In this document: positions 1 to 64,000 of the stretch, one piece after another
How positions within the stretch are numbered: position 1 is the stretch's first letter
Layout of the letters: every line of letters starts with the position of its first letter
Assembly (NCBI GenBank): GCA_020353515.1
Contig: CP070695.1
Coordinates: 3,456,050-3,520,049, forward strand
Reading direction: 5' to 3'
Origin: Candidatus Heimdallarchaeota archaeon
Lineage (GTDB): Archaea; Asgardarchaeota; Heimdallarchaeia; Hodarchaeales; Hodarchaeaceae
Length of the DNA stretch: 64,000 nt
Program-made: the position numbers and the translations under genes
Notes under the pieces: model-generated
Told to the model about the DNA's origin: nothing
The model's input: only the letters and a program-made list of their open reading frames with translations
Databases searched by the model: none

Positions 1-361
1 CAGGAATGATTATATGATCCCCACGGTTTAAAATTGTATAAAATGCGGCAAGAACTCCTTGTTTTCCGCCAGAGGTAATTTTAACTTCATCATTCGGATC
101 TATCGTTACGTTAAAATCCTCTTGATACAGTTGACTTATACTTTGGCGTAATTCGGGGATTCCAGAACTTACTGTGTAACTTGTTTTGCCTTCATCAATT
201 GCTTTCTTTGTTGTTTCAATTATTGATGGAAGAGGTTGAAAATCTGGTTGTCCGATCGAAAGATGAATTATTTGGTGACCCTCACTCTCCCTTTTTCTTG
301 CCATGGAGAGAAAATTCATGGTTGGTGAGCCTTTCAAAATTCTGACTTGATCTGATATCAT
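1..361 (-). CDS. PLP-dependent class I/II (aspartate-type) aminotransferase, N-terminal part; gene runs off the left edge of the window
   Basis: Manual translation from ATG at 361: MISDQVRILKGSPTMNFLSMARKRESEGHQIIHLSIGQPDF...SYTVSSGIPELRQSI...ITSGGKQG, typical AspAT N-terminal motifs. Confidence 0.85.
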   Translation of the reverse strand, partial: MISDQVRILKGSPTMNFLSMARKRESEGHQIIHLSIGQPDFQPLPSIIETTKKAIDEGKTSYTVSSGIPELRQSISQLYQEDFNVTIDPNDEVKITSGGKQGVLAAFYTILNRGDHIIIP

Positions 362-558
362 GACAATTACACCTTATTGGTCTTTCTTAATGAATATAGA
401 TTTTCGTTATTTGTTAATCCAAAAATAAATATAGTGCAGAAAGCTCTCTAAAAAAAGACTATAAAATTTATGTTATCACCTTGTATTGTAACTATATTTT
501 ATGGAAGTTACTATATACCCTTTAAAGAAATGAAATTTCCAAAATATGGATGATTCCT

Positions 559-1605
559 ATGCGAGTAGACCCAAACTGGGCGCTCTTTGTTGAGGGCAAG
601 AGTGTTAAATGGTCATTTGGAAGTCCTGATGCCGAGTTTCTTACTTTTGTTACTAATTTTCTTACAGCTCTTGCTCAAATCGGTGAAGAATTATTTGGTC
701 AGCATGGTATTGCTCAGATTAACTTTGATGTAAAAAGACGTGCAGGATTTCGTTCATCTGAAGTATTTGTTGTTTCACTAGAGAATAAATTCTTCTTGAT
801 TATGAGCGATCCTAGTACAACTATGAAGTTAATTGATGCGCATGGTGGGATCGCTCATGAAGTCCAAGAGATTATGAGTGCTGTGTTAGTCGGCCAAGCT
901 GCTATGTTATATGCTCAATGTATCACTGAAGTCGAAGATGATGAAACACGAGAGTACCTCGAATCGATTTGGCAAAACATAATTCTAGATCTCTCTGAAG
1001 AGTATGGCGAAGAAGTAGACAAGATCGTCGGCAGGAGTGCGAGTAATTTTTCTATGCTTACTTTTGCTGATCTATTATTTCTGCATTACTACCTTCGAAA
1101 ACAACCTGAACTAACTCGTCCTCTCTCTCCTAAAGGTTGGGCACTTGTTTCTCATATGTCAGGTGGAGAAATTCCCCTTGATTTTCACGTTGAAAAAGAC
1201 CCTGTCGTTTTAGCTGGTTATTTAGCGATCATTATATCTTTCTTAATGTCATTATTCGATTCAAAACCAAAAAGCTTAGTTTTCGGGACTAATTTTATTC
1301 AAAGTTTGTCTTTTGTTCATGGTGAGGATTACTTTCTTTCAATAGATGCGCCTTTCATTGAATTAGCAATGGATTCGGATTTCTATGACGGTTTTTTTAA
1401 CATGAAAGATATTATACTTCAAGATTTAGGAGTGTCCCTTAAAAGGAGGATTACTGAAGAAATATTGACTTCACAAACTGAAGAATTGGAATCCATGGAT
1501 ATTAAAGCCTTGTTGAATGAATATGTTTTATCAAAATCCATACTAATTCCAAAAAAGGGGATACAAAAGCGTAATTTTCTTGCGAGAATTCTTGGACGAC
1601 TCTAG
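559..1605 (+). CDS. Double longin-like domain protein (paralogue A)
   Basis: Two longin-like segments (FLTALAQIGEELFG..IAQINF..VFVVSLENKFFLI and GGEIPL..DPVVLAGYLAIIISF..LF..PKSLVFG). Start placed at MRVD (559) to match the paralogue. Confidence 0.6.
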   Translation: MRVDPNWALFVEGKSVKWSFGSPDAEFLTFVTNFLTALAQIGEELFGQHGIAQINFDVKRRAGFRSSEVFVVSLENKFFLIMSDPSTTMKLIDAHGGIAHEVQEIMSAVLVGQAAMLYAQCITEVEDDETREYLESIWQNIILDLSEEYGEEVDKIVGRSASNFSMLTFADLLFLHYYLRKQPELTRPLSPKGWALVSHMSGGEIPLDFHVEKDPVVLAGYLAIIISFLMSLFDSKPKSLVFGTNFIQSLSFVHGEDYFLSIDAPFIELAMDSDFYDGFFNMKDIILQDLGVSLKRRITEEILTSQTEELESMDIKALLNEYVLSKSILIPKKGIQKRNFLARILGRL

Positions 1606-1662
1606 TCTTCCAGCAATACTCATTGGAATTTGTATACTCATTAAACCAAGGATTGAGTAATA

Positions 1663-2694
1663 ATGAGAGTAGATGAAAATTGGGCTATGTTTGTAAATCT
1701 GGATTCGGAAGTCGAATGGGCATGGGGTAATCCTGATGACGAATTTCTGCAGTTTACAGTAAATTTCCTACAAGGTTTAAGCAATCTTGGCTCAGAAATC
1801 TTTGGGGAAAATTCTGTAGCGTCCATTGAATTTGAGTATACAGGATTCAAGACTTCAGAAGTATTTATTGTTTCTCTACAGAACAAATTTTTCTTTATAT
1901 GTTCTGATCCTGCAATCACATTGAAGCTAATCTCTGCAACTGAAGGCTTACCTAAAGCAATGGAAGAACATATAGCCGCCGTATTAGTCGGACAGGCTGC
2001 CATCATTTTTGCTGATAGTATTTCAAATACTAAAAATGAGCAGGAGATGGAGATTATTGAAAGAAGCTTTCAAGCTATTATCTTAACTATCAATCCTTCT
2101 CTTAGCGAGAAAATTTCAACAATTTGTAGCAAAGCGAGTTCCAATTTTTCGATGCTTTCCTTTGATGAGTTATTATCCTTTCATTATTATATTCGAAAAC
2201 ATGAAACTCTCACAGATCAACCCACAGGTTTAGCTTTGATTTCACACCTATCAGGTGGAGAATTACCGTTCTCCTGGAACGTGGAAAGGGATGTTGTCCT
2301 TGCTGGTTATCTTGCAGTAATCTTTGGCTTCATTAAGACCTTATTCGGAGGTTCCGCACGACGTCTAATATTTGGTGCTCTTGAATTGAGGAAATTAGAT
2401 TTTATTTATGGAGAGGAGTACTTCATGGCTATCGATTCTTCATTTGCTTTTCTTTGCACAGATCCCCGGTTTTTGTCGTCATTCTTATCAATTTCTTTCG
2501 AGGTTCTGAGAGATTTAGGAGCTAATCTAAAGCGATATATTATCCGTGAAACATTAGAACACGCGACAACCATGTTAGAAGAATTAAGTCTTAGATCAAT
2601 CCTTGAGGCTTATCAAAGTCTCTCTACGGATCCTTATTTATCGTTTAGTGATCAAATACGTAAAATTCTTCAAGAAATTAGTTCTGATAATTAA
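1663..2694 (+). CDS. Double longin-like domain protein (paralogue B)
   Basis: Colinear similarity to 559..1605 (MRVD-NWA-FV, SEVF-VSL-NKFF, AVLVGQAA, SNFSML-F, SGGE-P, VVLAGYLA). Confidence 0.6.
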   Translation: MRVDENWAMFVNLDSEVEWAWGNPDDEFLQFTVNFLQGLSNLGSEIFGENSVASIEFEYTGFKTSEVFIVSLQNKFFFICSDPAITLKLISATEGLPKAMEEHIAAVLVGQAAIIFADSISNTKNEQEMEIIERSFQAIILTINPSLSEKISTICSKASSNFSMLSFDELLSFHYYIRKHETLTDQPTGLALISHLSGGELPFSWNVERDVVLAGYLAVIFGFIKTLFGGSARRLIFGALELRKLDFIYGEEYFMAIDSSFAFLCTDPRFLSSFLSISFEVLRDLGANLKRYIIRETLEHATTMLEELSLRSILEAYQSLSTDPYLSFSDQIRKILQEISSDN

Positions 2695-2925
2695 TAAGCA
2701 TTTGGAACTCTATTAAATAATTGTTGAAAATTTCGTTTTAAACTATTCTTTACCGTTAGTTTTCAATAATTTCTTTCTAGTGTATCAATAGAAAGAAAAA
2801 GTGCTGGTTGGATAAATAACTAAGTGATTTATCATTTGGAACGATCCAATGAAAAAATTGCCTAGATCTATTTATTTTTATACTCAATTTGTGTAAGTAT
2901 TGATTGAATTGATATTAACTACTGG

Positions 2926-3972
2926 ATGATTCATATGCTTTCAAAATTTTTTGATAAAAGAATACAAACTATTCAAATACCAAAACCTATCGAAGCTTTA
3001 GGGATATATGTTATCTGTGCCACAGTTTGTTATATAATACTCATCACTATATTAGGTGGCTTTTACATCCCTGTTTTTTTAGATGATTTCAATCGTTCTA
3101 TTATTTTCCTTACAGCTATTTTAGCAGTAATTTATTACAAGGAGGACCTCAAAGATGTTCTTCTGATATGCTTTGTTGGCCCTTTAGTCACTAATATATT
3201 AGCTATTATCCCTGCTGTTTTGATTTGGTTAGAGACCCCTCCTGAACAAATAGGAATTGATATAATGAAATTCTTCACCTTTTCTAGTGTTTATATTATG
3301 TATGCAGGATTTCTTGGAATTGTAATTTATGCTATCGCTGTTTGGTTATCAGGATTTTTATCAGTTCATTCTCTTGCTCATCCTTCTACGTTAAAGAGGA
3401 ATGTATTTTCTGTTCTTGACAAACGAGCGCAAATTGATGATCCCCCCCTTACAAGAGAAATTTCAAACAAAGTAGATAAACCACATACAAAATATCAGGT
3501 AATTGGATTTTTTATTTCAATTCTGATTTTATTGAGTCTTACCACATTATTACTCCTCCTCCCAGTCTATAGCTACTCCTTTGATCTCCACTTGACCATC
3601 TGGGATCTTGGTTTAATTCCTGTATTTCTTGTTAGCCTGGTGATAATCGGCCTTTTATCTATTATACTAGTTACTCTAGCTTGGAATTTTTATCCCCAGC
3701 TAATTGAAAAATATCCTTCATCACTAATTGGTATCCAGTCTAAACTTGCAGCAATTAGCATATTTTTCACGTCAATATTTTTTCCAAATCCATCAAGTAT
3801 TAGAGTAGGTACATTCGTAGTTAAAAACAGTATTGGAATAGAAATTCTATTTTATGTTATTATCTTAATTATCATCTTTACTCCATCTATATGTGAATAT
3901 CTACAACCATTAAAATCTTTGGGTTACCAATCAGAAAAAAGATCTTCAAGTACTCTCACTAATAGTCTTTAG
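2926..3972 (+). CDS. Polytopic membrane protein of unknown function
   Basis: 348 aa with about 8 hydrophobic segments in two blocks separated by a polar loop. Confidence 0.6.
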   Translation: MIHMLSKFFDKRIQTIQIPKPIEALGIYVICATVCYIILITILGGFYIPVFLDDFNRSIIFLTAILAVIYYKEDLKDVLLICFVGPLVTNILAIIPAVLIWLETPPEQIGIDIMKFFTFSSVYIMYAGFLGIVIYAIAVWLSGFLSVHSLAHPSTLKRNVFSVLDKRAQIDDPPLTREISNKVDKPHTKYQVIGFFISILILLSLTTLLLLLPVYSYSFDLHLTIWDLGLIPVFLVSLVIIGLLSIILVTLAWNFYPQLIEKYPSSLIGIQSKLAAISIFFTSIFFPNPSSIRVGTFVVKNSIGIEILFYVIILIIIFTPSICEYLQPLKSLGYQSEKRSSSTLTNSL

Positions 3973-4006
3973 TAATTTCTTAGAATTTATTCTTACCAAT
4001 ATCTCG

Positions 4007-4741
4007 CTACATCTGATACAGGTCAATGCAACTCCAAAAAAAGTTCATCGATTCACGGAATACCATATGCCGTGCTACATCAACGGACATTAATGGGCTC
4101 CCCTTCTCAACAATCATGAGTTTTCTCTTTTTAGAAGATACATTCTTAAAGAGATAATGAGCATTTTCAATGTTAAAATCTTTTCTTGCACTTGAATGAA
4201 AAATATAAATTGGTTGATTTACTTTCTTAAGAAGTTTTCTTGTCTCCTGAATTAACCTAAATGTTTCATTCAGAGCTGTTTGGGGAACTTCTTTGTATAA
4301 TTTAATTTTTTCTCTGATTGATTGATTATAAAAAGGTAACAATTTAGATGATGGGCTTCCCCAGCTGACCATGCGAGATTTAGATCTTAGGAAGGTATTG
4401 ATAAGCGTATGCCACTTTGGTAAATTAATAATACCTGAAAGTGTAACAATACCCAAAAGCTCAGGATGGGATGCTGCTAGAAATAGCGCAAGTGGAGCTC
4501 CTGTGATTTGTCCTACAAGAAAATTCACCTGGCAATTTAGATCCATTAATGCTTGTTCACTAGCTCTGAGCCAGTCTTTAAATGTGTACTTTTGAAGGTC
4601 TTTTGGAAAAGTTCCGTGTCCTGGGAGAAGAGGAGAATTAGTTCGAAACCCCTGTTCTTGTAAGTACTCTTCAAACTCTTTAAATTCCAAATTAGTTGAT
4701 CCAAAGGAATGTAGAAAAAGTACTCCGAACATTGGGAACAC
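4007..4741 (-). CDS. Alpha/beta hydrolase of the carboxylesterase/monoacylglycerol lipase type, catalytic residues degenerate
   Basis: GVLFLHSFGS, PLLPGHGT.P.DL, DW motifs; the nucleophile elbow reads GQITG instead of GxSxG. Confidence 0.75.
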   Translation of the reverse strand: MFPMFGVLFLHSFGSTNLEFKEFEEYLQEQGFRTNSPLLPGHGTFPKDLQKYTFKDWLRASEQALMDLNCQVNFLVGQITGAPLALFLAASHPELLGIVTLSGIINLPKWHTLINTFLRSKSRMVSWGSPSSKLLPFYNQSIREKIKLYKEVPQTALNETFRLIQETRKLLKKVNQPIYIFHSSARKDFNIENAHYLFKNVSSKKRKLMIVEKGSPLMSVDVARHMVFRESMNFFWSCIDLYQM

Positions 4742-4947
4742 ACGATCGAGATTAATCTGAAAATTTTGTTGATGACACTACTTATTTTTAAATGAATGGT
4801 TCCATAGTCTTAAATTTTTAGAAATTAAAAGGAAATTGCAGGGATAATCTTGGTAATTTTCTAAGTGTACACCAAAAGCTTTATGAATATCTTTTTTGTA
4901 TTTAACAGAATGTAAAATTAGGAAAAAATACAAGGAGGACATATAAT

Positions 4948-5196
4948 ATGTCAGAGAAAATTGGAAATATCGAGAATTTCTATTCCAAAATAAGTGTTGC
5001 CGTAGTGGATATTACTTCTGGATCTATGACAAAGGGAGATCAAGTTAAGATCAAAGGATCTACCACCGATTTTGAGATGACTATTGAATCAATGCAAATC
5101 GATCGTGCAGATATAGACTCCGCTTCCGCAGGTCAGAAAGTTGGTCTCAAAGTTCCTGAACGAGTGAGACCAGGAGACGAAGTCTTTAAGATTTAG
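4948..5196 (+). CDS. Small translation-factor beta-barrel (EF-Tu domain 2-like) protein
   Basis: IG.IENFYSKISVAVV...GD.VKIKGSTTDF...IESMQID...A.AGQ.VGLKV..RVRPGD.VF; preceded by GGAGG RBS. Confidence 0.8.
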   Translation: MSEKIGNIENFYSKISVAVVDITSGSMTKGDQVKIKGSTTDFEMTIESMQIDRADIDSASAGQKVGLKVPERVRPGDEVFKI

Positions 5197-5224
5197 AGTT
5201 TAAATTTCCGTTTATTACTTCGAA

Positions 5225-6706
5225 TCAAGCAAAATCTATGATTTTCTCACAAAAACCTGTAATCTCCCTTTTTAATTTATTGGATATTCCGTACAAGTTG
5301 AATATTATCTCATCAATTCTTTCAGCTTCAGGTACAAAATTGTAATTCGGATTGTTCTTAAGGGAATTTATTATATCCTTCACGATAGCAATTACTTCAC
5401 TCTTCTGTTCAATAGAAGGTGTTCGAAAGGGCATTTCTTTGAGAAAGCTTGTGGCAATGATATTTGAACGATGGATTACTTTTCTAGCTAAATATTGAAC
5501 TAATTTACTATTCAAATAGCCAAGTGAATAATATAAATCATCTTCATTGTCGAAAAAAAAGTTGGCATTTACTCCAAATAAATTTCCTGGCGGTAGATAA
5601 GCAGCAGAAAATTTTCTCCCAACACTACTACAGGTGATCCCTTCTTTGAAATAGAATTGTTCGTTCCTAACTAGAAAATTCTTGGGATCAGCTTCAGCAT
5701 TTTTTTGATAGTTTTTTTCAATGAAATAAGGCGTCTTGTAGTAGTAAGGGGTACGTTGGCCAGATTTATAAAATCCAACCCAAGACTCGGGGTCAGATTC
5801 CACTTCCAGAGCAGGACGTAAATATTTATCATCATTACCTGTTGAAATACCAGTACCTCCTTTTGCAATATCTCCGAATCTTGCTGGTGGATTCTGGATC
5901 AGACGAATAATCGAAAGAGGAACTCCTACGAAAAACTTATGATCTGGCATCTTACGATATTCGATTTGTGGAACATTTTGAACTTTAGGTGGGTTTTTAT
6001 ATTCCTTTTCACTAGCTAAACGGTCAATAAGACGCATAATGTGTTTTTTATCTCCATGGTATTCCTGATAATTCTCCTGATCTTTTTTTTTCAATGTCAG
6101 AATAGCTGTTCGTACATCAGCCTGACTTCTGTGAAATAATCGCCATGGAGCTAGTTTTATTTCTAAAATGTAAGTATTATTCAAAATAAATTCTCTAAAA
6201 CGACGATAGTATCGATTTGTAAAGAAAGCGTCTTCAACAATGAAACAAAGAATTCCTTTGCTTTTCATGTGTTGAATAGCATTTACAATAAAAAGAGAAT
6301 AGAGATTATATAATCCTATGAAGTAATATCTTTTCTCTAGTTCTTTACGGTTGATTTTCATATAGATGCTTTTTCGACGGCTTTTATATGGTGGATTTCC
6401 AATAATAATGTCCTTTAATGGATAATCTTCAAGAAGTGTATCAGTACATCTAGCATGAATACCCAACTCGAGTAAACTCTGAATTTTCTCGCTATTAATA
6501 TCGTGACCAGTGATTTGAGATGTGTTCACTCCTCGATCAATGAGTGCTTTAATAAATATACCATCTCCAGCACTAGGGTCTAGAATTTCTGATTTATTCG
6601 TAATAAAAGGGAGTACTAAATCTACCATATGAAGTGCTGTTTTATATGGAGTCCTATAGACACCTTTTTGTCTTTTTATAGTTAAAATCTTACTCTCTTT
6701 AGTTAT
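5225..6706 (-). CDS. Eco57I/TaqI-like DNA amino-methyltransferase (probable N6-adenine)
   Basis: ILDPSAGDG, IIGNPPY, TaqI_C-like TRD (LGYLNSKL). The frame stays open upstream of ATG 6628 and encodes KRQKGVYRTP; start tentatively placed at ATA 6706. Confidence 0.8.
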   Translation of the reverse strand: MTKESKILTIKRQKGVYRTPYKTALHMVDLVLPFITNKSEILDPSAGDGIFIKALIDRGVNTSQITGHDINSEKIQSLLELGIHARCTDTLLEDYPLKDIIIGNPPYKSRRKSIYMKINRKELEKRYYFIGLYNLYSLFIVNAIQHMKSKGILCFIVEDAFFTNRYYRRFREFILNNTYILEIKLAPWRLFHRSQADVRTAILTLKKKDQENYQEYHGDKKHIMRLIDRLASEKEYKNPPKVQNVPQIEYRKMPDHKFFVGVPLSIIRLIQNPPARFGDIAKGGTGISTGNDDKYLRPALEVESDPESWVGFYKSGQRTPYYYKTPYFIEKNYQKNAEADPKNFLVRNEQFYFKEGITCSSVGRKFSAAYLPPGNLFGVNANFFFDNEDDLYYSLGYLNSKLVQYLARKVIHRSNIIATSFLKEMPFRTPSIEQKSEVIAIVKDIINSLKNNPNYNFVPEAERIDEIIFNLYGISNKLKREITGFCEKIIDFA

Positions 6707-6731
6707 ATTTTGGACTTCCTACTTTTTGGAT

Positions 6732-9245
6732 CTAAGGATTGATAATTTCACTCTTTAAAGTTCCTATCTCGGTTTCAATACCATATAATTGATAGACTAA
6801 CATGTCCAGTCTTTTTGATAATTGTAATAATTCATTAGATTCTTTATTAATCTTAGATAAGCCCTTTTTCCCGTATTTAATTAAGAATTGATGGTTTTTC
6901 CTGGTAAGCTTCATTGAATCTAGTATTCTACAAATGCTTTTTGTTGTCGTTGTGATTTCCTTATAGAGTAATTCTTCATCAATAGTTTCTGGTAGTTTTA
7001 ACGGAATCTTTGAGATAGTCTTAGGATAAAGTTCTATTTTTTGAGCATCCATTTTTTTAGCAACAGCATACAGGTAGTATTTAATTAGTTCTGAATTTAA
7101 AACACCTAAAACGAAGTAAATATTTGGAGACTTTGATTCTTTGGGCGTAAGTGAGGTACAATCTATCGAACTATATCGTTGGTTTTTATCAATTGCAAAT
7201 CTTGGAACACGAGATCGGAAGGGGCACATAATCTTAAATTTTGCATTGAAAATTCGAGGATTGCGAACCTGAGCAATTTCATACCATTTTGCCAGATTCT
7301 TTTCAACTTCATATCGTTTCTTAAGAATGTCTTTATAGTTAACTAAATATTGTTTTGTAAGGGGGAAATCATTAATATTGATACCCCGTTTTGTCAGTAT
7401 CACATACTTATCATTCCAAGTGATTTTAAAAGGCAAAATATCTGACGTCTTTACTATCTTCTTAATTACTTCTTTTTCGAGAGGATAAAGTGTGATAGAG
7501 TTTTGTTCCTTAATTTCAGCGAAAAACTCTCCTTGTTTTGCTATAATATGTGGAGAGAATATCTTGTCCTTTCCTGAATGATACCCAGTTCCTATATCGT
7601 ATATCTGGTTTAAAGGAACACCCTGATTTTCAATACGGTTTAGTAAGTGTTTAAGAGTACTTGAAACCAAGATAAATTGGTCATCCTTTACTTCAGCTTG
7701 AATAAGTGAAAAATTCTGTAAGGTTTGGCTTTTCATATGAGTAAAAGCATTAAAACTTGTTTTAAGTTCTCCTAAAAGTGTTCGTAAAGATATTTTAAAA
7801 TTTTTTAAAATATAAATTGGGATAGTTTTGATAAGTTGAGAATATTTAGTCATATATAGAATTACTGAGTTTATTCCCTTAGGGTAAATTTTAAATTCAC
7901 GAAAATCTATAATAATGTCAATGCAATTAGATTTCAAGAGTTGGGATCTTAATTTACGAGCATACCTTGCTTCTAAGAAATATCTGGCTACTGTTATAGC
8001 ACTACTTCCTTTTGGAGCTAATAGTTGATATGTCCTCCAGATAAAGTAATAATAGTAATCATTTAACCCAGTATAGATTTTAGGATAGAGATGTCTTAAA
8101 ATATGTTTTTCTTCTTCACTTATGTAACGATAACCAATATAAGGAGGATTTCCGATGATTATATCAAATCCAATGGTTTCTGATGCCCTAAATACTTTCG
8201 GAAATTCGATAAACCAATTAAAAACCTTCAGTTTTTCAATTAAAGCCTCGTTATTGGATGGACTTTTCATTCCGTTAAATAAAAATCGGTTAAAATCCTT
8301 ATCATAAAAAACTTCATTTACATTTGGGTCTACTATTAATCCTATCAGAGTATTTCCAGATTTTAGGTTAATATTGGTAAGAATCTCAAGTAAATCATTG
8401 ATATGGATAGAGGGACATTCTCTAAGCATTCGTAAAATTAAACGGATTTTACACACAATAAGAACATTTTCATCAATATCTATACCATAAAGGTTATTTT
8501 TCAATATTTTTTTCAGATAAAAGAACTTATTTTCTTCTTCTGGAAATAGACGATTGTTTAATTCCAATAGGTAATCTAGTGCTGCTAAGTAAAAAGCCCC
8601 ACCACCAACGGAAATATCCAAGATTAAAATTTGTGTCACATGTTTTTTTAACTGTTCAATCTTGCTGTAATCTATAAATTCAAGATTATCTAACGAAAAA
8701 GGTGTAATTTTTAAAATACGGGCAAAATGACGTTGAAAAGATGATTGAACCATCCAATAGACAAGAGAATAAGGTGTATAAACAATACCAAGGTTATTTG
8801 AGGTTTCTGATAAGAAAATTAATTCGAAAATTTCAGGTGTAACCGTTTTGTTTTCTATTTGGGATTTCGGATGAATTTCCCATGAAAAAGCTTCAACAAG
8901 ATTTGATAATGTATCATTAACGATGTCTCTATTTTTTTTGTTTAATAACTCAATTTTCTTGGATTCTAAAGGAAAAAAAATGTCAGCAATTTCATTAAAA
9001 GGAGATAGCTCACATATGTCAGATAGAATATCTGATTTGGTATAGAATTGTTTGAATGAATCTGAGGAGGACTCTTGATTTAAAGTTCTAATATAAAAAG
9101 CCATAAATATTGTTCTCTTCAACATATTTCTGCAGAAATGAGTTAGTAGCTCCTTTTCTTCATATTCAGCTGAAAAATAGCTCTGCAGATCTAGTAATGT
9201 TGTGTTGAAAAGGTTCATGAAAGAATTCAACTGCAATATCCTCAT
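6732..9245 (-). CDS. Eco57I/TaqI-like DNA amino-methyltransferase with N-terminal helical extension
   Basis: GIVYTP, ILDISVGGGAF, NLYGIDID, FNWFIEFP.VF, GFDIIIGNPPY, VLGVLNS. Confidence 0.85.
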   Translation of the reverse strand: MRILQLNSFMNLFNTTLLDLQSYFSAEYEEKELLTHFCRNMLKRTIFMAFYIRTLNQESSSDSFKQFYTKSDILSDICELSPFNEIADIFFPLESKKIELLNKKNRDIVNDTLSNLVEAFSWEIHPKSQIENKTVTPEIFELIFLSETSNNLGIVYTPYSLVYWMVQSSFQRHFARILKITPFSLDNLEFIDYSKIEQLKKHVTQILILDISVGGGAFYLAALDYLLELNNRLFPEEENKFFYLKKILKNNLYGIDIDENVLIVCKIRLILRMLRECPSIHINDLLEILTNINLKSGNTLIGLIVDPNVNEVFYDKDFNRFLFNGMKSPSNNEALIEKLKVFNWFIEFPKVFRASETIGFDIIIGNPPYIGYRYISEEEKHILRHLYPKIYTGLNDYYYYFIWRTYQLLAPKGSSAITVARYFLEARYARKLRSQLLKSNCIDIIIDFREFKIYPKGINSVILYMTKYSQLIKTIPIYILKNFKISLRTLLGELKTSFNAFTHMKSQTLQNFSLIQAEVKDDQFILVSSTLKHLLNRIENQGVPLNQIYDIGTGYHSGKDKIFSPHIIAKQGEFFAEIKEQNSITLYPLEKEVIKKIVKTSDILPFKITWNDKYVILTKRGININDFPLTKQYLVNYKDILKKRYEVEKNLAKWYEIAQVRNPRIFNAKFKIMCPFRSRVPRFAIDKNQRYSSIDCTSLTPKESKSPNIYFVLGVLNSELIKYYLYAVAKKMDAQKIELYPKTISKIPLKLPETIDEELLYKEITTTTKSICRILDSMKLTRKNHQFLIKYGKKGLSKINKESNELLQLSKRLDMLVYQLYGIETEIGTLKSEIINP

Positions 9246-9572
9246 CGTATTGATACTAACTTATCAGTAGACTGGGATTTTTGGAGAGAAGAGTACACTA
9301 TATTTTCATTTTTCAAATCGAATTTTTAATATCTTTATTAGTGATATGGATAGATTTTTAATCGGAATCTTCTTTGTCGAATCTAAGAAGTTAAAAGATA
9401 AAAGTCAATTTAAAGCTTTGATTATAGGACTGAAAGAAAGAGCGGTTTGTAATATATTTTTTAACCAAAATTTATTACAAAAAACTATGAATTTAACTTA
9501 GCATCATTTATGATCAATACTAATGCAAAGATGAAGACTGAATTCATAAAATGACTATTTGAATGATGGTTA

Positions 9573-11945
9573 TTGCACATGGCAACACGACCTCATGTTA
9601 AAAAGGCCTTAAAGGAAGCCAAAATACTCGCTATTGATGACGATGAATGGTTTATTCGACTTCTAGTGAAAAAATTCCAGGATGTGGATCCAGGGTTTAA
9701 GATCACACCAGCCCTTACTGCAAATGAGGCAATTGAAAAACTGGAGAGTGATACATTTGATTGTATCCTTTGTGATCATCGTCTTCCTGGTACAATCCAA
9801 GTACAAGGAAGAACTTTTCCTTCTGATGGTATCCATCTTATGCGAAAATTTACAACCATGAATATTGATACTCCTGTTATTTTTGTCACAGGGCAAGGCT
9901 CCGAGGAGATTGCTTCCGAAGCCCTTCAACTAGGTGCTAGTGGATATTTCATTAAGAGAGTACAACCTGGTTATTTCAGTCTAATGGCAACATCTATTCG
10001 ACAGACAATAGATAGATATTGGCTTCAAAAGGAGTTACAAAAATCTGAAGCACGATATAGGGATTTGTTTGAGAATTCTGCAGGATTAATAATAATTCTA
10101 GACTCTGAAGGAAAATTACAGGAAACCAACATCAATTTTCTATCGATTTATGGTTACACTGTTGAAGATAGCCGAAAACTTACTCTTGAAGAGTTAGCTT
10201 ACCCAGAGGATTTTGAGAAATGGCAAGAAATGCTAAAATCTATTTGTAAAGGTAATACTGAAAGTCGGATGCTACGTTCTCGAACAAAGTACGACCAGAT
10301 TTTGCATTTAGATATCACAGCAAGACCTATTTATGGTAAAAAAACAAAAACTGTAACTGGAATCCAAGCCATTGTACGAGATATAACACAACAGGTGAAA
10401 ACTCAACAAGCACTTATTGATTCTGAAGAAAAACATCGAAAAATAGTAGAGGGATCTATTGAGGGTATAATAATAATGGATCAGGAGGGAACTATCTTAG
10501 ACTGGAATCCTGCCGCTTCAACAATCACAGGATTCTCTGCAGAGGATACCTTAGGCCAATCAATATGGACGATTATTGAACAATTAGAACCAACAGAGAT
10601 TGGTACTCCAACTATAAAGATATTAGATGAACTAAAGGATTTTATGGCTCCTGATAGAATCTCTAATATCCCAAAATTCCTTGAATATAGTATAAAAAAT
10701 GCTGAGGATGGATCAAACCGTATTCTTGAAGTTACATTGTTCATTATAGAACATAGTAGAGGTTATCGCATTGCCAAAGTCATGCGTGATGTTACAGCCA
10801 AAAAGATGGCGGAAGAAGAGACCAGATCCTATGCACAGCGTTTCCAGACTCTTATTGAGCAAGCTGCAATTGGTGTTTGGATAACTAACATAACAGATGA
10901 AAGTACTATTTATGTGAATGAGAGTGTTGCTCAATTATTAGATTATAGTCCCCACGAAATGATAGGAGTTTCAGTGCTAGATTTTGTCACACCTAATAGT
11001 GCTGATTTACTCAAAGAAAAAACGAGACAGCGTCTCCAGGGAGAAAAAACAGAAGATAATTATGAATTAGAATTTTATAATCGTTCAGGAACGAAAGTTT
11101 ATGCTCGTGTAACCGCTGCGGCGATTAAAGACGAAAATGGTAATGTTATAGAGACGTATGGGTTTATACGTGATATTACTCAAGAAAGACAACGTGAAAA
11201 AGAACTGAGAACAACTAAAGAGTTTTTAGAATCCATTATTGATTCAATGATTGACGGGTTGTACACTTATGACCAAAACCTCAAGATAACTTCCGCTAAT
11301 CCACGATTAAAGGAAATGCTTGGTTATAAAAAACACACGCTAGAAGGCAAAAGTATCTTTGATATATTCCCATCGTATGAACACACTCGAGTGAAAGAAA
11401 TAACTCAAGAACGAATGGCTGGTAAGAAAAGTGAGGGTCATCTTCTATTGACATATATGACTGCTCAAGGGGAAGAGGTGAAGGCCTCCGTTTCATCAGT
11501 TCCCCTTATAGCGGATGATAAGGTTACAGGGGCTGTTGTTACTGTTTCAGATATCACTGAACAGAGAAGAATTGAGAAATACCTGCGACAGGTGACCAAA
11601 GAATATGAAACATTAGTCACCAATTTGCCTCTAGGTTGGTTAAAAATTGATAATATGGGACGAGTTATTGCTTACAATAGAAGTGCTCAAGAATTGCTTG
11701 ATTTCACTGAAACTATGGATTTAAAAACAATAAATATCATTAATTTTCATCCTTTTCAGGAAGCAGGCTTAGCAACACAATTTCGAGATTTGCTCTATCA
11801 AAAGGATTTGGATGAAAAAGTATTTGATTCAGTTTTAGAAGATTCTCAGGGAATGCAGCATCATCTGAAATTCTATCCGTTTCCAATTTATCATGAACTT
11901 GAACCAAGAATCACAGCATGGTTTTTAATAGTTGAAAAAGTCTGA
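9573..11945 (+). CDS. Receiver (REC) domain plus five PAS domains, no output domain
   Basis: ILAIDDD, CILCDHRLPG, FVTGQG, YFIK receiver motifs; PAS/PAC units ending RDIT, RDVT, RDIT, SDIT, plus a fifth terminal PAS; no HisKA/HATPase. Confidence 0.85.
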   Translation: MHMATRPHVKKALKEAKILAIDDDEWFIRLLVKKFQDVDPGFKITPALTANEAIEKLESDTFDCILCDHRLPGTIQVQGRTFPSDGIHLMRKFTTMNIDTPVIFVTGQGSEEIASEALQLGASGYFIKRVQPGYFSLMATSIRQTIDRYWLQKELQKSEARYRDLFENSAGLIIILDSEGKLQETNINFLSIYGYTVEDSRKLTLEELAYPEDFEKWQEMLKSICKGNTESRMLRSRTKYDQILHLDITARPIYGKKTKTVTGIQAIVRDITQQVKTQQALIDSEEKHRKIVEGSIEGIIIMDQEGTILDWNPAASTITGFSAEDTLGQSIWTIIEQLEPTEIGTPTIKILDELKDFMAPDRISNIPKFLEYSIKNAEDGSNRILEVTLFIIEHSRGYRIAKVMRDVTAKKMAEEETRSYAQRFQTLIEQAAIGVWITNITDESTIYVNESVAQLLDYSPHEMIGVSVLDFVTPNSADLLKEKTRQRLQGEKTEDNYELEFYNRSGTKVYARVTAAAIKDENGNVIETYGFIRDITQERQREKELRTTKEFLESIIDSMIDGLYTYDQNLKITSANPRLKEMLGYKKHTLEGKSIFDIFPSYEHTRVKEITQERMAGKKSEGHLLLTYMTAQGEEVKASVSSVPLIADDKVTGAVVTVSDITEQRRIEKYLRQVTKEYETLVTNLPLGWLKIDNMGRVIAYNRSAQELLDFTETMDLKTINIINFHPFQEAGLATQFRDLLYQKDLDEKVFDSVLEDSQGMQHHLKFYPFPIYHELEPRITAWFLIVEKV

Positions 11946-11959
11946 ATATTTTTATTTAA

Positions 11960-12970
11960 TTAAATTTGTAAATGAATTACATCTCCCTTTTCAATACTTT
12001 TCCGTGCTGCTTCAACTATCTTTAAAACATTTATTCCATCTTCAATAGATACTAGAGGGTTTGCTTTACCACGAATACAATCCACAAAATTCCATATCTC
12101 ATGAAGTAAGGGTTCACCATAAACTTTTATTTGTTCTCCGTTTGAAAAAGGTATGCTAATCGCGGAGACATCTTTATCTCCTCGTGCGATCTCTAAACTG
12201 CGCATTTCTAAGATCTGAGTAAGTAGATTTGCACAGAGAGTTGCGTGTGTTCCTTCAATATCAATGGTACGTAGTTTTCCAGCATATTCACGACTTGTTA
12301 GGAACGTAACGTTAAATTCTTTGGCTTCAGATGATATTACAAGAATACTCGAATTAGCTAAGCCATTTAACTTAACTGCTGTTGAATAAAGCCTAACTTT
12401 TCCCTTAATAAACAATCTTAATGCGATATCAAAATCATGAACCCCAATATCCTCATAAACATCACCAATTGACTCAATTCTAGTTTCTGCTACAGCACCA
12501 CGGCGTTGGAATAGAACTGAACGAGGTTTTCCTATTAAGTTTTCCTTCCCAAGGATTTCAGCTATCCTAGTGACTACAGGATTGAAAACCTCGATGTGGC
12601 CAACAACTACTTTAGTATCAAATTTTGATAATTTTTCTCTTAGATCAATAGCTTGTTGTACAGATGGCGCGATAGGCTTTTCTATAAGTAAAGCCTTTAT
12701 CTCTGGCATACATGTAATTACCTCGGAGGCCACAGTGGGATGGGTCTCAGTGGGAACGGCAATAATTACACCATTTGGATTTTGATTCTCTACCATTTTC
12801 TCTATGCTTGAAAACCAAGGTTTTTCAAACTGTTTTCCTACAGCTTCAGCAACTTTAGGATTAGAATCAACGATGGAGTCTAAATAACCCAATCGTGAAA
12901 GTAGACGAGCGTGATAATATCCCATTTTGCCAGTACCGACAACAGCAATTTTTATTGGGTCATCAGGCAT
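11960..12970 (-). CDS. Gfo/Idh/MocA family oxidoreductase
   Basis: AVVGTGKMG, AVPTETH, LIEKPIA, VGHIE.FNP, DIGVHDFD. Confidence 0.9.
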   Translation of the reverse strand: MPDDPIKIAVVGTGKMGYYHARLLSRLGYLDSIVDSNPKVAEAVGKQFEKPWFSSIEKMVENQNPNGVIIAVPTETHPTVASEVITCMPEIKALLIEKPIAPSVQQAIDLREKLSKFDTKVVVGHIEVFNPVVTRIAEILGKENLIGKPRSVLFQRRGAVAETRIESIGDVYEDIGVHDFDIALRLFIKGKVRLYSTAVKLNGLANSSILVISSEAKEFNVTFLTSREYAGKLRTIDIEGTHATLCANLLTQILEMRSLEIARGDKDVSAISIPFSNGEQIKVYGEPLLHEIWNFVDCIRGKANPLVSIEDGINVLKIVEAARKSIEKGDVIHLQI

Positions 12971-13073
12971 AATTTTACCACCTCAAAGGGAAGAAAAAGA
13001 CAGTAATTACTTCCAGTAATACAGAATAAAAATCGTTCAGTAATATCAACTCCTATGATATCAGCTGAAACCA

Positions 13074-14408
13074 TTAAGCGCGATATACATTTTGAGAGAG
13101 TAAACCCATTATATTAAATGAATGCGTCAATAGAAGTAAACCAACAGCAAGTAAGATTAAATATCCAAATTGATTCCAGCGTTTTAGGACCTTATCAAAG
13201 TAATCTCCAAATGGTAAAAGAAGAATCAACGAAATCCAAGTAGCCCCAAAATAACTTGTAATTATATGGCTGTTTATTGGATGATTCTGAAAGAGTAATC
13301 CAGCAAACACACCTGGGATTCCAATGGTTAAAAGGTTTAAAAGACCTAGAATCAGAGTTCCGCAAATAGTTAATATAGAACCCAACACAATACCCTGTAC
13401 AAATGACCTGTGTACAATAACACGTTCCTGGGGGTCTTTAAAATCACCCAATTGCAAAATAATAGGACCGAAAAATGGAAAGAGTATCCAAAGAAAATTG
13501 AATATTACTGTAATAAAGACCCGAGATGAATCTAGCCTATAATTCATCCTATATCCAGTATTTCGATATAACATGAATGTGGACAACCAGATAGGAACCA
13601 TCAGCAATATTGTCAAGATGACACCTCCGAAAATAAATGTGATTATTCCATCCGTAATAGGATCGACTTGGTCTACAAGATCTGCGTAGCGGCCAGTATA
13701 CCAAAAGATATAGATTAAAAGTAAGAGAATAAATGTTCCTAAGTAATTGAATAAGTTATTACTGTCAAAACCCCCGAAATTCCTAAAAAAAAGGGACGCT
13801 TTTCGTGATTTAGTTACCCCAAAATATTTTGAATGAGATATTGTGCTTTTTAAGGGGAAATCTTTCGATGAAGTCAAACTTTGCCTTAATGCCGATAGAG
13901 GAAATGAAACAGGTTGAAAAAAGTGTGAAAGATCTAGTTGGAATCCTTCAAAAGGTTCCTCAAGAATTTTGGACTCCTTTTTTTGACGATTCAGTCCACA
14001 ATGAATACAAAATTCTGTATTTGGAGGATTAGGCTTCCAACACCTAGTACAAAATATATCTTGCTCTTTTTCACCTTGTTTCTTTTTCAACCTTCCCCCA
14101 CAAAGATGACAAAAATTATGAGCTGAAGGTACCTCTTGACGACAAAGAGGACATTTCATGGATTCGGAAGGAGGGGGTATCGGCTTTTGGGAAATGAGAT
14201 CGAATTTATTTCCACAAGAAATACAATAAGTTGTTTTAGGAACTTCAACACGGCAATGGGGGCATGTTATCAATATTGGCTGATCTAGGGTTCCTAGTGC
14301 ACTAGGGTCAAGTTTGAATCCACAATAAATGCAAAATTGAGTTATAGGAACCATCTTCTGACAATGAGAACACTTAATGGTTTTTATATCGTTTTTATTT
14401 GATTTCAT
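13074..14408 (-). CDS. Four double-zinc-ribbon repeats fused to an M50 (site-2 protease)-like membrane domain
   Basis: CxxC...CxxCG occurs four times in the first ~140 aa; C-terminal TM region ends WISLILLLPFGDYFDKVLKRWN. Confidence 0.65.
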   Translation of the reverse strand: MKSNKNDIKTIKCSHCQKMVPITQFCIYCGFKLDPSALGTLDQPILITCPHCRVEVPKTTYCISCGNKFDLISQKPIPPPSESMKCPLCRQEVPSAHNFCHLCGGRLKKKQGEKEQDIFCTRCWKPNPPNTEFCIHCGLNRQKKESKILEEPFEGFQLDLSHFFQPVSFPLSALRQSLTSSKDFPLKSTISHSKYFGVTKSRKASLFFRNFGGFDSNNLFNYLGTFILLLLIYIFWYTGRYADLVDQVDPITDGIITFIFGGVILTILLMVPIWLSTFMLYRNTGYRMNYRLDSSRVFITVIFNFLWILFPFFGPIILQLGDFKDPQERVIVHRSFVQGIVLGSILTICGTLILGLLNLLTIGIPGVFAGLLFQNHPINSHIITSYFGATWISLILLLPFGDYFDKVLKRWNQFGYLILLAVGLLLLTHSFNIMGLLSQNVYRA

Positions 14409-14504
14409 TGCAGATGTTGATCCTATAAGAGCTGGTACGATTCGAGACTATTTTCTCCGAATTAATAAAAAATGATTCACATCAATAATCTTTCCCTTAA
14501 GAAA

Positions 14505-14993
14505 TCATAAAAGATTGATATAGGAGGATAAAATCCAGGAAAAGAAAATTAGTATTTCACTGAATATTATTTTCCAATCTTTATAATAAAGCTTGAGAAA
14601 ACCAATAATATTTCCCTCTTTGGTTACCTCATTGTAATCTAAATTAAACAATGTAAAAGGTCTATTTGAGAAGGGTGCAAATGGATAAATCTCCCAATCA
14701 ATGACATCTAAGAAAGTATGAATAAGAGCACCAATGAAAAGCCAAAAATAAGGTAATAAACCAAAAATTCCAAGAAGGAAAGCTCCCAAAAAGTATATCA
14801 AAGGAAAATGTGTGGGTAATTGTCTATGACTATTTTTCTTTACTATTAAATTTAAAATATAATCAAAATCAGGAAGAACGGATCCTATAATGAAATATAT
14901 TGAATAAGAAAGATTATTACCTCCAAATACGAAAATATTAGTACCAATTAATCCAACTAAGAGATGAACATGAGGCATCATGATTTCAATCAC
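14505..14993 (-). CDS. YdjM-like membrane-bound metal-dependent hydrolase
   Basis: H..., GSVLPDFD, HRQLPTH, HTFLD motifs in a hydrophobic protein. Confidence 0.8.
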   Translation of the reverse strand: MIEIMMPHVHLLVGLIGTNIFVFGGNNLSYSIYFIIGSVLPDFDYILNLIVKKNSHRQLPTHFPLIYFLGAFLLGIFGLLPYFWLFIGALIHTFLDVIDWEIYPFAPFSNRPFTLFNLDYNEVTKEGNIIGFLKLYYKDWKIIFSEILIFFSWILSSYINLL

Positions 14994-15171
14994 GACATTT
15001 AAAATGCCTTGTTAAGCAAAAACTTCCAATTGTAAAAGCTCAGAATGAATCTGCATTGATCAAACAGTTTATTAATATTTTATTAAGTATAAACCACGAA
15101 AGATTCCTTTCATATCCTCCTAAACTCCCCTATCACTATATTGGAATCTGAGTTTACCTCGTTTGCCTTCA

Positions 15172-15202
15172 AAGGAAAGGAACTTTGACGGTTCCTTTTC
15201 TT
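15172..15202. other. Intergenic stem-loop
   Basis: AAAGGAAC (15176-15183) pairs with GTTCCTTT (15191-15198), 7-nt loop, extendable to about 12 bp with one G-U pair. Confidence 0.4.
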
Positions 15203-15264
15203 CTTTCCATTATTAAAGCGAGAAATTACATAATTTTCCTAATTATTGCTATCACTCATGATGT

Positions 15265-16053
15265 GTGATTATGTTTGTTCTTAATCCAGCTGATATTGAA
15301 AAAATAGCAAAATCAAAAGGTGTGACTCTTTCTGAATTGGAAGTTCCATCCTTGATTATTTTGACCTTTAATAAAGCTGTAGTGGAAGAGTTAGAAAATC
15401 TATGCCATGATTTGAAGGATTGGAGTTGGAAAGGAGAAAAATTTAGCCCATACTCGTCTTCAAGATTGAGCCTAAAAGGATCAATTGATGGATTATATGA
15501 TATTGCAGTATTTATACCACCTATGGGAGCATCTCCTTTAATTGCTTTTTCTGAAGAATTATCCTATTTTGGCGCTAAAGCAATATTTCTAATCTGTTCT
15601 TCTTGGGGATTAGGTGAAAAATATCTTTCAAAAGGGCAGATTCACTTACCTAATTTTGCTATAGGTATTGATGGAACATCTATCCATTACGGGAATCAAA
15701 AATATAACGTTTTGAATGAACCTATTGCATATAATGCCCTCGCTACATCATTAAAAGAACTAAAAGTGAATTGGAAAAAAGGCGGAGTAGGAGCGTGTGA
15801 AGCAATATATCGTATTACACAAGAAAAAATAGATGAATTTCGGCAACAAGGATGTTTATCAATCGAAAATGGAGAAGTTGCATCGCTTTTTACATTTGCT
15901 AATGTACATAAAATCCCAATCGGTGTCCTTTTACAGCCGTACATTGACCTGGAGGAAGGTTGGAACCTTTCTTACTTAGATGAAGAATACATTAAAACCT
16001 GTAAAATTCAAGCACAGGTTGCGATTGAGGCTCTAAAAATTCTACAACAATAA
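15265..16053 (+). CDS. Nucleoside phosphorylase (PNP/UDP family)
   Basis: MGASP...EEL..FGAK.I, AIGIDGTSIHY, AIYR.T..KI..FR..GCLSIE.GEVASLF. Confidence 0.75.
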   Translation: MIMFVLNPADIEKIAKSKGVTLSELEVPSLIILTFNKAVVEELENLCHDLKDWSWKGEKFSPYSSSRLSLKGSIDGLYDIAVFIPPMGASPLIAFSEELSYFGAKAIFLICSSWGLGEKYLSKGQIHLPNFAIGIDGTSIHYGNQKYNVLNEPIAYNALATSLKELKVNWKKGGVGACEAIYRITQEKIDEFRQQGCLSIENGEVASLFTFANVHKIPIGVLLQPYIDLEEGWNLSYLDEEYIKTCKIQAQVAIEALKILQQ

Positions 16054-16060
16054 CGTAAGG

Positions 16061-16353
16061 ATGTTAATGAGCTTTGAAACGAGTATAAAACCTTCGGCGG
16101 AAATCCATTTCGAATATTTAAAGGAATATCCTCAATCACTAGCGAAGACTCGGACACTGGTTTTCACGGATACGTTAAGGGAGATGCTACCAAAAGCTCA
16201 GAGAATTCATAAAGATTATTATGATAGGGTAAAATACGATTTTTTTTTTATAATACAGCATTATTGACAGGTATCATAATCCTAGGAGTTATAATATCAG
16301 TAGGAGTGCTGATTTATCGAAAGAGGAGTTTTAAATGCAAGACGGGAAAATGA
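16061..16353 (+). pseudogene. Possible frameshifted remnant of a C-terminally anchored membrane protein
   Basis: 68-aa ORF; past a T10 run (16240-16249) the -1 frame encodes LLTGIIILGVIISVGVLIYRKRSFKCKTGK*. Confidence 0.3.
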
Positions 16354-16625
16354 ATAATTAAAATAGGTGGAGTGGGTTCACTCTAGAAAGAAAAATACTA
16401 CTCATTGGAAAAGTCCTTTGAGAAGGTAATTGAAGTCGAATCTAGAACACTGAGACATTGTTGCAGCTAATTATTTCTTCTTATGAATGAGTACAGCAAA
16501 AGTTATTATATTAGCACTGGAAACATATAAGTACAATAAAATCCTTCCTCACATAGTAATAAAAAAATTTTTTAAACACACCAACACTTTTAGCTAACGC
16601 TTTAGCACACACCAGAGTTGAAGTT

Positions 16626-17000
16626 ATGCCATATCGTACACTTCTTAAGAGACTTATGGATAAGCACATTATTACTGGCTTCATTATTCTTGATCCATAC
16701 GGAAATATATACTATCATACAGGTGCTTTTCCTCAAGCTGGTGAGAAAAGTTTCATTGATGGATACTACTTTTTATCAGAATGGGTTACATTTCCTTCTT
16801 CTATTAAATTTACTGGAGTTAAATATAATTCTATACTCAATGCCCATCCAAATTACTGGTGTTTAACTAGTCCTAAGGGGTATGGATCTATTGTCTTACA
16901 GATCTGTAAAAACAAATACTATTTTCTTTGTTATCTAAAGGACGATGATCCATTGGAAGCTCAAATTGAGATTGCGAAAATGGGCGAGCTTTTTACATAA
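16626..17000 (+). CDS. Profilin (Asgard-type)
   Basis: 124 aa with profilin pattern: ITGFIILDPYGNIYY, IDG...LSEW, SIKFTGVKY, TSPKGYGSIV, C-terminal helix PLEAQIEIAKMGELF. Confidence 0.75.
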   Translation: MPYRTLLKRLMDKHIITGFIILDPYGNIYYHTGAFPQAGEKSFIDGYYFLSEWVTFPSSIKFTGVKYNSILNAHPNYWCLTSPKGYGSIVLQICKNKYYFLCYLKDDDPLEAQIEIAKMGELFT

Positions 17001-17019
17001 AATAATTGAAGGTTTTACT

Positions 17020-18429
17020 ATGGTTGATTCAATGAATTATGACGAGTTAAAACATATATTCCGAGCTTATGATATTAGAGGAGTCTTTAATAAGGAAATC
17101 ACCCCCCAAAATAACTTTCGGATTGGTTTAGCATTTGGTACTTTTTTGAAACTTGAACAGGGATTAAAAGATGAAATCGTTTTTATATCGTATGATATTC
17201 GACAGACCAGTTCTTTATTAGCACAAGCGTTTGCTGCAGGAGTTATGGTTACAGGTATCTCTATTGAATTTTCAGGAGAACCCTTACAATTTGGAGCGTG
17301 TATGTTTACAGCTTGGAAAAGGGAGGCCTTTGCCACAGCATTTATTACTGCGTCTCATTTACCCCCTGAGTGGAATGGGGTGAAATTTTACTATGGCAAT
17401 GGTGTTGGTTTCTCAGAACATGACAATCTAAAAATTCGTGATTATTTTGTTGAGGGAAAATTTTTATCCCCAAAGTGGGATAAAGTAGGACAAATGAGTG
17501 TTACGAATTTAAAAGAGGAATATAAAGAATTTTTAAAAACTAGATTCTCTTTAAAGCGAAAATTAAAAGTAGTTCTTGATTGTGGAAATGGAGCTTCGTG
17601 TCTTTCTGCCCCTATGATTCTCCGTGGTATTGGAATTGAAGTCATTCCTATATTCTGTAATGTAGATCCCAGTTTTCCTAATCGGAGCTCAGAACCCAAT
17701 GAAAAATCGATGAAAATTCTTGCAAAGAAGGTAAGGTCTGAAAGTGCTGATTTTGGAGTCGGTTTTGATGGAGATGGTGATCGTGCTGTTATTGTTGATG
17801 ATAGGGGACGGATCCTTCTAGCGGATATCACTGGCTTGATTTTAGCGAAATTTATGATCAAAGAATCACCTAAGCTAAACCGTATACTTGCCAATGTTGA
17901 ATGCTCATTAGCTTTAGAAAAAGTATTGTCTCCTCCTGCCATCATTGATCGTATTAAGGTTGGACATACGTTTCTAACGGCTGAGGCCCAGAAAAAAGCT
18001 GACACTTTAATTGGAATTGAATCAAGTGGCCATATGGTTTTTCCAAAAATCTATTTTTTTGATGATGCAATGATCATCCCCTTGAAACTCGCGGAAATTC
18101 TTTCAAACCAAGATCAAGCTTTATCAACACTTGTTGATGAGCTTCCAACCTTACATAAAAGAAAAATTGCTGTTTCTTGTCCCGATAAAGTAAAGTTCAA
18201 AGTTATTTCACAATTATTAAGTAATCTCAAATCAAATTATGATAACATAAATCCTATCGATGGTATTGGTATTCCCATTGGGAATGAATCTTGGGTATTA
18301 ATTCGTGCTAGTAATACAGGTCCTAAAATACGGATCACAGTTGAAGCTGAAACAGAGTCACAAGCTGATGACCTATTATCAGAATTTCAGGGTCATTTAG
18401 AAGCTACAATAAATGAATTTATCGTTTAA
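17020..18429 (+). CDS. Phosphomannomutase/phosphoglucomutase
   Basis: IFRAYDIRG, ITASHLP (phospho-Ser), FDGDGDR metal loop, GIESSGH, LIRASNT. Start moved to ATG 17020 to avoid overlapping profilin. Confidence 0.93.
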   Translation: MVDSMNYDELKHIFRAYDIRGVFNKEITPQNNFRIGLAFGTFLKLEQGLKDEIVFISYDIRQTSSLLAQAFAAGVMVTGISIEFSGEPLQFGACMFTAWKREAFATAFITASHLPPEWNGVKFYYGNGVGFSEHDNLKIRDYFVEGKFLSPKWDKVGQMSVTNLKEEYKEFLKTRFSLKRKLKVVLDCGNGASCLSAPMILRGIGIEVIPIFCNVDPSFPNRSSEPNEKSMKILAKKVRSESADFGVGFDGDGDRAVIVDDRGRILLADITGLILAKFMIKESPKLNRILANVECSLALEKVLSPPAIIDRIKVGHTFLTAEAQKKADTLIGIESSGHMVFPKIYFFDDAMIIPLKLAEILSNQDQALSTLVDELPTLHKRKIAVSCPDKVKFKVISQLLSNLKSNYDNINPIDGIGIPIGNESWVLIRASNTGPKIRITVEAETESQADDLLSEFQGHLEATINEFIV

Positions 18430-18543
18430 TCAGACAATTGGAAATTGTAAATTTTAAAAATATTATCCTACAAATTGTCTATCTGGAGAAAAACTCTCTC
18501 TTTAGTAAACAAAAGAAAATCAATAAATCAGGAAAGTCATATT

Positions 18544-19242
18544 ATGGCAAAAATAATTGGGATGATCGGTGGAACTGGCCCACAAGGCCAGGGTTTGGCA
18601 TTAAGATGGGGGATGGCGGGAGAATCGGTAATCATGGGATCAAGGCAACAGGAAAAGGCTGATAGAATTTCAGCTGAAGTGAATGAAAAATTAGGAAAAG
18701 ATTTAGTTATTCCCCGAACAAATGAAGCTTGTGTCAAAGAATCAGATATTATTTTGTGTACGACTCCCTTTGACTATATCGTAAAAACTATAACTCCTTT
18801 TATTAAATATTTCACTGCGGATCACATTATTGTGGATGTGACTGTACCTCTGAAACCTTTTGAGAAAGGAAAAATGGTTGATGTTCTACCAGAATTACAG
18901 GATAGTGCAAAAAGTGCAACAGAATTACTACGAAAGGTGATTCCTAGGGAGGTTCCTCTTGTTGGAGCATTTAAAACCTTATCAAACGCAACTTTGCAAG
19001 ATGTTGATCGCTTACCGGTTCTTAACCAAGATGTATTCATTTTTGGCCGTGATAAAGTAGCAAAACACATCATAAAAGAAAAAGCTGCACTAATTAAGAA
19101 TTTAAGACCCGTAGACTCTGGTGGAACACTATCTGCAAGACATGTTGAACGTTTCACCGCTTTCTTAATTGGGCTTAATCGTAGGTACAAAACCCATGAT
19201 TGTGGTTTTAATGTAACAGGTCTTACAGAGCGAGACTGGTAA
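18544..19242 (+). CDS. npdG: NADPH-dependent F420 reductase (F420H2:NADP+ oxidoreductase)
   Basis: IGMIGGTGPQGQGLALRW, IMGSR, DVTVPL, GAFKTLS, VE.FTA.LI.LNRRYK. Confidence 0.9.
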   Translation: MAKIIGMIGGTGPQGQGLALRWGMAGESVIMGSRQQEKADRISAEVNEKLGKDLVIPRTNEACVKESDIILCTTPFDYIVKTITPFIKYFTADHIIVDVTVPLKPFEKGKMVDVLPELQDSAKSATELLRKVIPREVPLVGAFKTLSNATLQDVDRLPVLNQDVFIFGRDKVAKHIIKEKAALIKNLRPVDSGGTLSARHVERFTAFLIGLNRRYKTHDCGFNVTGLTERDW

Positions 19243-19248
19243 TCATCT

Positions 19249-20904
19249 TTAATTGAACGAATTGTTGATTAATTCTCGTTCTTGATTATTAATTTCATAA
19301 ATTTTGAAGATTTCTAGATTTAAATTATCTAAGCACTTCAATTGGTTGGAACTCGCTTCTTGGATACTCCAAGGCATGTTATGAAGATCTTGTACTTTAT
19401 TTAGTATCTTCGTTTCATGTGATGGTATTTTAATTGGTAAATCTTTCAAAAATTTGATAGGAATCTTTGGAAAGATTGATTTTACAGAGGTGAAACGCTG
19501 CATAAGGTAAAAAGACATTAATTTTGAATTCAATAATGCCTCAAGATAAATTAATTCAGATGGTGGTCTATTAGGTTTTAAAATAATTATGTAGACATCA
19601 CAAACACAAAAATGTTGATTAGGGTCATAGACAGCAATTAATTCATGACCTATTCGTCGAAGCATAAGTTTTGGTTGTAGATATTGGTTGATGTCTTTGA
19701 AAATAGCTTTATTATTTTTGTCAAATCTAATATAGCGAATATTTTTATCCAAACGAAATTTTCTAATAGTTCGCCCCGCTACTAAAGGTACGTACTCTGA
19801 ATTTAGCATATTATCGCTTGTAAGTGGGGATGTGAATCCTAATTCAATACCTCGTGAGATACGAACAATTTTTCCTAAAGGAATAGAATTTTTTTGTATC
19901 TTTTCTAAAATTATCTGAATTCTGTTGTCAGGCGTTGGTAATAATAACTCATATGGATTATCCCGAATCGATTTCTGAATGACTACATTGCCCACTAGAG
20001 GATTATATGGAGAATCTAAGGTATTTTTAATTAGCTCAAATTGAATATTGTTATTATCACGTTCATTTTTATGAGTTCTTCGTTGTAAAACGATAATACA
20101 TGTTTCCACATGAAATCCAGGGAATATTTGACCATCAAAATTGACTATCTTAAGGATTTTTACATTTTGCAATAGAAATTGTCTAATATTTCGATAATGA
20201 TAATTCGTTAGTAGGTTATTAGGGATAATCATCCCTAATAATCCCTTATCCCGCAATAAGCTAATTGATCGCTCAAGAAAAAGAATATAACTTTCAAGCT
20301 CTGGATCAAACGCTTGGTACAGTTTACGGAAAAGAATTTTTTCATTATGTGAGAAGTTAACACCGTAAGGAGGATTACCAAGAATAATATCAAAACCATT
20401 ATTTGAAATTACTTCTGGCCACTCTAAAAACCAATGGAAAGCATGTTTAATTCTTTGAAAATTAATTTCCTTAATGTTATGGGTTGAAATAAAAACACTA
20501 TTGAGCTTATCCAAAGTCCAAGATCTATTCCAACCTTTTGGTGAGGAAAGGAATCCTAATAAAGCATTACCAACCTTAAGAGACAAATCTGAAGGTTTTT
20601 TATCTTTTCTTTCATCAAAATTATTGCAAGCTGATTCAATAGAATCAGGATTGATATCTAGGCCATAACAGCACAAAATTTCCTTCAAATCATCTTTATT
20701 AGAACACTTATGGTAGTTTCTGGAGAAATCGATTAAAAACCGTCCGTCTCCAACCGCTGGATCCAGAATATTTAATTTACCTTTGGCTTGTACTGATTCT
20801 CGAAATTCTATCCAATAGTCAAGAAGTACTTGGACAATGTATGAGATAATCGGAGGTGGTGTTGGAACAGCTCCTAATTTACTTATTGAATCTGTAGTTG
20901 CCAT
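19249..20904 (-). CDS. Eco57I/TaqI-like DNA amino-methyltransferase
   Basis: GAVPTP, ILDPAVGDGRFL, FHWFLEWPEV, GFDIILGNPPY, LEALLNSKL. Confidence 0.88.
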   Translation of the reverse strand: MATTDSISKLGAVPTPPPIISYIVQVLLDYWIEFRESVQAKGKLNILDPAVGDGRFLIDFSRNYHKCSNKDDLKEILCCYGLDINPDSIESACNNFDERKDKKPSDLSLKVGNALLGFLSSPKGWNRSWTLDKLNSVFISTHNIKEINFQRIKHAFHWFLEWPEVISNNGFDIILGNPPYGVNFSHNEKILFRKLYQAFDPELESYILFLERSISLLRDKGLLGMIIPNNLLTNYHYRNIRQFLLQNVKILKIVNFDGQIFPGFHVETCIIVLQRRTHKNERDNNNIQFELIKNTLDSPYNPLVGNVVIQKSIRDNPYELLLPTPDNRIQIILEKIQKNSIPLGKIVRISRGIELGFTSPLTSDNMLNSEYVPLVAGRTIRKFRLDKNIRYIRFDKNNKAIFKDINQYLQPKLMLRRIGHELIAVYDPNQHFCVCDVYIIILKPNRPPSELIYLEALLNSKLMSFYLMQRFTSVKSIFPKIPIKFLKDLPIKIPSHETKILNKVQDLHNMPWSIQEASSNQLKCLDNLNLEIFKIYEINNQERELINNSFN

Positions 20905-21113
20905 ATCTATTCTCCGAAGGATGTTATATCGAATTTTTTTGCAGTTTTTAGTAATTTGAAAACTAAGCTATTTCAGAATCACTTCTAGGGTCAACTTTAA
21001 AAATTTATTAAGATCCTCATAGAATCCTATTGTTTTTTGTTTTTAGTCAGAAATCATAAAAAAATGATAATGATTGATCACAAATAGGATGAAAGGTTTT
21101 ATAAATTCTTAAT

Positions 21114-22496
21114 GTGAGTAAGATGAAGTTTGAAGAGTTCAGTCTTGCAGAAGCACCAAAAATTAAGGGTGATCTTCCAGGTATTAAGTCTAAAATGATC
21201 CTTAAGCGGCAAAGGGAGATTGAAGGAAGTGCACTCTCTTATCCGCTCGGATTGCCAATTGTTATGGAAGAGGGAAGAGGTGCAACAGTGAAAGATGTTG
21301 ATGGTAATGTATTTATTGATTTTTTTGCCGGAGCAGGGGTTTTAGCACTCGGTCACTGTAATCCTATTATCCTAGAAGCAGTGAAAAAACAACAAAACAA
21401 GATTACACATACCCTAGATTTTCCAACTGAAATTAGACTTGAATTGATCGAAAATTTAAGAAAAATTATGCCTGGTACCCTGAAAGACAGTGTAAAAGTT
21501 CAATTTGGGGGCCCAACGGGATCTGATGCTGTAGAAAGCGCTATTAAACTGGCTAAATACAATACAGGTCGTCATGCTTTGATCGCGTTTGAGGGTGGTT
21601 ATCATGGAATGACTGCCACTGCATGTTCCCTAACTTCTGGAAAATTCTGGAAGGAGAAATACCTTCCTATGATTTCAGAAGTTCATTTTATCCCTTATGC
21701 CTATTGTTATCGTTGTTCTCTTGGTAAAACTAGGGAGAACTGTGAATTTGAATGTGCAGCATTTTATGAACATGTACTCGAAGATCCACATTCTGGTGTA
21801 GTTCAACCAGCAGCAGCAATTATTGAACCTATTCAAGGGGAAGGGGGATCCATTGTACCTCCAGACGAATATATTAAGAGAATAAGTGAAATTAGCAGAT
21901 CTTATAATGTTCCAATAATATTTGATGAAATTCAAGCTGGTTTCTGCAGAACGGGAGAGATTTTCTCTTTTCAACATGCAAAAGCATCTCCAGATATTAT
22001 AACATTGTCTAAAGCTTTGGGTGGCGGATTTCCTCTCTCAGCCATTGCTTATAGAGAAGATCTCGATGTGTGGGGAAAAGCAGCTCATATAGGAACTTTT
22101 CGAGGGAATGTAACGGCAATGGCTGCTGGGGTGGCTTCCATACAATTTTTTATTGAACATAATATCAATAATCATGTAAATGAAGTTGGATCTTACATAC
22201 TTAATGAATTAAAAACATTAGAGATTAGCTCTAATATTGTTGGAGATGTACGAGGCAAAGGACTTATGCTTGGTGTGGAATTTGTTGAAAATAAAGAAAC
22301 AAAAAAGCCTGCAACAGAGATAGCAGCTAGAGTGAGAGAAGAAAGCTTTATTCGAGGTATACTACTAGAAATTGGAGGCCATTACAATAATGTGGCGAGA
22401 TTCTTACCCCCCTTAATCATAACCAAAGAATTAGCAGGAATTGGAGTACAAATTTTTGAAGAAGCAGTAAATAAGGTCGAGAAAGACATCCACTAA
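21114..22496 (+). CDS. Class III PLP aminotransferase (diaminobutyrate/4-aminobutyrate transaminase-like)
   Basis: DVDGN.FIDFFAGAG.L.LGH, GPTGSDAVE.A.KLA, EPIQGEGG, DEIQAG, SKALGGG, HIGTFRGN. Confidence 0.9.
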   Translation: MSKMKFEEFSLAEAPKIKGDLPGIKSKMILKRQREIEGSALSYPLGLPIVMEEGRGATVKDVDGNVFIDFFAGAGVLALGHCNPIILEAVKKQQNKITHTLDFPTEIRLELIENLRKIMPGTLKDSVKVQFGGPTGSDAVESAIKLAKYNTGRHALIAFEGGYHGMTATACSLTSGKFWKEKYLPMISEVHFIPYAYCYRCSLGKTRENCEFECAAFYEHVLEDPHSGVVQPAAAIIEPIQGEGGSIVPPDEYIKRISEISRSYNVPIIFDEIQAGFCRTGEIFSFQHAKASPDIITLSKALGGGFPLSAIAYREDLDVWGKAAHIGTFRGNVTAMAAGVASIQFFIEHNINNHVNEVGSYILNELKTLEISSNIVGDVRGKGLMLGVEFVENKETKKPATEIAARVREESFIRGILLEIGGHYNNVARFLPPLIITKELAGIGVQIFEEAVNKVEKDIH

Positions 22497-23686
22497 CTTT
22501 CTCCCCAAAGTTTAATGAATTGTGAATAGAATTCCATGGCTTTCACTAGGTGTTCAGTAGGAACCTGATCCTCTGTAGTGTGAGCAAATTTATCATCTCC
22601 AGGTCCAAACCCAATAGTAGGAATATTAAAAATTCCTTTGGTAGCTACTCCATTCGTTGAAAAACGCCAGTAATATAACTCAGGACTGCTATCAAATTGC
22701 ACTTCAAAAGTTTTAATTGCGATTTGAACTAAAGGATGGGATTCTTCCATATACCATGAAGGATAGTACGCTTTTACAGGATAGATAATTCCATCCTTGC
22801 TTTGATATTTGTGTTCTGGGACATATACATCTGCCTTAGATCTTCTTACAGAATCTAAAGATTTAATTTCATTGAGAACACTCTCTTCTGAATCTTCAGA
22901 TGTTAATCTTCTATCTATATGAATTGTTGAGCTATCAGCAGTGGCATTAATGGAAGGGGAAGTTGAGCAAATATCAGTAACAGATACATTTCCTTTACCA
23001 AAAATTGGATCAACTTTGAGCCCAGAGTCCATTTTTTCAATGTCCAAAATTATTGGGGCTATCTTATAAATAGCGTTATTTCCGAGTTCTGGAGCTGCAC
23101 CATGGCTTGAAATACCAGTTGCATGGATTTTCACATCGGCTCTACCCCGGTGACCAATAGCAACGTTTAAATTAGAAGGTTCACTGAGAATAACAGCATC
23201 TGGTATCAGTTTGTCTTCTTTAATAATATATTGCCAGTTTAATCCTTCATAAATTTCCTCTTGAACAGAAGCAACAATATAGAGTGTAATATCCTCTGGA
23301 ATTCCAGTTTCTTTTATTATATTTCCAGTGTAGATAACCGAGGCAAGTCCACCTTTTTGATCACATGCCCCTCGTCCGAATATAATGCCATCTTCGAATT
23401 TTCCTTTGAAAGGATTATATTCCCAGCTTTGAGGATCTCCAACTTCGACTGTATCTACATGTCCATCAATGGCTAGGATTTTTTCTCCTGATCCTATTTT
23501 TCCCAGTAAATTACCCATACCATCAACTTGAATATCATCATAGCCAATTTTTTCCATTTCTTTTTTTATTCGTGTAATAACTTTGACTTCATTTCCTGTT
23601 GTAGAAGGGATAGCAATCAATTCCCTGGTAAAGTCTGTAACTGTCTGTTTAAGGGATTTAGCTGCGTTTTTTATCTTAGTCTTCAT
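22493..23686 (-). CDS. M20 family metallohydrolase, YgeY type
   Basis: DGHVDTV, GRGACDQKGG, VQEE, GHRGR, FSTNGV, GFGPG....AH. Confidence 0.88.
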   Translation of the reverse strand: MKTKIKNAAKSLKQTVTDFTRELIAIPSTTGNEVKVITRIKKEMEKIGYDDIQVDGMGNLLGKIGSGEKILAIDGHVDTVEVGDPQSWEYNPFKGKFEDGIIFGRGACDQKGGLASVIYTGNIIKETGIPEDITLYIVASVQEEIYEGLNWQYIIKEDKLIPDAVILSEPSNLNVAIGHRGRADVKIHATGISSHGAAPELGNNAIYKIAPIILDIEKMDSGLKVDPIFGKGNVSVTDICSTSPSINATADSSTIHIDRRLTSEDSEESVLNEIKSLDSVRRSKADVYVPEHKYQSKDGIIYPVKAYYPSWYMEESHPLVQIAIKTFEVQFDSSPELYYWRFSTNGVATKGIFNIPTIGFGPGDDKFAHTTEDQVPTEHLVKAMEFYSQFIKLWGES

Positions 23687-24095
23687 GATTATTACCTAGA
23701 TAATCCATTCTTCATTAACCTGTTCACATTTCATATTTGTAGAAGTTACACATGCTTTTTTATTGATCGACTTGATAACTTATCCTTTGTACTCTCATGT
23801 ATAATACTATGAATTCTTCTATTAATAGGGAATAGTGCAAGTGACTTTAGATCTACCTATTAAATCCAATAACTATTTATAGCTGATTTAGGTAAAAATA
23901 CCTAGCATAGCCTAGTACTTAGATATTAAGTAAAAATCATATAACAATAGATTAAGATGAACATGAAGAATTATTAGTATAAGATTGAGTATTATCTGTA
24001 TAGAAATACGGGTAATATATCATTAAAGGTATATCAATTCTATAATCTATAAGATAACCCAACTGAAAGGGATTTAATGAATCGAGGTCGAAAAA

Positions 24096-25196
24096 TTGCA
24101 GAATGATGTAATTTTCTCGGTATTTGACCGCAAAAAAGGCCCAGTTATTTTATATTCTTCGTTAGATTCTCCAGACAGCTCGAAGAGGGTCGCTGTGAGA
24201 TCTTTTATAGCTATTGGCGCAATGGAGGAGCAAGCAGATCTAAGCGGTAAACATGCTGTAGTACCTCTACCAGCTCTTAATAAAATAGCATTTTATTACA
24301 TGTTCAAAGTAGATCGGAAAGAAAAGAGTGATGAATCACCTCTATGGGCTACAATCGGATATATGAATGAGAGTACTGAATCGATTGATTTTTATCGCAC
24401 TCTACCAATTATACAAGAAAATATCCAAAAAATTGTTGAATTAATTCAGCTAAACTTTTCGTACTCTGATCAAGACAATACGTTGAATAGAGTAATCATT
24501 GAATCCATTTCATCTCTCCAGACCCTTCAAGAAGAAACAGTAAAACCTACTCCTATCTATGAACCACCTGGAACTGTGCCACAAGAATCAGTTACAGGAA
24601 TTACTTTTGAGGATTTCAAAGTTGGCGATCTTTCCTTTCTTTTTGAGTACTTTCCTGAAGATCTTGACAAAGTGATTTATGCGCTTCTGCTAGAAGAACC
24701 CGTATTAATTATTGGTGATATTAGAGATATAGTCCAGAAGGTCGTTGCGTCTCTTGAATATCTTGTTCCTCATAGGTTACTTACAAAGAAGTATCTGACT
24801 AATTACATTGATCCTAAAGGTAGTGACATACTGATCTGTTCCTCTCATGTTAATTTCTTGAAAAAATACAAAAATTTCGTAAATGTTAATGTCGATAAAC
24901 GTAAGGTAGATTCAAAAATAAAAGGAGTTCCTTCGATTAACGATCTAATTAATACTCTTCAAATTGCCCCTAAAGAAACACAGACTACTCTGATCAAAAC
25001 TTATGTTGACAAGCTCCTTGCTAAAGCAGCTGAACTTATGGAGCTCTGTGAACCGGAGCAAATAAGTAAAGAGGAGATTCGTAGTTTTCGAGGTGACTTA
25101 AAGGGCGATGAACTAAATGTTGTTATTGCTTTAGTGCGAAAATATGCTCCGCAATTTGAAGATAAACTGTTCTATTTTGCTAGATCGTTAATATGA
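24096..25196 (+). CDS. DENN-domain protein (uDENN/longin plus cDENN)
   Basis: N-terminal FSVFDRKKGP.ILY (uDENN-type FD..xGP); DKVIYALLLEEPVLIIGD...V...V.SL..LVP (cDENN); TTG start with GAGGT RBS. Confidence 0.7.
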   Translation: MQNDVIFSVFDRKKGPVILYSSLDSPDSSKRVAVRSFIAIGAMEEQADLSGKHAVVPLPALNKIAFYYMFKVDRKEKSDESPLWATIGYMNESTESIDFYRTLPIIQENIQKIVELIQLNFSYSDQDNTLNRVIIESISSLQTLQEETVKPTPIYEPPGTVPQESVTGITFEDFKVGDLSFLFEYFPEDLDKVIYALLLEEPVLIIGDIRDIVQKVVASLEYLVPHRLLTKKYLTNYIDPKGSDILICSSHVNFLKKYKNFVNVNVDKRKVDSKIKGVPSINDLINTLQIAPKETQTTLIKTYVDKLLAKAAELMELCEPEQISKEEIRSFRGDLKGDELNVVIALVRKYAPQFEDKLFYFARSLI

Positions 25197-25455
25197 TTTA
25201 TTTCCTAATAATGATTGATAGAATTGCGAATTTCCTATGATTATATTGTTATTTGTCTTGAATTTCTATTCAGTTATCTGTTTATCATTTTTTAGGACTC
25301 CAAGCTAATTGAAGTAATGTTTATTATTATAGGAGAAGGAAAATTACATCCTACTGGGCTTTTCTTGGAGATATCGTACAATATATAAAATTACATATAA
25401 AGATCAAATTAATTATAAAGAGGAATAATGAAATTAATCAAAGGTTGATTATTAG

Positions 25456-26286
25456 ATGGTAACACCTATTGATGTAATAACTGCTTATATTATCTATTTT
25501 CTCCCAACCATAACGCTTTCATTATTGACAGTATTAATTGGGCTTATTGTTTATTATTTTGGTAAAAAGAGAAACCTTTGGTTAATGGAAAATACGTTTT
25601 CTTCAATTTCTCATGGAAGCGGAAAAAGGATAACCGAGTTAAAATTAGTAGAAGAAAGTACTATGGGAAGAACTTATCTTGCAGAGGTTAAGCCTGACCT
25701 TTCAGTTACAAATTTTCGTATACATTTTACAATGGTTCACCGTCATTTAATCCTTAGTAAGATTGCATCAATTATACGAAAAAGACGTGATTACATCCTT
25801 CTTGAAGCTGATCCAAGTGATAAAGTAGTTAATCGTTACCAGCTTGAGATTCTTCCCCGGAGGGAACATAATAGGATTAAAAAGCTAGTAGACATGCTTG
25901 GTAAATTACAAACCTTAGAAATTAGAAATCCTAGGTTTGAAGAATCTTTCATAGCAAGAGTGAATGATTCTGATTTTTTTGAAGCTATCTTTCAGAAAAA
26001 TAAAAGACTCATTCAAATTCTTTTTAATCAAAGAAATCACATTGTAAGAGTCTCTCTTTATCCTTTGGAATCACCATCTATTCGGGTAGTAGCTGAATTA
26101 AATGAGCAGGTTAACCCTAAGCTACTGATTGACGTTATATTCTTTTCAGCAGCTGCAATCACTTCTGTTGCAAAAAAAGGATTTTTTGCTAAACAAAAAG
26201 CTGGTCTGCGCGTTGTACCAGATAAAACATTGGAAAAAGACAAAGAACGATTTGCAAAACCATATGAAAAGAGAATACTAAAGTAA
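25456..26286 (+). CDS. Single-pass membrane protein, probable CCDC47/DUF1682 homologue
   Basis: TM helix followed by YYFGKKRN, then FTMVHRHLILSKIASIIRKRRDYILLE, and a basic C-terminus; matches the remembered CCDC47 layout. Confidence 0.5.
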   Translation: MVTPIDVITAYIIYFLPTITLSLLTVLIGLIVYYFGKKRNLWLMENTFSSISHGSGKRITELKLVEESTMGRTYLAEVKPDLSVTNFRIHFTMVHRHLILSKIASIIRKRRDYILLEADPSDKVVNRYQLEILPRREHNRIKKLVDMLGKLQTLEIRNPRFEESFIARVNDSDFFEAIFQKNKRLIQILFNQRNHIVRVSLYPLESPSIRVVAELNEQVNPKLLIDVIFFSAAAITSVAKKGFFAKQKAGLRVVPDKTLEKDKERFAKPYEKRILK

Positions 26287-26301
26287 GCTACCAGCTAATA
26301 G

Positions 26302-26811
26302 TTAATTCTTTGTTGCTAAAATTTTCTGTTCAATTTGGTTTCTAAGATCAAAGACATCAATTTCTTTAGAAGAGAAACGATATATTGGTAAATCAACATA
26401 GTCTCCCTCTAAATCCTCTTCATATAATTTTATCATGAATCCTTTGGCTCCATAATGCGAATATGAAACTGAAAGTGATACAACAGAAAAATCAGACCAA
26501 GAATATTCGAAAGAACGCTTACCAACTGTTAAAACAAAACCATCTGGTTTAAGAACTAGGGTCCTCTTTACATAACGAGTGAAATATAGATAACTCATCA
26601 TAGCTGCTCCAATGATTAGAACTATTATTGACCCGAGATCTATAGCGATGAAAATTTCTCCAGTGTACCGAGCGAGAATTACCCTAATTACTAGAAATCC
26701 AAGTGTTTCTATAGTTAAAATGACAGCAAAGGTGAATATTACTGAGAAGCCAATCTTGCTTCGAAAAATGGTCTCTTCTTCATCTATTAACTCCTGTTTT
26801 AGCTGAGAAAT
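26302..26811 (-). CDS. Two-TM membrane protein with a PH-like C-terminal domain
   Basis: The frame is open 70 codons upstream of ATG 26601 and encodes two TM helices; probable ATT start at 26811 behind GAGGT. Confidence 0.6.
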   Translation of the reverse strand: MSQLKQELIDEEETIFRSKIGFSVIFTFAVILTIETLGFLVIRVILARYTGEIFIAIDLGSIIVLIIGAAMMSYLYFTRYVKRTLVLKPDGFVLTVGKRSFEYSWSDFSVVSLSVSYSHYGAKGFMIKLYEEDLEGDYVDLPIYRFSSKEIDVFDLRNQIEQKILATKN

Positions 26812-26814
26812 TTT

Positions 26815-27402
26815 CTAAACCTCATTAGTCTTTTGCCAAAATTTTATACTAAACCCTTTTCTATCTAGATTCTTTGGATGAAAGAGTTTTTCTCCACGTC
26901 TAGCAATGAAGCTATCAGAATGAACTATCTGGATATTTTTGAGATCTGCATAAAGCAATGCTGTATCTCGTTGATTGAATCGCTCAAGATGTTTTTTGAC
27001 TTTCTCGGGAAGTCCTCCCTCTCCAAAAAATAAAATCCACAACCATTCCAGTTCTAATTCAGATCGAAAGGAAGTTATTTCCCGAACCCAATCAACAAGA
27101 GTTGACCACTTAATTTTCGCTGTATTCTCTATATGGATGGCTGCGCACCCAACAATATATGTTGGTGAAGCCAAAAATGCAAAAGCTCTAGATAGGAGGA
27201 ACCCTTTACCTTTTACTCCTCCGTAGACAAATAGATCTACATCATTTTTTTGAAGTACCTTTGATTTCTTCAATGCTCTTGAAATGTTAAATCCTCTAAA
27301 TGACCTATCAAAGTTCGCAATCCAACGCCCTCCTTTAATCATTAACTCATTTTCGATGTATCGAAGGTATTTCTCTTTAACAGAAAGATTCTGAGAAATC
27401 AA
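26815..27402 (-). CDS. Hypothetical protein
   Basis: 195-aa ORF filling the gap, co-oriented with neighbours; no motif recognised. Confidence 0.6.
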   Translation of the reverse strand: MISQNLSVKEKYLRYIENELMIKGGRWIANFDRSFRGFNISRALKKSKVLQKNDVDLFVYGGVKGKGFLLSRAFAFLASPTYIVGCAAIHIENTAKIKWSTLVDWVREITSFRSELELEWLWILFFGEGGLPEKVKKHLERFNQRDTALLYADLKNIQIVHSDSFIARRGEKLFHPKNLDRKGFSIKFWQKTNEV

Positions 27403-27448
27403 TATTTTTCGTTATTCCTGTAAATCGAGAATTTTTAAAAATTTTGGG

Positions 27449-27458
27449 AAAAAAAAAA
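27449..27458 (-). terminator. Archaeal oligo-U terminator of the APC permease gene
   Basis: T10 on the minus strand about 15 nt after the stop at 27473. Confidence 0.55.
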
Positions 27459-27472
27459 GGGGAGGGATGGAT

Positions 27473-29287
27473 TTATTCTGGGGGGATTGAAGCATAGATC
27501 GTAGAAAAGTCCACACCACGTGCTGTGTAGTACCTTTTCATAACAATGTAGATCACTGCACCTATCACAATCAAGAATATATACCACCAGAACCACCAAT
27601 TGATGGTTCCAATTGGATCAGCCATATCAGGAATCAATCCGCCACCTACTGCGAGATCAGGGATAAATGGCGGTATAAATCCTAGGAATCCTGTCAAACC
27701 TTCCAGGGGTAATAGTACTCCTGCACTAGCCGGCCCTAGAATTATCAGGTCAATGTATATATTCAAGATCAAGGCGATAATACCAATGACTACAACAGCT
27801 TCTCTTCCTGTTATCTTCGGACGCCAAGCACTCCGTTCATAAACATCTTTCAGCTTACTCGGGAGAATAATGGCAGAGACACATGCTGCTGTGAAGAACA
27901 CAGCGTCAAGAAGGTCAGTTCCACCGATTGATCCACCAGGATTGAAAATATCACCTAGAATTGTTCCAATGACTGGGATATCGCCAATGAATGTTTTTTG
28001 AATAGCATCAGCTTCTCCAACGCAACCAAGACATGCAACCACCGCACAGAATATGATAGCGTTCGTGGGAGAATGCCATCTCTCATCTACTTTGGCAAAG
28101 GCTTCGGGTAGAGCTCTATCGAACGACATTGCGAAGACTATACGGGACGATGTGGTTATGAAGGGTGGTAAGTCGTTTGCGAGCCATAAAATGGCGGCTA
28201 TTGCGAAAAAGACGTTTAATATATCAAGTCCCATACCAGTTGCAGAATACATTGCTATAATTGGCATCCAGCCATGACCAGGATACCCTGGCTGTCCCTT
28301 TCCAGCTCCTTGGCCTAAATAAGCTAGGGCTTGGAAGAAGGTCCAACCACCGCCACCACCAGTAGAGTGAGGGATACTACTTGCTAGGCTGAGGAATGTG
28401 CTGATTGTGATGTATACACCTAGGATTATAAATCCTGCTGCAAGATGTGATATCGGTAATGATCGATTTGCTTCCTTAACTTCACCTGCGGCGAATGATA
28501 TTGCTGCGTATCCAATCCAAGACCAGTAAGCACCCATGATTGAAGCATTCACTGCATCAACATAGGTATCTGCTCTCACACCATCGATTCCGACTTCAAC
28601 AGCTTTTTCAATCCAATTATCAGTTGTGTGTCCAGTTATTTTTACAACTCCTCCAGTTGTAGGGTCTGATAGAAGCGTTGGATCTAAAACTGCTAGAAAG
28701 AGGAAGAGGTAAATGAGGAGAGTAATCGCTGCTGGGATCCAGAACATTAGGTGAAGGAACTTTCCAGTCATAGAGGTACCGAAATAGGCTAGACCAGCAA
28801 ATGCAAAAGTGAAGACAACACCTAGTACTAGTAGTACTAATGGGTCTGTCAAAAAGTCAAGTCCTGTAACTCCTGCTACTGGGAGGAAGATAGCTGCAAA
28901 TTCAACGCATAGTACAGCAATTAAACCATATGATAGGGCAATACCCATAAATTCTGCCCATGCGCATACGAAACCGACTCCTGGGCTAATAGTTCTTGAA
29001 ATATATACATAACCGCCACCAGCTCGGGGCATTGCTGTAGCCATTACTGCAAAGACAAAAACAGTGGCTATAGATGCTGCACCTGTGATTAAGAATGCAA
29101 TAACGAGAGGATCGACTGGTAACATCATGTCTGATGGGTGCAAGGGTGCTGTTCCCGTTGTTTTAAAGACTCTTTGTTGCCAACCACCACCGATAACATT
29201 GCTTAGGATGAAAATAGTAGCAGTTACTACCCCTATCTCTCTGACTAGTCCGGTTGCGTCTCGGACATAGGTTTTTGATTCACTCAT
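27473..29287 (-). CDS. APC-family amino acid permease
   Basis: YVRDATGLVRE, AMPRAGGGYVYISR, AAGEVK, SSRIVFAMSFDRALP..FAKV..RWHSP; about 12 TM helices. Confidence 0.92.
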   Translation of the reverse strand: MSESKTYVRDATGLVREIGVVTATIFILSNVIGGGWQQRVFKTTGTAPLHPSDMMLPVDPLVIAFLITGAASIATVFVFAVMATAMPRAGGGYVYISRTISPGVGFVCAWAEFMGIALSYGLIAVLCVEFAAIFLPVAGVTGLDFLTDPLVLLVLGVVFTFAFAGLAYFGTSMTGKFLHLMFWIPAAITLLIYLFLFLAVLDPTLLSDPTTGGVVKITGHTTDNWIEKAVEVGIDGVRADTYVDAVNASIMGAYWSWIGYAAISFAAGEVKEANRSLPISHLAAGFIILGVYITISTFLSLASSIPHSTGGGGGWTFFQALAYLGQGAGKGQPGYPGHGWMPIIAMYSATGMGLDILNVFFAIAAILWLANDLPPFITTSSRIVFAMSFDRALPEAFAKVDERWHSPTNAIIFCAVVACLGCVGEADAIQKTFIGDIPVIGTILGDIFNPGGSIGGTDLLDAVFFTAACVSAIILPSKLKDVYERSAWRPKITGREAVVVIGIIALILNIYIDLIILGPASAGVLLPLEGLTGFLGFIPPFIPDLAVGGGLIPDMADPIGTINWWFWWYIFLIVIGAVIYIVMKRYYTARGVDFSTIYASIPPE

Positions 29288-29417
29288 TTATGTCACCTTT
29301 AAAATCTAACAAAATTTTTCGAATTTTTTTATCTTATCACTGAAAACTCACTGTACATGCCTTTGAGAATAACACTATGTCTTCTCTAAGGCGAATATCA
29401 ACGTATAATTCATTGTG

Positions 29418-29457
29418 ATGCTTACAAGAGTTTAGATTTGACCTACAATGTAAGCAT
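29418..29457. promoter_or_regulatory. 9-bp inverted repeat in the divergent permease/phosphoesterase intergenic region
   Basis: ATGCTTACA (29418-29426), 22-nt spacer, TGTAAGCAT (29449-29457). Confidence 0.35.
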
Positions 29458-29856
29458 TCCGCACGAAAATTTACGCGCTTAGAATCAAATTATAAACGTT
29501 TCGCATATTACTCATAAATTCTGACTGGTTAGAAAAGATGAAATATTCATGATAAATTTTTATTCATAATCTGACGTAACCCGATTGGAATGTTTCTTAT
29601 TTAATAGAAATCTTAACTATTTCAAACATATCGCTTGAAAAATCTTCCCTATCACCTCTTGATTATCAGATAAATGGTAGGCAAAATTATAATTAATATA
29701 TCATATAATTTTCTTTTCACTACTTTTGATTAGCTTAAGATATATATTCGAAAAATTAATAATTAGTTTGATATCAGAGTGTTGATCGTATTTCTTGTTG
29801 GAATTCATAGAACAAACGAATATGATTAACAAGTTATTAAATCAGATGGTGTAAAC

Positions 29857-30867
29857 ATGGTAAGATTCTTTTTCTGTACAGATATACATGGTTCCGAAGC
29901 AGTTTGGAGAAAATTCTTGAATACTGCAAAATATCTCAAAGTAGATACATTAATTATGGGTGGGGATATTACTGGTAAGAGAATTGTACCAATAATTCAA
30001 CAACCAGATGGAACATGGAAAGGGAGTATTTATGGTGTCGATGATCAGCAAGTAGGAATGAGAACCGAAGAAGAGCTTTTGGATTTTGAAAGAAGAGCAA
30101 GATTTGCTGGTTGCTATACTCATCGCTTAACCCCTGAAGAAGACGCAATATTATCATCCTCAGATTCTATCTCTGAGGATAACAAAATGATCAAAGGAGG
30201 AGCTCTCGACCAATTATTTGACAAGGTTGAAGCTGAAGGTCTTCAGCTCTGGATTGATATGATCGATGATGTTATGAATGATGGTGAGAAACGGGTACCA
30301 GAGGGAACAAAAATTATTATTTGTCCTGGAAATGACGATAAATTTGCTATTGATGAAATTATAGAAAAAGATCCACGAGTTATCTTCGGAGAAGGAGCTA
30401 AAGTTGATCTTGATGATGATCACGAAATGATATCCTATGGATGGACAAACCCTACTCCTTGGCATACCTATAGGGAGTGTGATGATGAAACAATAGGGAA
30501 AAAGATTGAAGAATTAATCTCACTCATTGATAATATGAATAATGCTGTTTTTTGTTTTCATTGTCCCCCACATGATTCAATTATTGATGAAGCTCCATTG
30601 CTAAATGAAGATCTTACTTATGTTGGGTATAGTGGTGGAGAACCGATTAGAGGACCTGTAGGTTGTAAAGCCGTTAGATCAGCTATCGAAAAATATCAAC
30701 CTCTTATGGGTCTCTTTGGGCATATTCACGAGTCTGCTGGAAGTATGAAAATCGGAAGAACATACTGTTTAAATCCTGGGAGTGAATATACGGAAGCTAT
30801 TCTCAAAGGATTCTTAGTAGAGCTCAAGAAAGGTAAGATAAAGAGAATGCAGAGAGTAGAATCCTAA
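29857..30867 (+). CDS. Icc-like metallophosphoesterase (calcineurin-like fold)
   Basis: TDIHGS, GGDITGK, PGNDD, FHCPP, GHIHES, NPGSEY. Confidence 0.9.
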   Translation: MVRFFFCTDIHGSEAVWRKFLNTAKYLKVDTLIMGGDITGKRIVPIIQQPDGTWKGSIYGVDDQQVGMRTEEELLDFERRARFAGCYTHRLTPEEDAILSSSDSISEDNKMIKGGALDQLFDKVEAEGLQLWIDMIDDVMNDGEKRVPEGTKIIICPGNDDKFAIDEIIEKDPRVIFGEGAKVDLDDDHEMISYGWTNPTPWHTYRECDDETIGKKIEELISLIDNMNNAVFCFHCPPHDSIIDEAPLLNEDLTYVGYSGGEPIRGPVGCKAVRSAIEKYQPLMGLFGHIHESAGSMKIGRTYCLNPGSEYTEAILKGFLVELKKGKIKRMQRVES

Positions 30868-31033
30868 CATCATTCTTCATTAAATGAACTATAAAGTATT
30901 TAGAGGAAAATACTTAAAGTAGGATTTAGTGATAGACAAGAGTTAGAAATCATCATCCATATCACTAAAAAAACCTTATAAGTATTTACATCTCTCAACA
31001 CTAATGGTATAAAATGAAAAGAAGGAGAAAAAC

Positions 31034-31894
31034 ATGGACAACTCAATGAAAGCGCACAACGATTCTTTGATGAAAAATGGCTATGAAATATTGCAGCAAT
31101 GCAAAGAAAAATCAATTCCATGTTTTCTTTGGGGTGGTGGTGCAATCTATCACCTACTTGGGGGAAGATTGGATTATCGAATAATGAGTGATTTAGAATT
31201 CTTTATTCCTAAAAAAGCTGATAAAGCGATGCAGAAAGTCCTAACGGAGATGGATTTTTATCCAAATAGACCTTTCAATATGATGCAGAATATGTCAAGG
31301 ACACCAAGAAGAGAGTTTTATCGTCCTAATCGTGAGCTTTCGAAATCAGAAATTGAAGAGTTGACACAAGGTCGGAAAAATAACATTGAAGAGGTTGAAT
31401 ACCAGAAAATAGAATTGTTTGTTGATGGTATTCGAATGTGTTGGACTTTTAAATTTTCTGAACTACCACCAAGTTACTCTGAAACTTTAATTTGCCCGCC
31501 AGGGTTCCAAATAGCGCTTAAAGCAAATGCTATCCATCCTGATGATTTCGACTTAAAGGATATCCAAGACATTTCTAGTATATTGAACGCAAATGGTCAG
31601 ATCGGTCCAAAAGACTCAATCTTTTCTGAACCAAAGTTGGATCCTCATCTAGGCTTTTCTATCGGTACAGAAATTTTCGGGCTTTTAGCAAAATCTAAAT
31701 CGCAATTTCCTTCAACTATGATCAGGAATTTTCAAGAAACTTTGAAATATACTGGGCCTATTTGTTGTAATGAGGATGGAAAAGGCAAATTAGCAAAAAT
31801 CGTTGAATTTTTACAACCTCTTGATTCAAAAAAAGGATTCTTAGCAAAAGTAAGAATGGAAAAACCTGAACGAGTAGATGCGCGCCATATCTGA
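31034..31894 (+). CDS. Pol-beta-fold nucleotidyltransferase-like protein
   Basis: LWGGGAI..., SDLEF (DxD variant), IELFVD, LK, KDIQDI; divergent paralogue of 31957..32865. Confidence 0.65.
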   Translation: MDNSMKAHNDSLMKNGYEILQQCKEKSIPCFLWGGGAIYHLLGGRLDYRIMSDLEFFIPKKADKAMQKVLTEMDFYPNRPFNMMQNMSRTPRREFYRPNRELSKSEIEELTQGRKNNIEEVEYQKIELFVDGIRMCWTFKFSELPPSYSETLICPPGFQIALKANAIHPDDFDLKDIQDISSILNANGQIGPKDSIFSEPKLDPHLGFSIGTEIFGLLAKSKSQFPSTMIRNFQETLKYTGPICCNEDGKGKLAKIVEFLQPLDSKKGFLAKVRMEKPERVDARHI

Positions 31895-31956
31895 TTAAAA
31901 AGATAAGATTTTCCATTAAAGATATCGAATGGAAAATATTTCAGCATAAAAAGGAA

Positions 31957-32865
31957 TTAATCTTTGGGTTTTTCAAGGAGATGCTTTCCACTAAAGATTC
32001 CAAACTCACCAACTGAGGTTGTTGTTTCTACAGGTCTATACCATCTTTTTGCTGCTCCAACTTTGGCTCTAGCACGCCAACCACGGTTCTTGGGAATATT
32101 TTCAAAGTAATTTAGCATTTCATCTATCTTTGTTCCTATGTCATCTCGTTGCTCATCTGAAAGCTCAGTAAATTCTGGTAAAACATTCTTTATATTAGTT
32201 AGATTTGTGGTTGCTGTGTGATAAAAACCCCAGGCATACCCTCCTTTTCGAAAATACTCGTCACCTATATGTTTAATATTTATTGTTTCTGGTGTATCAT
32301 CATAACCAATCTTATGCGCCAGTAATAACATTATTGTATCAGCGACATCTTTATAATTCATGAAAACTATCTGAGTTTTTCCTAAGAGAAGCTCTGCTGG
32401 AGGAAGAGTTGGGGAGTCTAATTTTAATCGCTTAAGATCTAATTCTATATCATGATTAAATTTTATTTTACCATAGAAACAATCAACAAACCACCAATTT
32501 TTTGGATGAAGGTAAATTTTTCGTTGACTAGTAGCCATTGACAATGTTGTCTTTCTTTTGAAATAACCCATTTTCGCCATGAATTTATCCATTTTACCTC
32601 TATGTTTCATAGCGATTGCTCCATCAATATCTGTAATTTCGCTCACATTTTCACCCAATCGCTTCAATCGTACATATAAATCTTCCAAATTATGTGGTTG
32701 ACAATGAAGACGAATCGCTAAACCACCTACTAATCGAAAATGAACGCCAATCTCTTCAGCCTGTGTGACTAGTTTTGTTGCTTCTTCAATAAATACGTTT
32801 AGAGGAATAATTCCTCCCCATTCTTCAGGTAAATCAATAGGGACACCTTCTTTCTCTTGTAACAA
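31957..32865 (-). CDS. Pol-beta-fold nucleotidyltransferase-like protein
   Basis: RLVGGLAI.LH, TDID, VDCF, ELLLGK.QIV..NYKDVAD; TTG start with GGAGG RBS. Confidence 0.75.
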   Translation of the reverse strand: MLQEKEGVPIDLPEEWGGIIPLNVFIEEATKLVTQAEEIGVHFRLVGGLAIRLHCQPHNLEDLYVRLKRLGENVSEITDIDGAIAMKHRGKMDKFMAKMGYFKRKTTLSMATSQRKIYLHPKNWWFVDCFYGKIKFNHDIELDLKRLKLDSPTLPPAELLLGKTQIVFMNYKDVADTIMLLLAHKIGYDDTPETINIKHIGDEYFRKGGYAWGFYHTATTNLTNIKNVLPEFTELSDEQRDDIGTKIDEMLNYFENIPKNRGWRARAKVGAAKRWYRPVETTTSVGEFGIFSGKHLLEKPKD

Positions 32866-33021
32866 GTTTATTTTCCTCCTAATTCAAATCATCAATAATG
32901 AATTCAATCTTGACTTAATAAATTGTTCGAGCTACTTCTCACAATATAAGAATTCTAATGATAAATGTCAAAGTTCTTCGATTTCTATTAAAAACACAAA
33001 TCGTCGTTATATCTTGAAGTA

Positions 33022-34770
33022 TCAAATTATTTCTCCTTGAACAACTTTCTTTTCGTTTGGAGTAATAATATAAAGTGAAAAAACACCCTCATCTATACAT
33101 TTTTTTAATAATTGAATTTCCTTATGAATAGTGATAATTTGATTAAAATATTGAGAAATTTTTGCTTCTGAAGTTGAATCTAGAAGATTTTCACACCAAT
33201 CATTACCTTCTCTTAAATGTCTATAAAACCATCTAAAATTTTGAAATTTCATCTCTCGTGGATATTTAAATTTGATATTGTTATCCAGTAATAATTTGCT
33301 TATTTTATCCTTTAATTCTTCGCTTTTATCCTGAAACCTATGGTAAATCTTCCCCAAGGTAAATAATTTATCTATATCTGATTGAAATTCCATCTCTCTA
33401 ATAATTTTTTCATATTCATTGAATTGAAGAAGTTTGGACAATTTATTACGATATTCTATGCTCCCTGTATCAGAATCAGAGATTAGGGGAATTCGAATTA
33501 AACTAACGTAAGCTTTATCAAAATCCTTACTTGTTACAAATTGTTTTGTATAAACAGCATGACGTAGCCACCATTCAATAAATGACGATTGCAATAGACC
33601 AGCAATAGCATTTAAAGATAAAATTTCCTCTGAATAATTTGGAATGATATTGATTACCGTTTCAAATGTTAGAACGACTCCTTCCCGATCTACCCAAGTT
33701 TTTATGTCTAAAGAATGTTTTGGTTTCGTGTGGTATGAAATTATTCTCTGAGCAATAATTTTGGGGGTTTTCTGTCTCATAAATCTCTTTCTCGGGGTAT
33801 TCAGCTTTAAAAAACTACGAGGGGGTAATAAAAATCCTGGAGCTATATTTACTTTCTCTATTAGAGGATTAAATCCTTTTTCTACTCGATATTTGCTGGT
33901 TAATCCTCGGAAAGCGACCACATCTAAAAATTCATACTTATCACTGTAAAGACGATGAATAATCTTTAATTCTGGATCACTTACTCCCACCAGAAAGTTA
34001 TCTACCATTAAAGCCTCTGAATATGATATGGTACTCATCTGACCAAAATTTTTTTCAATTGGATTCCAAATTCCAGTTTGATATTCTTGATTTTTTGAAT
34101 CTACAATTCCTTTTTTTATAATTATTGCACATTGTTCTTGTAATTGACCAGAGAATTGATTCCCAAGATCAAGAACTTCAACTAACTGATATTCGGTTAA
34201 AAGAATTTTCCTAAACTCACTCCATCTTTTTGAATAAATAATAGGTTTTGGCAAGAGAAAACAGAGGATACCATCTGGTCTTAATAGATTAAGTGATTGT
34301 AATGTAAAAAATACTGAACTTTCAGAATAAATTAGAGAATTATTACCAAAATGGCAGTTTTTTCGAATTCGGATCCATTCGAGTTGTGAATAGAGAGCGT
34401 TATGAGGGGGATTACCAATAATTATATCGAAATTATTCGGTAAGTCTGAAGGAAAATTTAGAAGAAAATCACCCTGAAAAATCTTAATTTTGTAAGAAGC
34501 CTTTTCAACTAATTGAGTTAATTCCTTTTTAGCTATCTTAATCAGAGATGCATCGATGTCAATTCCGTAAAAATTTGTATTTGAAACAAATGAGGAAATC
34601 TGTGGAATCAATGTATAAAAAAAAACTCCCTTACCGATTGCTGGATCTAATACAGATATCTGTCTTGATTTGTTTTGGGGAATTAGATGTATAATTCGTT
34701 CTAAAATTGCTTGTACTAAGGTTTTAGGAGTAAAAAATTGTCCTTTTGATTTCCTTTGTAGATCTTGAAT
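33022..34770 (-). CDS. Eco57I/TaqI-like DNA amino-methyltransferase (NPPH variant)
   Basis: In-frame extension above TTG 34611 encodes RKSKGQFFTP and VLDPAIGKGVF; motif IV reads IIGNPPH; probable ATT start at 34770. Confidence 0.8.
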   Translation of the reverse strand: MQDLQRKSKGQFFTPKTLVQAILERIIHLIPQNKSRQISVLDPAIGKGVFFYTLIPQISSFVSNTNFYGIDIDASLIKIAKKELTQLVEKASYKIKIFQGDFLLNFPSDLPNNFDIIIGNPPHNALYSQLEWIRIRKNCHFGNNSLIYSESSVFFTLQSLNLLRPDGILCFLLPKPIIYSKRWSEFRKILLTEYQLVEVLDLGNQFSGQLQEQCAIIIKKGIVDSKNQEYQTGIWNPIEKNFGQMSTISYSEALMVDNFLVGVSDPELKIIHRLYSDKYEFLDVVAFRGLTSKYRVEKGFNPLIEKVNIAPGFLLPPRSFLKLNTPRKRFMRQKTPKIIAQRIISYHTKPKHSLDIKTWVDREGVVLTFETVINIIPNYSEEILSLNAIAGLLQSSFIEWWLRHAVYTKQFVTSKDFDKAYVSLIRIPLISDSDTGSIEYRNKLSKLLQFNEYEKIIREMEFQSDIDKLFTLGKIYHRFQDKSEELKDKISKLLLDNNIKFKYPREMKFQNFRWFYRHLREGNDWCENLLDSTSEAKISQYFNQIITIHKEIQLLKKCIDEGVFSLYIITPNEKKVVQGEII

Positions 34771-34784
34771 TTTTTTCCCAACCT

Positions 34785-36743
34785 CTAAATCTCTAGCTCC
34801 TCCAACTGTCTTTGAAGAGCGTAAGCTGTATATGTTTTCCCCGTAAGAACATTCCCACTTATGATTATGAAACGATGATCATTATGACGTATTAAATTTA
34901 CAATATCCTGAATTTTTGTGTTAAAATTCGGTTGACGTGATGAGATTCGAATTAAATCATATTCTTTAGGTGTTGATAGAGCTTTTGGATAAGTCTGAAG
35001 TAAATCCTGATAGCGTCGAAAAATGGAAAGATCAGCATCACTCTTTTTAATAGATGACTTCTCTTGGTCACGAGCGTATAAGTTAAGCTTAACCTCGTCC
35101 TCTGTGGCATTCATATTAATGTATAATGGCCGATATTTTCTAAATTTATCGCCTAATGACTCTCTGTGATTTGGATGAGCAGGCATATTAAAATTTGTAC
35201 CATCAAAAATCACAATGAAATTTTTTCGAAGAAGACAAAGAACAAGCCATTTAGCCAAAGAGTAAGTATGTTCATTCTCCCATCTTATATACTCTGGTGA
35301 ACCATTACGATATAGTTTTCTGATGTGATCTGTTGAAACTACACGTACTTTTCGTGTGATGCGCGTTGTGCATTGAGATAATATTCTTTTTAGATTGTCA
35401 AAGATAGGGAAGAGAGTGCGTTTTTGGTTGATTTGAGGATTAATTTCGACTCTTTCACGAAGAATTTCCAAACAAAATCCAATAAACTCTCTTTGAGAAG
35501 CATACTTCTTATTTATCTCTAGATATTGAATAATATCATCACCATTCACTACAAGAGTGTCTAGTTCGATGGGAGGGTGTATCTTAGCTCTTTCTAGAAT
35601 ATCTGATTTGAGTTCCTTTGTTAATCGTTTTCCTTTACGTACTACTTTTTCTTTAGCTTCATAAAACATTATGTAATCGGATAAATAATCTGGTTTGATT
35701 GAATGTTGAAATTTTCTTATAGAATAATTTCTATCTTCAGTTTTTTCCATTATAGAATAAGGAAGAGGAAGTAAGTGTATTGATAAGATATGTGTTACAT
35801 TTGTTATTTCTTTATTAGAAAATTTCATTCGTTTCATAAGCTCTTGAATGCAGACTTCTTGGAATGGAGGGAAAATTTTCTTTGATGTTTTCTCTAATAT
35901 AGGTAATTGATGAATCAATGTAGCGAAGCGTAATCTAGGTGAGGATTCCTTTGGAAGTTTAGAAATGATTTTCATGGTTAGCTTTATTCTGTTTGTCTTG
36001 AGTTCAGGAAGAATATTTTGGAATTCATCAAAACTGAATTCAGGAATTAGTTGATATAATAACCCACTTTCTTCTAATAGCAAGATAGATTTCTGAAAAA
36101 AAGCTCCGTGTAATAATTTCTGAAATTCTGTGTGTATTCGCTCCTTAGCTACCTTTTCAAACACTTCAAAATGGTGAGGAATTGCATTAAGGGTTTTCTG
36201 CTCAATATCAAATCCTAGTTGGGACACAAATCTAAAAATTCTGAGCAAACGGAGTCCATCTTCCTGTAAACGGTCATGTGGATCGCATACCATTCTAATG
36301 GTTTTTGTTTTTATATCATCAATACCATTAAAGGGGTCTGAAATTACACCACTAATAGGATCATATGCAATAGCATTTATTGTGAGATCACGTCGAGATA
36401 AATCTTCAATGATATCTTTCACAAAATGAACCTCTACAGGTCTTCGGCCATCTATATAATCTCCTTCCTTTCTAAAAGTCGTTACTTCAATTGCTATATC
36501 ATTATATAGGATAGTGACCGTTCCATGTATAATTCCTGTAGGTATAACGCGAAAATTTTTATTAAAAAGATTGGTTACTTCAGAAGGTCTGGCATCCGTT
36601 GCTATATCCCAATCTTCGGGGGTAATATCCCCCTGAATTATGTCACGAATGGATCCACCAACAATAAAAGCTTGGAATCCATGGTTAGTTAGTATTTGGC
36701 AAACGTTGATTATTTCTTTTGGTAAACGATCCTTTACCAACAT
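34785..36743 (-). CDS. cca: Class II CCA tRNA nucleotidyltransferase with a C-terminal P-loop kinase-like domain
   Basis: FIVGGSIRD, DWDIAT, EVTTFR, DLSRRDLTINAIA, EDGLR.LR..RF; C-terminal STDHIR, VIFDGTN and terminal GNVLTGKT. Confidence 0.88.
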   Translation of the reverse strand: MLVKDRLPKEIINVCQILTNHGFQAFIVGGSIRDIIQGDITPEDWDIATDARPSEVTNLFNKNFRVIPTGIIHGTVTILYNDIAIEVTTFRKEGDYIDGRRPVEVHFVKDIIEDLSRRDLTINAIAYDPISGVISDPFNGIDDIKTKTIRMVCDPHDRLQEDGLRLLRIFRFVSQLGFDIEQKTLNAIPHHFEVFEKVAKERIHTEFQKLLHGAFFQKSILLLEESGLLYQLIPEFSFDEFQNILPELKTNRIKLTMKIISKLPKESSPRLRFATLIHQLPILEKTSKKIFPPFQEVCIQELMKRMKFSNKEITNVTHILSIHLLPLPYSIMEKTEDRNYSIRKFQHSIKPDYLSDYIMFYEAKEKVVRKGKRLTKELKSDILERAKIHPPIELDTLVVNGDDIIQYLEINKKYASQREFIGFCLEILRERVEINPQINQKRTLFPIFDNLKRILSQCTTRITRKVRVVSTDHIRKLYRNGSPEYIRWENEHTYSLAKWLVLCLLRKNFIVIFDGTNFNMPAHPNHRESLGDKFRKYRPLYINMNATEDEVKLNLYARDQEKSSIKKSDADLSIFRRYQDLLQTYPKALSTPKEYDLIRISSRQPNFNTKIQDIVNLIRHNDHRFIIISGNVLTGKTYTAYALQRQLEELEI

Positions 36744-36895
36744 TTAAAGAAACCCGACCAGGATTTTTTTTGTAAAAGGTCTTTTTAGATATTTTTAGTA
36801 AAAAGTTTTTAACAATTAGTAAGAAGTACTAATTATCTATAGAGTATATTACGAGTATAAAATCATCTAAAGAAGAATAACTTGAGTCAGCAGGT

Positions 36896-39484
36896 ATGAA
36901 CCAGTTATATTCTAGTTTGAAGCCATATTATGAAAAATTTCTTATCAGGGGTAAATCTTATGGATTATCCTCTCATGAAATTCATGAAATGGCGCTAAAC
37001 CTGTTTATAAAACTTCTGGGTGTTATTATTCTCATATCATGTAATGGTAAGACTGAGGAAAACGGGAACTCTTTGATCAATTTACAAAAAACTAGAAAGT
37101 CAATTCATGAAATCTTATTTCAAAATGATTTACTAACTTCACAACTATTCCCAAATGGAATTCCTCCTATTTTGAATGAATTGCTTGAATTATCTCATCA
37201 AGAGATCCAATTCAAGGATTCTTTATCACCTAAAGAATGGGATACACTCATCGAGCTACTGTTAAAGCAACAATGGACTTTTGCTGAAGATTTTGATGAT
37301 ATTGTGAAAGAAACTCCAAATTCTCCAGGATTTTTATCATATTTTTATGAAAATGTTCTAAATGATTTTGAGAATTTTTTTCGTTTAACTCCTAAAATTT
37401 CTAAAAGGAAACATAAAGGGGTCTTTTATACTCCATGGCGAATAATTCGTGAAATTACTGATAAATGTCTCGATCACCATGTTACAATTAACTCTCATTC
37501 AAAAACAACCAAGAAACTAAGTCTGAAAATATTGGATCCGAGTTGCGGGACTGGTTCTTTTCTTGTCTACACTGCTGAAAGTATTTTTCGACGTCTATGT
37601 AATAGGAAAGAATCGTACAAAATTCATCCACATATGATTGTAAATAGAAATATATATGGTATTGATCTTTCTCAAAGCAGTTTAACTGTTGCCAAATTCC
37701 GACTATTATTTTGGATCCTAAATTTAAATTTAAATTCTATTGATTCACTTCCCACATGGTTGTTTAGAAATATTTGTGTTGGTAACAGTCTATTTGGTCT
37801 TTATAAAGAAAGAATTCAATATCCTTTGGATTATTCAACAGCTTTGAAGCGAATTAATAGATTTCTAGATTTTAAAAAACAACAGGACTTGGTTTTGAAA
37901 GAGAATTGGCTAGAGACAAGTTTTCAGGTAAAAGAGGCAAGAAAAAAGCCTCATTTAAAGAATTCACACCAAAAAGCAATTCAGAGAGCAGAGAAAAATC
38001 TTCTGCGTCTTGTAAATACTTTTTATCAGAATTGGTTGAGAAAACGCCTATATAACTATCCACGTCCAGCACCAATAAAAATGAAAGATTTAGAAATAGT
38101 TACTCCATTCCATTGGAGCATAGCTTTTCCTGAAGTGGTTCTTAAAGGTGGGTTTGATGTAGTAATAGGAAATCCTCCCTATGGAAGGTCAATTCTTAAC
38201 AAAATTGAGAAATCCATGCTTAAATTAATATATAAAGCATGTTCAGGTAAGAATCCAAAAAAATATAGCCTAAATGCCGCTAGTGCTTTCATTGAAAGGT
38301 CAATTACTGTTTTAAAACAAAACGGAACACTTGGTTTGATTGTGCCTTTTTCCATTCTGCGAGTTGAGGAATTCGAAACACTTCGGGAATTCATGTTAGA
38401 AAGAACTATGATCTGGAAAATTAATGATGAATCAGCAGCGTTCGCTGATGTTACTCTGGAAATGTGTTCCATATTCTTGACTAAAAGAGTTGAATCTGAT
38501 TATGAAGTTTCCATAAGTCCTCGACCGAATATTCATGCAGAATCGGCCGTTCCGATTAGTATTTTTAAAAAATATAATCGTTTCATGATCTATTATAACA
38601 AGTTATGGGACAAAACTGTAGGTCAAGGATTAGTCCTAGATGGTGTTGTTAGTGGTGATTACGGAATTGATCATCGAATTCTAAAAAAAGATTTGAGTTC
38701 AGAATTTTCTGATAAATATCCAATATGTTATTTACACTCAGGACGGAGTGTTGCAAAATTCGCATTAAATCCTAAATATTTTCAATGGTCAAAACCTCAT
38801 CCTACAAATGAGAGATTTTCTATTTATTTTCGAGAACCTCGACTTGTTAACACTGCTATTGGTAATCGATTCCGGGTTGCTTATAAACCAGAAAAAATTG
38901 TACCTGGTACTAATGTTTCAATTCTAGAAATTAATCCTTCATACCACTATTTCCCCATGTTAATTTTATTAAACTCTGATCTCATTAATTATCTTTTAAA
39001 GAGATATATTCTCAATTTTAGTCATTTAACGGTTTACCTTCACAAATATTATACTAAATTGATTCCTATCAAGTATCCACATGATTTTGAACAAGAATTT
39101 TCAACACTTGCTAGTTATCTCCTTTTTCTGAATCAGGCATACCTTTGTGGAAAACTAGCTCAGGATAAGCGAACAGATTATTTACTTAATTTAGCGAATT
39201 ATTTAGTTTATGATTTGTATTTTCCAGAAATTTTAGGGATTTCATCAAATTTAGCTGTTAATGTGGGAAAATACTTGAAATCTATAGATATAGAGTCCTT
39301 TCTGGATCTGATACTTTTTCAGGAATCTGAAACCGATCGGGAACGCTTATCATTAGTCATTTCTTCCAATTGGCAGATTATACAAAAGGTTACTAATCAA
39401 TTACGAAGAGATGAAGAAATACGTAAGCACAAAAAGACAATATTTAACCACAAAATTGTAAGACGTATATCTAAAGAGCTCTAA
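36896..39484 (+). CDS. Eco57I/TaqI-like DNA amino-methyltransferase, large
   Basis: RKHKGVFYTP, ILDPSCGTGSFL, NIYGID, FHWSIAFPEV, GGFDVVIGNPPY, LILLNS. Confidence 0.9.
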   Translation: MNQLYSSLKPYYEKFLIRGKSYGLSSHEIHEMALNLFIKLLGVIILISCNGKTEENGNSLINLQKTRKSIHEILFQNDLLTSQLFPNGIPPILNELLELSHQEIQFKDSLSPKEWDTLIELLLKQQWTFAEDFDDIVKETPNSPGFLSYFYENVLNDFENFFRLTPKISKRKHKGVFYTPWRIIREITDKCLDHHVTINSHSKTTKKLSLKILDPSCGTGSFLVYTAESIFRRLCNRKESYKIHPHMIVNRNIYGIDLSQSSLTVAKFRLLFWILNLNLNSIDSLPTWLFRNICVGNSLFGLYKERIQYPLDYSTALKRINRFLDFKKQQDLVLKENWLETSFQVKEARKKPHLKNSHQKAIQRAEKNLLRLVNTFYQNWLRKRLYNYPRPAPIKMKDLEIVTPFHWSIAFPEVVLKGGFDVVIGNPPYGRSILNKIEKSMLKLIYKACSGKNPKKYSLNAASAFIERSITVLKQNGTLGLIVPFSILRVEEFETLREFMLERTMIWKINDESAAFADVTLEMCSIFLTKRVESDYEVSISPRPNIHAESAVPISIFKKYNRFMIYYNKLWDKTVGQGLVLDGVVSGDYGIDHRILKKDLSSEFSDKYPICYLHSGRSVAKFALNPKYFQWSKPHPTNERFSIYFREPRLVNTAIGNRFRVAYKPEKIVPGTNVSILEINPSYHYFPMLILLNSDLINYLLKRYILNFSHLTVYLHKYYTKLIPIKYPHDFEQEFSTLASYLLFLNQAYLCGKLAQDKRTDYLLNLANYLVYDLYFPEILGISSNLAVNVGKYLKSIDIESFLDLILFQESETDRERLSLVISSNWQIIQKVTNQLRRDEEIRKHKKTIFNHKIVRRISKEL

Positions 39485-39512
39485 TCAGACAATTACTTAC
39501 TAAGTGATCGAA

Positions 39513-40496
39513 ATGGCTGAAGAAATCAAATTAGCATATGAGAGAATCAAAAATTATGTTAATAAAACACCAATTATGACCTCTCGTACCTTGAACAGAA
39601 TGATAGGGGCCAAATTATTCTTTAAATGTGAGAACTTCCAAAGAGGAGGAGCTTTTAAATGTCGTGGAGCATTTAATTCGTTACTCCAACTAGATTCAGA
39701 GATCAAAGAAAGAGGAATTATCGCTCACTCTTCTGGAAACCATGCCCAGGCTGTTGCATTAGCATCAAGAGAGCTAGGATGTAAAGCAACCATTGTTATG
39801 CCTAAAAATGCTCCTCAAATAAAAAAGGGAGCTACTCGTGAGTATGGCGCAACAATTGTGGAATGTGGAAATAATCCAGCTGATAGACAAGAAATGACAG
39901 ACTCCCTAATAGAACAAAATGGATTTTTCTTAATTCATCCATACAATTACTTACCCACAATTTACGGAGCAGGAACCGCAGCTTATGAGCTAATTAATGA
40001 AATTGATAATCTCGACATTGTACTTGCCCCAATTGGAGGGGGAGGACTTATTAGCGGAACTTCAATTGCAATAAAAGGTTTCAGTCCTAAAACAAAAGTT
40101 ATTGGAGTTGAACCAAAAAATGCTGATGATGCATTTCGCTCAGTTACAGATAATAAGTTGTACCCATCAATTAATCCTAATACAATAGCTGATGGTCTTC
40201 GAACTTCACTTGGAGAAATAACATTCAAAATAATAAAGAGTAATGTAACAGAGATAATAACAGTAAGTGAACTTCAAATTTTGAAATCAATGAGATTCAT
40301 ATGGGAACGTATGAAACTGGTGGTAGAACCTTCTGGAGCTGTTCCCCTAGCTGGAATTTTTGAGATGAGAAAAGACGACAGTGATTATCTTGAAGGAAAG
40401 CGAATAGGTATAATACTATCTGGTGGTAATATCGATATAACAGATTTCTTTACTCTTTTAGAAAAGGAAATCAAGATGAATTCGCCTAATAATTGA
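39513..40496 (+). CDS. PLP-dependent serine/threonine dehydratase or serine racemase family (no ACT domain)
   Basis: FKCENFQRGGAFKCRGA, HSSGNHAQ, PIGGGGLISG, TIADG, VEPSGA, ILSGGN. Confidence 0.9.
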   Translation: MAEEIKLAYERIKNYVNKTPIMTSRTLNRMIGAKLFFKCENFQRGGAFKCRGAFNSLLQLDSEIKERGIIAHSSGNHAQAVALASRELGCKATIVMPKNAPQIKKGATREYGATIVECGNNPADRQEMTDSLIEQNGFFLIHPYNYLPTIYGAGTAAYELINEIDNLDIVLAPIGGGGLISGTSIAIKGFSPKTKVIGVEPKNADDAFRSVTDNKLYPSINPNTIADGLRTSLGEITFKIIKSNVTEIITVSELQILKSMRFIWERMKLVVEPSGAVPLAGIFEMRKDDSDYLEGKRIGIILSGGNIDITDFFTLLEKEIKMNSPNN

Positions 40497-40750
40497 AAGG
40501 GAGAGAGATAATTTAACCTTTAACATTTGGAACAAATGATTTAGGGCGGAATGGGGATTATTCGATCCAATTTTCAAAATTCATACATCCAAAATAATTG
40601 CTTCATCTTAGAATTTACAAACCTTAATAGAGAAACATCGTTATTCGATTATCATAATACTTCACAGAGTATGGTTATAGATATTTCATTATGCCTTGAA
40701 AATATGCTATAAAGGTTTTAACATTCCCTCTTTATTGAAAGGAATTTCTA

Positions 40751-41854
40751 ATGATGGAAAATGTAACCAGAGTTTTCTTAATAGATGATTCAGCGATTGT
40801 ACGTCAACAGATCTCACAAATGATCATGAATAGTGAGAAAAATATCATAGTTGTAGGTACCGCAATGAATGGGCGAATAGCACTAGAAAAAATGATACTA
40901 CCAAGAAATAAAGCTGATGTTGTAATAATAGATGTTGTTATGCCTGAGATGGATGGAATAGAGACTATTAATCATATTATGGATCGGTTTCCCACTCCTG
41001 TTATTGTTATCTCTGCTTTGAAAAAGAAAAAGGAGATTGATGTTGCACTATCGGAACTTGGAGTAGCTGCTTTTGAATCTGGCACTGTAGAGTTTGTTAG
41101 AAAACCAGACCCTTGGATTCCTAATGATAAAGAACGATTTAAAAATGAATTAATCCTTAAGATTGAAAACCTAGCAAAAATTGATTTCTTAAAAATTTTC
41201 TCAATTTTCAACATAGAATCCTTAGTAAAAGAAGAAGCGATAGCAAAACCTTTAATAAAGGAACCTTCACAAGTCATTTTAAATAGACATCGTGCTAAGA
41301 TAATCGTTATTGGAGCTTCGACGGGGGGTCCTCGTGCAATTTCGATGATATTTTCTATGTTACCCAATAATTTCCCTCCAATTCTTGTTATTCAACATAT
41401 GCCAATAGGTATGGTTAAACCGTGGGTAACCAGATTGAAAAAGATGTACTCAAATTTAATGATTGAAGTCGCGAATAATGGAGTATTACTAAGACCAAAT
41501 CATATTTATATCGCTCCTTCGGGAAAACACTGTCTAGTTAATCACAATAAAAGAATAAAACTTGAATCTGGAGAAAAAGTGAATTTTGTTATTCCTTCAG
41601 CTGATGTCACCTTTAAATCAGTTGCAGAAGTTTTTGGGAAGGATTCACTTGGGATTATACTTACAGGTATGGGGCAAGATGGCTGTCGAGGAGCACGTAT
41701 TATCAAAGATTCAGGTGGCAAAATAATAGCTGAGGATGAATCCACTAGTATAATTCCTTCAATGCCAAAGGCTGTAATTGAAGGGGAGCTTGCAGATAGA
41801 ATTTCACCTTTGCACAAAATCCCAACATCAATCAGAGGATTAGGTTGGATCTAA
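40751..41854 (+). CDS. cheB: Chemotaxis methylesterase CheB (REC plus methylesterase), paralogue 1
   Basis: IDDS, DVVMPEMDG, GASTGGP, IQHMP, ILTGMGQDG. Confidence 0.93.
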   Translation: MMENVTRVFLIDDSAIVRQQISQMIMNSEKNIIVVGTAMNGRIALEKMILPRNKADVVIIDVVMPEMDGIETINHIMDRFPTPVIVISALKKKKEIDVALSELGVAAFESGTVEFVRKPDPWIPNDKERFKNELILKIENLAKIDFLKIFSIFNIESLVKEEAIAKPLIKEPSQVILNRHRAKIIVIGASTGGPRAISMIFSMLPNNFPPILVIQHMPIGMVKPWVTRLKKMYSNLMIEVANNGVLLRPNHIYIAPSGKHCLVNHNKRIKLESGEKVNFVIPSADVTFKSVAEVFGKDSLGIILTGMGQDGCRGARIIKDSGGKIIAEDESTSIIPSMPKAVIEGELADRISPLHKIPTSIRGLGWI

Positions 41855-41869
41855 GTGGAATTTTTTCTT

Positions 41870-43054
41870 CTAATTTTTTCGTTGGTATATCCTATTGTGA
41901 GCATTAATGACTTCAAACTTATCTTTAACTTCCGAAGGAAGGAGCTCACACTTCCCAAGCACTAGGAATCCACGGGTTTTTAGAACGGAATGAAATCGTT
42001 GAAAAAGTGAAATACTTTGAGGTTTTGAAAAATATATCAGAACATTTCTACACATAATTAAATCGAAATCTTTAGCTGGAGGAGGAGTTCGGAGATCATG
42101 TCTTTTAAAGGTTACTAAGTTTTTAATTTGAGGAGATAGTTCATACTCATCTTGATTTATAAGTCTAAAGAAATTTCGAATTACTGATGGATTCATTTCA
42201 TCGAAATAATCTTTTGTGTACTGTGCTTCTTTAGCTTGCGATAAAAAATCTTGTGAAATATCCGTCGCAAGAATGTGAATATTTTTCTCCTTTGATTTCC
42301 TGTTTTGCTTTTTAATCATGATAGCAATACTATAAGGTTCTGGACCGATAGCACAACCCGCACTCCAAATCCGAACTTTTTTAGTTCTATTCAAAATATG
42401 AGGTAGAATTTCATTCTCTAGAACATCAAAAAGTTCTTTGTCGCGAAAAAATCGAGTTACGTTGACTGATAAACAATCAACAAGTACATTAAGTTCATTT
42501 GGATTATGCTCTAAAAATTTCCGATAATCAAAATAAGATGGTGTTTTTACCTTCCTCATGCGAAAATGCAATCGTCTTAGAAAATAGTTTTCTTTATATG
42601 CTTGATAATTAATTTTCTTCTTTGAAAGGAAATCCATTACCAATGGAAGATGTTGTTGGTCAGTAGGGTCTTTAACCTTAAAAATTACTTGTATTTTTTT
42701 CAGATCTATCCTTTTACGTCTTTTTTTCTTTTTTTCTTTTTCTGAAGTCACATTAACGAAGTTATTAAGGCTTTTTCTTTGTCTTTTAGGATGTAAAGGT
42801 GAAAGGTGGTGTTTATGTTCCCCCTCCAACATTGAAAATAATTTTTCAGAGGATTCCTGATTCTTTTCGACGTGTTCAAGTAGTTCAGTATAGCTCTTAA
42901 AACCCAGTTCTCTTTTCAACCGTAACAGTCTTTTCTTGATTTTTCCCTCATCCCAAAGCGCATCACCAGTGTTTTGCATAACGAATTTGATAAGATCCTC
43001 GAATCCTTCATCTGATTCTAAACTTATCTGGAACTTCTTATAATCGTTTTGCAT
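41870..43054 (-). CDS. cheR: Chemotaxis methyltransferase CheR with N-terminal extension
   Basis: NVTRFFRD, RIWSAGCAIGPEPYSIA, ILATDIS, FDLIMCRNVLIYF. Confidence 0.95.
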   Translation of the reverse strand: MQNDYKKFQISLESDEGFEDLIKFVMQNTGDALWDEGKIKKRLLRLKRELGFKSYTELLEHVEKNQESSEKLFSMLEGEHKHHLSPLHPKRQRKSLNNFVNVTSEKEKKKKRRKRIDLKKIQVIFKVKDPTDQQHLPLVMDFLSKKKINYQAYKENYFLRRLHFRMRKVKTPSYFDYRKFLEHNPNELNVLVDCLSVNVTRFFRDKELFDVLENEILPHILNRTKKVRIWSAGCAIGPEPYSIAIMIKKQNRKSKEKNIHILATDISQDFLSQAKEAQYTKDYFDEMNPSVIRNFFRLINQDEYELSPQIKNLVTFKRHDLRTPPPAKDFDLIMCRNVLIYFSKPQSISLFQRFHSVLKTRGFLVLGKCELLPSEVKDKFEVINAHNRIYQRKN

Positions 43055-43210
43055 TATGTCATTTCCTTGGCTTCTTGATTTCTTAGAGATTTACTCTGAA
43101 GTACATCCAAAAACCGGATTTAAACACTACTAAAAAAAAAATTGAAGTAGGAAAAATAATATAATGGCTTAGACCAGTCTTTTTTTTAAATTTCAACTCA
43201 TTTAAGGCCT

Positions 43211-43864
43211 TTATATTATTGAGCTTTCTTCACCAAACAGAGATTTCATGAATTCTTCAAATGTCTCTAAGTGGGGGACAATAGCTAAATCTACAGCGAT
43301 ATTTCTCTCAGAAGTAAATACATCACATTCGATAAACAAGACTGATTTCACATTCTTTCGAATATCATCTAATTCATGTTCGGCACAAGATACCAAGGTA
43401 CCAATACGAAGTTTAGGCGGTGAGGGGAAAGAATTCGCTTTTAGAAAATAATTTAGAGCTTCAATATATTTTAATGAGAGTATAGAACCAGTCTCTTTGA
43501 TTAATGAGCGAAATAATGGAGGTAATCCTCTAATATCGTGAATCTCGTCTGTTTGTTGAGAAGTCATTAGATCTATAATTTTTTTAACGCTTTCCCAGTC
43601 AAAAAAGACTAAGATGGTGTATAATAGATCACTAACAGTAACAGAAGATATTATTGCTAATTCTTGATCGATTGGCATTCCTATAATCCCAGGGATATCT
43701 TGTAATTGTTTTAGAGCTACTTTAGGAATACTCATATATGTTGACCGATTTAGAAATTGAGTCAGGGCAATTGCTGCGTGCCCTGCGCCTATGTTTCCAA
43801 CTTCTTGAAGAGCATCAAGGTGAAAATCTGATAATTTCTCCATTTGAAAATCTGTATCATGCAT
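43211..43864 (-). CDS. cheC: CheY-P phosphatase CheC
   Basis: DALQEVGNIGAGHAAIAL; second site reads SLIKETGSIL; overlaps the cheA stop. Confidence 0.9.
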   Translation of the reverse strand: MHDTDFQMEKLSDFHLDALQEVGNIGAGHAAIALTQFLNRSTYMSIPKVALKQLQDIPGIIGMPIDQELAIISSVTVSDLLYTILVFFDWESVKKIIDLMTSQQTDEIHDIRGLPPLFRSLIKETGSILSLKYIEALNYFLKANSFPSPPKLRIGTLVSCAEHELDDIRKNVKSVLFIECDVFTSERNIAVDLAIVPHLETFEEFMKSLFGEESSII

Positions 43865-45746
43865 GTACTTTTGCCTCCAAGAAATTCATTGGATCGATTA
43901 TTAACACTACTTTGCCTCCTTCTAACACGGTTGCACTTGAGAACGCGCCTATTTGGCTGAGGAAGTTTTGAATGGGTTTCATAACTACTTCACGTTCTCC
44001 CAATAATTCATTTACTAGGAATCCTAAACTACGATTCCCTTTTCGCCATAGAACCACTATTTCTTTCTGTACATCTTTATGACCAGTTTCAATTTCAGAC
44101 TCAATTTGTAATGAATGAAACTTCAAACGTTCACGTAAGTCAATGATAGGAACTGATGTGTTATCAACAATAATGGATTTTGAGGTGGTTTCTGGATCAA
44201 TTAGAATTTTACGAACTGGAACAGAAAGGATTTGTTCAATATTGGCCATAGGGATTGCAAATTGATACTTTTTAACTGATAACATCAATACTTTTGTAAT
44301 AGCTACTGATAATGGTATAACGAGTCGGAAGGAGGTAAATTTTCCTGGTTCCGAATCAACCTCAATATTTCCACCAACAGACTCCATAGTGGATTTTACA
44401 ACACTGAGTCCAACTCCTCTACCAGAAATTTCAGTCGTTTCTTCTGCAGTTGTGAAACTACTGTCAAATAATAGTGAATGTAAATCGTTTTTTGTCAATA
44501 TAGCTCCTGGAATAACTAATCCTTTCTTTTCTGCTTTTTCACGAATTTTCTCATAATCAATTCCACGACCATTGTCTCGCACTTCGATGATTATATCAGA
44601 ACGTTCATGAGTCACTGTAAGCTTTATCATTCCCATTGGTTCCTTATTCTTTTTGACTCTTTCTTCAGGTATTTCTATCCCATGACTGAGTGCATTTCTA
44701 AGCAAATGGTTAAGTGGATCAACTAGTTTCTCAATCACTGAGCGATCAACTCCAATATTTCTCCCAGTAACAATGAAATCGACATGTTTTCCTTCTTTTT
44801 GGCTTAAATCACGAATCATTCGTGGGTAGCGTGTGAGTATTGTCTCTAAAGGAACCAAACGCATTCTTATAACGAGGTCTTGGATGTTAGCTATTGTTCT
44901 TTCAAAGTTAGATAAGTTCTCCTTAAATGACCTAGAGTAGGCTTGTTGCTCCCCAATCTCTCTGATGAATTGACCAGAAACCACCAGATCACCTAATAAC
45001 CTTATAATGTGATCCAAGTCTTCAAGATTGACTCTGACAGTTAGTGCTTCTTGAGATTCTTCTATCCCTCCAGATTTTTCAGTAGTTGTAACTGATTCTA
45101 AAATACGTGATACATTGACAGAAACAACATCAGGCGCTTCTTCGACGATCTGATTAATAACCTCTTCATCTTCTTGTGTAGTTATCTCAATAATTAATTC
45201 TTTAAATGAAGCTCCTGCTTCAATTTCTTCAAGGGGAGGTATAGTACTATTTACACTTGACTTTTCCTGGAGCTTTTTGACAAGAACTAGACTCCTAGCA
45301 CTGACTACTTTACAATCTGGACTGTAAAAAACCCTAATTTGAAGTTTACTCCCCAAATTTATCATGAATTCATCAATCGAAGCCATTTGCTGGGTCAATT
45401 CATCAAAGTGGAGAGCTTCGGGAGTTTTCCCACCTTTTAAGGATTTAGAAAATCTCTCTAGTTCATCGACATATGTAAACAACAGTTTTAATACGTTTGA
45501 AATATTTGTTTCCTCTGCATCAGTAACAAGATTTTCCATACTATGAGTAAGCGAACTAATCTTCGGATATCCTGATAAAGAGAAAAGACCCTTAAGATTA
45601 TGAAGCACTCTAAGTATAACTTCATATGCTTCTTTCTTTGTTGGATCCTTTTCAAGAACCAACAAACCTGAATTCAATTCCTCGATTCTTTCTGTTAGTT
45701 CGAGGATCATGACTTTTTTGAATTCTTCTGATTCAAATTCACTCAA
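43857..45746 (-). CDS. cheA: Chemotaxis histidine kinase CheA
   Basis: Hpt HNLKG, P2, dimerisation domain, HLLRNALSHGIE, DNGRGID, SGRGVGL, C-terminal CheW-like P5. Confidence 0.96.
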   Translation of the reverse strand: MSEFESEEFKKVMILELTERIEELNSGLLVLEKDPTKKEAYEVILRVLHNLKGLFSLSGYPKISSLTHSMENLVTDAEETNISNVLKLLFTYVDELERFSKSLKGGKTPEALHFDELTQQMASIDEFMINLGSKLQIRVFYSPDCKVVSARSLVLVKKLQEKSSVNSTIPPLEEIEAGASFKELIIEITTQEDEEVINQIVEEAPDVVSVNVSRILESVTTTEKSGGIEESQEALTVRVNLEDLDHIIRLLGDLVVSGQFIREIGEQQAYSRSFKENLSNFERTIANIQDLVIRMRLVPLETILTRYPRMIRDLSQKEGKHVDFIVTGRNIGVDRSVIEKLVDPLNHLLRNALSHGIEIPEERVKKNKEPMGMIKLTVTHERSDIIIEVRDNGRGIDYEKIREKAEKKGLVIPGAILTKNDLHSLLFDSSFTTAEETTEISGRGVGLSVVKSTMESVGGNIEVDSEPGKFTSFRLVIPLSVAITKVLMLSVKKYQFAIPMANIEQILSVPVRKILIDPETTSKSIIVDNTSVPIIDLRERLKFHSLQIESEIETGHKDVQKEIVVLWRKGNRSLGFLVNELLGEREVVMKPIQNFLSQIGAFSSATVLEGGKVVLIIDPMNFLEAKVHA

Positions 45747-45809
45747 TTATTCCACGACCTCATTCAAAAAATCTACTGGTCAATAAATGCTGGGAAATTC
45801 CCAGAATAC

Positions 45810-46169
45810 CTAATTTAGCGCTCCTTCAATTGCTTGGACTAATTGGTCAACTTTGAATGGTTTAATAACAAAGTCCTTTGCACCAATTTTCAAAGCTTGT
45901 CGGACAAGGGGTTCATGTCCTAGCGCAGTTACTATTACGATTCTTGCCTCTGGATCCATTTCCATGATTTCTTTGACAGCCATTAACCCATTCATCTTTG
46001 GCATAACAACGTCCATTGTCACGACATTTGGCATGAATTGCTTGTAATGGTCAATAGCTTCGATCCCTGTTTCTGCCTCTGCAACAACTGTATGACCGTG
46101 CTTTTTCAGTATTTTTCGAATCATCAACCGTAGATATTTCGAATCATCTACAATCAATACTTTTGCCAT
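45810..46169 (-). CDS. cheY: Chemotaxis response regulator CheY
   Basis: VLIVDDS, TMDVVMP, VTALG, FVIKPF; stand-alone receiver next to cheA. Confidence 0.93.
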   Translation of the reverse strand: MAKVLIVDDSKYLRLMIRKILKKHGHTVVAEAETGIEAIDHYKQFMPNVVTMDVVMPKMNGLMAVKEIMEMDPEARIVIVTALGHEPLVRQALKIGAKDFVIKPFKVDQLVQAIEGALN

Positions 46170-46175
46170 AGTTAT

Positions 46176-49100
46176 TCAATCCTTTTCTTTTCTTTGTTCT
46201 TTTTTCATCCTTTTTAGTAGTGTTTTAATATTCTTTTTTGATATTATCTCTTCTAGAAACTCATTTTCAATAACATGTATTGTAGATAAGATTTTTTCGT
46301 AAGAAAATACATGTTTACAAGTTTTTTTACCCTCCAAAAAGATATTTGAGTCCTCACAAGGAATTAACTCTTCTTTGAACTTTGTTATTACACCTTCGAT
46401 ATCATCTGCAGGAACTAAGAATGAGAGATTCTCAAACTCTAGTAAAAAGAGAAAGCTGTTGTCTTGATACTCTGTCTGATTCTGAGAGTTAAAGACTAAC
46501 GCTGATAAATCAATGACAGGAAGTGTGCTATTGTTTTCCTCAGCAATACCGATTATTGGAAAAAACGTAGTATCTATCTTTTTCCAATTTAATGAACTTA
46601 AAACTCTTCTAACGAAAGTAACGTCAATTGAGAGGGTATAATGTTGTAATTTAAAAACAAAATAGTCTAAACGAATACCTTCGTGCCTATAGAATAACAG
46701 TAATTCGAGATCTTTGCGCTTAGATTTAACTTCCTCAAGAAATTTAACCTCTTTAGGAAGAAGGGTTGAAGAAAATTCTTTTGTATCTTTTAATGATAAT
46801 GTATTCTGAAGAACTGCTCTAATTTTCATATATAGAGAATCTGGATTCATTATCATACCAAGTGCACCGTTGTATGAAAAAAATCCAGAAATGATTGGTG
46901 AAAGGGTATTTCTTGAAAGCCCTAAACTGTTTTGGTAGATTTCACAATTTTCAATTGTAATTTTATCCAAAATGTTATCGACTAGGAGAACAGCTTCTGT
47001 ATTACTCTTAGGGTCATTTATTAGAATTCCAACTGATTTTTTCGCATTGTTACCATTCTTTTCTCTTAAAATAGTGTTGAAATCAATAAGTGGAACAATA
47101 TTAGTATGTATAGTTGCCCCTTTGATTGCATCATGGGGAAACTCTTTGAATAAAAAGGAGTTCTCCTCAATGACTTGGATAACATTTTGGGAATTTAGCA
47201 AGAAGATATGTCCTTTATCCTCAAATAAGTATCCTTCTTGTATTATATCATAACTTTGATGGATGGATTCTTGAACAGGATTCTTGAAGTATAGGATCTG
47301 GTCACTTTCTTGTTCTAATAAAATAGGATTATTAGCTATATGGAATAGATATTCAGCATTTAATATCAAAATAATCTGTTCTGATGGAGTAAGCATTAAA
47401 CCTTGTATGATATGGAGTGGAAAATCTCCCTCAGCCGATGAAAGGATAGGTCGAAGAGAATTCTCATCGATTTCGATTATTGATAGAATTTTATCGGTAA
47501 AGAGAGCGATATGTTGATCTTTAACCTCAAGGATCAGAACCTCATTTGAAGTCAGAGGTGTGGGTGTTGAATTCGATTTTAGTACCTCAGCTAAATTCAG
47601 GACAGAGATCACGCTTCCCCTGTAATTTGTTGATCCAATAATTGCTTTAGGCGCGTTAGGTACCTTTGTAGTGCTAGTAATATTGAAGATCTCACTAATA
47701 TATATGTTTGGAACCAAGATGTTTAAATTTCCAACTGAAACCAGTGTTCCTTTGTGTTTAAGATTGTGAGAAGAACTTACAACTTGTTTTGGTTTTAATT
47801 CTATAATTGACCTCTGAACTGGGATATTTTGTTTGAGATTAATATTTAATTCTTCAGAAGTGTCAAGTGACTTAAATGGAACTAAAAGAGTCTGATTTTC
47901 CACAGTAAATTGGGTTTGCATTTGTTCAAGTTCATAAACGATCCGATTGAGAATTTCTTGGTGGTCAAGCTGGACTACTATTTGATCATTGTATAGAAAT
48001 GCACCTGGAAAAAATGAGACTTCATTAGTATTTGTCGAATTGACTAAACTAGTTAATTCTGATTCTTCAGGTTTACTGATGGATCCTAAGACCGACTCAA
48101 CCTGAAAAATTATAAACTTCCCCTTATTCTCCCCTACAATGTAATTTTTCGGCTTTTGGATCTGTTTCGTTGTTGAACTCAATAGTTCACCATAGAAGAA
48201 AGAGTGCAAATCGATAACTGGAACAATTTCGCCACGAAAAGTGGTAGAACCCACGAAATAAGGAGCACTATTAGCGATTGGTGTGATTGTCAATGTTTGT
48301 AGGATCTCGATCACACAAGAGCACTTTATCGCATAAATGATATCCAATAATGTGATTAACACAAGAGCATTTTCATCCAAAGATGATTGCTTAATAGCTC
48401 TCGACTTCAAGATGTCTTCAGCATTGTAGATAGTAAAGAAGATTACTGGTTTTTCATAGTTAATTACAGAAAGATCAGAAATAGCCTGAAAAAAATAGTT
48501 GACATTTAAGACTAATATAATGTTTCCTGAGCGGTCTAACATGACCCCTTGGAAATAATACGTGAGATCCTTCTCTTTCGTAGGCCCAACAGCAGGATGT
48601 AGATCAGTTTCGATCATTTCTACTATTTCATGGAACTCATCAACAATGATGGCAACCTGTTGGTCTATGGATTCAAGAATGATTGCTTGAACATCATCTT
48701 GTTTTCTTACTATTTTCTTCCTTTCACTAGAGGAAGGTACTAATATTTCAGTAAGATCTAAAACACTAATGACTTTACCACGGAAATTAATTGTACCTAC
48801 AACAGCTTTTGGTGCATTTGGTACCTTGGTAACGCTTTGAACATTAAAAATCTCTATTATACGATTGTTTGGGATTAGTATGTCTAGTTCCTGAACCGAA
48901 ACCAATGTTGCAGTATTTGTGGTTTTTTTGGTATCCTTCAAGGCTCTTTGGAAACCTCTATCTGTCGCACTTGGTACTGGTACAGAAAGTTTTTGACGGA
49001 GATCGATATTATATTCTTCAGGAACCCCTAGTAGCTCAATGGGAACTAAGAGAGCTTGGTTTTCAATCACAAACTGAGTTTGTGTATTCTCAAGGTCGTA

Positions 49101-49628
49101 AACAACTCGCTCTAGGATTTGGTTATCGTCTAATAAGACAATAATCTGATCTATATTAGAAAGAAATGCCTTAACAAAATAAGAATTCTCTTCCGGATTA
49201 GCAAAATTCACTAAATTTGTTACTTCTGATTCTTCAGGTTTCTTTATAGAACCTAGAACAGTTTCAACCTGAAAAATAACAATTTTCCCCGTATGTTCTA
49301 GTGCAATGTAATTATTTTGATTTTCGGAACGTCTTGTTGACAAATTTAGTAATCCCCCATAAAAGAAGGACTGTAAATCAATGACTGGAACAATCTCACC
49401 ACGAAAAGTAGTAGAACCAACAAAATAGGGAACACTATTAGCCACTGGTGTGATTGGTAGTGTTTGAAGGATTTGGATTACAGATGAACTAAAAAGTGCA
49501 TAGTTGTTATCAAGTAAGGTGAAAAGGAGGAGATTATCTTCTTGTTGATTCCTTGAAGTTTTCTTGATTTTTTTTGTTTTTAAAATTATCTTCACCCCTT
49601 TGTGATATTTTCCTTCTATACTACTCAT
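46176..49628 (-). CDS. cheW: Multi-CheW protein with six CheW domains
   Basis: Four clear CheW units (FRGEIVPVIDL twice, FRGKVISVLDL, YRGSVISVLNL) and two divergent units (IVPLIDF, TLPVIDL). Confidence 0.85.
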   Translation of the reverse strand: MSSIEGKYHKGVKIILKTKKIKKTSRNQQEDNLLLFTLLDNNYALFSSSVIQILQTLPITPVANSVPYFVGSTTFRGEIVPVIDLQSFFYGGLLNLSTRRSENQNNYIALEHTGKIVIFQVETVLGSIKKPEESEVTNLVNFANPEENSYFVKAFLSNIDQIIVLLDDNQILERVVYDLENTQTQFVIENQALLVPIELLGVPEEYNIDLRQKLSVPVPSATDRGFQRALKDTKKTTNTATLVSVQELDILIPNNRIIEIFNVQSVTKVPNAPKAVVGTINFRGKVISVLDLTEILVPSSSERKKIVRKQDDVQAIILESIDQQVAIIVDEFHEIVEMIETDLHPAVGPTKEKDLTYYFQGVMLDRSGNIILVLNVNYFFQAISDLSVINYEKPVIFFTIYNAEDILKSRAIKQSSLDENALVLITLLDIIYAIKCSCVIEILQTLTITPIANSAPYFVGSTTFRGEIVPVIDLHSFFYGELLSSTTKQIQKPKNYIVGENKGKFIIFQVESVLGSISKPEESELTSLVNSTNTNEVSFFPGAFLYNDQIVVQLDHQEILNRIVYELEQMQTQFTVENQTLLVPFKSLDTSEELNINLKQNIPVQRSIIELKPKQVVSSSHNLKHKGTLVSVGNLNILVPNIYISEIFNITSTTKVPNAPKAIIGSTNYRGSVISVLNLAEVLKSNSTPTPLTSNEVLILEVKDQHIALFTDKILSIIEIDENSLRPILSSAEGDFPLHIIQGLMLTPSEQIILILNAEYLFHIANNPILLEQESDQILYFKNPVQESIHQSYDIIQEGYLFEDKGHIFLLNSQNVIQVIEENSFLFKEFPHDAIKGATIHTNIVPLIDFNTILREKNGNNAKKSVGILINDPKSNTEAVLLVDNILDKITIENCEIYQNSLGLSRNTLSPIISGFFSYNGALGMIMNPDSLYMKIRAVLQNTLSLKDTKEFSSTLLPKEVKFLEEVKSKRKDLELLLFYRHEGIRLDYFVFKLQHYTLSIDVTFVRRVLSSLNWKKIDTTFFPIIGIAEENNSTLPVIDLSALVFNSQNQTEYQDNSFLFLLEFENLSFLVPADDIEGVITKFKEELIPCEDSNIFLEGKKTCKHVFSYEKILSTIHVIENEFLEEIISKKNIKTLLKRMKKEQRKEKD
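47290..49540 (-). repeat. Intragenic tandem duplication of about 1.17 kb (CheW domains 1+2 duplicated as 3+4)
   Basis: Near-identical DNA ccacgaaaagt.gtagaacc.ac.aaata.gg..cactattagc at about 48232 and about 49400; boundaries approximate. Confidence 0.75.
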
Positions 49629-49646
49629 GGGTTTCTTTATCTATTC

Positions 49647-50549
49647 TTATTCATTCTCTTCGCTTTTGTTTCCTTTTTTGGATTTCTTGGTCACTTTAGC
49701 CTTTTCTGTCCCTTTTGTTTCCTCTTTTCCTTTTGATTTATCCCCTTCTCTGGAATCTTTTTCGATTTTGGCCTCATCTTTCTTTTTAGTTAACTTTTTG
49801 GTCTTTTTTACTTTCTTTGTTTCAGAATTGTCTTTTGATAAGTTTTCATCACCTCCCTTGGTATCAGCATCAACCTTATTAAGAAGCCTTTGATCAAATT
49901 CATCAGTTTGAAGATTATCTGGTAGATTTAGTTGATCCATATCAAAATTGGCTGATTTATCTGATGAGGATTTCTCTGATGCTTCATCGGGATCAGGTAA
50001 GGTGTATTGATCAAAATCAAAATCGAAATCTTCATCACTAGTCATTTTTCTTCCCGAAGTTTTTGAAGTAACAAAATCTCCTAAGAGTCCCTCTAAATCT
50101 AAAATGAAAATAGTCTGCCCATTTTTTAGTAATCCAATTTTAGAAACTAGAGATGGATTTAACAATTCTTTTCCTTGGAAATATGAATTATTTGCTGATT
50201 TAAATTCTGTAATTGTATCTAATTGATGGATCTGATCTACTAAAATACCAATATCTTGGTCTTTAATTGTTACCAATAAAATAACATTAGAATTAGTATT
50301 ACTTGATATTTCATCCTTTTCACGAGAGTCTTTTCCCCAAAGGAGTACAGAGAGGTTAAATATACTAACAATATATCCACGTAGATTAACGATTCCTTCC
50401 AAGACTGAGGAAGTTCTAGGCAGCTTCAAAATATTCCTAGTTTGGAATACTTCCTTAAGATAATGTACTTCAATGCCATAAAGATCATTAGAAATTCGAA
50501 ATATAAGATGTCTATTTTTCACTTTTTCAGCTTGCATTACTGTTGTCAT
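49647..50549 (-). CDS. cheW: CheW with a long acidic then Lys-rich C-terminal tail
   Basis: LIFRI..DLYGI, GIVNLRGYIVSIFNL, IGILVDQI; about 140-aa low-complexity tail. Confidence 0.9.
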   Translation of the reverse strand: MTTVMQAEKVKNRHLIFRISNDLYGIEVHYLKEVFQTRNILKLPRTSSVLEGIVNLRGYIVSIFNLSVLLWGKDSREKDEISSNTNSNVILLVTIKDQDIGILVDQIHQLDTITEFKSANNSYFQGKELLNPSLVSKIGLLKNGQTIFILDLEGLLGDFVTSKTSGRKMTSDEDFDFDFDQYTLPDPDEASEKSSSDKSANFDMDQLNLPDNLQTDEFDQRLLNKVDADTKGGDENLSKDNSETKKVKKTKKLTKKKDEAKIEKDSREGDKSKGKEETKGTEKAKVTKKSKKGNKSEENE

Positions 50550-50557
50550 TCCTTAAA

Positions 50558-51301
50558 TCACCTTTTTGTATCAGTAAATCTTGAAAAGATAGAAAAGAAA
50601 TTCCTTAACTCAGTTGATTTTTCTTTTTTGATCTCCTGAGTAGTTCCTGAATATTCTGACTTGAGATATGTCGAGTCGGTTTCTTCCATGGCAAAAAGCT
50701 CCTTTTCAACCATCGCGTCTAGATCTATATCTTCCTCTTCTTCGTATTCATAAAATTGGGTTGTTGTTTCTAAAACAACGTTATCTATAATCTGGCCTAA
50801 TTCAGGGAAAATTGACATGTTTGGCCCATCCAAAGTTTTGTCACTAACAACGATATTAACCGAATCGAGAGGAGAATTAGACTCATACACAGGTACCGAG
50901 AGCATCATATGAATGGTTTCAAATATACGAGAAGAAAGTTCATTTACAATCTCAACAGATTTCATTGATGTTACACTGTCTAGGGGAAAATTACCAATTG
51001 TCAACAAGCAGGCTAAGTCTTTCTGACTTCTAACGAATATTCTGGTGCCTTCCCGTGTGCCAATATCATTTAACTCCATATTATTTCCTATCATTTCTCC
51101 AAATTGAACAATAGCGGCCATCAAACCAGCAATCAGTGTTGGATCTTTACCAGAAGTCTTTTTATAAACCCTGGAGAAAATAGGAAGACCACTACTCTTA
51201 TTTAGAAGTAAAATTTCATGTACAGATACCTTGACGTCCGCTTCCTCCGTTTGCTTATCATTTACATCCCCAAGTAATTTTTCGGCTGATATTTTTTTCA
51301 C
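50558..51301 (-). CDS. Longin-domain protein, first gene of the che operon
   Basis: VHEILLLNKSSGLPIFSRVY....DPTLIAGLMAAIVQFGEMI...LNDI....TRIFVR...LACLL, a classic longin pattern; 8 nt from the cheW start. Confidence 0.75.
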   Translation of the reverse strand: MKKISAEKLLGDVNDKQTEEADVKVSVHEILLLNKSSGLPIFSRVYKKTSGKDPTLIAGLMAAIVQFGEMIGNNMELNDIGTREGTRIFVRSQKDLACLLTIGNFPLDSVTSMKSVEIVNELSSRIFETIHMMLSVPVYESNSPLDSVNIVVSDKTLDGPNMSIFPELGQIIDNVVLETTTQFYEYEEEEDIDLDAMVEKELFAMEETDSTYLKSEYSGTTQEIKKEKSTELRNFFSIFSRFTDTKR

Positions 51302-51706
51302 CGCGACATTATTTCATCTTGGATTGTAGATATTTATATTTAATCGATTGTAATCTAGATTTAGTGGTTTAATTGTCTAGTTTTATCTATTTATTCAGGA
51401 TAGAAAACACCTATTGTAAATTTTACAACAAAATTTCTTCTCACATAGGTTTTTTATATATATAAACTATAAAGGTATTTGATAATGCTTGTACAATAAT
51501 ATGAATTGTATTACTATATAAAAACATTCACAAATAATCCTTACTCCATTTATTAGAACGAGTCACTAAAAATATCGATAAATACTGAAAATTAAAATTA
51601 AATTGACAATGTTTGAATAATTAAGATTAAAATTCACTCCATATATAACAAAAAGAAACTACATCCTTCTGTGGTTAATTTATAGTTTAGTTAGGAAGTT
51701 TTAAGC

Positions 51707-52801
51707 TTAAATCCAACCATGTTTGTGAATTAATATCGGGATTTTATGTAATGGTATGATTTCATCAGCATATTTTCCTTCGATAATCGCTTTTGGCATG
51801 GATGGAATAACACAGGTAGATTCATGCTCAGCAAATATTTTTCCCCCGACAGACTTAATCTTCTCTGCACCTAAAAATCCATCTTTTCCCATCCCAGTAA
51901 GAACAATACCAAGAACATTTTTTTTATATACCCTAGCAGCATCAACAAAAGTAACATCAATAGCAGGTATGACAAAATTTATCCTTTCATCAATGAATAG
52001 ACGAAAGGTCTTATCTCTATTAATACCACAATGTTTTCCACCAGGGGCTATATAGACACGATTTGGTAAGATTTTTTCTTTATTATTTGGAATTTTGATA
52101 ATAAGATGAGGATATAAACTCTGTAATCTTTTCACCCAAGGATCTACCATTTGTTCTGGCATATGTTGTACTACTATAATTGGTGGAGATTTGACTGGAA
52201 TTTTTGAAAGTATTAACGAAATTGCACGAGGACCCCCCGTCGAAGCTCCTATTACTAATAATAAATCACTAAATTGTTCTGATATTACTTCAGACTTTGC
52301 TTCTACAGTAGGTTTTGTTTCTTCTTCTTGTAAAAAAGTTTTGAAATCAAAACCTGCATAGGCACGAGCTAAATCTATTTGAGAAAGGTTAGAAATTTTG
52401 TAGAATAATTCTCTTTTAAACCGATTAACATCATTTAGAACCATTGGATCTGGTTTTTTAACAAATTCTACTCCACCAGACTCAAAAACTGACATACCTA
52501 TGTTAGAAAGAGAACGATTCACTTCTCTTTTTGATAGGCCAGAAATCATGATTACTGGAGTAGGAAATCGATCCATAATGTGCTTAATGGTCTCGAAACC
52601 GTCCATTTCAGGCATTATAGCATCAACAAGTACAACATCAGGGGAATATTTGGGTAAAGCCATTTTCATTAAAGCTATTTTACCATTTGGAGCTCCCCCG
52701 ATGACTTCTATGTTTCTTTGACTATCAATGATCATTTTGGTTATTTGATGTCTAATAACTGCTGAATCATCGATTAAAAAGACCTTTATTACTCCTTTCA
52801 T
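51707..52801 (-). CDS. cheB: Chemotaxis methylesterase CheB, paralogue 2
   Basis: IDDS, DAIMPEMDG, GASTGGP, VQHMP, VLTGMGKDG; colinear with 40751..41854. Confidence 0.93.
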   Translation of the reverse strand: MKGVIKVFLIDDSAVIRHQITKMIIDSQRNIEVIGGAPNGKIALMKMALPKYSPDVVLVDAIMPEMDGFETIKHIMDRFPTPVIMISGLSKREVNRSLSNIGMSVFESGGVEFVKKPDPMVLNDVNRFKRELFYKISNLSQIDLARAYAGFDFKTFLQEEETKPTVEAKSEVISEQFSDLLLVIGASTGGPRAISLILSKIPVKSPPIIVVQHMPEQMVDPWVKRLQSLYPHLIIKIPNNKEKILPNRVYIAPGGKHCGINRDKTFRLFIDERINFVIPAIDVTFVDAARVYKKNVLGIVLTGMGKDGFLGAEKIKSVGGKIFAEHESTCVIPSMPKAIIEGKYADEIIPLHKIPILIHKHGWI

Positions 52802-52944
52802 TAAAAATATCTACCTTTTCATCATCATAATAGGAAAAATCAGCTTTTGTTATCTCGAAAAAATAGTCTCAATCATAGTTTATATCCAGCTCCAAATGTA
52901 ATCATTCTTTCTTTAACCATTGGGATAGCCGATCAAAGTAAAAA

Positions 52945-53700
52945 TTAATAAAAACCGTCAAGAAACGCCCGTACATTTTTTCCGAGAACATAATGATTAT
53001 ATCCTCCCTCTAACACTCCAAATCGCCTACATGAGCCTTGATCTTCAGAATATTCGCGGATAATTTTACCGATTGATTTATAATCTTCCGTCGTTAATAA
53101 TCCCCCCCAATCTTTTTCATGCCTATCAAAACCAGCTGATACTCCAATTATATCAACTTCAGAGAGGTCAGAAAGAAATCTCCTCACATTTTGAACAAAT
53201 TGATCTCGTGACCTCCCTTCTACATGATAATATTCCACATTTTGCGAATTACGAAAAGTATTATGTGTTCCATCTCCAAAATGTAGATCAAAATCAATAA
53301 TTACTGCTTTAGATATTTGATTCTCTGATATAAGTCTTTTGATTGCAATAGCGATGTTATTGAAATAACAAAATCCCCAAAATCCTTCAGGACTGGCATG
53401 ATGTCCTGGTGGTCGTATCAAAGCAAACATTGGTTCATTATGATTACAAGCGTAATCACTAGCTAAGATTGCACCTCCAGCTGCTAGTAATGCTATAGCA
53501 TAAACTCGAGAGTTTTTCACACGTAAAAGATGATTTTCTGTATGAACTAATAAAATATCATTATCTATCGCTGGTTTAGGACTTTTTAAATTATAATCGT
53601 GCAAGTCCTCCACGATAGCTTCCATACGGCCTGAATCCGCAGCTGGATCAGAAGTATAAACCTTATAGTAGTCTTGGTGAAAAATGACATGCTTTTTCAT
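52945..53700 (-). CDS. Histone deacetylase/AcuC family protein
   Basis: RPPGHHA, GFCYFNNIAIA, DFDLHFGDGT, VSAGFD, VLEGGY. Confidence 0.92.
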   Translation of the reverse strand: MKKHVIFHQDYYKVYTSDPAADSGRMEAIVEDLHDYNLKSPKPAIDNDILLVHTENHLLRVKNSRVYAIALLAAGGAILASDYACNHNEPMFALIRPPGHHASPEGFWGFCYFNNIAIAIKRLISENQISKAVIIDFDLHFGDGTHNTFRNSQNVEYYHVEGRSRDQFVQNVRRFLSDLSEVDIIGVSAGFDRHEKDWGGLLTTEDYKSIGKIIREYSEDQGSCRRFGVLEGGYNHYVLGKNVRAFLDGFY

Positions 53701-53717
53701 TGGTAAACTCCTTACTC

Positions 53718-56078
53718 CTATTTTTTTCTAGTTTTTTCTTTTGCAAATCGCCAATATAATTCGAACTGTAAAATTTCGTGAATTTTTGTTACATCTCTAG
53801 AGTTCATTCCTAGACACTCTATAAGAACAAGATGATCAAGTTGGTTCACAAATTTTGAATAATCTGAAATTAATTTTTTTGTTGTAAGGATTGATTCTAT
53901 TTTTGTTTCTTTATGACTAGAAATACAAGCTTGAAATTGATTAATATGGTTTTTAGAAAGTTTTCTGGGATTTAATACCAGTAAATTTTGACATTCTTGC
54001 AGGGAGAGTTTAAGCGACCCAAGTCCGAGGGTTCTTGTACCCTGTATTTCCCTAAGTAATATCCCTAGAGTTGAATTTAAGAAACCAAGAAGAGGAAATA
54101 ACCAATCCTTGTTGTTTGCCCAAAAACCAATCCATTGCTTATCAATATGGAGTTCATCAGAATTATAGATAACAAAAGATCGTTTAAAACTCATATTCGG
54201 TATTAATATCTCTGGTTGTATTAATGGTACCTGATACCAATTCTCCTTTGTTCTATTCTTAAAATATGGACGTTTTAATATGTCATCCTGATTTTTATTG
54301 ATATAATCTTGTAGTTCATTTGGACTATCTTCTGTAAGTTTTCTAGGAATGTGAAGGAAATATCCTAATTCTTTGGATGGAGAGAAGATTGTACCCCATT
54401 CTTTAGGGGATTTTGTCATAAGATATAGGTTCTCTTTTGGAAAGTTAAATTGCTTCTTCAATTTCTTGGTAAAGTAAAAAAACCGATTAGCTCCCGTGGT
54501 TGATCCCATTTCTAGCTTTCCAAGATCTTTTAACAAACAAAATTGATCTTTTTTATCTTTTAGTAGTTTTATAAGATAAGAAGACATTGTAAGATAATCT
54601 AATCTTAAAAAAGGAAAAAGTTTCCTTGAATTCATCATTAAAGGAGTTAAATCAGAAATTAGAGAAATTCTATATAAATCAGTTTCCTTTGTTTGTATCT
54701 CAAATCGGATATTAGCAGGCTTAAAAGAAAGCTTTTCTAAATCCTTTGTGAAATTATGTATCCCAAACTGTAATAAAGACTTTAGAGAGTTTTTCCATAC
54801 AATTATGGTTGTATTTTTAAGTTCAGCTTTTTTATGAATCCTGTGTCCGATAACAATATGAGTTCGAATTTCTGCATTATCCCAAACTTCAAACGGTAAC
54901 TCTAAAATGAGATCTAAACAAAAAGATGTTAGAAAGATTTGTTTAAGTGGATTTGTATATCGAGAAGACAACCAAGCTCGAGATAAGACAAATGCGATTG
55001 TACCTCCTCCAACAACTTGCGTAATAGCTTTTAACCAAAAATAGATATATAAGTCTGCTTTTTTATCCCATTTGAGTGATATTTCTGAAAATAAATATTT
55101 GAAAAACTTTGAAATATCCTTTGTAGTTTTAATAGAAGTATTTTTAATTCCATGATGTCGAACATAAGGAGGATTTCCAATTATAATGTGAAATTTGTGA
55201 TGAGAGGATTTATCATCACTAAGAAAATCAGTTTCGAAGATTTGGAATTTTTTGATTAAAGAATTCAGTTTTTTTTCTGAAAATGTCTCGTTTGGAATAT
55301 ATTTCAGATATTGGTGTAGGAGTATAATCTTAGCACACTTGACAATACGAGAGTCAATATCATATCCATAAAGGCGTGAGAATAAAGTATTCATAATTTC
55401 TATCTTTTCTTCTGGTGATATATTAACATTTATTGGATTAGCAAGTATAATGGATAATAGGAGTCTACTCATTTCTGCAAGAAACATTCCTGTTCCACAG
55501 CTTGGATCTAAAATCCTAATACTCGCTATTCTATCAACAATTTGATAATTATCTATGAACTGATAATTTACAGGATATTTACCTCTAAAACTGAGTTCGT
55601 GAAGAGATTTATCATCTAGAGCAATATCCTTTCTGTTACTGAGAAATGAAAACAAAGCATAACGACATATTACCTTAATTTGATTCAAGGGAGTAAAAAA
55701 TATTCCAGATTTTTTTCGTTCATTTGGTTTTCTCAGATTTTCATGAAAATTTGAAAAGATATAAGGCTCAAGATGGTTCTTGTCGTCCTCAATTCTCTTT
55801 AAAAAAATCCACCACCAATCATCCTGATTTAAATAGCTTAGAAATGATTCATTCATTCGAAACTCAAAATAATGTTTAAGCCATTTTATTTCCCAATAAT
55901 TTGATCTTTTAGCTAACTGGACTAGATAAGTTTCTTTGTCTACGAAAAGGAACTGATTTAAACTTGGAAACAGAAATAAAATACTAAATGTTAGGCTGAA
56001 AAAGTTATATAACTCTGGCCATTTATGAGATTCTTTTGTTATATGCTTTAAACATTTAGTCCACTCATTCACTATCAT
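53718..56078 (-). CDS. Eco57I-like DNA amino-methyltransferase
   Basis: RKKSGIFFTP, ILDPSCGTGMFL, LYGYDID, IIGNPPYVRH, ADLYIYF, LGFLNS. Confidence 0.9.
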   Translation of the reverse strand: MIVNEWTKCLKHITKESHKWPELYNFFSLTFSILFLFPSLNQFLFVDKETYLVQLAKRSNYWEIKWLKHYFEFRMNESFLSYLNQDDWWWIFLKRIEDDKNHLEPYIFSNFHENLRKPNERKKSGIFFTPLNQIKVICRYALFSFLSNRKDIALDDKSLHELSFRGKYPVNYQFIDNYQIVDRIASIRILDPSCGTGMFLAEMSRLLLSIILANPINVNISPEEKIEIMNTLFSRLYGYDIDSRIVKCAKIILLHQYLKYIPNETFSEKKLNSLIKKFQIFETDFLSDDKSSHHKFHIIIGNPPYVRHHGIKNTSIKTTKDISKFFKYLFSEISLKWDKKADLYIYFWLKAITQVVGGGTIAFVLSRAWLSSRYTNPLKQIFLTSFCLDLILELPFEVWDNAEIRTHIVIGHRIHKKAELKNTTIIVWKNSLKSLLQFGIHNFTKDLEKLSFKPANIRFEIQTKETDLYRISLISDLTPLMMNSRKLFPFLRLDYLTMSSYLIKLLKDKKDQFCLLKDLGKLEMGSTTGANRFFYFTKKLKKQFNFPKENLYLMTKSPKEWGTIFSPSKELGYFLHIPRKLTEDSPNELQDYINKNQDDILKRPYFKNRTKENWYQVPLIQPEILIPNMSFKRSFVIYNSDELHIDKQWIGFWANNKDWLFPLLGFLNSTLGILLREIQGTRTLGLGSLKLSLQECQNLLVLNPRKLSKNHINQFQACISSHKETKIESILTTKKLISDYSKFVNQLDHLVLIECLGMNSRDVTKIHEILQFELYWRFAKEKTRKK

Positions 56079-56110
56079 TCGCTCTTTTTCCTAATTTAGC
56101 TCGGAGTTTG

Positions 56111-56575
56111 TTAAGTTTGGCTAATAATATCCAAATTAGGTGCCCCATTAGGCAGAAGAATGTCCTTTTTTAACAATTGGATAAGAACTCCGTGAGTAGA
56201 TTTCGGGTGAAAAAAAACTGAAAGAACATCTTGAGTGGGAGTTCTTCCAGCTAGAGGAAATCCTGCTTTTTCAAATTCTTCTATTGTACGTAAAATATCA
56301 GTTGATTCAAAGGCGATATGGAATAAGCCTTCACCTTTTTTCTCTAAATATCTCTTAGTCGGGCCATCAGTCAGAGGAGAGACAAGTTCGATATAGCAGT
56401 TATTTCCAAGGGGAATAAAAGCATATTTGAATTCCTCTACTTCTTTCCCTGTTGCATAATATTGTGTATGGATCTTTATCTTGTCACTATTCTGTCCGAA
56501 TGCATTACAATATTTTGAGATAGCTAATTCTAAATTATGCACAACTACCCCTATATGGTGAAAATTTGTATCCAA
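56111..56575 (-). CDS. VOC family protein (methylmalonyl-CoA epimerase-like)
   Basis: HHIGVVV, IELVSP, YLEKKGEGLFHIAF, FFHPKSTHGVLIQL. Confidence 0.85.
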   Translation of the reverse strand: MDTNFHHIGVVVHNLELAISKYCNAFGQNSDKIKIHTQYYATGKEVEEFKYAFIPLGNNCYIELVSPLTDGPTKRYLEKKGEGLFHIAFESTDILRTIEEFEKAGFPLAGRTPTQDVLSVFFHPKSTHGVLIQLLKKDILLPNGAPNLDIISQT

Positions 56576-56689
56576 ATTGAAATCCTCTCACATCTAGTTG
56601 AGTTACTTTTTCGAATTCAGTTTGATCAAAAATATTTGTACCAATTATCAACAAATAATTTAATTAAGAGTTTGGGTGATCAATTGTGT

Positions 56690-57916
56690 ATGAAAGCTCT
56701 TAGGTTTCATGCAAGTATTCCTAGATATATTACTACAAAATTACTTGGAAAAATAACCAAATCTGCCTATTTAAGTTTTTTTCCCCCTACAAAATTAGAT
56801 GATATTCCAGAACCAGTTGTGCGAAAAGATTGGGTGAAAATAGAAACAAAATTTGCTGGAATATGTGGTTCTGATGTTAACACGATTCTATTACAGGAAA
56901 GTCCTCTTTTAGAACCGTTATGTTCTTTCCCTGCAGTTCTTGGTCACGAAAATGTAGGAATAGTTAAAGAGATAGGCTCTAATGTAAAAAATGTAAATAT
57001 TGGAGATCGGGTTGTTATAGATCCCATTCTGTCCTGTATACCAAGGGGTATTAAACCTGTTTGCCAAAATTGTGAAAAAGGAGATACAGTTTGCTGTGAG
57101 AATTTTGATAGAGGGAACCTTAGTCCTGCTTTCGATATAGGTTGGTGTCGAGATACTGGTGGTACTTTTAGTCAATATTACTTGGCACATGGATCTCAAA
57201 TTCACACTGTCCCTGATAATGTCACAGATGAGAATGCAGTCTTAGTTGAACCATTTTCAATCGGAATTCATGCTGTATTACAACATTTTCCTAAGGATAA
57301 TGAAACTGTCATCGTTATTGGAACAGGTGTTATTGGTTTGATGGTTATAATAGCCCTCAGATCATTAGGAAGCAAAGCAAAGATAATAGCAATTGATAAA
57401 AGAGAATATCAAGGAAAATTAGCTTTAGAAAAAGCTGGAGCAAATTCATTTATTTGCGTCAAAAAAGGTTATTATCAAGAATTTGCCAAACATTTCAAAG
57501 CTCGAATTTACAAACCCATATTAGAGAAAAAAGAGCTAATCGTTGGAGGAGGTGCTGATATGGTATTTGAGTGCGTTGGAATACCAAGCACTATTGAAGA
57601 CGCTTTACGCTTTACAAAATCAGGAGGAAAAATGATTTTAATAGGTAATCCTCATCAGATCAACGTAGATTGGTCATTAATTTGGTTTAGAGAACTAAAA
57701 GTTATCGGATCATTTGGGTCAACATTAGAAAGGGAAGATGATAAAGCACACGCTTTCGATATTGCTTTAGAATTAATGTCTTCTGGGGAAGTCGATGTAT
57801 CATGGATGATTACTCACAAATTCGACTTTCCTAAGAATTATAAGAGAGGAATTAAATATTCAATGAATAAGGAACGGTTTAGAGTTATTAAGGCTATTTT
57901 TTCTTTTACTTATTGA
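56690..57916 (+). CDS. Zn-dependent medium-chain alcohol dehydrogenase
   Basis: AGICGSD, LGHE, structural Cys cluster, IGTGVIG; start at ATG 56690 with GGGTGA RBS. Confidence 0.9.
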   Translation: MKALRFHASIPRYITTKLLGKITKSAYLSFFPPTKLDDIPEPVVRKDWVKIETKFAGICGSDVNTILLQESPLLEPLCSFPAVLGHENVGIVKEIGSNVKNVNIGDRVVIDPILSCIPRGIKPVCQNCEKGDTVCCENFDRGNLSPAFDIGWCRDTGGTFSQYYLAHGSQIHTVPDNVTDENAVLVEPFSIGIHAVLQHFPKDNETVIVIGTGVIGLMVIIALRSLGSKAKIIAIDKREYQGKLALEKAGANSFICVKKGYYQEFAKHFKARIYKPILEKKELIVGGGADMVFECVGIPSTIEDALRFTKSGGKMILIGNPHQINVDWSLIWFRELKVIGSFGSTLEREDDKAHAFDIALELMSSGEVDVSWMITHKFDFPKNYKRGIKYSMNKERFRVIKAIFSFTY

Positions 57917-57918
57917 TA

Positions 57919-58938
57919 TTATTTTTCAAGTTCTACCAAAACTTTCACTGTGATTGAATTAGGATGCAAGATTGCTTCAAAACCCTTGTCTACTATATCT
58001 TCTAATTTGATTATATGGGATATCATTGGTTTAACTTGAACTCGTTTCTTTGCAATGAGTTGCAGAGCTGTTTCAAACTCTGTATAACCACAATAAGCAA
58101 ATAAAAGTTTCAACTCATATTTAACAGCTGTTAAAAAGTCGACTTCTACAGGAAGTTCATAGAAACCTAAAACTAAAAAGTTTCCTCCTTTATTTAGTGA
58201 GGTGAAGGATTCTGATATCGCCTCAGGGGCACCTGTGCACTCAACAACTATATCTATCCCCTTACTGTTTGTAAAGTATTCTAATCTTTCTTGAACATCT
58301 TCTTGAGATGGATCAATTACAAAATCAGCACCCAATAAATCAGCGAGATTTCTTCGTATCTTATTTTTTTCAATTACCCCAACTAAGTTTGCCCCTTGAA
58401 GCTTCCCAACTTGAACAGAATATAGTCCTACTGCTCCTGCTCCTTGAACGATAACATTTGAACCTAGAATCGGTTCCCTGATCCGTTTATATCCATGTAA
58501 AACTGTAGTTAAAGGCTCCACTACAGCTGCTTCTTCATAACTCACTTCTTCAGGAATTCTATATAATGCTGTTTGTGGTAATATAACTAAATCTGCAAAT
58601 CCACCATTTATGGTTATTCCTGGCATCTTTTTATTGTTACATAAATTATGGCGGCCTTGTTTGCACAAACTACACAGATTACAAGGAATAACAGAATTTG
58701 GAACTACTCGATCTCCAATTTCCCATCCCATGACCTTTTGGCCGATATCAACTATTTTCCCAGAAAATTCATGACCTAGTATTATTTCACTTCCGTTCCT
58801 ATATTGATAAAAGCCCAAATCGTTGCTACTTATTCCGCAATATTTTGGACGAATCAACACATCATGTTTACCCATTTCTGGATCAGGTACCTCTTTTACA
58901 ACAATGTCTTTACTTTCCTGTAAGACAGCTGCCCTCAT
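57919..58938 (-). CDS. Zn-dependent medium-chain dehydrogenase (butanediol/threonine dehydrogenase-like)
   Basis: ILGHEFSG, CNLCSLC..G..NLC, GAGAVG; the catalytic-Zn motif reads CGISSND. Confidence 0.88.
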   Translation of the reverse strand: MRAAVLQESKDIVVKEVPDPEMGKHDVLIRPKYCGISSNDLGFYQYRNGSEIILGHEFSGKIVDIGQKVMGWEIGDRVVPNSVIPCNLCSLCKQGRHNLCNNKKMPGITINGGFADLVILPQTALYRIPEEVSYEEAAVVEPLTTVLHGYKRIREPILGSNVIVQGAGAVGLYSVQVGKLQGANLVGVIEKNKIRRNLADLLGADFVIDPSQEDVQERLEYFTNSKGIDIVVECTGAPEAISESFTSLNKGGNFLVLGFYELPVEVDFLTAVKYELKLLFAYCGYTEFETALQLIAKKRVQVKPMISHIIKLEDIVDKGFEAILHPNSITVKVLVELEK

Positions 58939-58961
58939 TTGTAATCATCACTTTTTTTTTT

Positions 58962-60683
58962 TTACTCTGGTAAATTACATCCTTCCAACCAAATACCAGC
59001 TAGTGTTTCAAAATCAGGGGGCTCTAAGTTAATCTCTCTGTCAACAACAATGTCAAGAATTGCTGGGACTTCCGATTTGAACGCTCTTTCTAAAGCGGGT
59101 TGAATATCCTCTGGTTGGGTGACACGGACTCCAAAACACCCCATTGCTTCGGCCAGCTTGTCATATCTAACATCAAAAAAGTCAACACCAATATACCGTT
59201 GTTTGTAAACCATTTTTTGACCTGCTTTAATCATTCCATATGCCTGATCATTCATGACGATAATAACAACAGGAAGTTTTAATCGTCGTGCTGTTTCCAA
59301 TTCTTGGACATTGAACATAAATGACCCATCACCCATTATAGCATAAACTTGTTTATCAGGCTTTGCTAATTGCGCACCAATCGCATAGCCAATTCCTACT
59401 CCAAGGTGTCCTGAATCACTTGGCCATAAGAATGTATTCGGTTCATAAATTCTATTTAAATAATGAGCCCAGACTCCTGTGTTCCCTCCATCGACAATGG
59501 AAATCGCATCACGAGGGAAAAAGTCCCTAACCTCCTTTATAACCCTGAGAGGGTGAATAGGTACTTGGTTAGATTTTCCTTGTTTTAGAAAATCAGCTAA
59601 CCAAGTTTCTTGAGCACCATGACATTCTACAAGCCACTCTGAAGGACTGCGTTTAGAAATTCGCGTTTTTATTGATTTTAAAAGAAAATCGGTTGTACTT
59701 TTTGCATCACCAATAAGACCTAATCCAACTTGCCGATTTAATCCAATTACTTCAGGGTCAATGTCAATCTGAATAACCATTTGTGACTCTGATTCGCCCC
59801 AGAAAGGTGGGCGAGCCCAGAAATCTAAATCACCAAACCGACCCCCTATTAATAGAATTAGATCAGCGCCAGATTGAGCTGCAATCGCACCGTAACCCGC
59901 AGGTAACAATAATAGGGGATGATCATCTGGTAAAACACCACGAGCAAATACTGTATTAGTCACTGGACATTGTAAATATTCTGCAAGTTGTTTAATTTCT
60001 TCGCTAGCATTTGCACGTAGGGCTCCTCCTCCTACATGAATTAATGGATATTCTGCCTTTACTATTAAATCAGCTGCTTTTTCAATTAGCGCAGGTGACG
60101 CTACAGGATTAACTAAGCACCTATAATTTTCAGGTTTACAAACTGGCATCGTTAGTTCGGAGATATCATTTTTTTCAAATAAAACATCAGAGGGAACATC
60201 AAGTAAAACGGGACCAGGTTTCCCAGAAGTCGCTGCACGAAAAGCCCAGTGGACCAAGCTTGGAATTCGCCTCCAAGGGGAAACTACTGCTTGCCACTTT
60301 GTAATAGGTTTGAATAAATTAATTTGATCGAGATCCTGAGTCATTCCATGCCCAGGATAGATATTCCATGTTTGATTTTGAGCAGTAATCACAATCATGG
60401 GAATAGAGTCAGCGAATGCAGTATATACTCCAGGAACTAAATCAGCAGCACCTGGACCAACAGTTCCTAAACACACACTCGGTTCATTTGTAACTCGTGT
60501 CCATGCATCAGCGGCATTAGCGCTTGATTGCTCGTGTCGAAATGTAATGAAATCAATAGAATCCTCTTGATAGATTGCGTCAAGAATTGGATAAAGTTGA
60601 TCACCTGGGATTCCAAATACAAATTTGACCCCTTCTTGTTTAAGACAGTTGATTATTAGCTCCCCACCAGTCATTTGGACCAT
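58962..60683 (-). CDS. Thiamine-diphosphate enzyme, acetolactate synthase large-subunit-like
   Basis: VFGIPG, FRHEQ, GPGA, PGPV.LD.P.D, MGDGSF...ND..YGMI. Confidence 0.9.
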   Translation of the reverse strand: MVQMTGGELIINCLKQEGVKFVFGIPGDQLYPILDAIYQEDSIDFITFRHEQSSANAADAWTRVTNEPSVCLGTVGPGAADLVPGVYTAFADSIPMIVITAQNQTWNIYPGHGMTQDLDQINLFKPITKWQAVVSPWRRIPSLVHWAFRAATSGKPGPVLLDVPSDVLFEKNDISELTMPVCKPENYRCLVNPVASPALIEKAADLIVKAEYPLIHVGGGALRANASEEIKQLAEYLQCPVTNTVFARGVLPDDHPLLLLPAGYGAIAAQSGADLILLIGGRFGDLDFWARPPFWGESESQMVIQIDIDPEVIGLNRQVGLGLIGDAKSTTDFLLKSIKTRISKRSPSEWLVECHGAQETWLADFLKQGKSNQVPIHPLRVIKEVRDFFPRDAISIVDGGNTGVWAHYLNRIYEPNTFLWPSDSGHLGVGIGYAIGAQLAKPDKQVYAIMGDGSFMFNVQELETARRLKLPVVIIVMNDQAYGMIKAGQKMVYKQRYIGVDFFDVRYDKLAEAMGCFGVRVTQPEDIQPALERAFKSEVPAILDIVVDREINLEPPDFETLAGIWLEGCNLPE

Positions 60684-60832
60684 GAATTAAATCACACCTA
60701 TAATGATTTCACAGAAATCTCATTTTCTAAGGAATAGAGTAATTCTCAAAGCGTTAAATTGGATGTTATCTCGAAAATTAAATACCTATCCGAATGGTTA
60801 ATAAATTACTGAACTGAAAAAAGAATGAAAAA

Positions 60833-61396
60833 ATGTCTAAAGGTAATCTTACTATATCTGAAATGAGAGAAGCTGATCACCAATTCCTTCTTGACATTTG
60901 GCATATACCTCAAGTGATGCAATATGCTGACGAATTTCCTCGATTAAGAGGTTGGTCAAAATCCGATGATTTTCATGTAGCTTGGAGTGTTTATCAGCGT
61001 AAACGTGTTAAGTTAGGAAAAAATTACACACAATTGATTTTATGGTTTGATGAAAATACTCCTATTGGTGAATCCTTTTTTGCTCCCCTTAATGAAGGGT
61101 ATAAATTTGGTAAATGGGAAAAACCCGACAATGTGATATCTCTTATGGGTGATATCAAACTTTTACCACAATATTGGGGACGAGGTTTAGGCTCGAAAGG
61201 AATAAAGTTGGTAATACGCTTTGTTTTTACTAAAACAAGTTGTGAACTCTTTGTAGTACCCCCCCATAGATTAAATCCTGCAGCAAGCCGCGTTTATGAT
61301 AAAGTAGGATTTATTCCTTTTACTGGTATGAGATCTTGGCGAAATCATAAAATTATGGAAATGACTAGAAAAAGGTACAATGAAATTTATAAGTAA
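60833..61396 (+). CDS. GNAT (RimJ/RimL-like) N-acetyltransferase
   Basis: PQYWGRGLG acetyl-CoA motif, N.AA.RVY.KVGF. Confidence 0.85.
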   Translation: MSKGNLTISEMREADHQFLLDIWHIPQVMQYADEFPRLRGWSKSDDFHVAWSVYQRKRVKLGKNYTQLILWFDENTPIGESFFAPLNEGYKFGKWEKPDNVISLMGDIKLLPQYWGRGLGSKGIKLVIRFVFTKTSCELFVVPPHRLNPAASRVYDKVGFIPFTGMRSWRNHKIMEMTRKRYNEIYK

Positions 61397-61425
61397 AAGG
61401 AATTGTATTTTGGTATAAATTTACG

Positions 61426-61929
61426 CTAAATGGAATAGCCATGGATACTCTCAAGTTCACTGAGAAAATATTTTTTGTCTTCATCTTTCTTGATTTTTTC
61501 GCCTGCTTCCTTTGCTAAGGTAATATATTTCTGGAATTCAGTTTCCTTATCCAGGACTATTGCATAAGCTCTTGCCAGAGCTTCGTATGCAAAAGCGATG
61601 TCAAAATCACCAATATTATTTTCTTCACAGATTTGAAGACACCTCTTGGCATGATATTCAGCAGCATTGGGTCTTTTTAAGATCGAATACACACGTGAGA
61701 TTTGCCAGTCACCCCGTTCAAGATTCATAGGCCCAGTTTTAGGATATTTACCAGAGGAAACCACAATTCCCCAATGATATCGTGATGCATGAGCAGAATG
61801 AATCATTTCGTCATCCTCATCGGGATTTCGATCCTTTTTGTCTAATAAATCCCATGTATGATTAAATAATTGAGCGGCCATTTTTCTATGCCACTCTAAT
61901 TCAGTTAATTTTTCTTTTGTTTCAGACAT
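61426..61929 (-). CDS. Conserved helical hypothetical protein
   Basis: FNHTW.LL.K..R...ED.EMIH.AHASRYHW...RG.WQISRVY...AYEALARA; looks like a conserved uncharacterised family. Confidence 0.7.
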   Translation of the reverse strand: MSETKEKLTELEWHRKMAAQLFNHTWDLLDKKDRNPDEDDEMIHSAHASRYHWGIVVSSGKYPKTGPMNLERGDWQISRVYSILKRPNAAEYHAKRCLQICEENNIGDFDIAFAYEALARAYAIVLDKETEFQKYITLAKEAGEKIKKDEDKKYFLSELESIHGYSI

Positions 61930-62079
61930 ACTTCTATCTCCAGTTGTTCACCCTTCGTATCAGAAAAAGTATCGGGTAATGTTTGAGATACTATAACCAA
62001 TGTTTAACTAAAAATAAATTTATCACGAAATCGAAAATAGTCTGAATATTATTGAAAAAGAATTTTACGTTGATTAAAC

Positions 62080-62838
62080 CTAACTCTCACAAACGAAGAT
62101 CATGTCTACTGAATCAGATGATTGAAAGATATTTTTCTGATAATCCCCAAATACTTTAATATTCGTGAAATCAAATTTTTTTAATAGGGATATCATTTTA
62201 CTTTGATTTATGCGAAGGATATTGGCTTTACCAGTTGAAGTCATCTCCCACTTGGTGGCCTCCTTTGGTCTATAAAGAGTAAGAATCTCAGGGTGAACAA
62301 ATTTCTCTGAAGTTGAAAATCCTCGTAAAAATATGTATTCCCCTTCTGTTGTATTGATAGAACGAGGAGCTGACCATCCTGAACGTTCTTTACTTGTGTT
62401 AAGTAAATGAAAAATTAAAAGGCCTTTTGGTTTTCTTAATAGCTGAGCAAACCGTTTTATTATTCCCTCAAAATCAGATGATGCAGACATTAATCCTACA
62501 GAGTTCCCTAGGCTAATAATAGCATCGAACACTCGTTGGTTAAAAATTTTAAGGTCTAAGAAGTCGTGAACAAGCATCTCGGTTTCTGGTAATCTCGTTT
62601 TGGCCTCTTCTATCATAGTTTTCTCAATGTCAATACCAGTAACTTGATACCCCAATTTTTTGTGTAATATTTCTGCATGACGACCCGTACCACAGCCTAC
62701 TTCTAAAATTGTTCTAATTGGTGGTTGAAAATTAGTAAGAAAATATGATAAGAATGGAATTTCAGTTAATAATCTTTTTTCCCAATCAACTAATAGGTCA
62801 TAATGTTTTCCACCTGATAATAATGATGATTTTTCCAA
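62080..62838 (-). CDS. Class I SAM-dependent methyltransferase (glycine/sarcosine N-methyltransferase-like)
   Basis: YD.LVDW..RL..E, ILEVGCGTGRH, VTGID, FDAIISLGNS. Confidence 0.88.
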   Translation of the reverse strand: MEKSSLLSGGKHYDLLVDWEKRLLTEIPFLSYFLTNFQPPIRTILEVGCGTGRHAEILHKKLGYQVTGIDIEKTMIEEAKTRLPETEMLVHDFLDLKIFNQRVFDAIISLGNSVGLMSASSDFEGIIKRFAQLLRKPKGLLIFHLLNTSKERSGWSAPRSINTTEGEYIFLRGFSTSEKFVHPEILTLYRPKEATKWEMTSTGKANILRINQSKMISLLKKFDFTNIKVFGDYQKNIFQSSDSVDMIFVCES

Positions 62839-63024
62839 AGTGTAACCGTCCGTTATTTTTAGTCGTGGCCTAAAACAAGCTAGGATTTATAGTAGGACAT
62901 ATTATTTGTATTGGTTTGATTTCTGTAAGTTACAAACACTAATTAAAATTCAAATATTCTGAAGAATCTTCATTATTTACCCTAATTATACTATGAAGTT
63001 ACTTTTTATGTGAGTCTGAGTTAA

Positions 63025-63810
63025 ATGACAAAAAAATTTCTGAATGTTGCAATCGAGGCCTCGCAAAAGGCTGGCAAGTTAATCATTGATCTGTTTTACA
63101 AAGACATAGAGATTACAACTAAACCTGATCAAAGTATTATAACGGAAGCTGACTTAAAAGCTGATACCATAATAAGAAGTATTATTTATGAGAATTTTCC
63201 TTCTCATGACGTTCTCTCAGAGGAAAGTGGAAGAAGTAACCATTCTTCAGAGTATCTATGGATTATTGATCCACTAGATGGCTCAACGAATTTTTCTGTT
63301 CGGAATCCATTTATTGCAGTTTCTATCGGATTACTGAGAAGAGATCACCCTCTTTTAGGAGTAGTGTACTCTCCATTTCAGGATGAACTTTTTAGGGCAG
63401 AAATCAACAGAGGAGCTTTTTTAAATAACAAGCCCATCTCAGTTGATGAGAAAGTAGCATTTGAGAATGCATTTTTGGCGTTTGACAACGGACGAGATTT
63501 ACATTCGCGAAACAAAATGATACAAATATATAAGAGGCTTAAGGCTCGAAATAACAAAGTGCGGCAGGTAGGAGCAGCAGCTCTTGAGTTATGTTATGTT
63601 GCTTCGGGACGTTTTGGCGCTTTTATAGCACCTGGTTTGAACTCTTGGGATATACTTGCGGGGGAGCTTATTGTAAAAGAAGCTAATGGATTAACAACTG
63701 ATTTTCAAAATAACTCATTTACTTTAACATCTTCAAATATCATTGCTTCTTCTCATTCCCTTCATCCAATTTTGTTAGATATTGTAAAAGATCTGCCAAG
63801 AAAAGATTAA
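63025..63810 (+). CDS. suhB: Inositol monophosphatase family protein
   Basis: TEAD, SEE, WIIDPLDGSTNF, GAAALELCYVASG, WDILAG. Confidence 0.92.
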   Translation: MTKKFLNVAIEASQKAGKLIIDLFYKDIEITTKPDQSIITEADLKADTIIRSIIYENFPSHDVLSEESGRSNHSSEYLWIIDPLDGSTNFSVRNPFIAVSIGLLRRDHPLLGVVYSPFQDELFRAEINRGAFLNNKPISVDEKVAFENAFLAFDNGRDLHSRNKMIQIYKRLKARNNKVRQVGAAALELCYVASGRFGAFIAPGLNSWDILAGELIVKEANGLTTDFQNNSFTLTSSNIIASSHSLHPILLDIVKDLPRKD

Positions 63811-64000
63811 GTTTTATGAAGAGATGAATATTAATTATCAAAATACTTTAATGATAATTCTGAAACATTTTCAATATACTTGAGTCCTTTACTCATAAAT
63901 TTACTAGAAAAAATCAAAAAAGAGTTTTTTCTAATGCTTTTAGATTAGTAGCAATGCAGGTCTTGGGTAATACGTGGTTAGTACGTTCTCTTATAAGTTC

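Follow-up and report, generated by a model that had tools for sequence, protein, structure and literature searches.

What does a CCA-adding enzyme of an archaeon do with a second domain that reads like a P-loop kinase, in which the Walker A motif stands at the extreme C-terminus instead of at the start? This question is raised by an ORF of 652 amino acids in a 64,000-nucleotide stretch of a Candidatus Heimdallarchaeota genome (hereafter the window), whose features are collected in Table 1. All the sequence strings quoted in the original prediction, which had been made from the letters alone, were found in their places in the ORF. Residues 1–455 form a complete class II tRNA nucleotidyltransferase, and the following ~197 residues after its tail (456–652) form a circularly permuted P-loop kinase domain of the AAA_33/PNK type. 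We regard both the fusion architecture and the permutation as practically certain. An assembly chimera, against which the original prediction had warned, was rejected, since 14 further species-representative genomes and over 30 independent proteins from metagenomes share the permuted order; it is also countered by contigs of sequencing runs, as one from a single run covers positions 34600–36866 with zero differences, and the C-terminus of the fusion exactly matches short contigs of a second sample. The design, a CCA enzyme joined to a permuted kinase, was present in no database or paper searched.

Table 1. Features of the fusion gene and its neighbours (positions in the window; residue numbers refer to the fusion protein)
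Feature	Position	Strand	Evidence or remark
Whole ORF: class II tRNA nucleotidyltransferase and circularly permuted P-loop kinase domain	34785..36743	-	
Head (catalytic) domain, residues 25–150	36294..36671	-	Pfam PF01743, E 9e-35; invariant residues
Motif A (GGSIRD, DWD) and motif B (RRDLTINA)	inside head domain, 36294..36671	-	
Flexible loop R91–P102 (RKEGDYIDGRRP)	36438..36473	-	alignment; canonical bacterial pattern
Motif D, EDxxR (E161–R165), nucleotide-selecting template	36249..36263	-	E161, D162 and R165 invariant
Neck/RNA-binding region, residues 177–236, with motif E (ERIHTE)	36036..36215	-	PF12627 (PolyA_pol_RNAbd), E 5e-15
All-helical body and tail, residues 237–455	35379..36035	-	AF2 secondary structure; alignment
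Permuted AAA_33/PNK-like kinase domain, residues 456–652	34788..35378	-	
Beta2-equivalent strand, then D472-x-x-R475; VVSTDHIRK, V468–K476	35316..35342	-	D472 and R475 invariant
Walker B strand IVIFDGTN, I510–N517 (D514)	35193..35216	-	F513, D514, T516 and N517 invariant
Lid region, residues 548–589, KKSDAD motif	34977..35102	-	N554, R558, E561, S568, A570 and Y578 invariant
Linker helix 607–621, from last core strand (597–600) to relocated beta1	34881..34925	-	AF2
Relocated beta1, Walker A and alpha1, residues 624–649	34797..34874	-	invariant motif; AF2; alignment
Eco57I/N6_Mtase/TaqI_C methyltransferase-like gene, 862 aa	36896..39484	+	divergent from the fusion; adjoins it in 14/14 loci
N6_Mtase-like gene, ~580 aa	33022..34770	-	co-directional; within ~45 nt of the fusion's stop

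The N-terminal part had been predicted to carry all class II motifs, including the EDxxR template and the flexible loop, and to lack an HD motif, and this is borne out by Pfam matches, invariant residues and alignment. The PolyA_pol head model (PF01743) scores 120 bits against a Pfam gathering cut-off of 23, and the residues of motif A (G29, G30, R33, D34, D44 and D46), motif B (R117, R118, D119, N123 and A124) and motif E (E201, R202 and E206) are invariant in 30 orthologues, which have 47–79% overall identity. The flexible loop TTFRKEGDYIDGRRPVEVHF aligns without gaps and over its full length to those of bacterial CCA enzymes; a full-length loop is needed for A addition and is shortened in CC-adding enzymes. 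No HD domain was matched by Pfam in the fusion protein, and the positions of HHDKDV and LLHD in bacterial sister sequences are occupied by other residues in the alignment. The NCBIfam model for CCA tRNA nucleotidyltransferase, PRK13299, matches with E 2e-78 and 264 bits, which is below the equivalog cut-off of 290, so that the fusion is a divergent member by the NCBIfam rule. It is probable that the fusion adds CCA or A. Among known enzymes, those of the Bacillota type (1MIV from Geobacillus stearothermophilus and 6IBP from Planococcus halocryophilus) have the same head/neck/body/tail arrangement, motifs A–E and loop, and they are the best sequence matches in the PDB, over residues 9–234 of the fusion.

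The origin of this part is also on the bacterial side. The best E-values were 2e-50 for Planococcus and 3e-47 for Geobacillus, compared with 1e-29 for human TRNT1, and in a tree built without eukaryotic sequences the fused clade, a second class II paralogue (B) and the enzymes of the neighbouring family group together in a single clade that lies among bacterial sequences of Bacillota-like type. HD residues are retained in the body of the bacterial sisters, whereas the archaeal clade has lost them, and unlike the fusion none of the bacterial sister enzymes has a kinase domain at the C-terminus. The suggested relevance to the origin of the eukaryotic class II enzymes was not upheld: a link is unsupported because the clade nests among Bacillota-type bacterial enzymes, to which the weaker TRNT1 match also conforms, and the fusion has no bearing on that origin. 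The same placement was reached with eukaryotes included by Cassidy et al. (2026, bioRxiv 10.64898/2026.05.29.728689), who described the replacement of class I, the A/B paralogues and the late bacterial origin of the Hodarchaeales CCA2 enzymes, so that the occurrence of class II in an archaeon is already known. That work deals with the very genes of this lineage: CCA addition in vitro is reported for one class II enzyme from Hodarchaeum, without naming its paralogue, the C-terminal regions were handled as variable and trimmed, and the main text does not contain the words kinase, P-loop, fusion or permut* (10.64898/2026.05.29.728689). The published account, which treats the replacement of class I by class II in Heimdallarchaeia, missed the different architecture of one Hodarchaeales paralogue; this is relevant to how the A/B split is understood and to the choice of constructs in biochemical work.

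The fusion was found in one family of Hodarchaeales only, and the kinase domain is joined to a tRNA nucleotidyltransferase in every complete member found. Taxonomic placement was based on the intron-rich tRNAs of the source genome and on how the orthologues are named, SSU rRNA models having matched nothing in it. A search for a standalone permuted domain gave eight shorter matches, all singletons on contigs of 1–8 kb; the three examined start inside the CCA body or tail and are therefore fragments of the fusion. A class I CCA enzyme, sought elsewhere in the source genome as the original prediction had proposed, is absent from it, and while 213 of the 251 genomes of the phylum have a class I enzyme, this is the case for one of the 16 in the fusion-bearing family. 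The only other class II enzyme of the source genome is the B paralogue (395 aa), which according to the alignment has a degenerate flexible loop shorter by two residues and lacks the ER of motif E. Judging from the short degenerate loop and the missing ER, it looks more like a CC-adding enzyme than a complete one.

In the kinase domain the elements follow each other in the order beta2 with DxxR, Walker B, lid, beta5, linker helix, beta1, Walker A and alpha1. In alignments VVSTDHIRK corresponds to the TDxIR motif found in canonical kinases, the SDAD motif of the lid is common to the fusion and the canonical relatives, and the linker helix pairs with the helix at the N-terminus of P0043, which is a genuine member of AAA_33 (Pfam E 4e-23). 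The Walker A motif GNVLTGKT (G630–T637, nt 34856–34833) is followed by the stop 15 residues further on. Across the 30 orthologues G630, N631, V632, L633, G635 and K636 are invariant, as are D472, R475, D514, T516 and N517, while 90% of them or more have T637; the Walker A segment is also kept in the lineage P0037, which is only 29% identical. A chance occurrence of Walker A was rejected because the motif is invariant or nearly so across these orthologues, and reading the domain as a truncated second kinase was likewise rejected. The residues for ATP binding and phosphotransfer are all intact and invariant.

The permutation predicted from the letters is confirmed by comparison with canonical relatives. 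In BLASTP against P0043, residues 13–148 of the query matched 48–185 of the subject (E 3e-9) and residues 151–189 matched 2–41 (E 6e-6), that is, with the two pieces swapped, and the HMM match to P0043 had an E-value of 1.6e-8 (for Z = 1e6). With an HMM in the native order, the match was split into two swapped pieces for five of the six canonical kinases, the exception being L082, which was matched as a single piece (hmm 14–133) without the Walker A segment; when the alignment was re-ordered, each canonical kinase was matched as a single piece, almost end to end in the case of P0043. Even the weak match to PFKFB3 from the PDB shows the same swap. Pfam AAA_33 gave no match to the native sequence at E ≤ 10, which is expected for a permuted sequence; the orthologous fragment P0036 reached E 0.009 (16.7 bits, cut-off 27), and for another, P0048, a PF13671 hit is precomputed and the name given by JGI is 'predicted kinase'. 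The AAA_33/PNK family, including P0043 and the ~178-aa Hodarchaeales kinases L080–L083, shares TD-x-I-R after beta2 and the SDAD lid with the fusion, but in the latter the domain is joined to a tRNA nucleotidyltransferase and carries extra invariant Cys, His and Trp residues. Since its beta1/P-loop/alpha1 unit lies at residues 624–649, at the C-terminus, the domain is a permuted variant and not a canonical member of the family.

The structure models agree with this arrangement. AF2 gave a pLDDT of 90 for the full-length fusion and of 87 (pTM 0.85) for the kinase domain; the model has five strands, the number present in a canonical kinase sheet, and a beta assignment for the terminal one. The Walker B strand is at E510–514, and the relocated segment has a strand at E625–629 and a helix at 636–649, in blocks whose mean pLDDT is 95, 90 and 89. 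Of the check proposed originally, AlphaFold followed by Foldseek, the first part gave this confident model, whereas Foldseek alone returned nothing from the PDB at E ≤ 0.001, because the permutation defeats a sequential aligner, and the kinase fold was recognized by VIA-align. In a wide VIA-align search with the domain model the top 50 matches were almost entirely P-loop kinases, the best being PSTK (Z 9.7, rmsd 2.9, 136 residues aligned), followed by Kti12 (Z 8.4), the putative kinase 2rhm (8.1), the polynucleotide kinase entry 4gp6 (8.1) and T4 PNK (7.6), with 136–142 residues aligned in the best matches. In all five the target range starts at residue 24–32, past their own P-loop helix. T4 Pnk (1LY1) and 4GP6 have the same fold as the kinase domain, with Walker A and B. 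PSTK and Kti12 act on or depend on tRNA, but in contrast to the fusion they have the canonical order and their own C-terminal tRNA-binding domains, and they show no significant sequence similarity to it. The ESM features of the domain likewise point to AAA_33, Zeta_toxin and KTI12.

As to function, the explanation that we consider best, and moderately probable, is that a paralogue of a bacterial-type CCA enzyme carries an active permuted kinase that acts on tRNA; the bifunctional tRNA maturation or repair enzyme proposed originally from the motifs is plausible. The fusion is a paralogue, specific to this lineage, of a class II enzyme of the bacterial type, with the kinase-like domain appended after the tail. 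Its N-terminal part would make or repair the CCA end: nearly all tRNA genes of the source genome pass directly into T-rich trailers and encode no CCA, a class I enzyme is absent, and the B paralogue has a degenerate flexible loop. The kinase domain would be an active ATP-dependent enzyme working on tRNA bound by the same protein or by its dimer partner. The known structures of class II enzymes place the tail far away from the catalytic head, and thus a kinase placed after the tail would need a fold-back or a dimer in order to act on the end of the same tRNA. The most likely action of the kinase would be a PNK/Clp1/Trl1-like phosphorylation of a 5'-OH RNA end; alternatively, it would carry out a tRNA-dependent reaction of the PSTK/Kti12 kind at the acceptor end. 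The chances that the substrate is RNA or tRNA are about even, and the narrower assignment as a 5'-OH polynucleotide kinase is less probable than not. It also counts against the favoured explanation that archaeal RtcB ligation needs no 5' kinase, that a small molecule could be the substrate, and that the conserved C458, C503, H473, H492 and H523 have no counterpart in PNK.

The many invariant residues without PNK counterpart would suit a different role for the C-terminal domain: binding and hydrolysing ATP but performing no phosphotransfer, it would act as a tRNA-dependent ATPase like Kti12, or as a nucleotide sensor, and would gate or proof-read the addition of CCA, for instance by tying activity to the ATP level or by discriminating damaged tRNAs. 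Although PSTK and Kti12 are the top structural matches and the ESM clusters carry KTI12 Pfam hits, this role is rather unlikely, considering that the D-x-x-R pair, which in T4 Pnk serves as general base and contacts the substrate phosphate, is invariant in the fusion and that AAA_33 kinases are its closest sequence relatives.

Another explanation starts from the neighbouring genes. The order methyltransferase/fusion/methyltransferase was found in all 14 loci compared despite changing outer flanks, the downstream N6_Mtase-like gene is kept in every locus having that flank and starts 0–45 nt past the fusion's stop, and the cluster was not seen beside the B paralogue or the class II genes of the neighbouring family. 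The fusion might then not be the housekeeping CCA enzyme but part of a dedicated module of three genes, the other two being the flanking methyltransferase-like ones, that repairs or modifies tRNA or nucleic acids or serves defence; routine CCA synthesis would fall to the B paralogue, either by itself or jointly with the fusion. We consider this unlikely: the CC-adding-like look of the B paralogue, with its degenerate loop and missing ER of motif E, speaks against it, the flanking methyltransferases resemble DNA m6A enzymes (M.BseCI 3e-13, M.TaqI 2e-7), PADLOC gave no match for the fusion, and the synteny may be mere inheritance. It is similarly improbable that, in a module with the two N6-adenine-methyltransferase paralogues, the fusion is a self-contained enzyme for healing and rebuilding tRNA ends (5'-OH kinase plus 3' CCA). 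In that case the module would have taken the place of the HD-type repair that the acquired bacterial enzyme has lost, and perhaps also of an RNA kinase of the Clp1 type. Clp1 (PF16575) exceeded the cut-off in only three genomes of the class, namely the two that make up the sister family and one, G026, from family f3; none of the fusion-bearing family had such a match, and most other Heimdallarchaeia are also without, so a complementary distribution is too weak for use. If true, such an enzyme would amount to a new system of tRNA repair or surveillance within an archaeal group that is often placed nearest to the eukaryotes.

Phosphorylation of a small molecule (nucleoside, nucleotide or sugar), with the fusion serving co-expression or local NTP supply, is very unlikely: gluconate, shikimate, APS and uridylate kinases of the AAA_33 clan do appear with Z of 6–8, but the highest structural matches are RNA- or tRNA-directed enzymes, and a tRNA-binding enzyme is covalently attached in every complete member. 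That the terminal GxxxxGKT is a relic or chance feature of a dead kinase without functional P-loop is scarcely credible, for although Pfam misses the native-order domain and Foldseek is empty, the motif with its flanking strand and helix is near-invariant down to 47% identity and in P0037, is modelled with high pLDDT and beta assignment, and aligns to Walker A of the canonical relatives.

The fusion is a clean natural case of circular permutation in the kinase branch of the P-loop NTPases, and we know of no earlier circularly permuted P-loop kinase. The known precedent within the P-loop NTPases is the circularly permuted GTPases YjeQ/RsgA and YlqF/RbgA, which are of the TRAFAC class and differ from the fusion in order (G4-G5-G1-G2-G3, with a GTP-specific NKxD motif), cut point and function; membership of this group was rejected, as no GTPase family was matched and the relatives are kinases. 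Because canonical relatives persist in the same lineage, it is possible to reconstruct how the permutation came about, for instance by duplication and subsequent truncation. Moreover, a CCA enzyme with an intact kinase, as in the favoured explanation, would imply a second ATP-dependent step on tRNA, which to our knowledge is known for no CCA enzyme. In concept it resembles the multifunctional Cca of Escherichia coli, likewise a class II CCA enzyme with a second end-healing activity in one polypeptide; there, however, the second activity is an HD phosphatase/2',3'-cyclic phosphodiesterase in the body, whereas the fusion has a P-loop kinase appended.

The C-terminal domain of the fusion is a circularly permuted P-loop kinase. 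When 1.84 billion representative proteins were scanned exhaustively with HMMER, just 10 clusters came out at E <= 0.001, most of which are the same fusion or its fragments; P0043 (195 aa) differs from these, as it is a genuine, standalone member of AAA_33 (Pfam E 4e-23) whose Walker A motif, GNVGTGKT, is N-terminal. In BLASTP, residues 13-148 of the fusion domain matched residues 48-185 of P0043 (E 3e-9), and a second piece was matched in swapped order, residues 151-189 with residues 2-41 (E 6e-6). Moreover, four standalone canonical AAA_33 kinases of ~178 aa (L080-L083; genomes G018, G004, G016 and G017) are present in Hodarchaeales; their STDxIR, DGT and SDAD motifs also occur in the permuted domain, and their P-loop is canonical and N-terminal. 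They are candidate relatives of the kinase-domain donor, and the same search matched no such standalone kinase in the window's own genome. A profile HMM of the domain in its native order hit five of the six canonical proteins in two pieces of swapped order, and the sixth, L082, in a single piece that did not include the Walker A segment. When the same alignment was cut at domain residue 150 and re-ordered, each canonical protein was matched in one piece, P0043 nearly end to end (hmm 5-198 with residues 7-184). The only PDB sequence match of the domain, PFKFB3, is weak, and its pieces are swapped likewise. The strings quoted in the original prediction were all found in the fusion at their assigned positions, the Walker A coordinates being exactly those of G630-T637, and the observation of a class II CCA enzyme joined to a permuted kinase is confirmed.

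Coordinates of the fusion, its domains, its neighbours and the second class II gene
Feature	Position	Strand	Details
Fusion ORF	34785..36743	minus	652 aa
PolyA_pol head domain of fusion	residues 25-150		Pfam E 9e-35
RNA-binding region of fusion, PolyA_pol-associated	residues 177-236		Pfam E 5e-15
Walker A of fusion, GNVLTGKT	34856-34833 (G630-T637)	minus	15 residues ahead of the stop
Upstream methyltransferase-like gene	36896-39484	plus	Eco57I, N6_Mtase and TaqI_C domains
Downstream N6_Mtase-like gene	33022-34770	minus	
B paralogue	L002:802-1989 (G000:C1, ~986.5-987.7 kb; window's genome)	minus	395 aa

The fusion is under purifying selection, and its residues for ATP binding and phosphotransfer are intact. 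Across 30 aligned orthologues no catalytic residue of the nucleotidyltransferase varies, and neither do S470, T471, D472, R475, F513, D514, T516, N517, R527, R558, S568, A570, G630, N631, V632, L633, G635 and K636 in the C-terminal part, while T637 is conserved in at least 90% of the sequences. AlphaFold2 modelling, one of the checks suggested earlier, gave confident structures for the whole fusion (30-sequence alignment, mean pLDDT 90, pTM 0.82) and for the kinase domain alone (15 sequences, pLDDT 87, pTM 0.85). The modelled domain has five strands (466-470, 510-514, 540-544, 597-600 and 625-629), the same number as the canonical kinase sheet. The terminal strand 625-629 is assigned as beta within a block of mean pLDDT 95, and the pairing partners open to it are strands of the kinase domain only, so that the model implies a central position for the relocated strand in the sheet. 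Foldseek found no significant match with the domain model, which is expected because the chain is permuted. A VIA-align search of this model against 48,161 PDB representatives returned a ranking made up nearly entirely of P-loop kinases, including PSTK (3a4l, Z 9.7, rmsd 2.9, 136 aligned), Kti12 (6qp0, Z 8.4), a putative kinase (2rhm, Z 8.1), a polynucleotide kinase (4gp6, Z 8.1) and T4 PNK (1ly1, Z 7.6). In these five matches the model begins at residue 6-9 and the target at 24-32, directly past the target's own P-loop helix. Judged from the alignment ranges, D472 and R475 would correspond to D35 and R38 of T4 Pnk, of which the first acts as general base and the second contacts the substrate.

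The N-terminal part probably makes or mends the CCA end, and the C-terminal part would be an active enzyme that uses ATP and has tRNA as its target. In view of the kinship with AAA_33, the invariance of the D-x-x-R pair and the structural matches to polynucleotide kinases, the likeliest single activity of the C-terminal domain is that of a PNK-like 5'-OH kinase. Its main rival is a reaction like that of PSTK or Kti12 on the acceptor end, or an ATPase that depends on tRNA. The tail domain of class II enzymes of known structure lies far from the head; because the kinase is placed after the tail, acting on the same tRNA would need a fold-back or a dimer, which counts against a simple same-tRNA model. 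An assembly chimera, the danger pointed out in the original prediction, is ruled out because the ~650-aa architecture and the terminal Walker A are conserved across orthologues, even in the divergent lineage P0037 (650 aa), which is only 29% identical in the kinase domain and keeps the terminal strand, Walker A and helix. The C-terminal 213 residues matched 33 proteins of ~650 aa (46-84% identity in that part), and the full-length fusion gene is present in 14 other species-representative genomes. In addition, one run's contig spans 34600-36866 with zero differences from the window, and contigs of a second sample from the same study are identical across the fusion C-terminus and stop.

The class II part had been described before, and the permuted kinase fusion is a new form of known enzyme types. 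A preprint (Cassidy, Doktor, Betat, Mörl and Prohaska, bioRxiv 10.64898/2026.05.29.728689, dated August 2026) has reported class II enzymes in Hodarchaeales with loss of class I, their split into A and B paralogues, a late origin from bacteria that is separate from the Heimdallarchaeaceae/eukaryote-like clade, and CCA addition in vitro by one Hodarchaeum enzyme. Its authors regard the termini as variable and cut them off, and its main text contains none of the terms kinase, P-loop, fusion or permut-. A literature search on permuted P-loop kinases gave only GTPase examples and unrelated papers. Public orthologues are named just 'CCA tRNA nucleotidyltransferase' or 'hypothetical', apart from two orthologous fragments named 'predicted kinase', one with a precomputed PF13671 match. 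The top NCBIfam model of the fusion is likewise 'CCA tRNA nucleotidyltransferase' (PRK13299, E 2e-78), with a score slightly below the model cut-off (264 vs 290 bits), and a Pfam scan of the 652-aa protein found no HD domain. The HD residues are kept in bacterial sister sequences and lost in all Hodarchaeales enzymes of the alignment. The PDB sequence matches of the fusion are stronger for the CCA enzymes of Planococcus (2e-50) and Geobacillus (3e-47) than for human TRNT1 (1e-29). A quick maximum-likelihood tree was built from 94 sequences (15 fused, 3 B paralogues, 9 from family f4, 4 from family f3, 2 other Asgard and 61 bacterial), in which the bacterial sequences were taken as the query's best tblastn matches and are not a balanced sample, eukaryotes are left out and several branches are long. 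The fused proteins form a single clade (SH-aLRT 100), which groups with the B paralogues and f4 enzymes (SH-aLRT 97) amid Bacillota-like sequences, with the f3 enzymes elsewhere, in agreement with the preprint. Thus, the class II enzyme and the permuted kinase of the earlier interpretation stand, and its link to the origin of the eukaryotic enzymes is unsupported by the TRNT1 match, the tree and the preprint.

The permuted domain was found in the window's genome and 16 of the 21 other genomes of its family, and in none of ~235 other genomes sampled across the phylum. Class I (PF09249) is present in 213/251 genomes of the whole phylum sample, 1/16 of the fusion-bearing family, 1/10 of the neighbouring family f4 and 24/26 of f3, and the corresponding counts for class II heads are 48/251, 13/16 (mostly two copies), 9/10 and 22/26. 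The alignment showed that the flexible loop of the B paralogue is degenerate and 2 aa shorter, with no ER in motif E, while that of the fusion is canonical. Judged from these motifs, the B paralogue may add CC only or be specialised in some other way, and of the two copies the fusion is the stronger candidate for adding the terminal A, if not more of the CCA end. Two genes upstream of the B paralogue is a gene resembling Nudix hydrolases. The Clp1 P-loop (PF16575) was above cut-off in no genome of the family that has the fusion (22 genomes); it was so in both genomes of a sister family without the fusion and in one f3 genome (G022, G023 and G026, respectively), counts too small to be read as a pattern.

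The genome is metagenome-assembled (4.94 Mb, contigs linked by runs of 100 N; estimated completeness 96%, contamination 7%). SSU rRNA models found no SSU rRNA in it, and fusion orthologues carry the record names Hodarchaeota, Hodarchaeales or Heimdallarchaeota. Genome-wide, ARAGORN predicted introns in 22 of 37 tRNA genes, a sign of an archaeon; some of these introns are at non-canonical positions. Nearly all the tRNA genes lack an encoded CCA, so CCA synthesis is essential. ARAGORN also made two 'tRNA-Pyl (cta)' calls, which may be mis-calls.

A divergent methyltransferase-like gene (~860 aa) lies upstream of the fusion in 14 of 14 loci (L003-L016), and a co-directional N6_Mtase-like gene (~580 aa), starting 0-45 nt past the fusion stop, lies downstream at every compared locus where this flank exists; the outer flanks vary among sub-lineages. 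The two genes are mutually paralogous and resemble DNA m6A methyltransferases (M.BseCI 3e-13, M.TaqI 2e-7). No nuclease partner was seen with them in the 14 Hodarchaeales loci, and neither adjoins the B paralogue or the f4 class II genes at the loci compared. At least 10 further weak paralogues exist in the genome. In the downstream gene (33022-34790, minus strand), KGQFFTP and the SAM-binding motif precede the first ATG/GTG/TTG (TTG 34611), and an in-frame ATT lies at 34770; either the gene uses a non-canonical start codon or the sequence holds a minor error. At most orthologous loci a canonical start codon precedes the motif by a few codons, and L014 is also without one. Just past the upstream gene is a threonine/serine dehydratase-like gene for a PLP-dependent enzyme (39504-40496, plus strand; PALP, E 1.5e-75).

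Follow-up and report, generated by a model that had tools for sequence, protein, structure and literature searches.

Relation to described chemosensory systems

In chemosensory systems the receptors control CheA, CheA phosphorylates CheY, and CheC/CheD together with CheR/CheB reset the system. The Frz system of Myxococcus, a chemosensory system whose output is not a rotary motor, is linked to MglB, a protein of profilin-like fold, and in Vibrio the accessory proteins ParC and ParP, which come from che operons, tether the arrays to a cell site. To our knowledge, no partner has been assigned to most Asgard longins. In the euryarchaeal F1 system, CheF binds CheY via its C-terminal helices (PMC9126983), and 44H receptors are usual for F1 systems (PMC6943060) and dominant in archaea (PMC9680633). 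In the study on 'Ca. Lokiarchaeum ossiferum', 27 of 97 genomes from Loki and Heimdall archaea are reported to have che genes, and tomography showed putative chemoreceptor arrays (PMC9834061).

The window, which is the whole 64,000-nt stretch of DNA that was analysed, comes from a Hodarchaeales archaeon and carries a che cluster that includes a gene for a longin-fold protein. We conclude that this longin probably serves Asgard chemosensory systems as a dedicated, membrane-associated accessory. A literature search, which lay mostly among papers available without subscription, returned no description of a longin in connection with chemotaxis or chemoreceptors in Asgard archaea.

Organization of the che cluster

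The seven minus-strand ORFs from the longin gene to cheR have the coordinates given in the initial annotation, and the gaps of 8, 18, 6, and 63 nt and the 8-nt overlap of cheA and cheC were all verified. The first gene encodes the longin-fold protein of 247 aa with a GTG start (50558..51301), assigned from an AF2 model, VIA, Foldseek, and an alignment of 46 homologues. It is followed by cheW with a long acidic tail (49647..50549; Pfam CheW, 2e-19), by a multi-CheW gene of 1150 aa with six tandem CheW domains (46176..49628; six stretches in Pfam), by cheY, a single-domain receiver whose phosphorylation site is intact (45810..46169; Pfam and motif check), by cheA with the domains P1-P2-P3-P4-P5 and without a receiver (43857..45746; Pfam Hpt, P2, dimer, HATPase, and CheW), and by the phosphatase gene cheC, in which the first ExxN motif is intact (43211..43864; Pfam and motif check). 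At a spacing of 156 nt from cheC comes cheR, whose N-terminal all-alpha domain is duplicated (41870..43054; Pfam CheR, 1e-55, and CheR_N in two stretches). Pfam agreed with the identities proposed earlier for CheW, the six-fold CheW, the receiver, CheA, CheC, and CheR.

Two cheB genes flank this run, one on each side. The upstream copy, encoding a receiver and a methylesterase (51707..52801, minus strand; Pfam CheB_methylest, 3e-48; catalytic motifs present), has the same place in seven other loci of the genus, in one of them with a receptor gene between. The longin had been said to head the cluster and it is indeed the first gene of the run, but it is not the sole head since this cheB, also on the minus strand, is found 405 nt before it. 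The second cheB (40751..41854, plus strand; Pfam) is convergent on cheR with a 15-nt gap, an arrangement also found in four relatives. The 405 nt between the upstream cheB and the longin gene (51302..51706, minus strand) are AT-rich with 23% GC and form a candidate promoter region of the longin-cheC run, with TATA-like strings, candidate promoter elements by their sequence only, about 170 and 230 nt upstream of the run. A scan for sigma-70 promoters and terminators, with models that are ill-suited to archaea, gave results at shuffle level. Restriction-modification genes are plentiful in the surrounding region.

The acidic tail of CheW carries a DFDFDQYTLP-type motif kept in 13 of 13 homologues, and the identity of CheY across the genus is 77-100%. 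Just three to four CheW domains were detected in the multi-CheW of several relatives, and a BLAST self-comparison of this protein found no separate repeat. The His box and N/G boxes of CheA, D8/D9/D53/T81/K103 of CheY, and ExxN of CheC are intact. The cheA of the cluster is the only one of the genome, which has two CheB and three CheR in total. In this genome cheD is unlinked to the cluster, while it follows cheC in several relatives, and two intact receptors, short, methylatable, and with their own membrane-spanning input parts, are encoded away from the cluster. As judged from the sequences, the cluster together with the unlinked receptors and CheD is a complete chemosensory pathway in which the predicted active sites are intact.

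Fold and C-terminus of the longin

The longin assignment comes from the predicted structure because the Pfam score is too weak: Fuz_longin_1 (PF19036) matched at E=0.059 with 14 bits, which misses the gathering cut-off of 26.1, and gave weak matches in 7 of the 46 homologues. The sequence signature that had been called clear is weak, but the fold was recovered. The AF2 model has a mean pLDDT of 58.9, with values of about 57-84 over the longin domain, which spans approximately aa 26-134 and 168-189. Its elements (E26-34, E40-45, H54-71, E77-79, E86-93, E96-103, H113-134, and H168-189) have the beta-beta-alpha-beta-beta-beta-alpha-alpha topology of longins. The best match in VIA was sedlin/TRAPPC2 (Z 12.9, rmsd 3.2, 133 aa aligned) and the top 30 rows were all longin-containing chains, whereas roadblock matches scored lower with Z of at most 8.4. 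Foldseek matched zeta-COP, TRAPP, and Fuzzy at E 3e-5 to 1e-4. Searching PDB sequences with the family profile returned only chance matches, to IRAK4.

The amphipathic C-terminus noted earlier was confirmed as a helix at about aa 233-243 with a hydrophobic moment of 0.81, the highest window of the protein; a C-terminal moment of at least 0.8 occurs in 2.4% of the ORFs of at least 150 aa in the genome. Alignment of the 46 homologues also showed a conserved MEExDSTYL-type motif at aa 205-219, which is outside the longin fold. The EExxST near aa 206 is at most a weak candidate for a mimic of a receptor-methylation site, only half of the consensus being matched and the stretch not being invariant.

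Conservation of the longin with che genes

Orthologues of the longin are confined to the source genus, where they were found in 11 of the 12 genomes with this CheA and in none of the 10 without it; in the sole CheA-positive genome that lacks it the contig is cut inside the multi-CheW gene. The proposed adjacency is conserved in that the longin directly precedes cheW in 9 of 12 copies. Its gene has kept a place in the cluster despite rearrangements (cheB-longin-cheW, cheB-MCP-longin-cheW, and longin-cheB-cheW), but two of the 12 copies are outside the cluster. The longin is distributed patchily over the RpoA1 tree, with 6-7 changes, and four to five of five independent pairs agreed in direction (p 0.06-0.125, the floor for five pairs). 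This co-loss of longin and che genes is not proof of function because linked genes vanish by one deletion or with one missing MAG contig. A rough comparison of identities, partial sequences included, gave rho values for longin distances of 0.54 against CheA and 0.13 against RpoA1, and was given no weight as evidence. Four genomes whose CheA is of the same type (52-62% identity) lack the orthologue, and no longin adjoins several further Asgard che clusters, so the longin is not essential.

A second longin of 352 aa follows cheR in three genomes and is paired with the 247-aa longin without che genes in two other genomes. Three che-less genomes also carry it, and two che-positive genomes do not. 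We rejected it as an obligate partner or a che-specific gene as its distribution differs, and its supposedly receiver-like C-terminus reached just 0.6% against CheY in HHalign.

The nearest relatives of the longin (HHalign 96%, E 4e-9, the window longin being the best of the 43 in its genome) lie in two other families after cheD, after cheC, or between cheR and a receptor gene, and the most frequent neighbour in the wider subfamily is a receptor gene. In a prospective test, the 10 best new matches to the subfamily profile all had a Pfam-confirmed receptor within 0-3 genes, 7 of them adjacent, and these 10 may descend from one ancestral locus; none of the next 10 had a receptor gene nearby. Support for the subfamily clade, which includes 9 members without a visible che neighbour, is moderate (97/91 with 70 rows and 89/83 with 78 rows, about 130 columns). 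By profile matches and gene neighbourhoods, this longin subfamily is one that tracks chemosensory genes across three families. The gene before cheW in 38 Lokiarchaeia-type loci encodes a double longin of a different type; orthology between it and the window longin was unsupported (HHalign 40%, 76 columns), and the double longin falls outside the clade.

CheF, archaellum, and receptors

Neither CheF nor archaellin was detected. For CheF (PF04283), in a search that had positive controls and that could miss a very divergent CheF, there was no match in the genome itself, which is 96% complete, none in 24 genomes of the order, and one in 400 genomes of the phylum, and that one consists of part of the domain joined to leucine-rich repeats. 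Archaellin (PF01917) was found in none of the 24 genomes of the order by a search that was positive in another Asgard genome, and ArlCDE (PF04659) was not found in the Hodarchaeales genome. The presence of cheA in 83 of 400 Asgard genomes, about a fifth, and of CheF in almost none raises the question of what Asgard chemosensory systems control, and recent films of Lokiarchaeia and Hodarchaeales crawling by means of actin make it more pressing. That the longin is a substitute for CheF is unsupported because CheF is missing from almost all Asgard che systems, also from those without this longin. The receptor arms of about 100-109 aa correspond to 28-29 heptads and not to 44H, a class assigned by length only.

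Probable role of the longin

Complex modelling of the longin with CheY gave a score of 0.39 compared to 0.01 for the best of three controls, with runs sharing at least 79% of contacts and a partner pLDDT of at least 62. The mark used for complexes was reached by 58 of 80 solved pairs and 2 of 110 mismatched pairs, and at scores of 0.60 or lower by only 7 of the 80 solved pairs and by both mismatches; 0.39 falls in the range where the tool is more often wrong than right. The pass may also reflect memorised structures because complexes of CheY with a helix have already been solved. The model lends weak support to a predicted contact between CheY and the longin.

We consider it likely that the longin works in the chemosensory pathway at all, and about an even chance that it is a membrane-docked adaptor between a component of the Che core and a non-Che partner. 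The cluster would then be the single chemosensory system of this archaeon with the longin as its dedicated accessory, which would dock on the membrane via its C-terminal amphipathic helix. Its conserved C-terminal helices would bind CheY or the receptor-CheW baseplate and its sheet would offer a docking face to the non-Che partner, and the longin would thereby position the array or relay its signal.

A rather unlikely explanation is that a longin gene already resident in the genome joined the che cluster a single time, in the ancestor of the genus, and has since been carried along by proximity, or that two longin genes formed an older pair and the che genes came in between them. Longins are common, with 43 ORFs among about 4,100 genes (about 1%), the 352-aa and 247-aa longins occur as a pair without che genes in two genomes, sister che systems have no orthologue, and the region is rich in restriction-modification genes. 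Mere proximity accords poorly with the 0 of 10 che-less genomes that keep the 247-aa longin, compared to 3 of 10 for the 352-aa longin, and with relatives that adjoin che or receptor genes in four arrangements in three families; by a rough estimate, adjacency conserved in three of about 10 CheA lineages would arise by chance with a probability of 0.001-0.1, according to the assumptions made. That the longin acts on the input side, as a soluble sensor or receptor-binding module feeding a metabolic signal to the array, is quite improbable. A receptor gene is the commonest neighbour of the wider subfamily, eight Loki loci and one of Hodarchaeales have the longin between a receptor gene and cheW, and NPRL2-like longins fused to two-component domains, a parallel for such an input role, have been reported from Asgard archaea (10.1101/2020.10.19.343400), but the two intact receptors bring their own input parts and the invariant residues include the C-terminal motif outside the longin fold.

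On the output side, it is unlikely that CheY-P acts via the longin as a GEF/GAP-type regulator of small GTPases that steers membrane or actin in crawling and protrusions. The top structural matches are longins of TRAPP, CPLANE, and Mon1-Ccz1, CheF and archaellin were not found, the CheY-longin model points weakly the same way, and Hodarchaeales and Lokiarchaeia crawl on actin-filled protrusions, with an Arf GTPase co-precipitating with Lokiactin (PMC13716822). In one Hodarchaeales genome the gene immediately ahead of the longin encodes a GTPase, and several Loki clusters have a GTPase gene at their far end. Against this, the link to a GTPase or the cytoskeleton that had been suggested was not supported: a Ras-like neighbour occurs in only 1 of 12 copies in genomes with about 62 such genes each, and GTPases beside che genes are not clearly enriched (5 of 280 adjacent compared to 4 of 394 further off). 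Moreover, longins that are not GEFs (Vamp7, Sec22, and AP sigma subunits) match equally well, no partner longin is conserved with the 247-aa longin, and crawling L. ossiferum cells are mostly without a fixed direction (PMC13716822). The simple type IV pilus of the genome as the output, with the longin as its link or irrelevant to it, is very improbable. Pilus components are encoded in the genome, namely one ATPase of the archaeal pilus, two platform proteins, and three pilins with class III signal peptides, but these genes are 2 Mb from the che cluster, none of the Hodarchaeales che clusters has a recognisable pilus gene next to it, the ATPase scores lower than the FlaI cut-off (431 vs 550 bits), and ArlCDE was not found.

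Of the Asgard longin-Che system that was proposed initially, the Asgard origin, the fold, the linkage to che genes, and the absence of CheF and archaellin stand, and the GTPase or cytoskeletal part is not supported. Two of the conditions that had been named as refuting it, a fold other than longin and an adjacency to cheW that is lost in relatives, were checked and neither held. The modest reading of the longin as a chemosensory accessory would, if true, give one Asgard longin subfamily a pathway, and the longin is a candidate component that is small, soluble, and expressible. There is a small chance that Asgard archaea without CheF repeatedly recruited longins as membrane-bound CheY-P effectors over a small-GTPase or actin/membrane process, for example protrusion-based crawling, with Heimdallarchaeia having a dedicated chemosensory longin subfamily; if so, a bacterial-type chemosensory pathway would control such a process.

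Comparison with known systems

The Hodarchaeales system shares with euryarchaeal F1 chemotaxis the core set CheA/W/Y/B/R/C/D and a CheA with P2 and without a receiver, whose best NCBIfam match is CheA_Halo, below the cut-off. Both CheF and the longin end in helices, those of the longin being conserved and those of CheF binding CheY (PMC9126983). It differs from the F1 system, which has CheF and the ArlCDE archaellum switch, in that none of these were found in the Hodarchaeales genome, in having receptors of about 28-29 heptads by length instead of 44H, and in having a 4-6x CheW protein, two CheB, three CheR, and the longin within the cluster. With the longins of TRAPP (sedlin/TRAPPC2, Tca17, and synbindin), CPLANE/Fuzzy, Mon1-Ccz1, Sec22/Vamp7, and AP sigma/zeta-COP the protein shares the fold and strand order at Z 9-12.9. 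Unlike these single-domain longins, to which it is 8-20% identical and below the Pfam cut-off, it adds a C-terminal motif and the amphipathic helix and sits among chemosensory genes, with no conserved partner longin or GTPase. The parallel drawn earlier to MglB and Frz failed on two counts: MglB is a roadblock and the protein matches longins better (Z 12.9 vs at most 8.4), and the Hodarchaeales CheA is without a FrzE-type receiver; the cluster also has no conserved MglA-like gene. The accessible part of the 'Ca. Lokiarchaeum ossiferum' study gives presence and absence of che genes and makes no mention of cluster longins or of an output (PMC9834061). Compared to ParC/ParP of Vibrio the folds differ and there is no ParA-type ATPase gene in the Hodarchaeales cluster within the window, but the likeness is that these accessory genes lie within che operons, as the longin gene here lies within a che cluster.

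Organization of the che cluster and its genome

When the window sequence was read again, the seven ORFs of the cluster (longin, cheW, multi-CheW, cheY, cheA, cheC and cheR; 41870-51301, minus strand), their strand and their spacing matched the initial annotation exactly, and Pfam bore out each of the che identities. Two further intact cheB genes had been overlooked at the cluster, one lying upstream of the longin gene (50558..51301) on the same strand, at a distance of 405 nt, and one convergent on cheR, and therefore the longin gene is bracketed by che genes and is more than a cluster-edge gene. The active-site motifs of CheA, CheY, CheC and both CheB proteins were all found. The multi-CheW (46176-49628) occurs across the genus and neighbouring families in two forms, of about 750 aa with four domains and about 1150 aa with six, and one MAG carries both. 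In the CheW tail (gene 49647-50549, aa ~170-185) an acidic-aromatic motif of the DFDFDQYTLP type is kept in 13/13 homologues, two of them from families without a longin orthologue, and is repeated in some; it is a possible docking peptide.

The source genome (4.94 Mb in a single contig, 96% complete, 7.4% contamination) has one cheA and, elsewhere, two more cheR, an orphan cheW and a cheC-cheD pair (G000:C1:1214569-1215808, on the genome's contig) in which the first CheC motif is ELGK and not ExxN. It has two intact receptors (749119-751041 and 2495180-2496358) with methylation motifs intact and short arms of ~100-109 residues, 28-29 heptads in all, which is unusual for archaea; 44H is the typical receptor class of archaeal and F1 systems (PMC9680633, PMC6943060). 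Two receptor fragments are also present, one (913736-915634) adjoining a putative transposase-like ORF and the other (2359618-2359860) close to genes for a pilin and a roadblock-like protein. Two of the window's four Eco57I-type methyltransferase genes (6732-9245, 33022-34611, 36896-39484 and 53718-56078) flank the che cluster, an arrangement shared by several relatives. A bacterial-type poly(A) polymerase/CCA-adding family protein (PF01743; 34785-36743), unusual in an archaeon, is kept beside the che cluster in two relatives, and in a protein with a receiver and four PAS domains (9573-11945) no kinase or DNA-binding output domain was detected at the E-value used. Related loci and proteins are labelled mostly as Hodarchaeota, Hodarchaeales or Promethearchaeota.

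Fold of the longin protein

The proposal that the first gene encodes a longin held at the level of fold, whereas the sequence evidence was weak (Fuz_longin_1, 14 bits). The AlphaFold2 model (mean pLDDT 58.9), for which 46 homologues were used, shows the topology of a longin, and its top structure match was sedlin/TRAPPC2 (Z 12.9, rmsd 3.2, 133 residues), with further TRAPP subunits, Vamp7, the SRP receptor and CPLANE among the other leading matches, whereas roadblocks scored at most 8.4. The region C-terminal to the longin domain holds an acidic segment, a conserved sequence motif (aa 205-219) in which T211, Y212, L213 and G219 are invariant in the homologue alignment, and an amphipathic helix (moment 0.81) that ranks top in most homologues.

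Linkage of the longin to chemosensory genes

True orthologues (E below 1e-80) were found only in the genus when 400 Asgard genomes were searched. There, 11 of the 12 genomes with this CheA had an orthologue and none of the 10 without it did; in the single exception the locus is cut by a contig end. Presence is patchy on the RpoA1 tree (6-7 changes), with 4-5 of 5 independent pairs concordant (p 0.06-0.125), and this suggests that the longin and che genes were lost jointly several times, a pattern that linkage or MAG gaps would also give. Nine of the 12 copies have cheW as the next gene and one has cheB-cheW, and the remaining two have left the cluster in company with a 352-aa longin (G000:C1:3295296-3296354; L097:1501-2559 in a comparison locus). 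This 352-aa longin follows cheR in three relatives and is paired with the che longin in two; it was ruled out as a che-specific gene because it is present in three che-less genomes, which is a useful warning. Its C-terminal alpha/beta part looks receiver-like, a likeness that HHalign did not support. Four genomes from neighbouring families share this CheA type, and no orthologue was found in them; in two, receptor-cheW takes its position. In another cluster with the window's CheA type, two receptor genes flank a longin of 413 aa that belongs to a different subfamily (L053:12168-13409).

Beyond the genus, 100 Asgard che loci were scanned with our longin profile, and a 270-aa double longin, with the longin fold in both halves, was found immediately ahead of cheW in 38 Lokiarchaeia-type loci, in eight of which it has a receptor gene on its other side. 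Its closest form occurs in 46 genomes, of which 41 are cheA-positive, and weaker paralogues are also present in che-less genomes; by HHalign it does not belong to the family of the window protein. In a third family, a longin of 191-193 aa that follows cheD closely resembles the window protein (HHalign 96%), and its profile puts the window protein first of the source genome's 43 longins. Longin paralogues picked by sequence alone were located between cheR and a receptor. When the subfamily profile was run over 83 genomes of the class, ten new matches scored above 85 bits, all from one further family, and a receptor gene lay within 0-3 genes of all ten as against none of the next ten; the ten may derive from one ancestral locus. 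The best score in largely che-less families was ~57 bits. Clade support was 97/91 or 89/83 over ~130 columns, and no che neighbour was seen for nine clade members. The longin subfamily tracks chemosensory genes. Elsewhere, a 280-aa longin outside this subfamily precedes cheW and a shortened cheA (L068:8047-11420), two conserved non-Che genes (~680 and 285 aa) follow cheA at L071:11387-14311 and most Loki che loci, and several Lokiarchaeia-type clusters end with a small GTPase gene.

Output and possible role of the longin

No CheF, archaellin or ArlCDE was detected in the source genome, and the archaellin model was without a match in the order (24 genomes) and positive in another Asgard genome. 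CheF was found in 1 of 400 Asgard genomes as against 83 for cheA, and in that one match an incomplete CheF domain is joined to leucine-rich repeats (L190:3803-5573); a small longin gene comes after it. Some Asgard genomes are reported to have CheF homologues (PMC13705601). The source genome has a complete chemosensory pathway but lacks the output known from archaea.

CheY was modelled with longin aa 20-247 and with three controls. The score was 0.39, as against 0.01 for the best control, which is weak support: the mark was passed by 58/80 solved and 2/110 mismatched pairs, and at scores of 0.60 or less by only 7/80 solved pairs and both of those mismatched pairs. Contacts agreed by at least 79% from run to run, and partner pLDDT was at least 62. 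Because CheY-helix complexes such as that with CheF are already solved (PMC9126983), the score may reflect memory of them, and the model shifts the odds of binding a little and is no proof of it.

We consider it about evenly balanced whether the longin is a membrane-associated adaptor, which would bind CheY or the array and recruit a further partner. That the gene instead hitch-hikes with the che cluster is rather unlikely. The link to a GTPase that the initial annotation had suggested is without genomic support in the genus, since a GTPase neighbour was found at 1/12 copies and GTPase genes were not clearly more frequent beside che genes. A GTPase/actin relay is unlikely. In one genome a Ras-like GTPase with a degenerate-looking P-loop (L003:730-1272) replaces cheB directly upstream of the longin. 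A role as input-side sensor is quite improbable, and control of a pilus as the output is very improbable; a simple type IV pilus of archaeal type with an ATPase, two platform genes and pilin-like genes (G000:C1:1420603-1428506) is encoded 2 Mb from the che cluster, and two more pilins with class III signal peptides lie at 1842073-1842924 and 2357812-2358231.

Comparison with known systems

Asgard che genes and arrays are already in print (PMC9834061), as are longin fusions to two-component domains (10.1101/2020.10.19.343400) and crawling, in a report that does not mention chemotaxis (PMC13716822); in the literature searched we found no description of longins within che clusters. The system of the window resembles an F1-type chemosensory core in how it works, but three features that define F1 systems, namely 44H receptors, CheF and the archaellum, are missing, and it is not of the Frz/Mgl type.

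Follow-up and report, generated by a model that had tools for sequence, protein, structure and literature searches.

Proteins in which several CheW domains are fused into one chain are known, and they have been scarcely studied, with a single experiment, on a triple CheW, to draw upon. Three such architectures, CheW.III and, more rarely, CheW.II and CheW.IV, were described by Vass, Bourret and Foster (bioRxiv 10.1101/2022.05.07.491035,.491037), and the triple CheW of Vibrio cholerae, the sole multi-domain CheW studied, connects receptors with CheA within arrays (bioRxiv 10.1101/2022.05.07.491037). In Escherichia coli, residue R62 of CheW contacts both the receptor and CheA (PMC13098124), and rings composed of CheW only raise cooperativity (PMC13098124); the work on these rings (Cassidy 2015, Pinas 2022) is cited here through that review (PMC13098124).

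The locus described here comes from a Candidatus Heimdallarchaeota archaeon of the order Hodarchaeales (Asgard) and lies within a window of 64,000 nucleotides, by which we mean the whole stretch of DNA that was analyzed. Its poly-CheW gene (46176..49628, minus strand, ATG start) encodes 1150 amino acids with the domain architecture A-B-A-B-C-D. Scanned whole, the protein scores 303.8 bits against the Pfam family PF01584 over six stretches, and when the six units are scanned as separate pieces, all six clear the family cut-off of 23.5 bits alone: unit 1 with 57.8 bits (aa 33-174), unit 2 with 83.3 (aa 242-382), unit 3 with 66.8 (aa 423-562), unit 4 with 79.4 (aa 628-763) and, by a narrow margin, unit 5 with 24.4 (aa 801-932) and unit 6 with 26.9 (aa 989-1087, covering only positions 2-98 of the 138 in the profile). 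The six CheW units that the first-pass annotation had read in this protein are thus recovered by the Pfam scan, each above the cut-off. An assembly artifact was considered and ruled out by a contig that spans both repeats and by the same architecture in orthologs: a 2249-nt Logan contig from run X1, possibly the source sample, covers positions 47204-49452 with 0 differences, and other genomes also hold six-domain orthologs.

The domains sort into four types, A, B, C and D (clade support 89, 90, 99 and 100), whose order is fixed across the family as A-B-(A-B)n-C-D. Here, with all features on the minus strand, unit 1 (aa 29-180; 49089..49544) falls in the type A clade, carries the RG motif as FRGE and is modeled with a pLDDT of about 75-85; unit 2 (aa 236-388; 48465..48923) is of type B, the type nearest single-domain CheW, and also has the motif; and units 3 (aa 418-568; 47925..48377) and 4 (aa 623-770; 47319..47762) are a second A and a second B. 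Unit 5 (aa 795-940; 46809..47246) is a type C domain with a conserved SGFFSY motif, and is followed by the C-to-D linker (aa 941-984; 46677..46808), the type D unit 6 (aa 985-1132; 46233..46676), and a C-terminal helix that is basic in sequence (aa 1133-1150; 46179..46232; helix 1134-1149 in the AlphaFold2 model). Units 1-4 hold RG as FRGE or FRGK, and it occurs in types A and B only; at the same position unit 5 reads IHTN and unit 6 EENN, in agreement with the earlier reading that these two lack it, and it is absent throughout types C and D. In the family-wide comparison of sequences, A and B still have Arg-Gly in its canonical form, and C and D are without it, yet conserved as types.

Profile comparison by hhalign matches B to the neighboring single-domain CheW (W1) at 98.6% and A to B at 99.2%; against CheA-P5, C reaches 74.9% and D 12%. 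The idea that A and B, or C and D, alternately mimic P5 and CheW was rejected because all four types are nearer CheW than P5 by hhalign. The type C profile matches Thermotoga maritima CheW with an E value of 0.005, and the type D profile matches CheW with 7e-6. Linker lengths are conserved as well (A-to-B 53-58, B-to-A 29-40, B-to-C 23-28 and C-to-D 44-52 residues), and the C-to-D linker has a column conservation of 0.61 versus 0.56-0.58 in the C and D domains on either side of it.

The mark of a CheW fold was a pair of intertwined beta barrels, each of five strands, that can be superposed on a solved structure of CheW or of CheA-P5. The full-length AlphaFold2 model, built on a shallow alignment of 26 sequences, has six confident domains (pLDDT 75-88), a pTM of 0.35 and no defined overall shape, although the protein may still have a higher-order shape; its A-to-B, B-to-A and B-to-C linkers fall below a pLDDT of 50. 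A fold search with it matched only unit 4 (Z 17.1 against 2ch4_Y) and unit 2 (Z 14.6), and the C-D part was therefore modeled separately. In this second model (aa 783-1150; pLDDT 82.7, pTM 0.49), unit 5 superposes on T. maritima CheW (2ch4_Y; Z 16.8, rmsd 2.8, 138 of 140 residues aligned) and unit 6 on E. coli CheW (6s1k_C; Z 15.5, 144 of 145 aligned). The models confirm units 2, 4, 5 and 6 as predicted CheW folds, and the concern that units 5 and 6 might have some other fold is put to rest, since both are complete. Units 1 and 3 have the same strand pattern as the other units, at a pLDDT of 75-85, and the C-to-D linker is predicted to be helical (pLDDT 80-87, helices 929-978).

Duplication within the chain is plain when it is compared piece by piece (a whole-protein BLASTP against itself returned the identity match only): residues 15-381 match residues 406-763 with 51% identity (E 3e-113), unit 1 being 62-64% identical to unit 3 and unit 2 being 40-42% identical to unit 4, and 300 nt of the DNA repeat with 72% identity at a spacing of 1167 nt. 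The earlier view that units 1+2 had been duplicated as units 3+4, visibly so in the DNA, therefore stands. In a tree of the A-B modules, P0001-P0005 have their first modules in one clade and their second modules in another (support 100), so the duplication predates orthologs that are 64-77% identical and is not very recent. Of the first-pass suggestion that the count of six may be the coincidence of a recent duplication, the idea of a by-product of duplication survives.

Orthologs have four, five, six or at least seven domains, four being the commonest count and also that of the deepest-branching lineages in the window's genus. The six-domain form, A-B-A-B-C-D, recurs in at least six genomes besides this one, and the protein with at least seven domains is a fragment (P0006), for which a metagenome scan found no relatives. 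As read from the sequences, copy number changes by the A-B pair, which is present in one, two or more copies, and the module appears to have at least three independent gains and at least one loss behind it, with one reversal from six to four seen. A single origin of the second A-B module within the genus is rejected by an AU test (p 0.0115), in which the group was chosen with the tree already in view; modules that exchanged sequence by gene conversion could give the same picture as separate origins. The expectation that six would be kept in orthologs is not upheld, with counts from four to at least seven, recurrent gains and one loss.

The family is restricted to Heimdall-class Asgard archaea and holds the longest fused CheW chains in the databases searched. 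Among the best 150 matches to 1.84 billion representatives, no protein outside the family had more than four CheW domains, and the matches from outside it were of 24-31% identity over single domains. Within the window's genus, CheA and poly-CheW occur in one and the same set of 11 genomes; other families of the class have CheA and no poly-CheW, which argues that the protein is not required for Che signaling generally. We found no description of the family in the literature searched; to the known multi-domain CheW proteins it adds a form with four types and from four to at least seven domains.

The gene sits in a chemosensory operon. Directly upstream is W1 (49647..50549, 300 aa), which adjoins poly-CheW wherever the recovered locus extends that far; directly downstream is CheY (45810..46169), followed by the sole CheA found in the genome (43857..45746; P1-P2-P3-P4-P5, with a single P5), a CheC-like phosphatase (43211..43864) and CheR (41870..43054), which is extended at its N terminus by about 145 aa. 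A gene for 247 aa (50558..51301) lies upstream of W1, and a first CheB (51707..52801), syntenic in relatives, lies beyond it; all of these are on the minus strand, and a second CheB (40751..41854, plus strand) is divergent from the cluster. In all loci fetched, the order W1, poly-CheW, CheY, CheA is kept.

On balance, poly-CheW is probably a multivalent chemoreceptor-array scaffold that uses four CheW domain types in a lineage-specific Asgard chemosensory system. This reading draws on the six CheW domains, the four typed clades, the fixed order, the conserved linkers and the constant synteny, as well as on the RG motif of A and B, the hhalign comparisons and the shared occurrence with CheA in the genus; the V. 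cholerae triple CheW and the cooperativity effect of the E. coli CheW-only rings serve as precedents. By analogy with CheW, A and B would dock on receptor tips and/or on neighboring CheW or P5 domains, and one chain could tie together several receptor trimers, replacing the cross-linking by separate CheW in the CheW-only positions that bacterial arrays have. The C-linker-D part may be a fixed, structured anchor for another partner and not a canonical receptor binder, a role suggested entirely by the missing RG motif and by conservation. The number of A-B modules would set valency rather than ring closure, and six domains in this protein would reflect one extra A-B copy and no hexamer design. 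Poly-CheW reads better as an array scaffold of variable length than as a purpose-built six-membered ring.

The four domain types could instead be fitted to a baseplate in which CheA-P5, W1, A, B, C and D fill non-equivalent ring positions via unique interfaces. Kinase and receptors would then be forced into a non-canonical arrangement, comparable to the P2 symmetry that three ring components impose in Treponema denticola. The sharp differentiation of the types, each with its own conserved motifs and place in the order, speaks for this, as does the precedent of CheW and a CheW-CheR-like protein in T. denticola (PMC7666581). Further, the receptors have one tip type, so receptor diversity does not explain domain diversity. 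However, a variable number of A-B modules suits fixed positions badly, no type is P5-like by hhalign, and neither model, at a pTM of 0.35 and 0.49, gives evidence of inter-domain interfaces, and we regard assigned positions as unlikely. A further reading, likewise unlikely, takes the Heimdall-class baseplate to be built of six CheW-like types, four of them on one chain. The number of A-B modules, repeatedly raised and lowered in evolution, would set how large a non-canonical receptor complex with a non-motor output is, or what geometry it has; six domains may then close a ring, whereas four may need CheA-P5 and free CheW to complete it.

The first-pass annotation had raised the possibility of a covalent hexamer. 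Worked out further, the six linked domains would close one CheW-only ring, poly-CheW would pre-assemble the kinase-free hexagons, and W1 would serve the core units. Canonical lattices do contain six-member CheW-only rings (PMC13098124), a canonical CheW is in every case encoded alongside as a protein of its own, the count of six recurs across genomes, and linkers of 24-55 residues could, by their estimated reach, extend to a ring neighbor. Set against these are the four domains of the commonest form and of the deepest genus lineages, the fragment with at least seven, the recurrent A-B gains and the six-to-four reversal, and two of six domains lack the Arg-Gly of the receptor-contact region. 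A structural model had been proposed as a check of ring closure, and what the full-length model gives, from its 26-sequence alignment, is closer to beads on a string, with a pTM of 0.35 and low-confidence A-to-B linkers. We hold a covalent ring to be quite doubtful: six is a single state of a repeat that readily changes, and no conserved design. What remains of the original proposal is the general baseplate scaffold; the ring part is not supported by the varying counts or by the model.

Another reading is a hub to an output other than the motor, with C-D or the conserved disordered linkers recruiting a non-Che partner, such as the 247-aa neighbor, and so connecting receptor complexes to some cellular target. 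The pairing of CheF with archaellin that marks archaellum-steering archaeal chemotaxis is missing from this genome, a single contig, 96% complete, in which neither CheF (PF04283) nor archaellin (PF01917) was found; CheF was found in 0 of 81 genomes of the class. C and D, conserved yet without RG, would suit such a role, and the 247-aa gene, which matches no Pfam family, holds its place just upstream across the genus and gives a weak Roadblock/longin-like lead. That lead scores below 0.9, however, the neighbor was not detected in the distant family where six-domain proteins occur too, and nothing ties it physically to poly-CheW, so a hub of this kind is improbable in our judgment.

Finally, a scaffold for several receptor classes, in which each domain type couples a different class to one CheA, accords with the proposal of Vass et al. 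that rare multi-domain CheW proteins bind unusual receptors (bioRxiv 10.1101/2022.05.07.491037), but this genome has two intact receptor genes, one partly masked and one fragment, the intact pair is 72% identical over the signaling domain and shares 57 of 66 residues at the tip, and MCP matches number 2-4 in six-domain and 1-7 in four-domain genomes, all of which makes this part of the earlier proposal very improbable. A scaling of domain number with receptor repertoire was likewise rejected, as MCP counts show no rise in this small sample of incomplete genomes.

As a multivalent scaffold, poly-CheW would offer a series of natural copy-number variants whose operons otherwise match, which could be used to test how covalent linkage and valency affect array assembly and cooperativity. 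Its hosts belong to the archaea nearest eukaryotes, and their genomes are without the CheF link to the archaellum. The family carries the series of multi-domain CheW proteins on to forms with four, with six and with at least seven domains, among which roles would be clearly divided.

The closest comparison is with CheW.III of V. cholerae cluster I (class F9) and with CheW.II and CheW.IV, each of which, like poly-CheW, is a fused CheW-only protein beside CheA and a single-domain CheW. By their descriptions, these have two to four domains, whereas poly-CheW has four to at least seven, and six here. It differs from CheW.III further in its four fixed, diverged types, two of them without Arg-Gly, in a copy number that shifts by A-B pairs, and in its archaeal, Heimdall-class host; and whereas V. 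cholerae CheW.III serves soluble receptors in a cytoplasmic double-layer array, membrane segments are predicted for both of the intact receptors in this genome (2 and 4 hydrophobic segments, by a hydropathy scan, a crude predictor). CheA proteins with two or three CheW domains (F5 and others; bioRxiv 10.1101/2023.09.19.558490) likewise arose by independent CheW duplication within a polypeptide, but those duplications lie inside the kinase, and the CheA of this locus has a single P5. The F2 arrays of T. denticola share the use of more than two kinds of CheW-like domain, with proposed unique ring interfaces and a special lattice (PMC7666581), but there the domains are on separate proteins, one fused to a CheR-like domain, with no poly-CheW chain. 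With the CheW-only hexameric rings of E. coli, the likeness is that extra CheW cross-links receptor trimers and that six matches the ring; those rings are formed by six identical, free CheW molecules, whereas the domains of poly-CheW are linked, of four types, two without RG, and variable in number.

The poly-CheW gene, delimited by the first-pass annotation at 46176..49628, is a single minus-strand ORF of exactly that extent encoding 1150 aa, in which CheW (PF01584) is the sole Pfam family, scoring 303.8 bits over six stretches. Scanned separately, all six pieces (6/6 units) exceed the Pfam cut-off of 23.5 bits, units 1-4 comfortably (57.8-83.3 bits) and units 5 and 6 narrowly (24.4 and 26.9 bits), with unit 6 covering profile positions 2-98 only. 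Residues 15-381 and 406-763 are 51% identical (E 3e-113), a 300-nt repeat is still visible in the DNA at 72% identity and a spacing of 1167 nt, and an F/Y-R-G motif is present in units 1-4 and absent from units 5 and 6. Everything that the first-pass annotation reported seeing therefore holds, namely six CheW-like units, duplication of units 1+2 as 3+4, and divergent units 5 and 6 without the Arg-Gly (RG) motif. A Logan contig, possibly from the sample used for the genome assembly, spans both repeats with no differences.

Only 26 proteins among 1.84 billion representatives score below E 1e-30, and the closest homologues all come from Asgard MAGs (best 77% identical, labelled Hodarchaeota). The gene occurs in 16 of 400 Asgard genomes, all within the window's own Heimdall class; carriers include 11/21 genomes of the window's genus-level group and 4 genomes in two other families. 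The 11 genomes of the genus-level group that have CheA are the same 11 that have poly-CheW; CheA also occurs without poly-CheW in two additional families of the class. Domains were counted in the homologues with an HMM built from the window protein's six units. The commonest class is four-domain proteins of ~750-790 aa (about 12 of the 50%-identity representatives), and six-domain proteins of ~1140-1170 aa account for four representatives and 7/16 genomes; two six-domain proteins from a distant family are only 25-26% identical. Four- and six-domain genes occur together in one genome, and two four-domain genes in another. The one five-domain protein (n=1; 960 aa, B-A-B-C-D; L003, G010:C100, 322-3201) starts 321 nt from the contig start, too close for an A domain or a single cheW to fit ahead of it; it may be truncated, frameshifted or genuinely of five domains. 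P0006, a 1284-aa fragment with at least seven domains, begins inside a B domain and so is N-terminally cut; a metagenome scan found no relative of it.

A tree of 161 domains separates four types, A, B, C and D (support 89, 90, 99 and 100), with units 1 and 3 in A, 2 and 4 in B, 5 in C and 6 in D; four-domain proteins are A-B-C-D and six-domain proteins A-B-A-B-C-D. In profile-profile comparisons, B is closest to A (99.2%) and to W1 (98.6%), the single-domain CheW encoded upstream; A is likewise the nearest type to both C and D (about 97%). Likeness to P5, the CheW-like domain of CheA, is 74.9% for C and 12% for D, and no type is specifically P5-like, which gives no indication that P5 and CheW mimics alternate along the chain. 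Units 5 and 6 are not decaying copies, since types C and D each have type-specific motifs that are conserved among orthologues. Orthologous C and D profiles match solved CheW chains by sequence (E 0.005 and 7e-6), and in an AlphaFold2 model of aa 783-1150 (mean pLDDT 82.7, pTM 0.49) unit 5 matches T. maritima CheW (2ch4_Y; Z 16.8, rmsd 2.8 A, 138/140 residues) and unit 6 E. coli CheW (6s1k_C; Z 15.5, 144/145 residues), the next unrelated matches lying at Z < 3. Both units are thereby modelled as full CheW folds.

Module history was reconstructed with an IQ-TREE phylogeny of 42 A-B modules. In the genus group, every deep branch consists of single-module proteins. In the window protein's clade (P0001-P0005, P0009), first and second modules form separate clades, and the duplication therefore predates these orthologues. 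P0010 and P0011 have a separate duplication; the P0006 modules are each other's sisters (support 99; 83% and 66-77% identity); and in the distant family the two modules form a pair of their own that has diverged deeply (27% identity for the A domains). P0015 and P0016, with four domains each, fall within the P0010/P0011 group, their A grouping with its first A and their B with its second B (support 95-100), as would be expected had a stretch of one module length been deleted in register. Constraining all genus-group second modules to cluster, a grouping chosen only once the tree was known, lowers the log-likelihood by 40.8 units (AU p 0.0115). Separate origins of the second modules are one explanation and gene conversion another; under both, the number of domains is labile, changing by one A-B module at a time. 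Between the same genome pairs (L004, L005 and others vs the window), CheY and CheA are 84-99% identical vs 52-65% for poly-CheW; the scaffold evolves much faster than the adjoining kinase and regulator.

The minus-strand cluster runs CheB, a 247-aa gene, W1, poly-CheW, CheY, CheA (P1-P5), a CheC-like gene and CheR, with a second CheB placed divergently, and the order single CheW, poly-CheW, CheY, CheA recurs in every fetched locus that extends far enough. The two methylesterase (CheB) genes, both complete, flank the cluster at 40751-41854 (+) and 51707-52801 (-); relatives' loci mostly have one gene matching both copies, and L004 and L005 carry both. CheR (41870-43054, -; 394 aa) has an N-terminal extension of ~145 residues ahead of its CheR_N domain, and W1 (49647-50549, -; 300 aa) a C-terminal extension of ~140 aa, single-domain CheW length among orthologues being 190 to 321 aa. 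Directly upstream of W1, the 247-aa gene (50558-51301, -) is kept in position in genus-level relatives (46-84% identity); it matched no Pfam or NCBIfam family, and the ESM Atlas points only weakly to clusters of Roadblock/LAMTOR2/longin-like type (0.87). A short histone-deacetylase-family gene (52945-53700, -; 251 aa) adjoins cheB and keeps this syntenic position in the loci of four relatives at 64-75% identity. Two Eco57I/MmeI-type N6-methylase paralogues in opposite orientation (36896-39484, +, 862 aa; 53718-56078, -, 786 aa) bracket the cluster, which may mark an island or be chance. The genome itself, a single 4.94-Mb contig, encodes a single CheA, an additional stand-alone CheW and four MCP-signal matches, and neither CheF (PF04283) nor archaellin (PF01917) was found in it. 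CheF was found in 0/81 Heimdall-class genomes searched, and CheA in 26 of those 81.

CheW couples receptor tips to CheA-P5, and arrays hold A/W rings and CheW-only rings of six, the latter raising cooperativity (PMC13098124). From the anatomy of poly-CheW, we lean towards a multivalent scaffold, in which A and B, varying in copy number, would do the coupling and C-linker-D would be an invariant terminal module that engages another partner. Within the family, each linker keeps to a narrow range of lengths (A-to-B 53-58, B-to-A 29-40, B-to-C 23-28 and C-to-D 44-52 residues), which argues that the spacing between domains matters; the C-to-D linker is conserved to the same degree as the C and D domains (0.61 vs 0.56-0.58). 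In the full-length AlphaFold2 model (26 sequences; mean pLDDT 69.5, pTM 0.35), pLDDT is 75-88 in the six domains, falls below 50 in the A-to-B (190-237, 578-623), B-to-A (401-418) and B-to-C (785-795) linkers, and is 80-87 in the C-to-D linker, which is helical; the pattern is therefore one of confidently modelled beads with a single structured linker.

An unlikely further option is a position-specific baseplate like that of T. denticola (PMC7666581). The two intact receptors (G000:C1:749119-751041 and C1:2495177-2496358) have hydrophobic segments and short signalling domains of ~200 aa that measure about 103-108 residues between tip and C-terminus or, by our own count, roughly 14-15 heptads per arm; they share 72% identity across the signalling domain and 57/66 residues at the tip. 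A third receptor (C1:915140-915634) is partly masked, and a fragment lies at C1:2359570-2359866. MCP matches per genome number 2-4 in six-domain vs 1-7 in four-domain carriers, so the variety of domains has no counterpart among the receptors. Still less probable is the pre-assembled hexameric ring proposed by the first-pass annotation, into which six-domain forms would close: the full-length model supplies six confident domains but no confident overall arrangement, which, read from the model's confidence scores, is absence of support for a ring and not proof against it, and with labile counts of 4, 5, 6 and at least 7, four being commonest, the family as a whole is not organised around such a ring.

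Multi-domain CheW proteins are a kind already known, as CheW.II, CheW.III and the rare CheW.IV (bioRxiv 10.1101/2022.05.07.491035), and the only one studied connects receptors with CheA in the arrays of V. cholerae (bioRxiv 10.1101/2022.05.07.491037). No published description of the Asgard proteins was found in the literature searched, and among the best 150 matches from 1.84 billion representatives, multi-CheW proteins outside the family have at most four domains, often partial. What is new here is the extension of multi-domain CheW to at least six domains, together with the division into four distinct types and a series of forms that differ in A-B copy number.
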